Of a stretch of DNA of 32,000 nt, positions 1 to 32,000 are shown piece after piece; positions within the stretch are counted from its first letter, which is position 1, and every line of letters starts with the position of its first letter. The DNA comes from Aciduliprofundum boonei T469 (lineage in GTDB: Archaea > Thermoplasmatota > Thermoplasmata > Thermoplasmatales > Aciduliprofundaceae). The stretch lies in NCBI RefSeq assembly GCF_000025665.1, contig NC_013926.1, positions 300,001-332,000 of the forward strand, written 5' to 3'. The translations under genes and the position numbers were made by a program. The notes beneath the pieces are model-generated. The model made no database searches, was not told where the DNA came from, and worked only from the letters and a program-made list of their open reading frames with translations.

Positions 1-1635
1 GTGTTTTTCAAGCATGTGGGGTTAAATGTAGCGGCGGATGCGTTCATGACAACAGCGTACATAGGCACCAACGGAGGATTGGTCATATTAACGGCAGATG
101 ACCCGAGCATGCATTCCTCGCAGAACGAGCAGGACAATAGGCATTATGCCATGCTCTCCGGCATGCCTATGATTGAACCATCCAACGCACAGGAGATGAA
201 GGATTTCATCAAGGAAGCATTTGAGATTTCGGAAAAACTGAAACTTCCTGTGTTATTCCGCACAACAACTCGCGTCAATCATGTTAGAGGCATAGTGGAT
301 TATGGAGAGATGAAAGAGAAGAGAGGAAAGGGTTATTTCAAGAAGGATCCAAAGAGGTATGTGCCCGTGCCCGAGAACTCAAGGAGAATGCATAAAGCAC
401 TTCTTGAGAAGATAGAAAAAGCTAGAGAGTTAAGTAACAGCTCTCCGTTAAACAGGGTTGAGTGGAACGATGGAGAGGTGGGAATAATAACGAGTGGAGT
501 CGCGTACAATTATGTTTACGATGTCGCCAATCAACTGGGCTTAAAGGTGAACATCCTGAAACTAGCCTTCACGCATCCATTCCCCGATGAATTGGTTAAA
601 GATTTCATCTCAAAGCACAAGAAAATCATAATTGCGGAGGAATTAGAGCCATACCTGGAGAGGGAGACTAGGATAGTGGCTGAGATGAACAACATCGATG
701 TGGAGATTTACGGAAAGCTCAACGGCTACTTCCCAAGGGCTTACGAGTACAATCCAGATGTGATAAAAGACGCTTTTGAGAAGATTTTAGGCATTAAGGT
801 TGAGAGAAAGGCCTATGAGCCAAAGCCCGTGGAGCTTCCAGCGAGGCCACCTGTGCTCTGTCCCGGCTGCCCTCACAGAGCCACATACTACGCAGCTATG
901 ATGGCTCTCAAACAGCTCAAAATCAAAGACGCCATAATAACCACGGATATCGGTTGCTATACCCTGGGCATACAGAAGCCCTACGAAATGGCAGATTACC
1001 TGCTCTGCATGGGCTCAAGCATAGGTACAGCAGTTGGCTTCTCCAAGGCAACGGAGCAGAAGGTGATTGGTTTCGTGGGCGATTCAACCTTCTTCCACGC
1101 CGCAATACCCGGGCTCATAGATGCGTACCACAATCGTGCAAATCTCGTCTATGTCATTCTGGATAATAGGACTACGGCGATGACTGGGCATCAGCCGCAT
1201 CCAGGATTGCCCATGGACGGAATGGGCAACAAGGCACCCTATGTGGATATAGAGAAATTAGTGCGTGGCATCGGTATTGACTGGGTTCGCACCGTGGACC
1301 CCTACGATGTCAATGAAACCATAAAGGTCTTCAAGGAGGCAATCCAGCACGAGGGAATTTCGGTGATAATAGCAAAGAGAGAGTGCGCATTACTCTGGGA
1401 TGCTGCCAGGCGCAAGCAGGGAGAGTGGTGGGTGTACGAGATAAATCAGGATAAATGCACGCAGTGTGGAATATGCTCTGACTGGCTCGCCTGCGTTGCC
1501 ATATACAAGGACAAGGATGATCTGGCTCCTAATGGAAAGCCAAGGGTGTACATTAATAATGCTCTTTGTGATGGATGTGGAGTTTGCGCCACAGTTTGCC
1601 CATTTAACGCTATTGAGAAGAAGGTGATAAAATGA
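1..1635 (+). CDS. iorA: Indolepyruvate:ferredoxin oxidoreductase alpha subunit; the 5' end lies upstream of the window (544 codons visible)
   Basis: Frame is open from base 1. TPP-binding region GDSTFFH...LDNRTTAMTGHQ. C-terminal two ferredoxin-type Cys clusters (CTQCGICSDWLAC and CDGCGVCATVCP). ATGA stop/start overlap with the next gene. Confidence 0.9.
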   Translation: MFFKHVGLNVAADAFMTTAYIGTNGGLVILTADDPSMHSSQNEQDNRHYAMLSGMPMIEPSNAQEMKDFIKEAFEISEKLKLPVLFRTTTRVNHVRGIVDYGEMKEKRGKGYFKKDPKRYVPVPENSRRMHKALLEKIEKARELSNSSPLNRVEWNDGEVGIITSGVAYNYVYDVANQLGLKVNILKLAFTHPFPDELVKDFISKHKKIIIAEELEPYLERETRIVAEMNNIDVEIYGKLNGYFPRAYEYNPDVIKDAFEKILGIKVERKAYEPKPVELPARPPVLCPGCPHRATYYAAMMALKQLKIKDAIITTDIGCYTLGIQKPYEMADYLLCMGSSIGTAVGFSKATEQKVIGFVGDSTFFHAAIPGLIDAYHNRANLVYVILDNRTTAMTGHQPHPGLPMDGMGNKAPYVDIEKLVRGIGIDWVRTVDPYDVNETIKVFKEAIQHEGISVIIAKRECALLWDAARRKQGEWWVYEINQDKCTQCGICSDWLACVAIYKDKDDLAPNGKPRVYINNALCDGCGVCATVCPFNAIEKKVIK

Positions 1636-2213
1636 ATACGAGCATAATTTTCGCAGGAGTTGGAGGTCAGGGGGTGCTAACCGCATCGAGCATCGTGGGA
1701 AAGGCAGCTTTGCTATCAGGCATAAATGTGGTTATGAGCGAAGTTCACGGCATGGCCCAGCGTGGAGGAATCGTCGTGACTGAGATGAAAATCGGCGAGG
1801 CAAAGAGCCCACTCATAGGCAAGGGAGAGGCCGACATAATTGTAGGCTTCGAGCCCGTGGAAGCGTACAGGGCACTCCCCAAAGCGCATAAGGGAAGTTA
1901 TGTTATAGTTAATACCGAACCGATAATTCCAATAACTGCCTCTCTTGGAGATTCTTCCTATCCAGAAGTAAATGAGCTCTTGGAAAATATGAAGGACTTG
2001 AATGTTATACCCATAGAGGCCACGGAGCTCGCTAGAAAGGCGGGAGATTCTATAACAACGAACATAGTCATGCTCGGTGCCCTTGTAAAACTCCCAATAT
2101 TCCCTATAGAAAAGGAAAAAATAAAGGAGGCAATAAAGCAAAGCATAAATCCACGGTACCACGAATTGAACTTTAAAGCTTTTGAGATGGGCTACGAAGC
2201 TGTAGAGATTTAA
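1632..2213 (+). CDS. iorB: Indolepyruvate:ferredoxin oxidoreductase beta subunit
   Basis: 193 aa. N-terminal GVGGQGV loop typical of the gamma/IorB domain of 2-oxoacid:ferredoxin oxidoreductases. ATGA overlap with iorA at 1632-1635. Confidence 0.85.
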   Translation: MNTSIIFAGVGGQGVLTASSIVGKAALLSGINVVMSEVHGMAQRGGIVVTEMKIGEAKSPLIGKGEADIIVGFEPVEAYRALPKAHKGSYVIVNTEPIIPITASLGDSSYPEVNELLENMKDLNVIPIEATELARKAGDSITTNIVMLGALVKLPIFPIEKEKIKEAIKQSINPRYHELNFKAFEMGYEAVEI

Positions 2214-2719
2214 TACCTCTTATATTGTTTTTCTTCCATCTTTCTATTCCATAGGAGCAAAACAAATGCTATCACTACAATTATCATACCAAGGCAGCAA
2301 ACTCCACCAGATGCGTAAATACCGTACATAAGAGTATTCATCAAACTTTCCTCAGATATTAGAACCGCTACTTCTGCATCTGTGTTTTCATCATTCTTTA
2401 TAACCAACTCATATTGTCCGTTTGCATTGGTTATATTTATGGAGTACGCATTTGTATCATTTCCTTGAGATAACAATGTGCCATTAGGCGCATAAAATTC
2501 ATAGGATATATTGGTGGGAGAACTTATCAAAATGGAATAATTCCCAGTCAAATTTATGGATATGCTCTTGGAAGAATTAGCTCCTACCTTGATAACTTTA
2601 GTTTCTTTAATTCCGTTAGCATAAAATACACCTAAAATCACAACCGCAACCACGATTAGAATCACACCAATTAAGAGCAGAATTGTAGATTTTCGCATAA
2701 TAAAATATTGAATGCGCAT
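2210..2719 (-). CDS. Hypothetical bitopic surface protein: N-terminal TM/signal anchor, beta-rich ectodomain with several N-x-S/T sequons, C-terminal TM helix
   Basis: ATG at 2719 (alternative ATG at 2698). Hydrophobic stretches STILLLIGVILIVVAVVILGVF and GGVCCLGMIIVVIAFVLLLW. Sequons NSS, NLT, NYS, NIS, NGT, NDT, NIT. No family recognised. Confidence 0.6.
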   Translation of the reverse strand: MRIQYFIMRKSTILLLIGVILIVVAVVILGVFYANGIKETKVIKVGANSSKSISINLTGNYSILISSPTNISYEFYAPNGTLLSQGNDTNAYSINITNANGQYELVIKNDENTDAEVAVLISEESLMNTLMYGIYASGGVCCLGMIIVVIAFVLLLWNRKMEEKQYKRY

Positions 2720-2769
2720 ATATTAAGATTTTTCAAAAGAATTAAATAAGCTTTGAGCATATTTATCTT

Positions 2770-3741
2770 GTGGATTACATTTCTGCAGGAGACATTGAAA
2801 AGTACTCGTACTGCCCATTGAGCTGGTGGCTGAGCAGGAATGAAAAGCATAAGGAAAATGAGGGTGTGAGAAGGCACAGGGAAATCAGCAAGGGAGCTGC
2901 AGATATGAAGAAAAAATACAAACAGATGAAAGAGTTTGAGAGCATGGCCATTTATTTTTCCATAGGTGCCACAATAATATCTCTTGTGGGCATATCCTTC
3001 ATATACACTTCACCCATACTAAGCAGGATGTTCATTCTTTTCTCAATTTTATGGCTGGGCTTCTCCTTTTATTTGCTATGGAAGGCAGATAAATATGCTA
3101 TTTTAGTGGAGAGAAAAAATGCAGAGAGAATTATGGTTATAGCATCGGCAGCAGCCACAACATTCTCGATATTTTCGGTAACATTCATTCTTCCCCCAAA
3201 TTACACCCTCGGCTATGTTCTGGAAGTTCTATCCCTCCTATGGCTCGTATTTGCCACTTATTTTCTCTATATGGCTATGAAAAGAGATATCCAATACAAT
3301 GAGATTAAGAAAAAACTACAGCTTCCAGATGGGGAAATTGTATACATTGATGATTTGCAAAAGAGCCCCATACTGAAAAGCGAGAAATACAAAATATGGG
3401 GAAGACCTGATTTACTCATAAAAATGGGAGATGATTATATTCCAGTGGAAATAAAGACAGGTAGAGTGCCCAGGGGCCCGCATTTTTCGCATATTATGCA
3501 ACTTACAGCATACATGGTGCTTGTGGAGGAAAATTACAAGACTCCACCTTATGGATTACTCAAATATGGTCCAGTGATATATAAAATTGAATATGAGGAG
3601 GACTTGAAGAACATAATGCTCCAAAAGGTAAAGGAGATGAGGGAAGCGCTGAAAACTGGAGAGGTGCATAGGAATCATAACAAAGTTGGAAAATGCCTGC
3701 ACTGCTCTCGCAGAGAACTGTGTCCAGAGAGATTGAGTTAG
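2770..3741 (+). CDS. Cas4/RecB-family PD-(D/E)XK nuclease with a 4-Cys Fe-S signature, interrupted by four predicted TM helices
   Basis: GTG start; there is no in-frame ATG before the conserved N-terminal motif. The N-terminal sequence YSYCPLSWW carries Cys15. Nuclease core GRPDLL...IPVEIKTGR (D214, E227, K229), then QLTAY. C-terminal CLHCSRRELC matches C-x2-C-x5-C. Four hydrophobic segments lie at about aa 59-79, 84-104, 121-141 and 147-169, between Cys15 and the core. Confidence 0.75.
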   Translation: MDYISAGDIEKYSYCPLSWWLSRNEKHKENEGVRRHREISKGAADMKKKYKQMKEFESMAIYFSIGATIISLVGISFIYTSPILSRMFILFSILWLGFSFYLLWKADKYAILVERKNAERIMVIASAAATTFSIFSVTFILPPNYTLGYVLEVLSLLWLVFATYFLYMAMKRDIQYNEIKKKLQLPDGEIVYIDDLQKSPILKSEKYKIWGRPDLLIKMGDDYIPVEIKTGRVPRGPHFSHIMQLTAYMVLVEENYKTPPYGLLKYGPVIYKIEYEEDLKNIMLQKVKEMREALKTGEVHRNHNKVGKCLHCSRRELCPERLS

Positions 3742-3789
3742 GGAAAATTTAAAATTGAATGATGAGATATTTGGCAGAGGTGATGAAAA

Positions 3790-4473
3790 ATGAAGATAAC
3801 TTGGCTTGGGCACTCTGCATTTCTAATAGAGGAAAATGGGAAGAAGGTACTAGTGGACCCATTTATAACGGGCAACGATGCAGCACCTGTTAAGCCCGAT
3901 GATATTGATTGCGATATAATTGCTGTCACCCATGGGCACGGAGACCATCTTGGTGATGCAATATTCATCTCAAAGCGCAAGAATGTTCCAATAGTGGCAA
4001 TTTACGAGTTAGGACAATATATATCTTCAAAGGGTGCAGATGCAATCGGAATGAATTTCAGCGGCACATACGAGCAGGATGGCATACGCCTAACCATGGT
4101 TCCCGCCCTCCATTCTGCAGGCATTACAGAGAGCAATTTCTCTTACGATGGTGGCTTGCCGGCAGGATTCATAATTGAGATAAACGGAAAGAAAGTCTAT
4201 CACGCAGGAGATACGGGACTTTTCGGAGATATGAAAATCATAGGGGATATATACAAGCCAGATGTAGCCTTATTGCCCATTGGAGGTCTATTCACCATGG
4301 ATACAAAATTGGCGGTAATTGCGGCAAAGTGGATCAAGCCAAAGTATGTTATTCCAATGCATTACAACACCTGGCCTCCCATACAAGCAGATCCAGAAGA
4401 GATGAGAGAAGAGCTTGAAAATGAAGGTATGAAATTGATAATACTCAAGCCCGGTGAGAGTTTTTCCTTCTAA
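3790..4473 (+). CDS. UPF0173-type metal-dependent hydrolase (metallo-beta-lactamase fold)
   Basis: MKITWLGHSAFLIE...VDPF...VTHGHGDHLGD (HxHxDH metal motif). 227 aa. GAGGTGAT Shine-Dalgarno-like element 5 nt upstream of the ATG. Confidence 0.85.
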   Translation: MKITWLGHSAFLIEENGKKVLVDPFITGNDAAPVKPDDIDCDIIAVTHGHGDHLGDAIFISKRKNVPIVAIYELGQYISSKGADAIGMNFSGTYEQDGIRLTMVPALHSAGITESNFSYDGGLPAGFIIEINGKKVYHAGDTGLFGDMKIIGDIYKPDVALLPIGGLFTMDTKLAVIAAKWIKPKYVIPMHYNTWPPIQADPEEMREELENEGMKLIILKPGESFSF

Positions 4474-4528
4474 AATTTTTATCTTTTTAAGCGAAAATAC
4501 TTTATTAGTGCAGTACTTCCTCTTTCTA

Positions 4529-4915
4529 ATGTCATGGAGCAAGATGAGGGAATACATATTGCACATAAGCTTAGCATTGTTCATTTGGGGTTTATACTGG
4601 ACAATAACAGGCGGGTACTGGGTATTACAATCCACAGGATTCATAAAAAAAGATCCGGGGATGGATTACTTAACCGCATGGGCAGGAGACTGGAACTACT
4701 GGTTCTTGATAATCGGTGTTTTTATAGCCATAGCAGGCGGATGGTATGTATTTGACACTCTCAGAAAAAGACTGAAATTTGAAGAGTATATAAACTCTGA
4801 GAGCAAAAGAGAATTTGTGAACAATCTTAGAGAACTGGAAGAAATATCATACAAGCTTGGAGAGAAGTATCAAAATAGGTTGGAAGAGAAAAAGAGAGAA
4901 TGGAGAGTAAAGTAA
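4529..4915 (+). CDS. Small membrane protein (2 TM helices + charged C-terminal helix), hypothetical
   Basis: The track ORF opens at GTG 4454, inside the upstream gene. ATG 4529 (or 4544) is more plausible. TM segments YILHISLALFIWGLYW and WFLIIGVFIAIAGGWYVF. Its 3' end overlaps the next gene's ATG by 16 nt. Confidence 0.55.
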   Translation: MSWSKMREYILHISLALFIWGLYWTITGGYWVLQSTGFIKKDPGMDYLTAWAGDWNYWFLIIGVFIAIAGGWYVFDTLRKRLKFEEYINSESKREFVNNLRELEEISYKLGEKYQNRLEEKKREWRVK

Positions 4916-6735
4916 TTTTTCTGGTTATTATCCTCCTTCTCATTCCGTATTCTCATGGAGAGATTGGAGAAAACGCTGCCAAGGAGCATCTTTTAATATA
5001 TGAAGCAAGCCCGTATCCCTACGCAAAAACAGATATGGAATATGTTTGCATTTTTAACCCATTAAATGTAAAAATAAATTTAAACGGTTATTTTATAACT
5101 GATTTTGAAGGTAAGCTTATTCTCCACGGCTCAATTACACCTAATTCAAAAATATACATAGCCCAAAATTCTTCATCTTTCCTTAACTTTATGGGTTTCT
5201 ATCCAAATTACACATACGCAGAGCTCAAAGATGGTAAATTCTCCCTAGCAAACAAGGGTGACGAAATTGCCCTTTACAACGGGTCAAAAATGGTGGACAT
5301 GGTGATTTATGGAAATTCAAAATACAATGGCACAGGATGGATTGGCAAGCCATTAAAACTAACCCAGGGACATATAATTAGAAGAAAAAATCTAATAGAT
5401 ACAAATACACCCAAAGATTGGAGCACATACCATGTAATAGGTCAAAGTGATTTTAAGCCAGAAGTATTCAAAGCATCTTTGGAAATATTTCCCTATCCTG
5501 ATAAATGGAAAGAGGTTTTGAGATTCACTAAAGAAGCAAAAAGCAAAATTCTCATAGAATCTTACACAATGGATAGCCTCGCCCTTGAAAAAGTGCTTGA
5601 AGAAAAATTGAAAGATGGTGTTGAAGTAAATATACTATTGGACGGCTCTCCAATCGGGGGCATTAAAGATTCGGAAAAATACATCTTGCAGAGGTTATAT
5701 TTAAAGGGTGCAAATATAAAATTCATGATCAACGAGCCCTCCAAAGGCATATACGACAGATACACATTCTTGCATGCAAAGTTCATAATAGTTGATGATG
5801 ATAAAGTACTTGTATCAACTGAAAATTTTGGAGATTCGTCCCTATCACCTTGTGGAAATAGGGGATATGGAGTTATAGTTAGAAACGAGAATTTTGCAAG
5901 GTACATGGTAAGGGTATTTTACGATGATTCTAAAAATGTAGAAGACATAGAGAATTATTCCGGCTATTTCCAAAATGTAAGTTTAGAGGAAAATAGAATA
6001 GAATTGCGAAGAGCAACATTTAGCAGTGTGAATCTCACCGCCTATATAGAGCCACTAATAGCACCCGATTTCTCATATGCTCTCTTCCAAAGCTTTGTAT
6101 CGGGGCAGAGAGACCTTAAAATAGAGGCTCTCTACATAGACAATAATGTTTGGAATATGTTGAAAAATAAAACATATCGAGCTTTAGTTCAATACAGAAG
6201 GGAAGGAGAGAATGCAAGGTTGTTTGATGGATACGAGCATTACATTCCATATCTACATGCAAAGCTGATTATCGGGGATTCTTCCGTACTTGTTGGAAGT
6301 ATGAACTTTGGAATATCCTCCATGCTTAGGAACAGAGAAGTATCCCTGATAATAAAAAGCAAAAATGCGGCAAATTATCTATCAAAAATATTTGATTACG
6401 ATTGGGACGGAAAATACAAGCCCATAATATTCGCCCATATAATTGAAGAGAAAAATGAGTTAACTATAGATTTATCAAAAAGCGTTGGAAATATAAAGGA
6501 CTACATAATTTATGTTGATGGAAAGAAAATTTATGAGACAAACGATGCAATTATTCACTTAAAATTAGGTTCGGGAGTTCATAAGATAAAAATCATTGCC
6601 ATAGATTACTGGGGAAATACTGCAAGTTTGGAGAAAAATGTAAAAATTGAAGGGAGTACATTTGATCCGAGACTCATAATACTCTTAGTATTTCTTGCAT
6701 TCTTCTTGTATGAAATTTGGAAGAATCATGGATGA
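4900..6735 (+). CDS. Surface-anchored phospholipase D superfamily protein: signal peptide + lamin-tail domain (LTD) + two HKD motifs + Ig-like domain + C-terminal TM anchor
   Basis: Signal peptide MESKVIFLVIILLLIPYSHG. LTD-like LLIYEASPYP...EYVCIFNP...INLNGYFITD...KGDEIALYNG...DMVIYG. HKD motifs LHAKFIIVDDDKVLVSTENFG (His at nt 5773) and LHAKLIIGDSSVLVGSMNFG (His at nt 6256). C-terminal LIILLVFLAFFLYEIW. Confidence 0.85.
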   Translation: MESKVIFLVIILLLIPYSHGEIGENAAKEHLLIYEASPYPYAKTDMEYVCIFNPLNVKINLNGYFITDFEGKLILHGSITPNSKIYIAQNSSSFLNFMGFYPNYTYAELKDGKFSLANKGDEIALYNGSKMVDMVIYGNSKYNGTGWIGKPLKLTQGHIIRRKNLIDTNTPKDWSTYHVIGQSDFKPEVFKASLEIFPYPDKWKEVLRFTKEAKSKILIESYTMDSLALEKVLEEKLKDGVEVNILLDGSPIGGIKDSEKYILQRLYLKGANIKFMINEPSKGIYDRYTFLHAKFIIVDDDKVLVSTENFGDSSLSPCGNRGYGVIVRNENFARYMVRVFYDDSKNVEDIENYSGYFQNVSLEENRIELRRATFSSVNLTAYIEPLIAPDFSYALFQSFVSGQRDLKIEALYIDNNVWNMLKNKTYRALVQYRREGENARLFDGYEHYIPYLHAKLIIGDSSVLVGSMNFGISSMLRNREVSLIIKSKNAANYLSKIFDYDWDGKYKPIIFAHIIEEKNELTIDLSKSVGNIKDYIIYVDGKKIYETNDAIIHLKLGSGVHKIKIIAIDYWGNTASLEKNVKIEGSTFDPRLIILLVFLAFFLYEIWKNHG

Positions 6736-7500
6736 ATGATAAATCTCTTCATTGAAATATCTCGTTTTAAAATTCAAAGGCCTTCTAAGTTTTATTTCTT
6801 CATCACTCGCCATAACAAAACTCCACATCCCGCTTGGATAAGTGGGTATATATGCAAGATATATCTTCACATTCTCAAAGCTCTTACTTAGGCTTCTTCT
6901 AACTTTGCACACTTCTTCTGGGTGATAAAATGGAGTGCCGCATTGCTGTGATATTATCCCCCCATCTGCCAAGGATTTTTTAACATTCATATAAAACTCC
7001 TCTGTAAACAACCCTTCAGCTGGACCAACGGGATCGGTGGAATCAATTATTATTACATCAAAATTTTTGTTTTTCTTTACAAATTCTATTCCATTTTCTA
7101 TGTGCAAATGCAATTTGGGGTTTTCATAACTTGAGGCTACGCTTGGCAAATGTTTTCTGGCAATTTTAACAACCTCTTCATCAATTTCTACTAAATGCAC
7201 TTCATCCACATCATGCTTTAAAACTTCCCTTGCAGCGCCCCCATCACCTCCCCCAATAATCAAAATTTTTCTTGGATTTCTATGCGTGAGCAAAGGAGGA
7301 TGAACTATCATTTCATGATATATGAACTCATCCCTCTCAGTCATCTGAACAGTTCCATCAATAACAAGCAATTTTCCATAATCATAGGTATCGAAGAGAT
7401 GAATATCCTGATAATCAGAATGAACATGCCCAATTTCCTCTTTTATTCTGAATCCAATCTTTATATTTTTAGTATGCATCTCCGAGTACCAGAGCTCCAT
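6685..7500 (-). CDS. speE: Spermidine synthase (aminopropyltransferase)
   Basis: 271 aa. WYSE...DGTVQMTERDEFIYHEM...ILIIGGGDGG...VEIDEEV...IIIDSTDPVGPAEGLF matches the SpeE signature throughout. Confidence 0.9.
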   Translation of the reverse strand: MELWYSEMHTKNIKIGFRIKEEIGHVHSDYQDIHLFDTYDYGKLLVIDGTVQMTERDEFIYHEMIVHPPLLTHRNPRKILIIGGGDGGAAREVLKHDVDEVHLVEIDEEVVKIARKHLPSVASSYENPKLHLHIENGIEFVKKNKNFDVIIIDSTDPVGPAEGLFTEEFYMNVKKSLADGGIISQQCGTPFYHPEEVCKVRRSLSKSFENVKIYLAYIPTYPSGMWSFVMASDEEIKLRRPLNFKTRYFNEEIYHSSMILPNFIQEECKKY

Positions 7501-7520
7501 AATTTGGTCAAATTTAGCAG

Positions 7521-7562
7521 ATATTTTAAACTTTTGCGAAGAATTACAATAACTTTTTTATA
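7521..7562. promoter_or_regulatory. Divergent promoter region: TATA-like boxes for speE (atattttaaa, 7521-7530, read on minus) and aglB (tttttata, 7555-7562)
   Basis: Each A/T box lies about 21-34 nt from its start codon (7500 and 7589). This is the spacing expected for archaeal TATA boxes driving leaderless or near-leaderless mRNAs. No experimental support. Confidence 0.3.
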
Positions 7563-7588
7563 GGAAATGCAATATCGCTACCCACACG

Positions 7589-10500
7589 GTGAGTAGCATG
7601 CTACGGAACAAATTTAAATTTGATATAAACAGAACAACAGTGCTTGTCGTTGTAGCTTTGGCATCTATTATGGCCTTGGGATTTTTTATAAGGGTGTACT
7701 GGGCCATAGGACCATCTATTCAGTACGGCTATTCTGTATCTGGCGGGTCTGATTCATACTATCATGAAAGAATCCTTAATTATATTCTCACATCTAAGCA
7801 TCAATTATTAAATGACCCTATGCTCAATTACCCTATGGGTTTAGATAACCCTAGGCCTCCCCTATTCCATTGGGCAATAATACTGGCCAGTATGATATTC
7901 TACCCGTTCCTAAACGCATACGATTCAGCAGTTCTTATGCTAATCCTATTTCCAGCAATATGGGGAACACTGACATTAATACCTGTATATCTGCTGGGTA
8001 AGGAAGCTTTCAACAGGAAAGTTGGATTGGTGGCTGCATTCTTCCTAGCCATAATGCCTGCAAACATAATGAGAAGTGTCGCCACTCAGGCAGACTGGGA
8101 TGCCTTTGATCTATTTTTCATAACTTGGATGTTCTATTTCTTCCTGATCGCTTTAAAAACAACAAAATCAAAGAACTGGATTAAAAACTGGTTCAATAAA
8201 GATGACCTCAAGCATGGGGTTTCAGTATTTATTAGAGAGAATAAAAAACCCATTGTCTATAGCGCCCTAGCAGGTGCTTCATTAGGCGCCCTTGCCCTAG
8301 CTTGGAAAGGATACACATATGCCCTCTCAATCTTAGCAATATATCTGGTTATCCAAGTTATAATAAACAGATTAAGAAACAGGTCCAATTTCCATATTTT
8401 AGTATTCACCGCCATATATACAATAGTTGGATTTCTAATGGCATTCCCCTGGTACTTTGTAACTCATAGGCTTGGTAGTTGGTATGAGATACCACTCATC
8501 GTAATACTTATTCCTCTATTCACAGCCCTATACTTTGAAATGACCTCAAAGTACCCGTGGCCCTTCGTATTCCTTGCAGGAGGCATAGGTTTTGGAGTAT
8601 TTGCCGTTATCCTAAATGTGTTCTTCCCAGATGTATGGGGCAAGCTTGTGAGCGGACAGGGCTATTTTGTGCATAGTAAACTATATTCAACCATTGCAGA
8701 GGCGCAGCCAGCAACTATGGGAGTCCTAAGCATGTCCTTCGGCATAGGCATATTCCTTCTATCCATCACCGGAGTTTTCTATCTCATCTACCTACTCAAA
8801 AAGAGGTTAAGCGAGCATTACATATTCTTCGTTATTTACACCAGCATAGCCATATTCATGGCAATTTCTGCAGCGAGGTTTATGTTTAATGCATCACCTC
8901 CTGTGGCGCTCACTGCAGCAGTATCTTTAATCTGGCTCATAGATCTGGTTGATATCAAAAAATCCATGGAAGAATTCAAGAAATATCGGGGCTCATGGAG
9001 AAAGGCATTGAAGAGAAATATAAAAATTTCTCAAATTACTGTAATACTCGTAATAGCATTTCTTGTGATATTTCCTACCGTTTGGTACGCTGTTGATGCT
9101 GGAATACCTTATGAAACCAAAGATAAATTCGACAAGCAAATATACAACAGCATGCCCTCGTTTATGAGACCCAATGAGACAACTTACAACAAATCGTCCC
9201 CATGGTATTTGGGAGCATTTGGCTATTCTATTCCAAAGCCAGAATATCCATGGCAACGGGCTTGGAAATGGTTAAGTGAGCAAGATAATTCTACGCCACC
9301 AAAGGACCGTCCTGCATTTCTTTCTTGGTGGGACTATGGATTCCAAGCTGTAGCACAGGGCAAGCATCCCACAGTGGCAGATAACTTCCAAGATGCTTAC
9401 AGATTCGCCGCCCAGGTTATAACGGCTCAAAATGAAAGTGAAGTGATCTCCCTATTCATCGCAAGATTTTTAGAGGCAGATTTCCACAAAAATGGAGGCA
9501 CATTGAGCCAGCCCATTATGAATGCCCTCATAAAGTATGCTGGGCAAGATAAAGCAAATAAAATTATTGATATTTTAAATGACCCAGATAAATACAGGAG
9601 AATAATAATTGAGAATCCACAAATATATGGACTTTATTCAAACGACATAGACTCTAAAAACGCCCTTTATGTGGCAATAAAGGGCACATTAGCATATCTA
9701 CCTCAAAATAAACTTATCTCAATGTATGATGCTATTAGAAACTCAACAGGATGGGATATAAGATACTTCGCCGTGGACTACCGTCTCTTCCCATTCTCCG
9801 GTATGAGAACAGGTATCTTCTATGCTCCTGCAAAGTTGGGTGATAGAAGAATATATCAGGCAGGAGGTACAGTGGTACCCTACGATTTCTACGACCTAAA
9901 AGCTGTGGATGCCAATGGAAATACTTATGATATAGATAAAGTACCTGCAAATGCCCAAATTGTGAGTTATAAAATAATTTACAAACCTATGTTTTACCAT
10001 TCTCTGCTATATCGCACCTTCATAGGTTATTCTGGAGAGGATATTGGTAAGGGAAATGGAATACCTGGATTCTCGCCAGATCTTGGAAGCTACCAACCTA
10101 TGCAAGCCTGGAACATGACACATTTCAAGTTGGTTTACAAAACAGCATACTGGAATCCGTATAAGGATTATAAAAATCACACCAAAGCATGGAAGCCCAT
10201 ACCAATAGAGCTGGCGTTGAAATATAAGAGAGAGGGAAAGGGTACTGTGGAATTGAACCCTCCTGCTTATCAAGTATTGCCCAACGATGTGGTAATTGTG
10301 AAATTCTACGAAGGTGCCGTAATACAGGGATATATAAGATTATCCACAGGAGAGCCTCTTAAGCATATAAGGGTGACTATTTTCGATGAATATGGTATAC
10401 CCCATGCTACAACTTTCACCAACGATACAGGATATTTCAAACTTCTATCTGTAGCAGGGAACATAACCTTGGTGGCATCTACAGATGGACATTATGATAA

Positions 10501-13500
10501 GCTAAGGATGATTGATAAAACAATTCTATATCACACCTTGATTAATGTAAGCCAAGAGCAGGCAATGCGCTTAAAACCCAATTTTGTGATCACAAAGAAT
10601 ATTACAATAAAACCCGCAACCCTCGATGGCGTTGTTTACTACGATATGAACCATAATAATAAATTTGATAAGGGAGATATAAAGCTCAATAATGCAACAT
10701 TTATTTTGGAGAACTCAACTTACGGTTACCATGTTTCTGTACCAATAAAGAACGGAGAATATCAGATTAAAGATATCCCACCACACGAATACAATGTGAA
10801 TTTGATTATAAATGGTAAAATGTTTAAGGATGTTGAAAAAGTTACACTCAATACAGGTATGGCTTTAACAAAAGATATTGCTCTTAAGCCATCATTCATC
10901 AAGGGTTCTGTTACATATACAAATGGCACACCTGCAGCAAATGCAACAATTAAACTTACTGGCTTATATTCAAAATATACGGCTCATACAGACCAGAACG
11001 GTAGCTTCAAAGTGCTTGTTGTGCCAGACAATTATACATTGGTCGCAAGCAAGCAGGATTATTACTCAAAGAAATTTGATGCTGCTGTTAGTAACTGGAA
11101 TATGACTGTGAATGAGAACATTACGCTTACAAAGGGATACACGCTCAGCGGCCATGTGGTTTACAATGGGGTGCCTATAGAAAGTGCAGTTGTGAAGGTA
11201 AAAAGTATAACTGAATACAATGTTTATATTGCTCAAACAGATAAAAATGGAGATTTCCGATTACACCTGCCGGGAGGGATATATACAATATACATACTCA
11301 CCACTTATCAAAATTACAAGATCGCCTATGTTGGCGTATTGTCTTTAAATCAAGATACTTCAAAAGTCATGAGAATGGAAAGAGCATACGCACTATATGG
11401 TAAAATTACATCTAAAGAAAAAACCGTTGGAGATATTGAGATCTCGCCCTTCAAAGGTGAGACTTTCTCAATGTGGTTCGCAAATCAGACTGGTTATTTC
11501 TATATATATCTCCCAGAGGGAACATACTCTATAGGATTCTTAGGATTTAACAATAGCTATAAGCCATTGTTCAGCAGGGCAATCATACATCTTAACAAGG
11601 ATACCGAAATAAATCCAATCTTGCAAATGGCAGAGACAATAAAAGGCTATGTATATGCGGGTAAAAATCAAACACTAAAGAATGGGGTAGTTATGCTGAA
11701 AGATGATAAGGGTTATTATGAAGTACGCAGCATACCCCCAGACGGAGAATTTACCCTGGGCTCAACAATAAATTATCAGTTGGACGCATTGGTATATGGA
11801 TATCATATAACCAAAGTATACACCCAAGGAAACAAAAAGATTATAAAAGCATCTCCAAATGAGGTGGAAATTAGAGGAAATATCTATGTGAACAATGCAA
11901 CAAATAGAGTGCCTTTGACAATTAAGTTTATATCTTCTAACAGAACATACACATTAACACATGTGATTGAGAGATATTCTATAAAAGTCTTGCCAGGAGA
12001 TTACACAATCGAAATTGTAGGTAACAACATAGAATATGTCTATGGAAAAATAGTGGCAAAGGCAGAGGTTGGCGAGGCACTGTTACAAAAGGACCTTCAC
12101 ATAAAGGCGCTCGCCCATGTGAATATAGTTTCTCAGGCGGATGTGGTTTACTGGTATCAAAATGGAACATTGGTGAAAACTGGAAAGGTTGTGGATATTG
12201 CCCCTGGAACATACACATTGTATTTAAGAAATTATGAGAATGCAAGGATAGTAAGAGTAAGTATAACACAAAATACCACTATTGAGGTAAATCTTAAAAG
12301 TGCTCACTTTGTAAATATAAAGCAAGAGAACTTCACCTACATGCTCCCAGTTAAAATATCCTCCCCTGCGGGAAATATCACATGGAAGACCCCAACAATA
12401 GCATTGCCTGCTGGGCATTATACATTTACCATAAAGGTAAAGAAGATGGTCTGGGGTAAATATTATCTCTATTTCAGTCAAGTTGATGAATACATAAGCG
12501 GCACAACTACCATAGTGTTGCATGTAACTACAACTCAGATCCTATCCAAGGTATCTGGCATTGTAACAATTGATAACCGTGGAGCTGCAAATGCAATAAT
12601 AAAATTCGTACCTTCAAATTCTGAGTTGCAAAATGTAACCGTTACCACAGATTCAGCTGGATATTATACAGCAAAACTAACTCCAGGAGATTATATGGTC
12701 TATTCATACTATGTGATGGGTGGTAAAAAGTACGCTTATATTGGAGAGATAAATGCTCAAAATTCCCAGAACCTCAATATTGAATTCCAAAAGGGCTACT
12801 TGCTCTACGGTGGAGTGTATCTAAACAACTCAAAGGTCTCAGTTATGGTAAATATAGAAACTCCTTACGGCACACTTAGTTATAAGGCAAATGGATACTA
12901 TTATGCAATACTCCCTCAAAACAATTACACGGTAAGTGCCAGCACATACCGTATAGAGTATGGACAAAAAGTAGATTACAAATTCACAAAGAAAGTTAAT
13001 CTCACGGCAGATACCTCTTTGGATGTTAGGCTTCAAAGACAGAATGTGCATATGATTACCGTTGATATATTGGGTTATGATAAGAATGTAGAGCCCTACA
13101 AGAATATGTGGATGTTAGTCAAACTTAAGAACACTGGAAACTCTCCTGAAAATGTTAAATTCGAGGTATTTGGACAGTGGAAGATAGTCAATCCACAGAG
13201 CTATAAAATGATACCTGGAGATGTTAAAGTCGTGAGTTTGGGTCTTAAAGTGCCTTTAATCAAAGCTGGAGATAACGAAGTGCATCTAAGGGTTAAATAT
13301 ACACAGTTCACAGACAAGTACTTCCATGTGAATGTGGCAAAGTACTATAATACCTCAGCAAATTATTCCCTCGTTTCTTGGAATGAAAATGCCCTCATAT
13401 ACAGAATAAAGGTTACGAACAATGGAAATACCTGGGTAAATTACACATTCTCTGTTCTCAATTCTAAGGAGCTGGAGACGAGGGGATGGGTCGTCAAAAT

Positions 13501-13819
13501 CTATGGGAAGTTGGGCGAAACAAATCATCTTAATGTATCTTCTAACAGCGAGGGTTCTATAGAGGTAAGAATAGAAGCAACAAAGAGTAGACCAGGCACC
13601 TCTGTGCCGGTACAGATTGTGGTAAAGGGAATGGGCAAGAGCATCCTAGTAAACCTGCCTCTGAAAGAAACATACATTAAAACATCCTCAGTTTACATCC
13701 AAGCTCCAGGAATTACAAACTACACATCCTTTGAAATGCAATCTTCCTGGTATGTTCTTTGGGGCCTTACAATTGCAACCTTCGTGGCGTTCATAATATT
13801 CTGGAGGTGGAAGAAGTGA
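7589..13819 (+). CDS. aglB: Archaeal oligosaccharyltransferase AglB (STT3 family) with a C-terminal multi-beta-sandwich extension of about 1180 aa and a terminal TM helix
   Basis: Multi-pass N-terminal membrane domain with GGSDSYYHER in the first loop. WWDYG motif at nt 9326-9340 (aa 580-584). From about nt 10290 there are at least nine CarboxypepD_reg-like modules (e.g. TNDTGYFKL, TDQNGSFKVLV, TDKNGDFRLHLPGGIYTI, TDSAGYYTAKLTPGDYMV), then two CARDB/NEW3-like modules, then WYVLWGLTIATFVAFIIFWRWKK. Start is GTG 7589 or ATG 7598. Confidence 0.9.
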   Translation: MSSMLRNKFKFDINRTTVLVVVALASIMALGFFIRVYWAIGPSIQYGYSVSGGSDSYYHERILNYILTSKHQLLNDPMLNYPMGLDNPRPPLFHWAIILASMIFYPFLNAYDSAVLMLILFPAIWGTLTLIPVYLLGKEAFNRKVGLVAAFFLAIMPANIMRSVATQADWDAFDLFFITWMFYFFLIALKTTKSKNWIKNWFNKDDLKHGVSVFIRENKKPIVYSALAGASLGALALAWKGYTYALSILAIYLVIQVIINRLRNRSNFHILVFTAIYTIVGFLMAFPWYFVTHRLGSWYEIPLIVILIPLFTALYFEMTSKYPWPFVFLAGGIGFGVFAVILNVFFPDVWGKLVSGQGYFVHSKLYSTIAEAQPATMGVLSMSFGIGIFLLSITGVFYLIYLLKKRLSEHYIFFVIYTSIAIFMAISAARFMFNASPPVALTAAVSLIWLIDLVDIKKSMEEFKKYRGSWRKALKRNIKISQITVILVIAFLVIFPTVWYAVDAGIPYETKDKFDKQIYNSMPSFMRPNETTYNKSSPWYLGAFGYSIPKPEYPWQRAWKWLSEQDNSTPPKDRPAFLSWWDYGFQAVAQGKHPTVADNFQDAYRFAAQVITAQNESEVISLFIARFLEADFHKNGGTLSQPIMNALIKYAGQDKANKIIDILNDPDKYRRIIIENPQIYGLYSNDIDSKNALYVAIKGTLAYLPQNKLISMYDAIRNSTGWDIRYFAVDYRLFPFSGMRTGIFYAPAKLGDRRIYQAGGTVVPYDFYDLKAVDANGNTYDIDKVPANAQIVSYKIIYKPMFYHSLLYRTFIGYSGEDIGKGNGIPGFSPDLGSYQPMQAWNMTHFKLVYKTAYWNPYKDYKNHTKAWKPIPIELALKYKREGKGTVELNPPAYQVLPNDVVIVKFYEGAVIQGYIRLSTGEPLKHIRVTIFDEYGIPHATTFTNDTGYFKLLSVAGNITLVASTDGHYDKLRMIDKTILYHTLINVSQEQAMRLKPNFVITKNITIKPATLDGVVYYDMNHNNKFDKGDIKLNNATFILENSTYGYHVSVPIKNGEYQIKDIPPHEYNVNLIINGKMFKDVEKVTLNTGMALTKDIALKPSFIKGSVTYTNGTPAANATIKLTGLYSKYTAHTDQNGSFKVLVVPDNYTLVASKQDYYSKKFDAAVSNWNMTVNENITLTKGYTLSGHVVYNGVPIESAVVKVKSITEYNVYIAQTDKNGDFRLHLPGGIYTIYILTTYQNYKIAYVGVLSLNQDTSKVMRMERAYALYGKITSKEKTVGDIEISPFKGETFSMWFANQTGYFYIYLPEGTYSIGFLGFNNSYKPLFSRAIIHLNKDTEINPILQMAETIKGYVYAGKNQTLKNGVVMLKDDKGYYEVRSIPPDGEFTLGSTINYQLDALVYGYHITKVYTQGNKKIIKASPNEVEIRGNIYVNNATNRVPLTIKFISSNRTYTLTHVIERYSIKVLPGDYTIEIVGNNIEYVYGKIVAKAEVGEALLQKDLHIKALAHVNIVSQADVVYWYQNGTLVKTGKVVDIAPGTYTLYLRNYENARIVRVSITQNTTIEVNLKSAHFVNIKQENFTYMLPVKISSPAGNITWKTPTIALPAGHYTFTIKVKKMVWGKYYLYFSQVDEYISGTTTIVLHVTTTQILSKVSGIVTIDNRGAANAIIKFVPSNSELQNVTVTTDSAGYYTAKLTPGDYMVYSYYVMGGKKYAYIGEINAQNSQNLNIEFQKGYLLYGGVYLNNSKVSVMVNIETPYGTLSYKANGYYYAILPQNNYTVSASTYRIEYGQKVDYKFTKKVNLTADTSLDVRLQRQNVHMITVDILGYDKNVEPYKNMWMLVKLKNTGNSPENVKFEVFGQWKIVNPQSYKMIPGDVKVVSLGLKVPLIKAGDNEVHLRVKYTQFTDKYFHVNVAKYYNTSANYSLVSWNENALIYRIKVTNNGNTWVNYTFSVLNSKELETRGWVVKIYGKLGETNHLNVSSNSEGSIEVRIEATKSRPGTSVPVQIVVKGMGKSILVNLPLKETYIKTSSVYIQAPGITNYTSFEMQSSWYVLWGLTIATFVAFIIFWRWKK

Positions 13820-14589
13820 AGAAAATAATTAGTGTTCTTCTATTTACCCTCCTATTTGTTACATTCATACCCACGGGAGCACACGCATCCCAACTGAGTA
13901 TACACATAGATGGGCCCACCGTACTGGGAACAAATCAAACTGCTCAATACAAAGTTTATGTGGAAGGATACTTCCACCTATTCAGATGCGGTATTATAAT
14001 GAGTGGATATAATCTTACAGGAGCAAAACCCACCAATTTCTTTGTAACATCAAGTGATAATGGACATTTTGTATTCAATGTCACCGCACCCAATGTGCCT
14101 CAAACGATATATCTCTACTTTGAAGCCTATGGAATGAAAAACTCAACCACTATAGGAGCAAGAGCTTCAAGGGAGTTAAGCATACAAGTGAAAAAGGCAA
14201 TGGATATAAAGGTCAAAATAAAAAATACGGAGGATTACGACCTTTACAATACCGTCTTATCTTTCTACCTAGATGGCAGGTATATTGGAAATACAACAGT
14301 AAATGTCATCAAAGCAAATTCAACCAAGGATGTTGTTTACAAGTGGATACCAAACGGACTATACGATGGAGAACATACTCTCACAGTTAAGATCTCTGGA
14401 AAAGGCGTTGTATTTGAAAATGACCAGCAGACATACCAATACAAATTCTACTATGGGACTCCACCATCATACGATTACATAACATATATGAGTTGGGGTC
14501 TGCTAATTATCGTATCCACCCTATTTGCCCTGTTTTTCCTGGGTAAAAAAGGAAAAAAGAGTGGCCCCGCACCAAAGTGGAAAAAATAA
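13816..14589 (+). CDS. Secreted, C-terminally anchored protein with CARDB/Ig-like domains, hypothetical
   Basis: The track ORF opens at TTG 13759, inside aglB. GTG 13816 gives a clean signal peptide VKKIISVLLFTLLFVTFIPTGAHA and overlaps the aglB stop (GTGA). CARDB-like IKVKIKNTEDYDLYNTVLSFYLDGRYIGNTTV...HTLTVKI. C-terminal TM WGLLIIVSTLFALFFL plus a basic tail. Confidence 0.65.
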   Translation: MKKIISVLLFTLLFVTFIPTGAHASQLSIHIDGPTVLGTNQTAQYKVYVEGYFHLFRCGIIMSGYNLTGAKPTNFFVTSSDNGHFVFNVTAPNVPQTIYLYFEAYGMKNSTTIGARASRELSIQVKKAMDIKVKIKNTEDYDLYNTVLSFYLDGRYIGNTTVNVIKANSTKDVVYKWIPNGLYDGEHTLTVKISGKGVVFENDQQTYQYKFYYGTPPSYDYITYMSWGLLIIVSTLFALFFLGKKGKKSGPAPKWKK

Positions 14590-14590
14590 T

Positions 14591-14920
14591 TCAACCCATT
14601 TTTCTAACAAATTTTATCCATCTCTTTTTATCTTCAATCTCATCGGTATGTCCATACTCTTTTAAGAATAGCACAATTCTCCTCAAAACTATCGCTTTCT
14701 CCACAATGTCTTCAGGCACATCCTCCATTCTCTTTATCTCATCCCTGAGAGAGTCATAAAGTGCTTCATACTTTAAAAGAGTTCGTTCTGATGGCTCTTC
14801 TATCTCCTTCTTGGGATAATACATTTCTCCAAACACCTCAATTTTTTCTGGAATATCTATAGAAAGAACATTTACCAAGTTGTCTATTTTCTTAAGAGCT
14901 TCCTCACTTTTCATTTTCAT
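14591..14920 (-). CDS. Hypothetical small acidic, mostly helical protein
   Basis: ATG start. 109 aa, Glu/Lys-rich. Overlaps the 3' end of the upstream gene by 17 nt, which suggests an operon. No family recognised. Confidence 0.5.
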   Translation of the reverse strand: MKMKSEEALKKIDNLVNVLSIDIPEKIEVFGEMYYPKKEIEEPSERTLLKYEALYDSLRDEIKRMEDVPEDIVEKAIVLRRIVLFLKEYGHTDEIEDKKRWIKFVRKMG

Positions 14921-15626
14921 TCCTTACCTTGTTAATAGCTTCTTTTAGAGTTAGCTCTCCCAAAGCAACCTTCTTTGCAAGAATCCGAGATATTGTTATC
15001 TTGCCATTGCTCTCAATTCTGCTTTTTCTCTGAATATCTTTCAAATAACCCTCTTTTACCACAATATTCAGTTTTTCTCTAACTCTCTTACCCCTCGTAA
15101 ACGCAATTACCTTAGCAGATTCCACATCCTTATTTGTTATTACCTCAGATGTATTCTTTTCATCAACTAACTCAATTGGATAATGCTCCACTAATGAATT
15201 TATTATCCTGTTTCTGTTGGTTATATCTCCATCACCTATCCTTATCAGAAAAATTTGAGGAGAGTAACCATAGTATATGCTGTCTATTAACCCTTTAACC
15301 TCTGATACTGATGATAACTGAATTTCTTCAACTACAACCCCATCCCCTATAACCGCAATGCCTGGCTTTGGACCAGGATCTATGCCTACCACAAGTTTCA
15401 TAAATCTCTTTTTTCCATACAAATAGGACTTTAATCTACGAATGCACTCTTTTGCTTCATAACATAAAACACAATTTTCGCCATCAAAATAATCTGTGAG
15501 TACCACATCGTAATTCTTTACATATCTCTCTCCACCTATAACTTCAAATCTTCTGCCCATCTCTTTAAGCTCTTTTTCCACTAGATACTCCAATTTTAAA
15601 TTCTTCATTATTATCCCAATTCTCAC
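14904..15626 (-). CDS. RNase H-fold protein resembling YqgF/RuvX-type (RuvC-like) nucleases, with extra N- and C-terminal domains
   Basis: KLVVGIDPGPKPGIAVIGDG ... LIRIGDGD ... IELVDEKNTSEV ... NKDVESAKVIAF follows the order of acidic motifs in RuvX (FDFGTKSIGVAV / GLPLNMDG / HDERLSTVEA / VDSASAVIIL; recalled from memory). GTG 15626 sits 20-31 nt from a TATA-like box. Alternative ATG at 15608. Confidence 0.6.
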   Translation of the reverse strand: MRIGIIMKNLKLEYLVEKELKEMGRRFEVIGGERYVKNYDVVLTDYFDGENCVLCYEAKECIRRLKSYLYGKKRFMKLVVGIDPGPKPGIAVIGDGVVVEEIQLSSVSEVKGLIDSIYYGYSPQIFLIRIGDGDITNRNRIINSLVEHYPIELVDEKNTSEVITNKDVESAKVIAFTRGKRVREKLNIVVKEGYLKDIQRKSRIESNGKITISRILAKKVALGELTLKEAINKVRNENEK

Positions 15627-15645
15627 AAATTATTGTAAATGTTGC

Positions 15646-15680
15646 TAATATTTTAAACTAGCGGGTTGAGCTTTAAATAT
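15646..15680. promoter_or_regulatory. Divergent promoter region: TATA-like boxes for the RNase H-fold gene (minus, 15646-15657) and the M50 protease gene (plus, ctttaaatat 15671-15680)
   Basis: The boxes sit 20-31 nt from GTG 15626 and 21-30 nt from ATG 15701. Confidence 0.3.
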
Positions 15681-15700
15681 GTGTTTTCCATGCATCAATA

Positions 15701-17239
15701 ATGAACGGCTGGCTCGTGGCACTGCTTTTGATTATAGTATGGATTGCTATCATCTACGCTCTTAAAAAACTCAAAAAGATAGGTGGAGCTATTTCTCTCT
15801 ACGGGCCAGCACTTATGATAAAAACAAAAAGGGGATTAGGGTGGGTTAAAAAAATTGCAAAATCAAAATTCTGGCTCCATTACGGAACCTTTGGAGTTAT
15901 CCTATCATTATTTATGATGCTTGCAGTATTTCTATTAGTTCTGTGGCAGGCATTTCTCGTTACCACAATTCCTTCCACAAAAGCACCCTCACCCCTCCAA
16001 GTTTTAGGAATACCTGGGATAAACCCCATCATACCTATATGGTATGGCATTCTAGGTCTCGTAGTAGCCATACTAATCCACGAATTTTCTCACGGGTTCT
16101 TAGTTGCTGCCCAAAAACTCAAACTTCTTTCCATAGGAGTACTTTTATTCATATTTCCAATAGGCGCCTTTGTGGAGCCGGATGAAGACGAGCTTATGAA
16201 GACCACGAAAAAGAAGAGAATGCGCGTTTTTGCGGCTGGCCCAACATCCAATATAATCCTTGCCATCGTTATATTTATAATTCTGGCTCTTATGATTGGC
16301 GGCATAACACCAAAGTACGATAACTATTATGTTGCCTCAAATTTCGAGGAAAATCCCAATTTCCACGCACTACCAGTGGGCACTGTAATCCTTGAAATCA
16401 ATGGAACAAAGATAGACAATTACAACGATTTCATGAATGTATCAGCCCCCTTGCCCGGAAAGATGGTAAATATGAAAATTTATAATGGAAAGGTGGAAAA
16501 CATAAGCGTTTACAGCGGAGTCATAGTTTCTTCCACCTTGAAAAATTACCCAGCATACGAGGCAGGCATTAGGCCCGGATGGATATTTTACAGCATAAAT
16601 GGAACGGTAATAAGAAACGAGGAGCAATTTTTAGAGGTGATGAACAAAACAAGAAGCAATGTACCTGTCCACATAAGTATGTTTAAGCCACCAAATCATT
16701 GGCTAAATGTTACTGTTGTGCTAGCAGACAAATATGATTACTTTGAAAAGTACGCACCACAATTAAATAAAGAATACTACAAGGGAAAGGGATTCTTGGG
16801 CATAAATGCAGAGTATCTCGGAGTAGGGTTAGGAGACCCCTATTATCTCAAAGCTTTATTATCAAATCCATATGCCAACGCAAAGAGCCTTCAGGATTTT
16901 TTCAGGGCGAGTATGGCATACATTGCTCTTCCATTTTTAGGGCTGATGCCATTCCCACACACTTTACAGCATCTTTATTCTGTACCCTTTTCTGGATTTT
17001 GGATAGTTGTTAACTCCCTTTACTGGATATTCTGGCTCAATTTGATGTTGGGAATGACAAATCTGCTCCCCGCCGTGCCATTAGATGGGGGGTACATATT
17101 CAAGGATTTTATGACTTACATTGGAGAAAAATTAAGGCTCAAAAATCCAAAGAATTTTGGAAATTCAATAACCTTACTATTCAGCTTTTTAGTATTATTC
17201 CTCATTCTCTGGCAGTTCATTGGACCCAGAATACACTGA
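15701..17239 (+). CDS. Site-2 protease family (peptidase M50) intramembrane metalloprotease with PDZ-like insertion
   Basis: HEFSHG (HExxH) at nt 16079-16096 inside a TM helix. Second motif NLLPAVPLDGG near the C-terminus. Central soluble region has PDZ-like character. Multiple TM helices. Confidence 0.85.
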   Translation: MNGWLVALLLIIVWIAIIYALKKLKKIGGAISLYGPALMIKTKRGLGWVKKIAKSKFWLHYGTFGVILSLFMMLAVFLLVLWQAFLVTTIPSTKAPSPLQVLGIPGINPIIPIWYGILGLVVAILIHEFSHGFLVAAQKLKLLSIGVLLFIFPIGAFVEPDEDELMKTTKKKRMRVFAAGPTSNIILAIVIFIILALMIGGITPKYDNYYVASNFEENPNFHALPVGTVILEINGTKIDNYNDFMNVSAPLPGKMVNMKIYNGKVENISVYSGVIVSSTLKNYPAYEAGIRPGWIFYSINGTVIRNEEQFLEVMNKTRSNVPVHISMFKPPNHWLNVTVVLADKYDYFEKYAPQLNKEYYKGKGFLGINAEYLGVGLGDPYYLKALLSNPYANAKSLQDFFRASMAYIALPFLGLMPFPHTLQHLYSVPFSGFWIVVNSLYWIFWLNLMLGMTNLLPAVPLDGGYIFKDFMTYIGEKLRLKNPKNFGNSITLLFSFLVLFLILWQFIGPRIH

Positions 17240-17476
17240 GCCAATGCTCATCTGCACACTTGTACCACTCTTTGGAAATAGTGCCCTATAACGAGAATCT
17301 TTCATGATTAAATCGTAGAATGTTATCACAGGCTTATTTATTTTCAATTCCTTTTTAAGTTGAGGGTCTGCAGAGGCAAAATTGAAGCATAGGCTACATG
17401 GCTTTGGGTCTGATGCAAGAAAATAACAAAGTCCATCACGATGGTATATGCACTTGCTAGCTACGGAGAATTTCAT
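17195..17476 (-). CDS. Hypothetical small Cys-containing protein (weak call)
   Basis: ATG start 21 nt downstream of the metallophosphoesterase stop. Four Cys in the first 30 aa (C9, C17, C27, C30). It fills what would otherwise be the longest non-coding gap in the window. Its last 15 codons overlap the M50 protease 3' end. No family recognised. Confidence 0.35.
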   Translation of the reverse strand: MKFSVASKCIYHRDGLCYFLASDPKPCSLCFNFASADPQLKKELKINKPVITFYDLIMKDSRYRALFPKSGTSVQMSIGSVYSGSNELPENEE

Positions 17477-17497
17477 AAAACCCTATTGTATTTTTGC

Positions 17498-18211
17498 CTA
17501 AATAATTTTTGTATGATAGGCGCCCAAGGGTAATATTCCTTCCTTTTCGTCTATACCAAAAATTTTGAAATTGAACTTTTCTCTTCTTAAAATAGGAGAT
17601 ATGAACTCATTTCTGCTTATATCCGTGCCAGCTGCGTATAGGCTAACTGCAGGCAGAACTATGATTTGGGATGAATAGAGAAAACAGGGAATTTTAACCG
17701 TGGCATAAACTTCATCTCTAAGGGTAATTGAAGGATGCTCATGGGCCATTATTAAGAGCTTATCACTAGGAATCTCTACATCCTTGTGACCATGCGCAAA
17801 AATATACTTTCCAAGGGTATAGGCATTATGCATCTCGATACCTCTCCTTTTAAGTATTCCCTTCAAAAAATTATCGTGGTTGCCCCGAATAACAATTAAT
17901 TCTGCTCTATCTACAAAAAAATCTATTATGGACTCTATCTCATTCCACTCTTGAGGCATATTTCGGGAGAATTCGTGCTTTAAATCACCATCTATAATCA
18001 CCCTCTTGGGAGCATACTTATCGAAAATCTTGGTGAGCAAGTCAAAAATATAAGGATACTGCAACTTTGGAAGGAAAACCCCCTTTTGGGCCATAACATC
18101 CTCGTAGCCAAGATGAAAATCTGCCATCACTGCGGTCTCGTACTCTTCAAGATAGAGCATAAAATAGCGTGATAAAGTTATATCCCCCAAGTTTATCTCT
18201 TCCACAATCAA
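17498..18211 (-). CDS. Calcineurin-like metallophosphoesterase (SbcD/Mre11-related small phosphoesterase type)
   Basis: Motifs in order: ADFHLGYE, IDGDLKHEF, RGNHDN, AHGH, AHEHP. Start is uncertain: TTG 18211, GTG 18205 or ATG 18160. Confidence 0.8.
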   Translation of the reverse strand: MIVEEINLGDITLSRYFMLYLEEYETAVMADFHLGYEDVMAQKGVFLPKLQYPYIFDLLTKIFDKYAPKRVIIDGDLKHEFSRNMPQEWNEIESIIDFFVDRAELIVIRGNHDNFLKGILKRRGIEMHNAYTLGKYIFAHGHKDVEIPSDKLLIMAHEHPSITLRDEVYATVKIPCFLYSSQIIVLPAVSLYAAGTDISRNEFISPILRREKFNFKIFGIDEKEGILPLGAYHTKII

Positions 18212-18227
18212 AAATACATTTCTCTAT

Positions 18228-19040
18228 TTATCCCCTTTGCTTCTCTAAGAATTCAAGAATTTTAGCAAAAACATCGCCATGGTCCTCAATCATAATTGAA
18301 TGTCCATAGCCCTTAGCAAGGTAAAATTCCTTCTCTCCTCCAAGTGCATCGTAAACTCTCTTCTCATTCTCAGGCTTGACAACCTTATCCTTTTCAGGAG
18401 AGATTACCAAGCATGGCTTATTCACCTTCCTTGCCTTTGAAATTGTATCAAGAGACATAAGGGGCTTGTATGAGCCCATCCAGAGCTTATTATCCAAATA
18501 TCCCATCTCTCTCGCTTTTTTAGCATTTTCTGGATTTTCAAAAAGGGAATTATAATCAACCCTATATTTAATGTAAAAATCCTTGCCTGTAAGCTTTTCT
18601 TTTAACTTTCCAATTTGATAAATTAATGGGAGCATTATTCTCTCTCCCGCCTTCAATTCTTCCTTTATTGATGATGGAGGTGCTATCGCTACGCCCAAAT
18701 CTCCAATTCCCTCTGCAAGTGCGTAAATCACGGTGGCTGCTCCCAAACTATGTCCCAAGAGAATTAAGGGCTTCTTTAGCATACCATTCTTTTTGAGATA
18801 TTCTATCCACCTCTTTATATTCTCTATGTTTTTCTCCACACTTTCAAATCCTCTTTTTCCCCCGCTTCTCCCATGTCCCTCCAAATCAATTATCAAAACT
18901 GCATAACCCTCGTTGCTGAATTTTTCTGGATAATCGTAAAATTCTCCCATGGATGATAGGAGACCATGAACCATGATTATTGTGCCTTTAGAACCGGGGT
19001 AATATCTTCCATATAAGCCATCTACGATTATTTCTTGCAT
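18228..19040 (-). CDS. Alpha/beta hydrolase (lysophospholipase/monoacylglycerol-lipase-like serine hydrolase)
   Basis: Oxyanion-region VHGLLSS, nucleophile elbow GHSLGA, C-terminal GYGHS histidine. 270 aa. Confidence 0.8.
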   Translation of the reverse strand: MQEIIVDGLYGRYYPGSKGTIIMVHGLLSSMGEFYDYPEKFSNEGYAVLIIDLEGHGRSGGKRGFESVEKNIENIKRWIEYLKKNGMLKKPLILLGHSLGAATVIYALAEGIGDLGVAIAPPSSIKEELKAGERIMLPLIYQIGKLKEKLTGKDFYIKYRVDYNSLFENPENAKKAREMGYLDNKLWMGSYKPLMSLDTISKARKVNKPCLVISPEKDKVVKPENEKRVYDALGGEKEFYLAKGYGHSIMIEDHGDVFAKILEFLEKQRG

Positions 19041-19069
19041 AAACGATTATCAATTTTCTCATTTTAAAT

Positions 19070-19675
19070 TTATCGTATTATTTTAGCATCTAGCACCACG
19101 CAATCATTTTCTCTTGCAAGCACAGGGTTTAAGTCCATACCCTCCACATCAGCGTTCTCCTCAACAAATTTTGAAACTTTGAGAAGCAATTCAATTATAG
19201 CCTCCTTGCTTACCCTTACTCCCCTATACCCTTCCAGTATTTTTCTGCCCTTTATTTCATTAAGCATAAGCTCGGCATCCAAGCGGGATATTGGTATGAC
19301 CCTGAAAGTCACATCTTTGAAAACCTCCGTAAATATGCCACCGAGACCAAACATTATGGCATGCCCGAAAGTGGGGTCTTTTGTTACGCCAACAATTACT
19401 TCCAAACCTCCAGAGAGCATCTCCTCAACTAAAACGGGTGAGGAGAATTTTTCCATCAAAATTTTTACTTTTTCCTTTAATTCCTCTTTATTCTTTATGT
19501 TCAAAATAACTCCCCCAACATCGCTCTTGTGCAGTATTTTCTCGCTTGCAACCTTCGCTACTACAGGGTAATTCAAATCCAAATTATATATCTCTCTCAA
19601 ATCATTTATCAATGCTCCTTCTGGAACTTTTATTCCATAATCTTTCAGCAAGAGCTTTGCTTCATACTCATTCAT
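19070..19675 (-). CDS. acdB: ADP-forming acetyl/acyl-CoA synthetase, beta subunit (ATP-grasp)
   Basis: 201 aa. EYEAKLLLKDYGIKVP...YPVVAKV...HKSDVGGV...FGLGGIFTEVFKDVTFR...NPV. ATGA overlap with acdA at 19672-19675. Confidence 0.85.
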   Translation of the reverse strand: MNEYEAKLLLKDYGIKVPEGALINDLREIYNLDLNYPVVAKVASEKILHKSDVGGVILNIKNKEELKEKVKILMEKFSSPVLVEEMLSGGLEVIVGVTKDPTFGHAIMFGLGGIFTEVFKDVTFRVIPISRLDAELMLNEIKGRKILEGYRGVRVSKEAIIELLLKVSKFVEENADVEGMDLNPVLARENDCVVLDAKIIR

Positions 19676-21066
19676 TCCACTCCCTCCAGATATTCCAACA
19701 ATTTTGCCCTATATCTCAACACCCTCAGAGCTTTTACACTTCTCTCAATACTTGGATACACGGGAACCTTGTTATCCTCAAACTTGCGCATCATTCTCAA
19801 TGCGAACTCGCTTCCTATGGTGCCAACAACAATTGGCTTATCGCCTTCCCTATGCCATTTTGTAATTATATTTACCAGTTTTTCACTTATAAGAGGAGTC
19901 TGGAATAGTGCATAAACCAATATGGCATCAACATTAGGATCATCGTTTAATGCGGCGAGAACTCCATCGTAATCATCATCACTTGCCTGAGCAGTCATAT
20001 CTACAGGATTCTCTACAGAGGCAAAAGGCACCACCTCATCCCTTATTCTCCTCTTTATTTCATCGCTCAATTCTGCCATCTTCATCCCTATCCCTCGCAC
20101 CTCGCTCTCAATGTAATCCGTTGTAACAACTCCAACTCCCCCAGCAGATGTGACCACTGCTATCCTATCACCCTCTATTGGTTTTCCATATGCAAGGGCT
20201 CTAGCATAATCCACAAGCTCTATCTCATCATAGGCCCTTATAACCCCACATTGCTTGAAGGCCCCATCTGCCACGGCATCGCTTCCACCTAAAGCCCCCG
20301 TGTGCAAACTCGCCGCCTTTCCACCTCTCTTGGTTCTTCCTGCTTTGAGCACAACTATTGGCTTTTTCCTGCTCACATTCTTAGCTACTCGCATAAATTC
20401 TCTGCCATTGGCGAAGCTCTCAATATACATTATGATAACTTTGCTCTTTTCATCCTCTCCAAAATACTGGAGCAATTCATTTTCATTCACATCCACTCTA
20501 TTGCCCAAATTTATGAACGAGGAGAATCCAACATCGTACATAGAGACAGAATCCATAGTGAGCAATCCCAATGCTCCACTCTGAGTTATGAAAGCAATAT
20601 CTCCATCACCTGGAAATCTCGAGCGTTCAGGTACTACGAGAGCAGTGTTTACTCCCGTGCTGGGAATATAAATGCCAACGGTGTTTGGCCCTATAATCCT
20701 CGCATTGTACTTCTTTGCAATCTCCAAAATTTTTCTCTCTCTTTCTTTTCCCTCCTTTCCTGTCTCTCCAAATCCTCCTGCGATGGGGATTATGAACTTG
20801 GATTTTTTAGCAACATCCTCAAAGATCTTAACTGTAACTTCTGCAGGAAGGGTGATAACACTCAAATCAACTTCCTCGGGCACATCATTTATGGAAGGAT
20901 ACACCTTAAATCCGAGAATCTGGCCACCCTTTGGATTCACAGGATATATTCTTCCCCCGTAGCCATTATTTTTAAGGTTCTCAAGAACAACATAGCCTAT
21001 CTTGTTGGGATGTGATGATGCACCCACGACAGCAATACTATCTGGCGAGATAAGCTTATCAAACAT
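19672..21066 (-). CDS. acdA: ADP-forming acetyl/acyl-CoA synthetase, alpha subunit (CoA-binding / succinyl-CoA-synthetase-like)
   Basis: SIAVVGAS...YPVNPK...GPNTVG...ITQSGA...ASLHTGALGGS (phospho-histidine loop). 464 aa. Confidence 0.9.
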   Translation of the reverse strand: MFDKLISPDSIAVVGASSHPNKIGYVVLENLKNNGYGGRIYPVNPKGGQILGFKVYPSINDVPEEVDLSVITLPAEVTVKIFEDVAKKSKFIIPIAGGFGETGKEGKERERKILEIAKKYNARIIGPNTVGIYIPSTGVNTALVVPERSRFPGDGDIAFITQSGALGLLTMDSVSMYDVGFSSFINLGNRVDVNENELLQYFGEDEKSKVIIMYIESFANGREFMRVAKNVSRKKPIVVLKAGRTKRGGKAASLHTGALGGSDAVADGAFKQCGVIRAYDEIELVDYARALAYGKPIEGDRIAVVTSAGGVGVVTTDYIESEVRGIGMKMAELSDEIKRRIRDEVVPFASVENPVDMTAQASDDDYDGVLAALNDDPNVDAILVYALFQTPLISEKLVNIITKWHREGDKPIVVGTIGSEFALRMMRKFEDNKVPVYPSIERSVKALRVLRYRAKLLEYLEGVE

Positions 21067-21121
21067 AAAAGGGAAATAAAATAAAAAGTTAAATAAATTG
21101 CCTGAGATGTCTTAGCAAGAT

Positions 21122-23257
21122 TTAACTGCACTTATCCAGTGGCTTTGGTGTTACCTTCGTGGATTTTCCTGTTTTCAGGATTATCCTTGCATCCACTACA
21201 CTTAGGCCTTTCTCGTAAACTATAACTGGATTAGCATCCACTTCTTTTATAACATCTCTGAAATCCCAAACAAGCTGGGATAACCTGCTAACCGCTTCTG
21301 CTATTGCTTCAATGTCCTTGGGTTTCTCACCGCGTGCTCCCTTCAATATTCCATAGCCATTTATTTCCTTGACCATATCAAGTGCCTCATCCTTGCTGAA
21401 TGGTGCTATACGGAATGTTACATCCTTCAAAATTTCCACAAATATGCCACCGAGGCCGAACATAACAGTTGGTCCAAATTGAGAATCATTGATACTTCCA
21501 ATAATTGTCTCCGTACCCCATGGCTCCATATGCTGCACATAAACACCCATGATTTCCGCGTGAGGATCGTAGCGCTCTGCATTCTCTATAATCTCTTGGA
21601 AGGCCTTGCGCACTTCATCATCATTCTTTATATTCACCTTTACACCGCCTGCATCACTTTTATGCACTATATTTGGAGAGACTATTTTCATTACCACAGG
21701 ATACTCAACTGCACGGGCAATCTTAACGGCCTCCTCAGGATTCCGAGCCATCTTACCCTTTGGAATCGGCAATCCATAGGCGGCAAATACCTCCTTCGCT
21801 TCGGGCTCAGTGAGTAAGCTTCTTCCGCATGCCTTGGCCTTGCCTATTATTGCCTCCACTTTCTCCTTGTTAACCTTATAAGGTACAAATTCCTTTGATG
21901 CTTTTTCCAAGTATCTTCCATAGGTTCTGAGGGCTGCAAGGGCTCTAACGGCTGCATGTGGACTATTGTAGTAGGGTATTCCATTCTCTATGAGCCATTC
22001 TCCCGCTTTCACGCTTCTCTCTCCGCCCACTAAACTAACTGCAATGGGCTTATCCACACCACTATCCTTATAAGCCTTGTAAATTCCCTCAGCAATATTT
22101 TGAGGATCCGTGAAGGATGTTTCGCAATAAAGCACAACCACTCCATCAACCCAGTCATGCTTCAAAGCATCCCTTATTGAACCCTCGTATTCAGGCCTAT
22201 CGGCCATGCCAGTTAAATCCACAGGGTTTTTCGGATTTCCAAACTCTGGCATATGCTTAAACATGAGCAATTTTAGGTCATCTGGTGCATCCTTTATTGG
22301 CACTCCATACTTCTCAGCAGCATCTGTAGCTAGAACTCCTACGCCACCACCATTGGTTATTATGAGAAGATTATCTCCCCTCATTGGCTTCTGCAAGGCG
22401 AGAGCCATTGTCTCATCAAATAGAGCATCTAGATTTTCGGCCCACACAACATGACCCTGCTTGAATGCTGCCTCATATATCTTCGTGCTTCCAGCCAAAC
22501 TTCCTGTATGGGATGCTGCTGCAGCTGCACCACGCTTTGAAGTGCCTGCCTTAAGCGCAATTATTGGCTTCTTTGAATTCTTACAGGCGTTTAGGAATTT
22601 GCGTCCATCCTTCACACCTTCAATGTAGAGAGATATGACATTTGTGTCCTCATCCTTGTTGAAGTAATTGATTAGGTCTCCAAAATCCAAATCTGCCATG
22701 TTTCCAATACTTATCATATGTGAAATGCCAACTTTATCAACCCAAGTCCTTGCATCCATTGCTATTAGCAAAGCACCACTTTGGGATATCATTGCTGCCT
22801 TCCCAGGATATGGCAAGTATGGGCCAAAGGATGCATTCATATGAAGCGGGTTATTCATTATACCCACGACATTCGGACCGAGGATGCGCATCCCGTATTT
22901 GTGGGCAATATCCACAACCTCTCTCTCCAAATCCTCTCTGCCAACTTCGCTAAAGCCAGAAGCTATTATAACAAGGCCTTTAACTCCCTTCTTTCCACAT
23001 TCTTCCGTAACGGCAGGCACAAGCTTTGCAGGTACAACTATAAGGGCAATATCCACCTTATCAGGAATGTCCAAAACACTGTGATAGCATTTGAGCCCTG
23101 CAACTTCATCTGCCTTGGGATTTACAGGATAAATCTTGCCCTCATAGCCTGAGTCAATGAGATTCTTAACGCATTGATGTCCTATGGCCTTTGGATCACG
23201 ACTTGCTCCGACGATTGCTATACTTTTCGGCTTGAATATTGGATCTAAATTCTCCAT
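21122..23257 (-). CDS. ADP-forming acetyl/acyl-CoA synthetase, fused alpha-beta single-chain form
   Basis: 711 aa. The N-terminal ~460 aa is paralogous to acdA (SIAIVGAS, YPVNPK, GPNVVG, ASHTGSLAGS). The C-terminal ~220 aa is paralogous to acdB (EPEAKEVFAAYGLPIP, HKSDAGGV, FGLGGIFVEILKDVTFR). GGAGGT RBS 7 nt upstream of the ATG. Confidence 0.9.
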   Translation of the reverse strand: MENLDPIFKPKSIAIVGASRDPKAIGHQCVKNLIDSGYEGKIYPVNPKADEVAGLKCYHSVLDIPDKVDIALIVVPAKLVPAVTEECGKKGVKGLVIIASGFSEVGREDLEREVVDIAHKYGMRILGPNVVGIMNNPLHMNASFGPYLPYPGKAAMISQSGALLIAMDARTWVDKVGISHMISIGNMADLDFGDLINYFNKDEDTNVISLYIEGVKDGRKFLNACKNSKKPIIALKAGTSKRGAAAAASHTGSLAGSTKIYEAAFKQGHVVWAENLDALFDETMALALQKPMRGDNLLIITNGGGVGVLATDAAEKYGVPIKDAPDDLKLLMFKHMPEFGNPKNPVDLTGMADRPEYEGSIRDALKHDWVDGVVVLYCETSFTDPQNIAEGIYKAYKDSGVDKPIAVSLVGGERSVKAGEWLIENGIPYYNSPHAAVRALAALRTYGRYLEKASKEFVPYKVNKEKVEAIIGKAKACGRSLLTEPEAKEVFAAYGLPIPKGKMARNPEEAVKIARAVEYPVVMKIVSPNIVHKSDAGGVKVNIKNDDEVRKAFQEIIENAERYDPHAEIMGVYVQHMEPWGTETIIGSINDSQFGPTVMFGLGGIFVEILKDVTFRIAPFSKDEALDMVKEINGYGILKGARGEKPKDIEAIAEAVSRLSQLVWDFRDVIKEVDANPVIVYEKGLSVVDARIILKTGKSTKVTPKPLDKCS

Positions 23258-23395
23258 TTTGATTACCTCCTTGTTGGGGAGATGTCATTAACGCTTAATA
23301 AATTTAGCATTTCGTCCATTGCCTATCTTCATTTTTACTTCTATTTGGATGTTTGAGTTAAGTATAAATATGGCAAAATATTTCATTAACATAGA

Positions 23396-23560
23396 ATGGA
23401 GGAAAAAATAGTGCATTTGAGGCTTTCGGAGCATCCTGATCTCACCGTGGGCGAACTCTATGAGATCATGTCAGAGCTCGCCAAAAAATATCCAGATAGG
23501 GAGATTTTTTTTGATGGCGATGAGCAGGCGATATGTTCTAGACCAAAAAAGCCCCAGTAA
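23396..23560 (+). CDS. Small ORF (54 aa), hypothetical charged protein; below the ORF-track length cutoff
   Basis: Hand translation: MEEKIVHLRLSEHPDLTVGELYEIMSELAKKYPDREIFFDGDEQAICSRPKKPQ. ATG lies 26-33 nt downstream of the TATA-like TATAAATA. Codon texture resembles neighbouring genes. Homology not checked. Confidence 0.4.
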   Translation: MEEKIVHLRLSEHPDLTVGELYEIMSELAKKYPDREIFFDGDEQAICSRPKKPQ

Positions 23561-23735
23561 GTGGGAAAATTACTTCTCCTAAAATTTTCATAAAGTATGC
23601 GATTCCTCCTCCCACGATTATGAACAGAAGTATTATCAGTATAATCCATAGTGCTATCTTTAAAATCACCTTGAAAAGCAAAGCAAACACTATGAGCGCT
23701 AGAATCGCTATCAAGCAAACCCCTGCCGTAGACAT
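23538..23735 (-). CDS. Small two-TM membrane protein (65 aa from ATG 23735; the track ORF opens at TTG 23744)
   Basis: MSTAGVCLIAILALIVFALLF-KVILK-IALWIILIILLFIIVGGGIAYF: two clean hydrophobic helices. I prefer this frame to the overlapping 98-aa frame (23458-23754), which has no recognisable features. Confidence 0.45.
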   Translation of the reverse strand: MSTAGVCLIAILALIVFALLFKVILKIALWIILIILLFIIVGGGIAYFMKILGEVIFPLTGAFLV

Positions 23736-23821
23736 AAGTAGCAATAAGAATCATAGTACTTAATCTTATTCGTAAAATTTAATTCAAAAAGTTTTAATAA
23801 TAAATCCTATTTACATCGGTA

Positions 23822-24889
23822 ATGGATAATAACCCCGAGCATTCTAGAGATAGCCCTGAGAAATGGAAAATAATGTGGGATGTTCTTTTTAATTCTTCCC
23901 CAGAATCAATCATAATGCTCTCGGAGACACAAACGATTCTGGATGCAAATGATACCACCTTGCGGCTCTTAGGAAAGAAAAAAGATGAAATTGTGGGCAA
24001 GAAATGCTATGAAGTTTTTCATCAAACCTCAGAGCCTCCAGAGGGGTGCCCTTTCGTAGATATGAAGAAGAGGAAGTGGAAGCCCTGCGTGAATGAAATG
24101 GAATCTGTGATAGGGGATTTAATTGTTAGTGTTGTCCCCCTTGATATTCCGGGGGAAGAAAGGAAAATTCTCCATTTTGCAAGGGATGTTACATTAATAA
24201 ACCAACTCGCTCAAAGATTGATCTCCTCTTTGCAGCGCTACACTTCATTTCTCAATACACTTGTAAAATTGGATAGTTTGATGCTGAGAGAGAAAGATAT
24301 GAAAGCTCTTCTTGATAATTCTGCAAAAATCATATGCGAGAATGAGAATTTTGAAGCATCGTGGATACTGGTTAAGGAAGGAAGTGAAATTAAAACCCTC
24401 AGCAAGTACGGTGCAGATTGGAATTTTGAGGATAGATATCCTGATGATATTGAAGAAAAGGATGACTTATGGTGCAAAGAGTACAACGAAGGATTTTTCA
24501 TATTTATCCCTCTGAAAGTCGAGGATACACACATGGGGCTCATAGTTCTCCTTCGCAAGAGTTCTGAAGAGCTAAGCGAGGAGGATAAAAAAATATTGAG
24601 AATTATGGCCGATGACATAGCAATAACAATTAAAAATAGAAGATTAGAGTTTAGCAAAAAGGTTGCATACAGAGAGTTAGAGAAGAACATTGAAGATTTT
24701 GCCACGCTTATTGATGGCATAAGGAATCCTCTGGCGGTAATTATGGGAATTGCAGAGATGATAATTGAGGAAGAAGATGCAAAAAGAAAGATAATTGAGC
24801 AAATTGAGAAAATAGAGGAGATAACATACAAGATTGATAAAAGATGGGAGAAGAGCGAGAATCTGCGAAGATTTTTAAAAGAAGAATAG
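23822..24889 (+). CDS. PAS + GAF-like sensor protein ending in a DHp/HisKA-like helical region; no phospho-acceptor His and no ATPase domain
   Basis: PAS: WDVLFNSSPESIIMLSETQTILDANDTTLRLLGKKKDEIVGKKCYEVFH...EGCPF. Middle GAF-like block ...GFFIFIPLKVEDTHMGLIVLL.... C-terminus ATLIDGIRNPLAVIMGIAEMI resembles the H-box (SHELRTPL), but Gly occupies the His position. The ORF ends after a coiled helix. Confidence 0.75.
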   Translation: MDNNPEHSRDSPEKWKIMWDVLFNSSPESIIMLSETQTILDANDTTLRLLGKKKDEIVGKKCYEVFHQTSEPPEGCPFVDMKKRKWKPCVNEMESVIGDLIVSVVPLDIPGEERKILHFARDVTLINQLAQRLISSLQRYTSFLNTLVKLDSLMLREKDMKALLDNSAKIICENENFEASWILVKEGSEIKTLSKYGADWNFEDRYPDDIEEKDDLWCKEYNEGFFIFIPLKVEDTHMGLIVLLRKSSEELSEEDKKILRIMADDIAITIKNRRLEFSKKVAYRELEKNIEDFATLIDGIRNPLAVIMGIAEMIIEEEDAKRKIIEQIEKIEEITYKIDKRWEKSENLRRFLKEE

Positions 24890-24925
24890 AAAGTTTTAAT
24901 CGCAATTATCCCTTTATCTATATCT

Positions 24926-25369
24926 ATGAAAAAGGTGAGGGATATTAGAAATTTAATAACCCCCAATGCTTCTGTGGTTTATGAAAATGCCTCCCTTTCT
25001 AAAATTGCTGAAGAGATGATAAAGGACCCAAAAACCACCGCTGTTTATGTGATCGATGAGAATAAAAAACTCAAAGGCGTAATACCCCTGGATGAGCTTA
25101 TTCAATACATATACTATGAGTACATCCCACAGGATTACATCATGTACCACTTCCCATTAGTTCTAAGCAACGATGCAACTGCCCAAGATATTATGCTTCC
25201 CCCAGTTTATGTAAAGGATACGGATACCATAACGGATGCTTTCAAAAAGATGTTCAAAAATCGTATGAAAGAAGTGCCTGTGGTCGATGAGGATATGCAT
25301 GTTATTGGAGATTTAAATATGCTAGAGCTTATAATGGCCTGGCTAAGCAGTGTTAAAAATGCTGATTGA
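24926..25369 (+). CDS. CBS-domain pair protein
   Basis: 147 aa with two CBS-like units (VYENASLSKIAEEM...AVYVIDENKKLKGVIPLDELI and VKDTDTITDAFKKM...VPVVDEDMHVIGDLNMLELI). Confidence 0.85.
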   Translation: MKKVRDIRNLITPNASVVYENASLSKIAEEMIKDPKTTAVYVIDENKKLKGVIPLDELIQYIYYEYIPQDYIMYHFPLVLSNDATAQDIMLPPVYVKDTDTITDAFKKMFKNRMKEVPVVDEDMHVIGDLNMLELIMAWLSSVKNAD

Positions 25370-26555
25370 ACTTGCCCTGGCTCTAATACTCGCAAAACTA
25401 GTTGATGAGTTATTTATAAGAAAAAATCAACCTCCTGTTATTGGGGAAATAGTGATTGGCATTTTGTTTGCAGGAATAGCCTTCCTTTTGCCAGAGAGCA
25501 TAATAGTCGGAGATCATTCGTTCCCTGTAACATTCGATATAAAACATCCTGCATTCGATTTTTTCGCAGAGACGGGAATTTTGCTTCTTCTATTTCTTTC
25601 TGGTATGGAGACAAATTTAAATCAATTAAAAAAATCAAGCAAGGCAGGATTGCTAACAGGTACATTTGGCGTTCTTGTGACTTTTTTATTCGTTTTCTTA
25701 TTTCTCTTCTTCCCCATGCATTTTGGGCTTCAACAATCCATAGTTGTGGCAACAATATTCACAGCAACAAGTGTTGGTGTGACGGTAAGAACCCTTATGG
25801 AATTGGGATTGTTAAACACTAGAGTTGGAAATACAATTCTAACCGCAGCTGTGGCCGATGATATATTTGGCATAATACTAATCACTGTTTTATTAAGCAC
25901 AGGGGACCTTCTAGCCCTAGCCATAGGCCTATTTATTTTCTTCTTGGGAATTTACATTGTCTATAAATTTGACCTGATGGAAAAAGTGCTGGAAATTACA
26001 GATAAGAACCTGCACGCCCAATATTCTATAATCTCAATATCCCTTGGACTTATGTTTCTATTTGCTTACTTCGCTGATCTTGCAAATATTGCCACCATTA
26101 CAGGGGCCTTCTTCGTAGGTCTTTTTATAGGCCAATCGAGAACTGTGAGAAAAATAATAGGGCCCTTAAAGATGATTGGCTATGCCTTATTTATTCCCAT
26201 CTTCTTTGTAAAAGTTGGCACTCTTGTAGATTTTCAACACCTAGGATACTTTAATCTATGGCTCTTGGCAATAATACCCATTGTCTTCGCAGGAAAGATT
26301 TTTGGATGCTTTTTAGGATCAAAAATAGGGGGACTTCAAATCAAAGAAAGCTTTGTGGTTGGAGTAGGCATGGTTCCAGAAATGGAAGTCGCTCTAATAA
26401 TTGCAACTTTGGTTTACGCGAGTGGGATATTCCTAGAAACAATAGGTGTGCAAATAATAACTACCACTATCCTTTATGTGATTATTTCATCCATAGCCGT
26501 ACCTCTCATTCTGAAATTTCTCTATGGGGGTAAAAAATATGGAAGTGTTGCCTGA
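25359..26555 (+). CDS. Cation:proton antiporter (CPA2/Kef-type Na+ or K+/H+ exchanger membrane domain)
   Basis: About 12 TM helices. N-terminal LALALILAKLVDELFIRKNQPPVIGEIVIGILFAG is typical of Kef/CPA2. ATG 25359 overlaps the CBS gene by 11 nt. The track ORF opens at GTG 25350. No C-terminal KTN/TrkA domain. Confidence 0.85.
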   Translation: MLIELALALILAKLVDELFIRKNQPPVIGEIVIGILFAGIAFLLPESIIVGDHSFPVTFDIKHPAFDFFAETGILLLLFLSGMETNLNQLKKSSKAGLLTGTFGVLVTFLFVFLFLFFPMHFGLQQSIVVATIFTATSVGVTVRTLMELGLLNTRVGNTILTAAVADDIFGIILITVLLSTGDLLALAIGLFIFFLGIYIVYKFDLMEKVLEITDKNLHAQYSIISISLGLMFLFAYFADLANIATITGAFFVGLFIGQSRTVRKIIGPLKMIGYALFIPIFFVKVGTLVDFQHLGYFNLWLLAIIPIVFAGKIFGCFLGSKIGGLQIKESFVVGVGMVPEMEVALIIATLVYASGIFLETIGVQIITTTILYVIISSIAVPLILKFLYGGKKYGSVA

Positions 26556-27582
26556 TTTTAGAAACGGAATTTACAATGTCCCTCACACCATCTTAAATAT
26601 CTTGGGAATAAAAAGCAATAAGGTCCTTGAACCTATTAAAGATTTGAAAGAGGATAAAATATTTTTTATTCTTGTTGATGCATTTGGGTACAATTTATTT
26701 GAGAAATACATCAAGGATTTTTGTGATTACGATCATTTTAAATTAACTTCACTGTTCCCCAGCACAACATCTGCAGTTCTAACAACTTTGTACACTGGGC
26801 TCTCTCCAAAGGAGCATGGAATTTTAGAATGGTATATGTACTATGAAGAATTTGGAGAAATAATCAAAACTCTACCCTTCTCCAGAAAAGATGGAAAGGA
26901 GAACGATGAACTAATAAAATTGGGATTCTCCCCCAAGAATTTGTTCAACTTGCCCACCATTTTTGAAAAATTAAAAAAAGAGGATATAGATAGCAAATTC
27001 TTTGTTAGAAAGGATTATGCATCCTCATCTTACACTCTTCATATGGGAAAAGGTGCAAAAATAGTTCCTTACACATCATTAGAAAATGTGTTTCAACTTC
27101 TTAAAAAATCAAATGCAGCTCTTAATTTTCTCTATATTGACTATCTCGACATTGCCCAACATCACTATGGACCCAATTCGAAAGAGACAAAAGATTTGCT
27201 TCTAAAAATATGGAAAAACATTGTAGATTTAAAAAATCACACTAAAGAAAGAACAATAGTAACAGCAGACCACGGTCAGATTGAGGTAAGTAAAAATTTT
27301 ATAATTGATGTTCCAAAAGATTTGGTAGGTGGAAGCCCCAGAGATGTTTTTCTTTACTCTGATTATTTACCATCCCTGGATTATATGGATGTGCTCAATA
27401 AAGAAGATATTTTGAAGCTCCTAGGTCCTGGAAAGGAGCATCCAAAATTAAAAGAAAGAGTACCAAATTACATCCTCCTGCCCAAAGATTCTTATACCAT
27501 ATGGTTTGAAGATTTTGCCCTAAAGGGCTTGCATGGGGGATTAAGTGCCGAGGAGATGTTTGTACCATTTATCCTTGTTTAG
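26539..27582 (+). CDS. Alkaline-phosphatase-superfamily enzyme (type I phosphodiesterase / nucleotide pyrophosphatase-like)
   Basis: FFILVDAFGYN, LFPSTTSAVLTTLYTGLSPKEHGI (nucleophile Thr/Ser region), DYLDIAQHHYGP, TADHGQ. ATG 26539 is preceded by GGGGG. Alternative ATG at 26524. Overlaps the antiporter 3' end. Confidence 0.8.
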   Translation: MEVLPDFRNGIYNVPHTILNILGIKSNKVLEPIKDLKEDKIFFILVDAFGYNLFEKYIKDFCDYDHFKLTSLFPSTTSAVLTTLYTGLSPKEHGILEWYMYYEEFGEIIKTLPFSRKDGKENDELIKLGFSPKNLFNLPTIFEKLKKEDIDSKFFVRKDYASSSYTLHMGKGAKIVPYTSLENVFQLLKKSNAALNFLYIDYLDIAQHHYGPNSKETKDLLLKIWKNIVDLKNHTKERTIVTADHGQIEVSKNFIIDVPKDLVGGSPRDVFLYSDYLPSLDYMDVLNKEDILKLLGPGKEHPKLKERVPNYILLPKDSYTIWFEDFALKGLHGGLSAEEMFVPFILV

Positions 27583-27590
27583 GATTATTC

Positions 27591-27608
27591 CTTTATAAGT
27601 ATTTAAAA
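27591..27608 (+). promoter_or_regulatory. TATA-like element (ctttataagtatttaaaa) upstream of the S53 peptidase gene; implies a 5' leader of about 75-85 nt
   Basis: This is the only strong A/T box in the 124-nt intergenic region. Unlike most genes here, this one also has a GGTGG SD at 27694-27698. Confidence 0.3.
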
Positions 27609-27706
27609 ACTCGATAAAATTAAATATTATCATGCATTTCTCCTAACACTGTCAGGTTTAGTCATGGCAAATGCTATGACTATTCCCGGCACAGGTGGTT
27701 GATTGA

Positions 27707-30700
27707 ATGAAGAAAGAGAGAAGTTTGTATGGACTAATATTAGTTATGGCCAGTATAATGATTTTCAGCGCACTTTCTGTGACAGTGTTTGCATCATCTG
27801 CCCAAGCATCCAATGCAATACCTATATCCAGTGGATTCAATCCAAAGCTTATCCATGATGGTACATTCATAGGTTATGCAAATGAGAACCAGAAAATATG
27901 GGTAACCATAGGGCTAAAATGGAAAAATGAAGAATCTCTTAACCTATTTTTGAAAGAAGTGAATGACCCAAGTTCTCCCAATTTTGGAAAGTATTTGACA
28001 TACAAGGAGTTTAAAAATAAATATGCCCCAAGTCCAGTAATATACAACAAAGTAATACAGTGGATTAAAAGCAAGAATGTACACATAGAATACACCTATG
28101 GCCTAAGAAATGCCATAGTCCTCCACGACACAATTGGTAAAATTGGCAATTTGCTAGGAGTTAGATTTGGCTATTTCAAATCAAATAGCCCGAACTACAA
28201 TAAAGAATACTTTGCTGCTATGAATGAGCCAAAAATTCCTGCATACCTAAAGCCCTATATCTCAGGAATAAATGGACTGAACAATGCAACGAAATTCAAA
28301 TTAAATTATTACACCGCAAGTAGCGGGATAGATTATCTTAGCGGAGCAGATGTTGCTAAGATGTACCAAGTTTATCAACTATATAACAATACCCCAGATG
28401 GTTCTGCAAGTACTCACCATATATTTGCTACGGGACTGCGTGTGGCTACTGTGCTATGGGAAGGCGCAGATTCTTGGGGTGATCAATATGCACCATTTGA
28501 CCCTAATGCAATAACTTATTATTATCAGCATGTGATTCCAACATGGATTCAGAATCTTGGTGTTATGTCCACTGTCCATTATTACGGTACATCAGGTACT
28601 GTTGCACCTGGAAGCAACACCGATGGAAGTGTTTCTACTGAAAATGAACTGGATCTAGAAATGGTTGGTACATTGGCACCGGGCGTAGATGCTTTCTGTG
28701 TATACGGCCCAGGAGGAAGCAGTGGTGGGCCTTCTGAGAGCAACTTCCCAGATAATGAGTATAACTACATACTCAATACCCTTGCTTCTGAGAGTAGCCC
28801 AATACTCGTTGCTGTAAGTAATTCTTGGGGTGGTGGTGATTCTCAGGAGAGTAGCACAACTATGAATGATGTGAAGGCATTAGAGGCCATGGGTGTAACT
28901 GTTATGGCTTCAAGCGGTGATGATGGAGATACCACCTCGCCTAGCGAGCCTTCTACAGCTGCCTATGACACATACGGATTTTTGGCAGTTGGGGGAACAA
29001 CGCCAGTACCTAACGGAGTAGATCATACTACTTTAGATGATTACGCTACTATGGGTAACAATACAGATCTGGCAAATCCAAGAAGTAGTGAGATTGTTTG
29101 GTATGATTCATCAAGCACCAATTCTGCTGGAGATCACTGGGGTACACAGAGTGGCGTGAGCTCAGTTTATGCTGAGCCATCCTGGCAGAGCAACTATATA
29201 GGAAGCTACAGTGGAAGGGTAACGGCCGATATTTCTGCTATGGGAAATCATACCCTAATATATGTGAGCAGTAGCAGTGGAACCCAATGGAGTGCAGTAG
29301 CAGGTACATCCGTTGCGTGCCCAGTTACAGCAGGTATGGTGGCTATGATGGATGCATATATTGGAGTAGAATACGGAGTATCAAACCATGGATTGGGCTT
29401 CTTGAACCCAATAATATATAAATTAGGATATGACTACTACCATAATGGAAAATTCGCAAATTCACCTCCTTATTATGATGTTACTCAAGGAGCTACCGGT
29501 GGCGGTGGTTCAGCTTCAACTGGCTGGGATCAGGTGTCAGGCTGGGGAGTAATAAACGCTTGGAACTTTATACACGATATTGGATTTACAATAAATGCTT
29601 CATCTACCTCTGCTAGTATTAACGCAGGGGAAAGTGCAAGTTATACGCTAAATATAGCATACCCATATGATTGGACAACTGATGTAGGTCATTTTGAGGT
29701 AAGTGGTTTACCATCTGGAGCCACTGCATCATTCTCTTCCAACTATGTACATCCTAGTGGAAATGGCGCATCCTCCTCATTAACATTAACTGTGCAAACA
29801 TCAAGTAGCACTCCTTCTGGAACCTATACATTAACATTCATGGCTTATACATATAATCACACAACTGGTCACTGGGGTAATTTAACAAACTCTATCCAGC
29901 TTACTCTAACCGTAGGCAGTGGAGGAAGCAATCCGACAGCACCAAGTGCACCACAGAACTTGCAGGCAAGCGCAGGTAATGGTTATGTGCTCCTAAATTG
30001 GCAGGCACCAAGCAACAATGGTGGAGCTAGTATTACTGAATACAAGATTTATCGTGGCACAAGCTCCGGCGGAGAATCCTATCTTGCGGAAGTATCTGGA
30101 ACTACTCTATCTTACAACGATACTTCCGTCACTAACGGCAATACTTACTACTACTATGTCACCGCTGTGAACTCTGCTGGAGAATCCTCTGCTAGCAATG
30201 AAGTTAGTGCTACTCCTCAGAGTAGTGTTACCGCTCCTTCTGCTCCTCAGAATCTTCAAGCTACTGCAGGTAATGGTTATGTGCTCCTAAATTGGCAGGC
30301 ACCAAGCAACAATGGTGGAGCTAGTATTACCAACTACAAGATATATCGTGGCACAAGCTCCGGCGGAGAATCTTATCTTGCAGAAGTATCTGGAACTACC
30401 CTATCTTATAACGATACTTCCGTCACTAATGGACAAACTTACTATTACTATGTCACCGCTGTGAATTCTGCTGGAGAATCTCCAGCTAGCAATGAAGTTA
30501 GTGCTACTCCTCAGGCTCCTCCTTCACCTTCTTCACTCAAAATATTGCTTGTGGATGATGATGGTGGCCAAAACTATCAAACCTATTTCACTCAAGCCCT
30601 AGACGCTGATGGGTACTCTTACGATGTCTGGGATGTGAGCTCTAGCGGCTCTCCCTCCGCTAGCACCCTCGAAAATTATAATGTGGTCATCTGGACCACC

Positions 30701-31306
30701 GGTGCTACATGGTCCAATACCCTTACATCTACCGACCAGAGCAACCTTGAAACTTACCTCAATAACGGTGGCGCTCTATACCTATCCTCCCAGGACTTCT
30801 TGTACGATCTCACGGGCGGATGGGACGAATCCATATCCAATACATTCGTAACCAACTATCTTGGCGTGGATTATGTAGCCAATGATGTGCAGTATAACAG
30901 CGTGGCAGGGGTGTCTGGCACATTCGTGCAGTCATTTACATCCATCTCCCTATCTAACTACCCGTTCACCAACTACGATGATGAACTCGGCCTTAGCTCT
31001 TATGGCCACGCTCTGTTCTATAACCCCTCCGATAACTATGTTACTGGAGACTATGTACAGACATCCACTTATAAGACCGTATTCACTGCTTTCTCATTCG
31101 AAGCTGTGGAAAATACTGACTCCTCTACCGGCAATGCTCTCCTCAAAGCAATCATTGACTGGCTTAGCGGAGAAACAACTTCAATACAGGGAGATATACA
31201 AATACCAATGAGCTTCTCAGACCACAGTGAAAATAATTTGGATGTCTTCAACAATGCTCCAATAATCCACGCACCGGAAATCGCTGCCATATTTAGATCT
31301 TTCTAA
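27707..31306 (+). CDS. Secreted S53 (sedolisin/kumamolisin-type) serine-carboxyl peptidase with propeptide, Ig-like domain, two FN3 domains and a C-terminal alpha/beta domain
   Basis: Signal peptide MKKERSLYGLILVMASIMIFSALSVTVFASSAQA. Pro-kumamolisin-like activation domain. Catalytic motifs ENELDLEM (E312/D316), SNSWGG, ASSGDDGD, AGTSVACP (Ser535, nt 29309-29311). FN3 repeats at aa 744-939. GGTGG SD 8 nt upstream of the ATG. Confidence 0.9.
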   Translation: MKKERSLYGLILVMASIMIFSALSVTVFASSAQASNAIPISSGFNPKLIHDGTFIGYANENQKIWVTIGLKWKNEESLNLFLKEVNDPSSPNFGKYLTYKEFKNKYAPSPVIYNKVIQWIKSKNVHIEYTYGLRNAIVLHDTIGKIGNLLGVRFGYFKSNSPNYNKEYFAAMNEPKIPAYLKPYISGINGLNNATKFKLNYYTASSGIDYLSGADVAKMYQVYQLYNNTPDGSASTHHIFATGLRVATVLWEGADSWGDQYAPFDPNAITYYYQHVIPTWIQNLGVMSTVHYYGTSGTVAPGSNTDGSVSTENELDLEMVGTLAPGVDAFCVYGPGGSSGGPSESNFPDNEYNYILNTLASESSPILVAVSNSWGGGDSQESSTTMNDVKALEAMGVTVMASSGDDGDTTSPSEPSTAAYDTYGFLAVGGTTPVPNGVDHTTLDDYATMGNNTDLANPRSSEIVWYDSSSTNSAGDHWGTQSGVSSVYAEPSWQSNYIGSYSGRVTADISAMGNHTLIYVSSSSGTQWSAVAGTSVACPVTAGMVAMMDAYIGVEYGVSNHGLGFLNPIIYKLGYDYYHNGKFANSPPYYDVTQGATGGGGSASTGWDQVSGWGVINAWNFIHDIGFTINASSTSASINAGESASYTLNIAYPYDWTTDVGHFEVSGLPSGATASFSSNYVHPSGNGASSSLTLTVQTSSSTPSGTYTLTFMAYTYNHTTGHWGNLTNSIQLTLTVGSGGSNPTAPSAPQNLQASAGNGYVLLNWQAPSNNGGASITEYKIYRGTSSGGESYLAEVSGTTLSYNDTSVTNGNTYYYYVTAVNSAGESSASNEVSATPQSSVTAPSAPQNLQATAGNGYVLLNWQAPSNNGGASITNYKIYRGTSSGGESYLAEVSGTTLSYNDTSVTNGQTYYYYVTAVNSAGESPASNEVSATPQAPPSPSSLKILLVDDDGGQNYQTYFTQALDADGYSYDVWDVSSSGSPSASTLENYNVVIWTTGATWSNTLTSTDQSNLETYLNNGGALYLSSQDFLYDLTGGWDESISNTFVTNYLGVDYVANDVQYNSVAGVSGTFVQSFTSISLSNYPFTNYDDELGLSSYGHALFYNPSDNYVTGDYVQTSTYKTVFTAFSFEAVENTDSSTGNALLKAIIDWLSGETTSIQGDIQIPMSFSDHSENNLDVFNNAPIIHAPEIAAIFRSF
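29936..30514 (+). repeat. Tandem direct repeat, 2 x 294 nt, encoding two fibronectin type III domains inside the S53 peptidase gene
   Basis: Copy 1 begins at 29936 and copy 2 at 30230. Hand alignment: 4 aa differences in the 95 aligned residues, and a 65-nt perfectly identical run (gcaggtaatggttatgtgctcc...agtattac). Confidence 0.9.
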
Positions 31307-31326
31307 ATTTTTATTTTTTAATTTTT
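31307..31326 (+). terminator. Oligo-T tract immediately after the S53 peptidase stop codon
   Basis: atttttattttttaattttt begins directly after TAA 31304-31306. Archaeal RNA polymerase terminates at oligo-T runs. Confidence 0.35.
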
Positions 31327-31334
31327 GGGGAAAA

Positions 31335-31344
31335 TTTTAAATTA
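31335..31344 (+). promoter_or_regulatory. TATA-like box (ttttaaatta) for guaB
   Basis: 20-29 nt upstream of ATG 31364. No SD, so consistent with a leaderless transcript. Confidence 0.3.
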
Positions 31345-31363
31345 AGCATTCATTATAGGGCCT

Positions 31364-32000
31364 ATGTTTGAAGAAAAATTAAAAAATGCAAAAATAGGGC
31401 TTACATTCGACGATGTTCTGCTTTTACCATCAAAAACTCCAGTCGAACCAAAGGATGTGGATATTTCCTCCAATATAACTAGGCATATAAGAGCTAAAAT
31501 TCCAATTTTAAGTTCCCCAATGGATACTGTTACGGAAGATAGAATGGCCATAGCCCTTGCAGAATTGGGTGCACTCGGCATAATTCACAGAAATTTAACA
31601 ATTGAGGAGCAGGTAAATCTTGTAAAGAATGTTAAGAAGGAAGAGAGCTTGATTATCAGGGATCTGCATACCGTTACTCCTGATACAACCATTGAAGAAG
31701 CTGAAAGAATAATGAGAGAATACAAAATCGCAGGTTTACCCGTTGTTAAGGATGAAAAACTTGTGGGTATATTAACGAATAGGGACATAAGATTTTATAG
31801 GGGTGGCAAGATAAAAGTATCCGAACTAATGACAAAGAATGTTATAACTGCTCCTGAAGGTATATCCATTGAGGAGGCAATAGAAATAATGCACAAAAAC
31901 AGAATTGAGAAATTACCCATTGTGAAAGATGGAAAATTGAAAGGGCTTATAACCGCAAAAGATATCCTTAAGAGAGAGAAGTATCCAAATGCGTTAAGGG
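31364..32000 (+). CDS. guaB: Inosine-5'-monophosphate dehydrogenase, N-terminal part (runs off the window end; not in the ORF track)
   Basis: Hand translation from ATG 31364 is open to base 32000: MFEEKLKNAKIGLTFDDVLLLPSKTPVEPKDVDISSNITRHIRAKIPILSSPMDTVTEDRMAIALAELGALGIIHRN..., followed by the inserted CBS pair (VTPDTTIEEAERIM...GLPVV, ITAPEGISIEEAIEIM...KLPIV). Confidence 0.9.
   Translation, partial: MFEEKLKNAKIGLTFDDVLLLPSKTPVEPKDVDISSNITRHIRAKIPILSSPMDTVTEDRMAIALAELGALGIIHRNLTIEEQVNLVKNVKKEESLIIRDLHTVTPDTTIEEAERIMREYKIAGLPVVKDEKLVGILTNRDIRFYRGGKIKVSELMTKNVITAPEGISIEEAIEIMHKNRIEKLPIVKDGKLKGLITAKDILKREKYPNALR

Follow-up and report, generated by a model that had tools for sequence, protein, structure and literature searches.

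In AddB, Dna2 and Exo5, one N-terminal and three C-terminal cysteines hold the nuclease domain together around a [4Fe-4S] cluster. These Fe-S RecB-type domains are soluble and belong to helicase-nuclease machines or to mitochondrial enzymes. CRISPR-associated Cas4 (COG1468, PF01930, TIGR00372) is represented by SSO0001 (4IC1), Pcal_0546 (4R5Q), the type I-C protein (8D3L) and Cas4-Cas1 (7MI5); characterised Cas4 proteins are soluble and ~170-220 residues long. Most archaea carry solo-Cas4 genes, the function of which is acknowledged to be an open question (PMC5704561, PMC12501428). The solo-Cas4 of M. mazei is a soluble oligomer with an Fe-S cluster which cleaves dsDNA and slows growth upon overexpression (PMC12501428). 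An anti-phage nuclease which is anchored by a transmembrane (TM) segment and acts in the cytoplasm is SNIPE from E. coli (Nature 2026, PMC13190303). SNIPE cleaves DNA while a genome is being injected. Deletion of its TM segment is toxic, and membrane confinement prevents self-cleavage. SNIPE combines a GIY-YIG nuclease and DUF4041 with a single, poorly conserved N-terminal TM segment and is a patchily distributed bacterial defence gene.

We analysed a 32-kb stretch of an Aciduliprofundum genome (the window), in which ORF 2770..3741 resembles Cas4 in its soluble parts. We regard its product as an integral membrane protein of the Cas4 (‘solo-Cas4’) family of nucleases, and favour this explanation as a whole, biological role included, with moderate confidence. 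Like solo-Cas4 genes, it lies outside CRISPR-cas loci and known mobile elements. The features of the locus are listed in Table 1. The A/T-rich element upstream of the start codon may be an archaeal TATA box of a leaderless transcript.

Table 1. Features of the membrane Cas4 locus (nucleotide positions in the window; residue numbers refer to the membrane Cas4 protein).
Feature	Position	Strand	Residues and motifs	Basis
A/T-rich element AATTAAATAA	2740..2749	+	~25 nt upstream of the GTG codon	Read directly from the sequence
Putative membrane-embedded Cas4-family nuclease gene, complete	2770..3741	+	323 aa; GTG start; stop codon included	ORF list, Cas4 profiles, full-length homologues
N-terminal piece, predicted cytoplasmic	2770..2904	+	Residues 1-45; Cys helix ISAGDIEKYSYCPLSWW with C15 (nt 2812-2814); EGxxxH motif with G32 and H36 (nt 2875-2877)	
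Membrane hairpin 1	2941..3084	+	TM1 58-78, short outer loop 79-85, TM2 86-105; conserved A67, W95, L103	Hydropathy, AF2, hhalign, charge
Loop between hairpins, predicted cytoplasmic	3085..3129	+	Residues 106-120; K/R-rich	Charge distribution
Membrane hairpin 2	3130..3276	+	TM3 121-141, short outer loop 142-147, TM4 148-169; conserved W158, L159, A162	Duplicate of hairpin 1 by hhalign
PD-(D/E)XK (RecB-type) nuclease core, predicted cytoplasmic	3331..3669	+	Residues 188-300; GRPD (D214, nt 3409-3411); PVEIK (E227, K229, nt 3448-3456); GRxPRGPxFSH loop; QLTAY (Q244, Y248)	Pfam and NCBIfam stretch 196-319, Foldseek, invariant residues
C-terminal Fe-S cluster motif, putative	3670..3738	+	Residues 301-323; HRNH, then GKC309-x2-C312-x5-C318-PERL	
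Surface-anchored enzyme with LTD and two PLDc_2 domains, tentative partner	4900..6735	+	1.16 kb downstream, same strand	Pfam LTD, PLDc_2 and DrmC-type PLD models

The assignment to the Cas4/RecB family, which the original prediction had made from motifs alone, was borne out by profile and fold searches. The NCBIfam model TIGR00372 (cas4) matches in two stretches with 82.2 bits (curated cutoff 65), Pfam PDDEXK_1 (PF12705) with 55.6 bits (E 9.5e-15; gathering score 22) and Pfam Cas_Cas4 (PF01930) with 31.5 bits (E 2.3e-7; gathering score 22.7). Eight PADLOC Cas4 models match as well (E 1e-12 to 1e-23). The nearest solved relatives by sequence are the Cas4 proteins 4IC1, 8D3L and 4R5Q, and the best Foldseek matches are Cas4 8D3L, 7MI5 and 4R5Q, together with Dna2, MGME1, ACE1 and AdnAB. 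A marginal match to the PADLOC ‘4TM effector’ model (E 0.0064, no single stretch passing) was set aside. No GIY-YIG or DUF4041 match was obtained in the Pfam and PADLOC model searches.

All motifs named in that prediction were found in their places: YSYCPLSWW at residues 12-20, RPD at 212-214, VEIK at 226-229, QLTAY at 244-248 and CLHCSRRELC at 309-318. The protein thus has in common with Cas4 the fold, the N-terminal Cys helix, the G...H motif, the catalytic D...ExK and QxxxY motifs and the C-terminal CxxCx5C; its cysteine arrangement is also that of the AddB/Dna2/Exo5 domains. In alignments the N-terminal piece matches residues 6-57 of Cas4 8D3L_I, with H36 at the position of the His motif, and the C-terminal Cys motif is aligned with that of 8D3L. 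Only four cysteines are present in the whole protein (C15, C309, C312 and C318), all of them invariant, and H36, D214, E227, K229, Q244 and Y248 are each at least 95% conserved. Conservation in the N-terminal region is at least 95%; S5, A6, Y14, C15, W19, G32 and H36 are invariant in all forms of the family (4-TM, 2-TM, 8-TM and split). The C-terminal residues 301-323 are the most conserved segment of the protein (13 of 23 columns at 90% or more). We predict that C15 is the fourth Fe-S ligand and H36 the metal-ligand histidine. By analogy with the characterised Cas4 enzymes, the assembled domain would be a metal-dependent [4Fe-4S] DNA nuclease, and it is likely that the protein is active as such.

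Two properties of CRISPR-associated Cas4 are absent from this protein, namely linkage to cas1/cas2 and a CRISPR array, and the compact soluble single-domain form. Its 323 residues include four TM helices; together, the membrane hairpins and their stalks place ~140 extra residues between the His motif and the nuclease core. The AddB, Dna2 and Exo5 domains lack a membrane insertion between the first cysteine and the core.

A block of four membrane helices had been proposed at nt ~2944-3276. Kyte-Doolittle analysis revealed four hydrophobic segments of 20-22 residues each at about residues 58-78, 86-105, 121-141 and 148-169 (nt 2941-3276), and the AF2 model (pLDDT 83.5) contains long helices at 31-76, 82-106, 112-140 and 145-183. 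In this model the C-terminal Cys region has low confidence (pLDDT 40-57) because no cofactor is included. The charge distribution was analysed in 114 family members. The cytoplasmic flanks contain on average 10.8 Lys and Arg residues, the two short loops 0.66, a pattern which was found in all 114 sequences; the loop between the hairpins has a mean of 3.06 per ~15 residues as compared with 0.3 in the outer loops, and TM3 is essentially devoid of charged residues. By the positive-inside rule, both soluble halves are predicted to be cytoplasmic (N-in/C-in), which agrees with the earlier expectation that an even number of helices would return them to the same side of the membrane. The architecture and topology deduced in this way are very probably correct.

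The two hairpins are related to each other. A comparison with hhalign yielded a probability of 99%, an E-value of 6.5e-18 and a score of 81.1; the maximum score in 60 column shuffles was 15.8. By this comparison, the 4-TM block arose through tandem duplication of a single 2-TM hairpin. A hairpin HMM detects two copies in this protein, and relatives have one (~265 aa), two (~329 aa) or three to four copies (516-645 aa). The TM helices are better conserved than the stalks and loops, with A67, W95, L103, W158, L159 and A162 conserved at 95% or more. This conservation suggests a specific function of the hairpins in the membrane, such as oligomerisation or contact with a partner or with lipid, beyond tethering.

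By sequence analysis, the canonical Cas4 domain is broken by two tandem hairpins directly after the N-terminal Cys helix and the His motif. The insert parts the Fe-S ligands (C15 from C309, C312 and C318) as well as the active site (H36 from D214, E227 and K229). For activity, the soluble pieces would have to re-associate in the cytoplasm, forming one active site from H36, D214, E227 and K229, together with Q244 and Y248, and one four-Cys cluster site from C15, C309, C312 and C318. The assembled domain would be held on two helical stalks just beneath the membrane. What is unusual in this architecture is a membrane hairpin within a catalytic domain, with active site and cluster predicted to be built from segments flanking the membrane block.

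A natural variant of this arrangement occurs in Chloroflexi. In all four loci examined, an ORF of 83-90 aa encodes the Cys helix together with the G...H motif and a single TM helix. The next gene, which overlaps this ORF by 4 nt, encodes one TM helix, the nuclease core and CxxCx5C. The split point is located exactly between the two helices of a hairpin, each product retaining one of them. From this gene arrangement, the small N-terminal protein is translationally coupled to the rest of the enzyme, and the split indicates that the halves can assemble in trans. The N-terminal subunit has a weak match to the Exo5 N-terminus (E 0.0014). We had considered, by a parity argument, that relatives of ~175 aa with a single TM helix have lost the N-terminal Cys helix. 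This was rejected because the upstream ORFs encode exactly the missing helix and one TM segment; the enzymes are not truncated but are encoded by split genes. That Cys15 completes the cluster, as had been supposed, is supported independently by its invariance and by the Chloroflexi protein that carries Cys, His and TM segment on a separate chain.

The full-length architecture is retained from 100% to 38% identity across independent assemblies. We found 427 matches among species-representative genomes, and hundreds of Thermoplasmatota genomes carry it in full length. Membrane Cas4 evolves as slowly as its core metabolic neighbours (identities of 93/89/80%, compared with 90/81/78% for IorB). The clades of a neighbour-joining tree coincide with separate conserved synteny blocks and with taxon labels (DHVE2, Methanomassiliicoccales-like, halo-alkaliphilic). 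Tree and divergence, the latter like that of neighbouring core genes, indicate that inheritance has been predominantly vertical, the clades following taxonomy. No membrane Cas4 was detected in the IMG/VR viral contigs that were scanned, and fold matches in BFVD were to soluble Cas4-like nucleases only. One relative bears two C-terminal TRAM domains, which supports a cytoplasmic nucleic-acid substrate.

With its location outside cas loci, order-level clades, vertical inheritance and moderate-to-strong purifying selection, this clade corresponds to solo-Cas4 as described by Hudaiberdiev et al. (2017; PMC5704561), and its Chloroflexi sister branch fits their ‘monophyletic Chloroflexi solo-Cas4’. 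In contrast to the soluble M. mazei protein (PMC12501428), it would be stapled into the membrane and, in Chloroflexi, consist of two membrane subunits. Membrane segments are not mentioned in either paper (the one occurrence of ‘membrane’ in PMC5704561 is an unrelated gene name). A literature search for membrane Cas4 returned no description, in keeping with the initial impression that none had been characterised; the membrane form was thus not found described in the literature searched, although the Cas4/solo-Cas4 family itself is known. The ‘novel Cas4-like clade’ of JCVI-syn3.0 (PMC13621843) is something else, a soluble fusion of Cas4 and DEDD. The large, slowly evolving solo-Cas4 clade described here, with members in hundreds of Thermoplasmatota species and a sister branch in Chloroflexi, would be built into the membrane. 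It provides a first concrete spatial clue to solo-Cas4 function, pointing to the inner face of the membrane.

We infer that membrane Cas4 faces the cytoplasm and serves as a nuclease for DNA located at the membrane. The least certain step is that confinement would keep a non-sequence-specific nuclease off the chromosome. The enzyme would then be limited to DNA arriving at the membrane; the most plausible targets are ends entering from viruses, by conjugation-like transfer or by uptake. This would amount to a CRISPR-independent spatial discrimination of self and non-self of the kind shown for the unrelated bacterial SNIPE. Action on incoming DNA is proposed tentatively. The analogy to SNIPE (PMC13190303) concerns only the way of working, a TM anchor combined with a nuclease facing the cytoplasm (predicted here in 114 of 114 sequences). 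Unlike SNIPE, membrane Cas4 has a conserved repeated hairpin inside a PD-(D/E)XK Fe-S domain and is a phylum-wide, slowly evolving archaeal gene, the surroundings of which do not resemble a defence island. A defence-type role fits poorly with the evolutionary profile because of vertical inheritance, housekeeping neighbours, absence from viral contigs and slow evolution. If confinement does serve an attack on incoming DNA, the SNIPE principle would extend to archaea, with an unrelated nuclease fold.

The same profile would suit a housekeeping enzyme that processes the cell's own DNA at membrane contacts and has no role against foreign DNA, for example in end resection or clearance during segregation or division, in stationary-phase DNA turnover or in the repair of membrane-attached replication intermediates. 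Such a maintenance function is possible but not probable. It is in accordance with the conserved synteny and order-level clades, with a rate of evolution equal to or slower than that of core metabolic neighbours, and with the genes found nearby (RFC, rpl15e/FtsZ, TpiA, Kae1 and MtnA-like), which are of housekeeping type and do not form defence islands. Solo-Cas4 was found to evolve like ‘regular’ genes, with repair among the roles proposed (PMC5704561), and in M. mazei, stationary phase but not virus challenge induces solo-cas4 (PMC12501428). However, no gene for repair, replication or division is consistently adjacent across the clades, RFC and FtsZ being found in one locus each, and maintenance gives no reason for embedding a repair nuclease in the membrane via a conserved hairpin. 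Slow evolution is also compatible with defence, as cas genes generally lack arms-race signatures (PMC5704561).

A neighbouring gene raises the question of whether membrane Cas4 takes part in scavenging of extracellular DNA. The LTD-PLD protein has a hydrophobic segment at its N-terminus, taken to be a signal peptide, and a C-terminal TM helix, and its PLD domains match nuclease-type PLD models (DrmC, E 2.6e-23). Members of this family are encoded within 5 kb of membrane Cas4 in 30 of 88 loci, in two different arrangements. Throughout one large clade the gene is on the same strand and precedes membrane Cas4 by 0-22 nt; in Aciduliprofundum, the window included, it follows 1.16 kb downstream. We consider the LTD-PLD enzyme a tentative partner. 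It might bind and cut DNA outside the cell, and membrane Cas4 might degrade or process the strand that reaches the cytoplasm, for nucleotide salvage or recombination. In its arrangement of signal peptide, LTD, catalytic domains and C-terminal anchor, the protein resembles ExeM, a characterised extracellular nuclease (PMC6085458), and sediment bacteria have LTD nucleases in DNA-degradation loci. Even so, scavenging or uptake is doubtful as the function: the PLD neighbour is absent from two other large clades, from most DHVE2 loci and from all Chloroflexi loci, neither a membrane DNA channel nor a nucleoside transporter accompanies it, the substrate of PLD enzymes may be lipid instead of DNA, and both arrangements could stem from one ancestral linkage kept by descent.

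Less probable still is an oligomer whose TM helices form or surround a membrane conduit, threading DNA into a ring of Fe-S nuclease sites. The 4xN conserved TM helices with their invariant Trp, Ala and Leu positions would then be more than a tether. Possible analogues are SSO0001, a toroidal Cas4, and M. mazei solo-Cas4, which forms a high-order oligomer, and in many lineages the gate would be paired with a surface LTD-PLD nuclease outside. If this were true, the family would be a previously unrecognised DNA-entry and processing machine, phylum-wide in archaea and also present in Chloroflexi, and solo-Cas4 would have a cellular role.

The protein passes the ‘equivalog’ cutoff of TIGR00372, and public sources use the name CRISPR-associated Cas4, so that it might trim prespacers in trans for a Cas1-Cas2 integrase from another genomic locus. 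The genomic context makes this very unlikely. As the original prediction had stated, CRISPR and cas neighbours are lacking: the window contains neither a tandem CRISPR array nor a cas gene (cas1 and cas2 included), and its other large ORFs are all metabolic, surface or housekeeping genes. Further, a scan of 93 related loci (1.27 Mb in total) yielded no CRISPR array, and no cas gene was seen among their recurrent neighbour clusters and annotated neighbourhoods. One region flagged in the CRISPR scan (L040, 5397-5514) is coding sequence with an 18-aa repeat rather than an array. Hudaiberdiev et al. report no functional link between solo-Cas4 and CAS-Cas4 and find solo-Cas4 in CRISPR-less genomes (PMC5704561). 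In addition, a membrane-stapled enzyme is hard to fit into the Cas4-Cas1-Cas2 complex geometry of 8D3L and 7MI5. On this genomic evidence, membrane Cas4 is independent of CRISPR, and the automatic name ‘CRISPR-associated protein Cas4’ is misleading for this clade.

An artefact, either the joining of two genes through a frameshift or misassembly or an insertion that is hydrophobic yet soluble, can be dismissed as next to impossible: nothing was found in its favour, the Chloroflexi two-gene form resembles a split only superficially and breaks exactly between hairpin helices with one TM helix per product, the conservation across assemblies and species genomes described above refutes joined genes, the hairpin sequences are under purifying selection, and segment lengths, lack of charge and positive-inside bias are typical of TM helices.

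Several apparent neighbours of membrane Cas4 were discarded. The ‘conserved neighbour’ clusters C5, C14, C17, C32 and C41 proved to be Arg-rich ORFs that lie antisense to real genes in genomes of high GC content. In the window, the DUF3198 protein with two TM segments (4544..4912) was rejected as the counterpart of the conserved neighbour C1 (hhalign probability 25%), as was a divergent surface protein of 169 aa (2210..2719) as a relative of the conserved neighbours C6 and C10 (probability 1-6%). The C6 and C10 neighbours themselves are one family (97.9%).

By sequence and predicted fold, the product of the GTG-initiated open reading frame (the window protein) is a Cas4-family protein, and by genomic context a solo-Cas4, i.e. 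it is encoded outside cas loci. The Cas4 motifs listed in the original prediction are all present: YSYCPLSWW (residues 12–20), RPD (212–214), VEIK (226–229), QLTAY (244–248) and CLHCSRRELC (309–318). There are exactly four cysteines (C15, C309, C312 and C318). The expected Cas4 profile match was obtained with NCBIfam TIGR00372 (cas4, equivalog; 82.2 bits in two stretches, curated cutoff 65), and the Pfam matches to PDDEXK_1 (9.5e-15) and Cas_Cas4 (2.3e-7) both exceed the gathering scores. Eight Cas4 models of PADLOC match at 1e-12 to 1e-23. The matches to Cas4 models are well beyond chance. The only PDB sequences matched by the family profile are Cas4 proteins: SSO0001 (4IC1), type I-C Cas4 (8D3L) and Pcal_0546 (4R5Q). 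For the AlphaFold2 model (mean pLDDT 83.5), the top Foldseek matches are Cas4, Dna2, Cas4-Cas1, MGME1, ACE1 and AdnAB.

Coordinates of the membrane Cas4 gene, of other window genes (window positions) and of gene pairs in related loci (locus positions)
Feature	Location	Coordinates	Strand	Remarks
Membrane Cas4 gene	window	2770..3741	+	GTG start, 323 aa
Divergent surface protein	window	2210..2719	-	169 aa
DUF3198 protein	window	4544..4912	+	123 aa
LTD-PLD enzyme	window	4900..6735	+	611 aa
STT3/AglB-type homologue	window	7589..13819	+	2076 aa
Paralogous ADP-forming acyl-CoA synthetases	window	19070..23257	-	split: beta 19070..19675, alpha 19672..21066; fused alpha-beta: 21122..23257
Sedolisin-type protease	window	27707..31306	+	1199 aa; tandem repeat 29972..30514
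Split Chloroflexi gene pair	L088	302-1104
Split Chloroflexi gene pair	L090	6732-7528
Split Chloroflexi gene pair	L091	6750-7537
Split Chloroflexi gene pair	L092	6753-7528
C1/C6/C10 pair	L003	8996-9798
C1/C6/C10 pair	L006	8990-9750
C1/C6/C10 pair	about 50 further related loci

A 19-residue Kyte–Doolittle scan located the four hydrophobic segments that had been proposed (TM1 to TM4) at residues ~58–78, 86–105, 121–141 and 148–169; the block they form, nt 2941-3276, is essentially the 2944-3276 given originally. Residues 1–45, which contain the ‘EG..H’ motif as well as the Cys helix, are matched by residues 6–57 of the 8D3L Cas4, and G32 and H36 are invariant in family alignments. The predicted metal ligand H36 and the first cluster cysteine thus precede the membrane block, while the D/E/K residues and the other three cysteines follow it, so that two functional sites are split rather than one.

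The charge distribution was analysed in 114 full-length members. The presumed cytoplasmic flanks (the stalk before TM1, the TM2–TM3 loop and the segment after TM4) contain a mean of 10.8 Lys and Arg residues versus 0.66 in the two short loops (79–85 and 142–147). This bias is found in every one of the 114 sequences, and charged residues are essentially absent from TM3. The window protein is therefore predicted to be N-in/C-in, which bears out the earlier expectation that an even number of helices returns both halves to the same side. An Fe-S enzyme needs this orientation. In the AlphaFold2 model the helices 31–76 and 145–183 are unbroken, the first leading from the soluble domain into TM1 and the second out of TM4; judged by secondary structure only, the nuclease therefore appears to be carried just beneath the membrane on a two-helix stalk.

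The profiles of hairpin 1 (TM1 and TM2, residues 52–110) and hairpin 2 (TM3 and TM4, residues 113–175) align in full register (hhalign probability 99%, E 6.5e-18, score 81.1; the highest score in sixty column shuffles was 15.8). Both share the pattern E-[RS]-x-hydrophobic...A-T...[ST]-F in helix A and S-L-x-W-L-x-x-A-x-Y-F-L-Y in helix B. As judged from these alignments, the four-helix block is a tandem duplication of a two-helix hairpin. A wider family emerged when 1.84 billion representatives were searched exhaustively by profile: 2227 matches reach E<=1e-3 and 202 reach E<=1e-30, and they fall into length classes of ~175, 265, 325 and 516–645 residues. One TM helix was found in 40 representatives (the Chloroflexi class with a split gene), two in 21, four in 33 and eight in 13; odd numbers above one are nearly absent. 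The N-terminal [YFW]C helix is kept in 18, 28 and 12 of the two-, four- and eight-helix members, respectively, and the others look N-terminally truncated. The hairpin HMM occurs once in 265-residue proteins, twice in those of 329 residues and three to four times in those of 516–645 residues. One multi-hairpin relative (P0187, 635 aa, from a 76-kb JGI contig) has two C-terminal TRAM domains (PF01938, 57 bits); these nucleic-acid-binding domains would fit a cytoplasmic nucleic-acid substrate.

The single-TM class comprises Chloroflexi/Anaerolineae, among them the cultured Aggregatilinea lenta, and corresponds to the group that Hudaiberdiev et al. (2017; PMC5704561) record as ‘monophyletic Chloroflexi solo-Cas4’. 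In all four loci examined, a small ORF (83–90 aa) lies directly upstream of the nuclease gene and overlaps its start by 4 nt. Its translation contains the Cys helix (ISASE..F.YC.R.WW), the G...H motif and a single C-terminal TM helix, so that an alternative reading, in which the first cysteine is missing from the single-TM forms, is rejected. This sequence can be aligned with the N-terminal part of the window protein, S5, A6, Y14, C15, W19, G32 and H36 being invariant. The large subunit (175–181 aa) consists of one TM helix, the nuclease core and CxxCx5C. No Pfam family is recorded for the small subunit in the gene tables, and the one example scanned gave only a weak Exo5 match. The Chloroflexi enzyme is thus the two-helix form severed between the helices of its hairpin. 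Viewed as an evolutionary complementation experiment, this split argues that N-terminal piece and core act jointly on the same membrane side and that the hairpin is integral to the enzyme.

A search of 5.8 billion proteins gave 282 significant matches to the window protein; among the best 120 of these, almost all have 320–350 residues, with 99–100% query coverage and identities from 100% to ~40%. Scanning the GTDB species, each represented by a single genome, yielded 427 confirmed matches; almost all of them bear the label Thermoplasmata, Thermoplasmatota, DHVE2 or Methanomassiliicoccales. An artefactual joining of two genes, considered originally, is contradicted by this retention of the full-length architecture down to ~40% identity and by the 427 species-genome matches. 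The window, from an Aciduliprofundum genome, is 93% identical to MAG S013_35. A MAG contig labelled Candidatus Aenigmatarchaeota (L024, JBKHKA010000001.1) carries the membrane Cas4 in a gene order identical to that in the halo-alkaliphilic Thermoplasmata clade (AcnX, Nudix and MtnA-like genes upstream, C1 and C10 downstream) and groups with it in the tree, which suggests mislabelling or mis-binning rather than a DPANN occurrence.

Invariant in a 26-sequence alignment are the four cysteines, D214, E227, K229, Q244, Y248 and the HRNH motif and, inside the hydrophobic block, W95, W158, L159 and A162. Among 38 sequences filtered to <70% identity, the majority-residue frequency is 0.49–0.60 in the TM helices, which are thus better conserved than stalks and loops (0.36–0.38) and less than the nuclease core (0.66); that of the Cys region is 0.81. 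Compared with three related genomes, the membrane Cas4 is 93/89/80% identical and IorB, equally conserved, 90/81/78%. Spermidine synthase (87/74%), the PLD enzyme (80/53%) and the very fast-evolving neighbouring surface protein (82/59/38%) are less conserved. The last, encoded divergently, has N- and C-terminal TM helices and a beta ectodomain rich in N-glycosylation sequons, and is syntenic only within Aciduliprofundum. The membrane Cas4 gene was not found in IMG/VR viral contigs.

Characterised Cas4 proteins are CRISPR-associated, compact and soluble, whereas the window protein is none of these. The enzyme family itself is already known, and public databases label these proteins ‘CRISPR-associated protein Cas4’. 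Hudaiberdiev et al. (PMC5704561), the reference work on Cas4 phylogenomics, do not mention membrane segments, ‘membrane’ occurring there solely in an unrelated gene name; nor does the word appear in the sole paper on the biochemistry of an archaeal solo-Cas4 (Methanosarcina mazei, PMC12501428). The ‘previously unnoticed Cas4-like clade’ of a 2026 paper (PMC13621843) is a different, soluble Cas4-DEDD fusion. In agreement with the original expectation, no paper on a membrane Cas4 was found among the 8 million searched; in this literature the insertion of membrane hairpins, their modular number and the two-subunit form with a split gene appear undescribed.

The 32-kb window contains no cas gene or CRISPR array, as had been noted. 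Its other ORFs encode IorA/B, an MBL-fold hydrolase, a DUF3198 two-TM protein, the LTD-PLD surface enzyme, spermidine synthase, an STT3/AglB-like protein, an M50 protease, acyl-CoA synthetases, a PAS-GAF-HisKA protein, a Na/H exchanger, an NPP-type phosphodiesterase and a sedolisin-fn3 protease. Neighbours were surveyed in called-gene tables and by clustering the ORFs of 85 non-redundant loci (in 80 GTDB loci on raw six-frame ORFs, annotated by inspection and a few Pfam searches). They are housekeeping genes: TpiA, FBPase, Kae1, aminotransferase, MtnA-like, Nudix, AcnX, RFC, rpl15e and FtsZ. Two large Thermoplasmatota clades have two convergently arranged genes for small membrane proteins directly next to the 3' end of the membrane Cas4 gene. 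C1 (~107 aa, two TM helices and a coiled coil) occurs in 54 of 85 loci; C6 and C10 are one family (hhalign 97.9%) of ~155–170 residues with an N-terminal anchor and an ectodomain. A Pfam family was found for neither C1 nor C6/C10. Throughout one large clade, an LTD-PLD gene (lamin-tail domain plus two PLDc_2) is located 0–22 nt upstream on the same strand; in Aciduliprofundum, the window included, it lies 1.16 kb downstream, and it is within 5 kb in 30 of 88 loci. The window enzyme has an N-terminal hydrophobic segment read as signal peptide, the lamin-tail domain, two PLDc_2 (HKD) domains, an Ig-like region and a C-terminal TM anchor, the same layout as the characterised extracellular nuclease ExeM (PMC6085458), and its PLD domains match nuclease-type models (DrmC, 2.6e-23). 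The DUF3198 gene (two TM helices, C-terminal DUF3198 at 89.5 bits) overlaps the LTD-PLD start with its 3' end, so the two are probably co-transcribed; its product is not homologous to C1 and was rejected as a local equivalent.

According to the alignments, a conserved and duplicated membrane hairpin interrupts a Cas4-type domain that retains every catalytic and cluster residue; the two halves of this domain are predicted to be cytoplasmic. By analogy with characterised Cas4 enzymes, they would jointly enclose a [4Fe-4S] cluster and a divalent metal and so constitute a DNA nuclease. Much less certainly, membrane confinement might limit the nuclease to DNA reaching the membrane and spare the nucleoid. 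A demonstrated precedent is SNIPE (PMC13190303). This GIY-YIG nuclease is unrelated, spans the membrane once and has its catalytic domain in the cytoplasm; it cuts phage DNA during injection and is toxic in its TM-less form. The soluble M. mazei solo-Cas4 (PMC12501428) cleaves dsDNA and slows growth upon overexpression, so that sequestration is a plausible benefit. That the membrane Cas4 attacks incoming DNA is possible but doubtful; vertical inheritance, slow evolution, housekeeping context and a sequence-conserved hairpin speak against classical defence. These features are explained at least equally well by maintenance work at the membrane or by a specific assembly in it, and housekeeping DNA processing at the membrane is a tentative reading about as likely as attack on incoming DNA. 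The recurrent LTD-PLD neighbour suggests an outside/inside nuclease pair acting on extracellular DNA in scavenging or uptake, which we consider unlikely. Trans-acting CRISPR adaptation is highly improbable; a simple scan of 93 related loci (1.27 Mb) detected no CRISPR array, the match in L040 being a coding repeat.

Among the other window genes, the unusually large STT3/AglB-type oligosaccharyltransferase homologue has a long C-terminal extension with CarboxypepD_reg-like beta-sandwich repeats and a C-terminal TM helix. The two acyl-CoA synthetases adjoin, one split and the other fused. The pro-kumamolisin (sedolisin)-type protease has fn3/Ig domains, and its tandem repeat (294 bp, 1.8 copies, 93% identical) duplicates an fn3-like module.

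Follow-up and report, generated by a model that had tools for sequence, protein, structure and literature searches.

A giant AglB oligosaccharyltransferase in Aciduliprofundum boonei with a predicted doubly anchored beta-sandwich extension and a conserved overlapping partner gene

In a 32,000-nucleotide window of the Aciduliprofundum boonei T469 genome (NC_013926.1), the oligosaccharyltransferase (OST) AglB is encoded as a giant protein in which the catalytic core runs into a beta-sandwich array and a C-terminal membrane anchor, and the gene overlaps that of a small membrane protein (Table 1). We judge this architecture, together with its topology and the pairing of the two genes, to be highly probable. 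The best explanation that we can offer is that AglB carries a built-in, glycosylated, doubly anchored extracellular scaffold and belongs to a two-polypeptide OST assembly; here the function is inferred, and as a whole we would put this explanation a shade under even. AglB as an enzyme is already known; for the giant fused form no published description was found in the literature, and the small partner gene seems to be undescribed too.

Table 1. Features of the giant AglB locus (positions in the 32,000-nucleotide window)
Feature	Position	Strand	Remarks
TATA-like A/T-rich element TTTTTTATAG	7553..7562	+	~36-45 nt 5' of ATG 7598; read from sequence
Giant AglB oligosaccharyltransferase gene	7589..13819	+	GTG start, 2076 aa; probable true start ATG 7598, 2073 aa
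GT-C membrane domain, aa 1-505, ~13 TM helices	7589..9103	+	Hydropathy, AF2 helices, motif conservation, Pfam STT3
SDSYYH, aa 54-59, with catalytic acidic D55	7748-7765	+	Motif
Catalytic acidic residues D169/D171, and R430	within 7589..9103	+	GT-C domain motif residues
TIAE motif, aa 368-371	8690-8701	+	GT-C domain
Extracytoplasmic catalytic/peripheral domain, aa 506-904	9104..10300	+	WWDYG, Foldseek, conservation
WWDYG, aa 580-584	9326-9340	+	Invariant in 121/121 sequences
13 tandem beta-sandwich domains D1-D13, aa ~905-2026	10301..13666	+	AF2 model, Pfam, repeat profile, hhalign
D12-D13, CARDB-like	13019-13666	+	hhalign match to partner family
Low-confidence linker between D13 and C-terminal helix, aa 2027-2051	13667..13741	+	pLDDT, conservation
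C-terminal (14th) TM helix, aa 2052-2071, and basic cytoplasmic tail WRWKK	13742..13816	+	Helix in AF2 model
Partner gene, 257-aa type-I membrane protein	13816..14589	+	GTG overlaps AglB TGA stop (GTGA)

The open reading frame (ORF) described in an earlier note, made from the sequence alone, agrees exactly in coordinates and length with the ORF list. Since the homologues begin at Met4 of the query, the ATG at 7598 is probably the true start. The TATA-like element is a possible archaeal promoter judged by its letters, and with a promoter at that position the AglB leader would be short or absent. The unusual length alone speaks for an artefact, be it through wrong assembly, an overlooked stop codon or frameshift, or the joining of two genes, and the earlier note had raised this question. 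However, an uninterrupted ORF of the same architecture is present in more than 100 protein clusters, the closed genomes CP003168.1, OY970070.1 and CP070748.1 carry a continuous giant ORF, and the GC content along the gene lies inside the range of the remaining window. Because more than 60 independent assemblies repeat the architecture, both a missed stop codon and a chimeric assembly are excluded; an artefact has a negligible probability and is refuted for practical purposes. Homologues of 2045-2250 aa with 29-89% identity cover 95-100% of the AglB ORF, and relatives are encoded in at least 580 species genomes. The 64 best loci whose 3' end is intact comprise 62 uninterrupted giants and two in which a frameshift or an in-frame TAG breaks the giant. 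The giant AglB is the standard form in the class Thermoplasmata, represented here by Aciduliprofundum/DHVE2. The fusion had been taken as unusual; equally long fusions are in fact the norm in related genomes, although no paper describing them was found.

The core has the features of a functional AglB. Pfam STT3 matches aa 19-322 with 66.9 bits (cut-off 24.5), the catalytic motifs of the GT-C domain are 83-100% conserved in 61 homologues, and aa 506-904 is the most conserved portion of the protein (mean identity 54% in a 61-sequence alignment). Foldseek ranks Archaeoglobus fulgidus AglB-L first (7e9s/3wak; E 2e-25, TM 0.58/0.66), with eukaryotic STT3 and PglB next, and the eukaryotic OST structures 6ezn and 6s7o are also among the matches of the core. 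The assignment to AglB/STT3 made from the sequence is thus borne out by the acidic, TIxE and WWDYG motifs and by the best structural match, and both SDSYYH in the first loop and WWDYG are where the earlier note had placed them. Judged by these motifs, it is strongly supported that the 13-TM GT-C core is catalytically intact. The topology is also strongly supported, with the N-terminus inside, 13 TM helices, the extension outside the cell and not in the cytoplasm, a 14th TM helix, and the tail in the cytoplasm. In agreement with the TM helix and basic tail claimed earlier, hydropathy gives a hydrophobic segment from aa 2053 to 2071 followed by RWKK. Of 121 sequences, 97% end in a hydrophobic stretch and a basic tail, and every complete giant locus has a C-terminal TM with such a tail. 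The sequence of this helix is poorly conserved (25%), which suits a plain anchoring role better than it would a specific interface between helices. Since the chain re-enters the membrane through the 14th helix, the extension would be tethered at both ends.

The long extension had been described as continuous with AglB and ending in its own TM anchor, and this architecture is confirmed. Its AlphaFold (AF2) model, which had been proposed as a check, is confident (pLDDT 87.8) and all beta, with 13 consecutive sandwiches and a single terminal helix; the pTM is only 0.52 and the overall shape, whether arch, rod or compact, is not fixed by the model. Of the module types named earlier each stood in part. 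As to the claim of at least nine CarboxypepD_reg-like modules, Pfam CarboxypepD_reg scores 115.8 on the giant AglB (cut-off 32.3), but per-domain scans assign only D1, D3, D4 and D10 to the CarboxypepD_reg/transthyretin-like class, and an internal repeat profile gives eight clearly related modules. The two CARDB/NEW3-like end modules, D12-D13, get no CARDB call from Pfam but match the CARDB-domain partner family in a profile-profile comparison (hhalign, 95.9% probability, E 6e-9). Foldseek with the extension finds generic tandem beta-sandwich arrays only, with TM below 0.12. Identity falls from 45% in D1 through 34-36% in D2-D3 to 24-28% in the middle domains, so that D1-D3 are the most conserved extension domains and D1 is conserved like the core. 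At the core-extension boundary (aa 880-905) the pLDDT is 81-94 without a flexible linker, and a model of aa 1-1000, which includes D1, reaches a pTM of 0.84. The absence of a flexible linker and the conservation of D1 argue against loosely joined or cleaved halves. This bears on the possibility that the protein is a polyprotein that is cleaved into an AglB of normal size and a ~1170-aa, C-terminally anchored surface glycoprotein, as the separable architecture of the two parts and the presence of shorter AglBs without an anchored array in the same phylum, Thermoplasmatota, might suggest. Such cleavage is very improbable because the core/D1 boundary has no low-confidence or poorly conserved linker, because the only disordered segment, which is also the least conserved (18% identity; pLDDT below 50 at extension-model residues 1150-1172), sits just before the final TM helix, and because the searches gave neither a protease domain nor a recognisable processing motif.

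The earlier note had counted about 30 sequons in the extension. There are 40 in the giant AglB, exactly 30 of them after aa 900, where 13.3 (SD 3.2) are expected from composition; 30 was reached in 0 of 20000 shuffles, and 13 copies of the reversed motif were counted as a control. Of the 30 sequons, 29 lie in D1-D13 and the remaining one, N2044, in the linker. In relatives the median enrichment of the extension is 2.34 (121 sequences, the query and 120 homologues), and five columns (aa 958, 986, 1042, 1148 and 1299) keep the sequon in 54-70% of 61 sequences (the query and 60 homologues). Sequon richness relative to composition therefore stood; the density, 2.55 per 100 aa, lies within the 1.2-4.1 of the other predicted membrane or exported ORFs in the window (cytoplasmic ORFs, 0-0.9), so this richness is common to them and not special to the giant AglB. 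Since the extension is external and enriched in sequons, it is very probably N-glycosylated as an OST substrate, as had been claimed; the sugars would presumably be attached by the catalytic domain on its own chain or on neighbouring ones.

These sequons and their conserved sites could also mean that the extension serves mainly as a surface protein with a structural role, such as a coat element, a pseudo-periplasm spacer, or an S-layer anchor or ruler comparable to NOMO setting the width of the ER lumen. Fusion to AglB would then only ensure co-localisation and efficient glycosylation in cis, which is the self-glycosylating scaffold of the earlier note. Membrane anchors at both ends favour this, as do the transthyretin/Cna-B/SdrD-B-like stalk class of the domains, with BaTIE and Cna B-repeat stalks among the Foldseek matches, and the spread of family lengths from 2028 to 2775 aa, as expected of an adjustable ruler; the domain number is indeed not strictly fixed. 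We presume that this acid- and heat-exposed lineage also has a wall-less or S-layer-poor envelope. Most Thermoplasmatales are reported to have an envelope of this kind (PMC5155288, PMC3750248), so that membrane glycoproteins would make up the surface. On the other hand, a coat protein fused to an enzyme is limited to the copy number of the enzyme, the length is near-fixed in most lineages (1461-1634 aa after WWDYG in 62 of 64 loci) even though the extension keeps only 20-30% identity between orders, D1-D3 resemble the core in their conservation, the junction has no flexible hinge, and the sequon density does not exceed that of the window's other exported proteins. A dedicated, coupled partner would also be left unexplained. 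We therefore consider a mainly structural role rather unlikely, while self-glycosylation and the positioning of the OST, the two ideas of the earlier note, are plausible.

The partner has a signal peptide, two beta-sandwich domains (CARDB, PF07705; 39 bits, cut-off 22.7), a TM helix and a basic tail. In 60 of the 64 loci a homologous ORF of 237-272 aa begins between -10 and +41 nt relative to the stop of AglB; the four others are contig ends or disrupted genes, and the partner is thus present in 60 of 60 assessable loci. It mostly starts in an ATGA/GTGA overlap, of 4 nt in 32 of the 60, and the remaining neighbourhood is not conserved. A partner also follows an anchored AglB form of 1442 aa; it is absent near four unanchored Thermoplasmatota AglBs of 1150-1290 aa. 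These data are in favour of the partner tracking membrane-anchored AglB forms. No partner adjoins the one 2775-aa variant examined, which counts against a two-polypeptide assembly. The gene had been overlooked in the earlier note. The partner protein, with its pair of CARDB-like sandwiches, its TM helix and its basic tail, repeats the layout of the AglB C-terminus from D12 onwards.

The 4-nt overlap and the conserved adjacency show co-expression and not physical association; still, this translationally coupled partner is the strongest clue to a defined complex. We propose that AglB has a defined scaffold built in, which the extension would make up together with the partner and which would lie outside the cell close to the membrane, as an arch or a cage. 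The membrane-proximal CARDB-like modules and the TM helices of AglB and its partner would pair, the conserved D1-D3 would pack against the catalytic domain, and the assembly would stabilise, space and shield the OST active site in the envelope. A scaffold and hetero-complex role of this kind is offered tentatively, as somewhat less than an even chance. The conservation of D1-D3 next to the catalytic domain, and a partner with a single TM and two sandwiches, would also suit an extension that, with or without the partner, binds unfolded exported polypeptides or the lipid-linked glycan, or docks the OST on the Sec translocon, and so truly corresponds in function to ribophorins, OST48 or OST3/6, given that eukaryotic accessory subunits share the layout of lumenal beta-sandwiches and one TM helix. 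We regard this as improbable, since Pfam scans gave no similarity to OST accessory or lectin/CBM families, 13 domains far exceed the needs of a binding platform, and the characterised AglB and PglB enzymes are single-subunit OSTs.

The scaffold reading can be set against known systems. A. fulgidus AglB-L (3WAJ/3WAK/5GMY/7E9S; 875-residue chains) is the best PDB sequence match (E 2e-14, aa 48-617) and shares with the giant the 13-TM GT-C fold, WWDYG, the external mixed alpha/beta domain, the EL1 Asp, the second acidic motif and the TIxE motif in EL5, although sequence identity is only ~16-17% and the DK/MI motif of the giant is not canonical. AglB-L ends ~325 aa past WWDYG and is treated as a single-subunit OST, whereas the giant goes on for ~1170 further residues, with 13 beta-sandwiches, to a 14th TM helix, and its gene is coupled to that of the partner. 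The Cna B, SdrD B and SpaA repeats of Gram-positive adhesin stalks and the MG-domain arrays of alpha-2-macroglobulin are of the same fold class and are top Foldseek matches (E 1e-13 to 1e-7, TM-scores 0.07-0.20), but the likeness is limited to the repeats: the extension has no thioester or other helical domain, and NCBIfam gave no sortase or archaeosortase signal in the giant AglB or its C-terminal 267 aa. In eukaryotes, ribophorin I/Ost1, OST48/Wbp1 and ribophorin II/Swp1 have non-cytoplasmic beta-sandwiches, a single C-terminal TM and a short basic cytosolic tail. The giant likewise joins beta-sandwiches, a TM and a basic tail to an STT3-type catalytic subunit, but unlike eukaryotic OST it carries the bulk of this accessory mass within the catalytic chain itself; Pfam detected no homology to the accessory subunits, and any functional equivalence would be one of analogy. 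The role would be analogous, not homologous, to that of these subunits or of the NOMO rod. NOMO, which forms a beads-on-a-string rod in the ER lumen as part of the Nicalin-TMEM147-NOMO complex (PMC8327139, PMC7505659), resembles the giant in its long tandem transthyretin/CarboxypepD_reg-like Ig-fold array and in ending with one TM helix and a short tail. Unlike the giant it carries no enzyme and has a membrane anchor at just one end, and no orthology is implied; NOMO domain models give weak Pfam matches in the giant and its homologues, all below threshold (E 0.005-0.05). NOMO adjoins the protein-translocation machinery in a compartment topologically equal to the archaeal exterior, and its best reported structural match is BaTIE (PMC8327139), which the giant extension resembles as well.

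The giant AglB is encoded by a single open reading frame that starts with GTG in the ORF listing of the window and codes for 2076 aa. Since homologues begin at Met4 of this protein, the true start is probably the ATG at position 7598, which would give a product of 2073 aa, and an A/T-rich, TATA-like element lies upstream of it. The coordinates of this gene and of the other features described here are collected in the table.

Features of the window discussed in the text (positions in nt)
Feature	Position	Strand	Description
Membrane protein	2210-2719	-	169 aa
Exported PLD/LTD protein	4900-6735	+	611 aa; signal peptide, lamin-tail domain, two PLD/HKD domains, C-terminal TM anchor
TATA-like element, A/T-rich	7553-7562		upstream of ATG 7598, read from the sequence
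AglB	7589-13819	+	single ORF
Partner of AglB	13816-14589	+	257 aa; predicted signal peptide, CARDB domain, TM helix, basic tail
Acyl-CoA synthetase-type genes	19070-23257	-	ADP-forming; two adjoining sets
Secreted sedolisin-type protein	27707-31306	+	1199 aa; Pro-kumamolisin activation domain, two near-identical FN3 repeats

The N-terminal ~900 aa of the giant are a bona fide AglB of the AglB/STT3/PglB family (GT-C fold, CAZy GT66). Pfam places STT3 at aa 19-322 with 66.9 bits (cut-off 24.5). For aa 1-1000, AlphaFold run with 60 homologues gave a model of pLDDT 89.0 and pTM 0.84, whose core helices are consistent with the 13 TM helices of a multi-pass GT-C membrane domain. With this core model the best Foldseek matches were to AfAglB-L (7e9s and 3wak; E 2e-25, TM 0.58/0.66); eukaryotic STT3 and bacterial PglB came next. 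The nearest solved sequence is likewise the 875-residue chain of A. fulgidus AglB-L, matched over aa 48-617 with an E of 2e-14. The model for archaeosortase A-associated AglB, TIGR04154 (archaeo_STT3), covered only aa 22-618 and scored 248.4 bits, which is below its cut-off of 450.

Judged from the sequence, the catalytic motifs are intact. Conservation at the catalytic positions was computed over 61 sequences. The acidic residue of the first external loop, D55, is invariant (100%) and lines up with GGNDPWY of AfAglB, and the second acidic motif, D169/D171 (83% and 96% conserved), aligns with NDHH. The TIxE motif of external loop 5 is T368-I-A-E371, in which T and E are 100% conserved and which aligns with TIAE of AfAglB, and R430 is conserved at 95%. 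WWDYG is invariant in the 61 sequences and also in all 121 sequences of a larger set. In the candidate DK/MI region, VD730YR732LFPF...YAPAK749L, D730 is 100% and R732 96% conserved, while position +3 is Leu and the spacing is off the canonical DxxK. A script run on the translated ORF located SDSYYH at aa 54, WWDYG at aa 580-584 and hydrophobic segments throughout aa 18-498 with a further one at aa 2053-2071, followed by the tail RWKK. The ORF, the two motifs and the terminal TM helix with its basic tail had been claimed in the earlier note and were thus borne out by the ORF listing and the script. The whole 2076-aa protein contains no cysteine.

The remaining residues, from aa ~905 onwards, form the extension, for which an AlphaFold model had been suggested. 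The model of aa 880-2076 (pLDDT 87.8, pTM 0.52) gave a confident array that is all beta from ~aa 910 to 2024, followed by a low-confidence linker at aa 2029-2051 and one helix at aa 2052-2075. Grouping of the strands resolved the array into 13 domains, D1 to D13. The earlier note had read at least nine CarboxypepD_reg-like modules in it. The family assignment stood, with 115.8 bits for CarboxypepD_reg (PF13620) over the whole protein against a cut-off of 32.3, but the number did not, because Pfam marks only four stretches and an iterated internal profile interlinks eight modules of the extension. Scored per domain, PF13620 exceeds the cut-off in D1 (36.0) and D3 (45.9) and falls slightly under it in D4 (31.9) and D10 (24.6). 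Pfam gives D2 a weak likeness to SdrD_B and D13 one to the Ig-like FixG_C, and D11 has a weak, sub-threshold match to BT_3987-like_N (E 0.004). D5-D9 and D12 had no Pfam call when scanned; these domains, like D11, are still beta-sandwiches in the model. The two C-terminal modules, D12-D13, had been described as CARDB/NEW3-like. They have no direct Pfam match to CARDB, their only match being to FixG_C at E 2e-4, but they do match the profile of a CARDB-type protein family encoded next to AglB, described below (hhalign 95.9%, E 6e-9). Foldseek searches of the PDB with the extension returned only generic tandem beta-sandwich arrays with TM 0.07-0.20, among them alpha-2-macroglobulin and complement MG domains, BaTIE, Cna-B stalks and DSCAM.

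In AglB, PglB and STT3 the domain that follows TM13 is on the extracytoplasmic side. Since the giant has 13 TM helices and a basic N-terminus, both this domain and the extension are predicted to be extracytoplasmic, and since the last helix would put the basic tail back in the cytoplasm, the extension appears to be tethered at both ends. Post-translational cleavage of the giant is a reading that we favour less; the boundary between the core and D1 is confidently structured, with a pLDDT of 81-94 inside the model of pTM 0.84. Processing of the AglB C-terminus by archaeosortase was considered and rejected, as NCBIfam found neither PGF-CTERM nor any other sorting-signal model in the complete AglB, in its C-terminal 267 aa or in the neighbouring CARDB-type protein.

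The giant AglB is the rule in Thermoplasmata and no oddity. A word-indexed protein search gave 488 matches, and the top 120, which were analysed, are 2045-2250 aa long save two partial entries, with identities of 29-89% and coverage mostly of 94-100% (down to 49-66% in some). Among the named sources are Aciduliprofundum sp. MAR08-339, Thermoplasmata, Methanomassiliicoccales and Ca. Saliniplasma. In 97% of 121 sequences the C-terminus is hydrophobic and carries a basic tail, and when GTDB genomes were scanned, one for each species, at least 580 of them encoded relatives. Synteny with strain MAR08-339 extends over ~22 kb of the window. Among the 80 best loci the 3' end is intact in 64, and in 62 of these 1461-1634 aa follow WWDYG. 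The apparent short exceptions are locus L019, with a frameshift and then a contig end, and locus L033, with one in-frame TAG at nt 13035 after which the frame continues to ~2150 aa. L033 lies on a 677,964-bp contig of a Methanomassiliicoccaceae MAG, and past the TAG the protein reaches a normal TM helix and basic tail. As Methanomassiliicoccales encode pyrrolysine, this TAG could stand for Pyl or be read through; it could also be a nonsense mutation or an error of sequencing. Relatives share the full-length architecture, which rules out a mis-assembly or missed stop in the giant ORF.

When the core by itself was used in an exhaustive HMMER search, 1543 cluster representatives were found, 299 of them at E≤1e-30. 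The top ~110 matches are mostly 2028-2775 aa, with shorter, fragment-like entries interspersed that have no C-terminal anchor. All anchored sequences listed have 1470-2078 aa after WWDYG, except one form of 1442 aa that has 874. A more distant tier of 1096-1290 aa, with 530-700 aa after WWDYG, has no anchor, and those of its members that carry source names come from Thermoplasmatota, the phylum of Thermoplasmata, or from broadly labelled euryarchaeal MAGs. Several representatives (P0156, P0166, P0167, P0188, P0221, P0227, P0251, P0252 and others) are 2334-2775 aa long with up to 2078 aa after WWDYG; in these long variants the motif has moved to aa 700-820, implying that ~100-240 aa are inserted within the membrane domain or ahead of it. 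These sequences thus form a natural series for the role of accessory mass, from unanchored forms of ~1.1-1.3 kaa through the anchored 1.4-kaa form with a partner protein to anchored forms of 2.0-2.8 kaa. Public names are inconsistent ('peptide transporter', 'glycosyltransferase family 39', 'carboxypeptidase regulatory-like domain-containing protein', 'STT3 domain-containing protein'), and surveys filtered by length or annotation could miss these genes. The comparison of length and architecture thus showed that equally long fusions are normal in related genomes; in our full-text literature search neither the giant form nor its second anchor or partner was described, and specialist AglB surveys may mention the unusual length.

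The partner gene, overlooked in the earlier note, lies directly 3' of AglB. Its ORF is listed as 13759..14589, and it almost certainly starts at the GTG at 13816, overlapping the AglB stop (GTGA). The product is a member of CARDB (PF07705; 39 bits against a cut-off of 22.7) and is 100% identical to a protein in assembly GCA_026995975.1. A homologue of ~250-270 aa with 21-75% identity occupies the same position at five distant homologue loci with otherwise different neighbours. A partner-type ORF begins -10 to +41 nt from the AglB stop in 60 of 64 loci, with a 4-nt overlap in 32; the other four were not assessable, and in loci L032 and L044 the partner is missing solely owing to the contig end. 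A search with the partner profile returned only stand-alone proteins of 242-265 aa that are at best annotated 'CARDB domain-containing'. The anchored 1442-aa form is followed by the partner (E 1.5e-24 with the partner HMM), the two genes overlapping by ATGA. No partner was found within ±4-5 kb of four unanchored forms (less on one side for L090 and L094, owing to contig ends) or adjoining the one 2775-aa variant looked at (P0252, L095); the partner profile also matches the C-terminus of the 2775-aa variant with an E of 5e-8.

Glycosyltransferase genes flank some homologues, and the partner is the sole neighbour kept across orders. An agl gene cluster, considered as context, is absent from the window, where AglB is flanked by genes for spermidine synthase, the exported PLD/LTD protein and an M50 protease. 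The PLD/LTD protein, which looks like a surface-anchored nuclease or phospholipase, is encoded two genes upstream of AglB with the opposite-strand spermidine-synthase gene between, and this placement is kept in MAR08-339. One set of the acyl-CoA synthetase-type genes is split (CoA-binding/ligase, 464 aa, and ATP-grasp, 201 aa) and lies beside a fused 711-aa form. Rfam and tRNA scans of the window gave no match.

The extension had been said to carry about 30 N-x-S/T sequons, and the exact count is 30 beyond aa 900, out of 40 in AglB. Shuffling of the residues after aa 900 gave 13.3±3.2 sequons and reached 30 in none of 20000 shuffles; the reversed motif occurs 13 times, as by chance. Over 121 sequences the median ratio of observed to expected extension sequons is 2.34. 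The density in the extension is 2.55 per 100 aa, compared with 1.2-4.1 in the other predicted membrane or exported ORFs of the window and 0-0.9 in cytoplasmic ORFs. Since the exported ORFs are similarly dense, the enrichment marks an extracellular location and is not AglB-specific. The top density of the window, 4.1 (seven sequons observed, two expected), is that of the 169-aa membrane protein, for which neither Pfam nor NCBIfam gave a match. The sedolisin-type protein differs from the other exported proteins in being sequon-depleted (nine observed, 20 expected); its region has a GC of 0.42-0.47 against ~0.37 elsewhere in the window, and the gene may have been recently acquired. Sequon columns at aa 958, 986, 1042, 1148 and 1299 of AglB are filled in 54-70% of 61 sequences. 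Mean identity of homologues to the giant is 46-54% in the core, 45% in D1, 34-36% in D2-D3, 24-28% in D4-D9, 31% in D10-D11 and 25-28% in D12-D13; for the linker and the TM helix the values are 18% and 25%.

From these results we infer that the oligosaccharyltransferase (OST) has a defined extracellular scaffold as an integral part, made up of the extension and the partner. This is suggested by the near-fixed length of the extension despite low identity, by the rigid, conserved D1-D3 that adjoin the catalytic domain, by the likeness of the partner to the anchor-proximal modules and by the way the partner tracks the anchor. That the extension handles substrate or glycan is a reading to which we give less weight than to a scaffold. 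Going further than the scaffold, we tentatively suggest, as a possibility we hold less likely than its contrary, that the Thermoplasmata OST is not a single-subunit enzyme but a two-polypeptide holoenzyme, in which a 14-TM AglB with 13 fused sandwiches and a co-translated CARDB-type subunit would cover the active site with a fixed extracellular arch or cage, possibly load-bearing in a wall-less envelope.

Textbooks describe the OSTs of archaea and bacteria as single-subunit enzymes, and multi-subunit OST is seen as a eukaryotic elaboration. The giant sequences have been in public records for a long time, with heterogeneous names, and the finding questions the picture of a single-subunit archaeal OST; because it does so and is directly testable, we regard it as of moderate to good interest. 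From a class-wide AglB with ~1170 fused extracellular residues, a second anchor and a coupled partner it would follow that OSTs of complex architecture arose in archaea too, and such an enzyme offers a handle on glycoprotein-surface organisation in the mostly wall-less, acid- and heat-exposed Thermoplasmata, which include the Methanomassiliicoccales of the human gut and rumen.

Likeness to known systems was sought in several families. Alpha-2-macroglobulin and complement C3 were rejected: despite low Foldseek E values, TM reaches only 0.07-0.10 with rmsd >35 Å, so that the likeness is at repeat level only, the extension model differs from this family in having no helical domain such as the thioester domain, and Pfam matches are faint (bMG3 E 0.17, MG4 E 0.08). 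The Pfam models of Ribophorin I, DDOST/OST48 and OST3/OST6 had no match in AglB (E up to 1) or in the partner (E up to 0.01). OST3/6 are thioredoxin-like subunits of eukaryotic OST, and in one Methanomassiliicoccales genome (loci L002/L003, nt 15448-15771) the AglB-partner pair is followed by a thioredoxin of 107 aa that matches OST3_OST6 weakly in Pfam; this is probably mere thioredoxin-fold similarity. An extension that is chiefly an envelope or spacer element would have its model in NOMO (PMC8327139). NOMO domain models do match the giant, but below threshold (NOMO_5th E 0.0049, NOMO_3rd E 0.047; cut-off 27 bits), and the topology departs from the single-anchor type-I arrangement of NOMO because the giant is anchored at both ends. 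We favour a chiefly envelope or spacer role less than a scaffold integral to the OST. If the two-polypeptide holoenzyme is real, it would be convergent with ribophorins, OST48 and NOMO: the first OST of a prokaryote to which an accessory subunit is committed, and an independent answer to the role that these proteins have beside STT3 and the translocon in eukaryotes.
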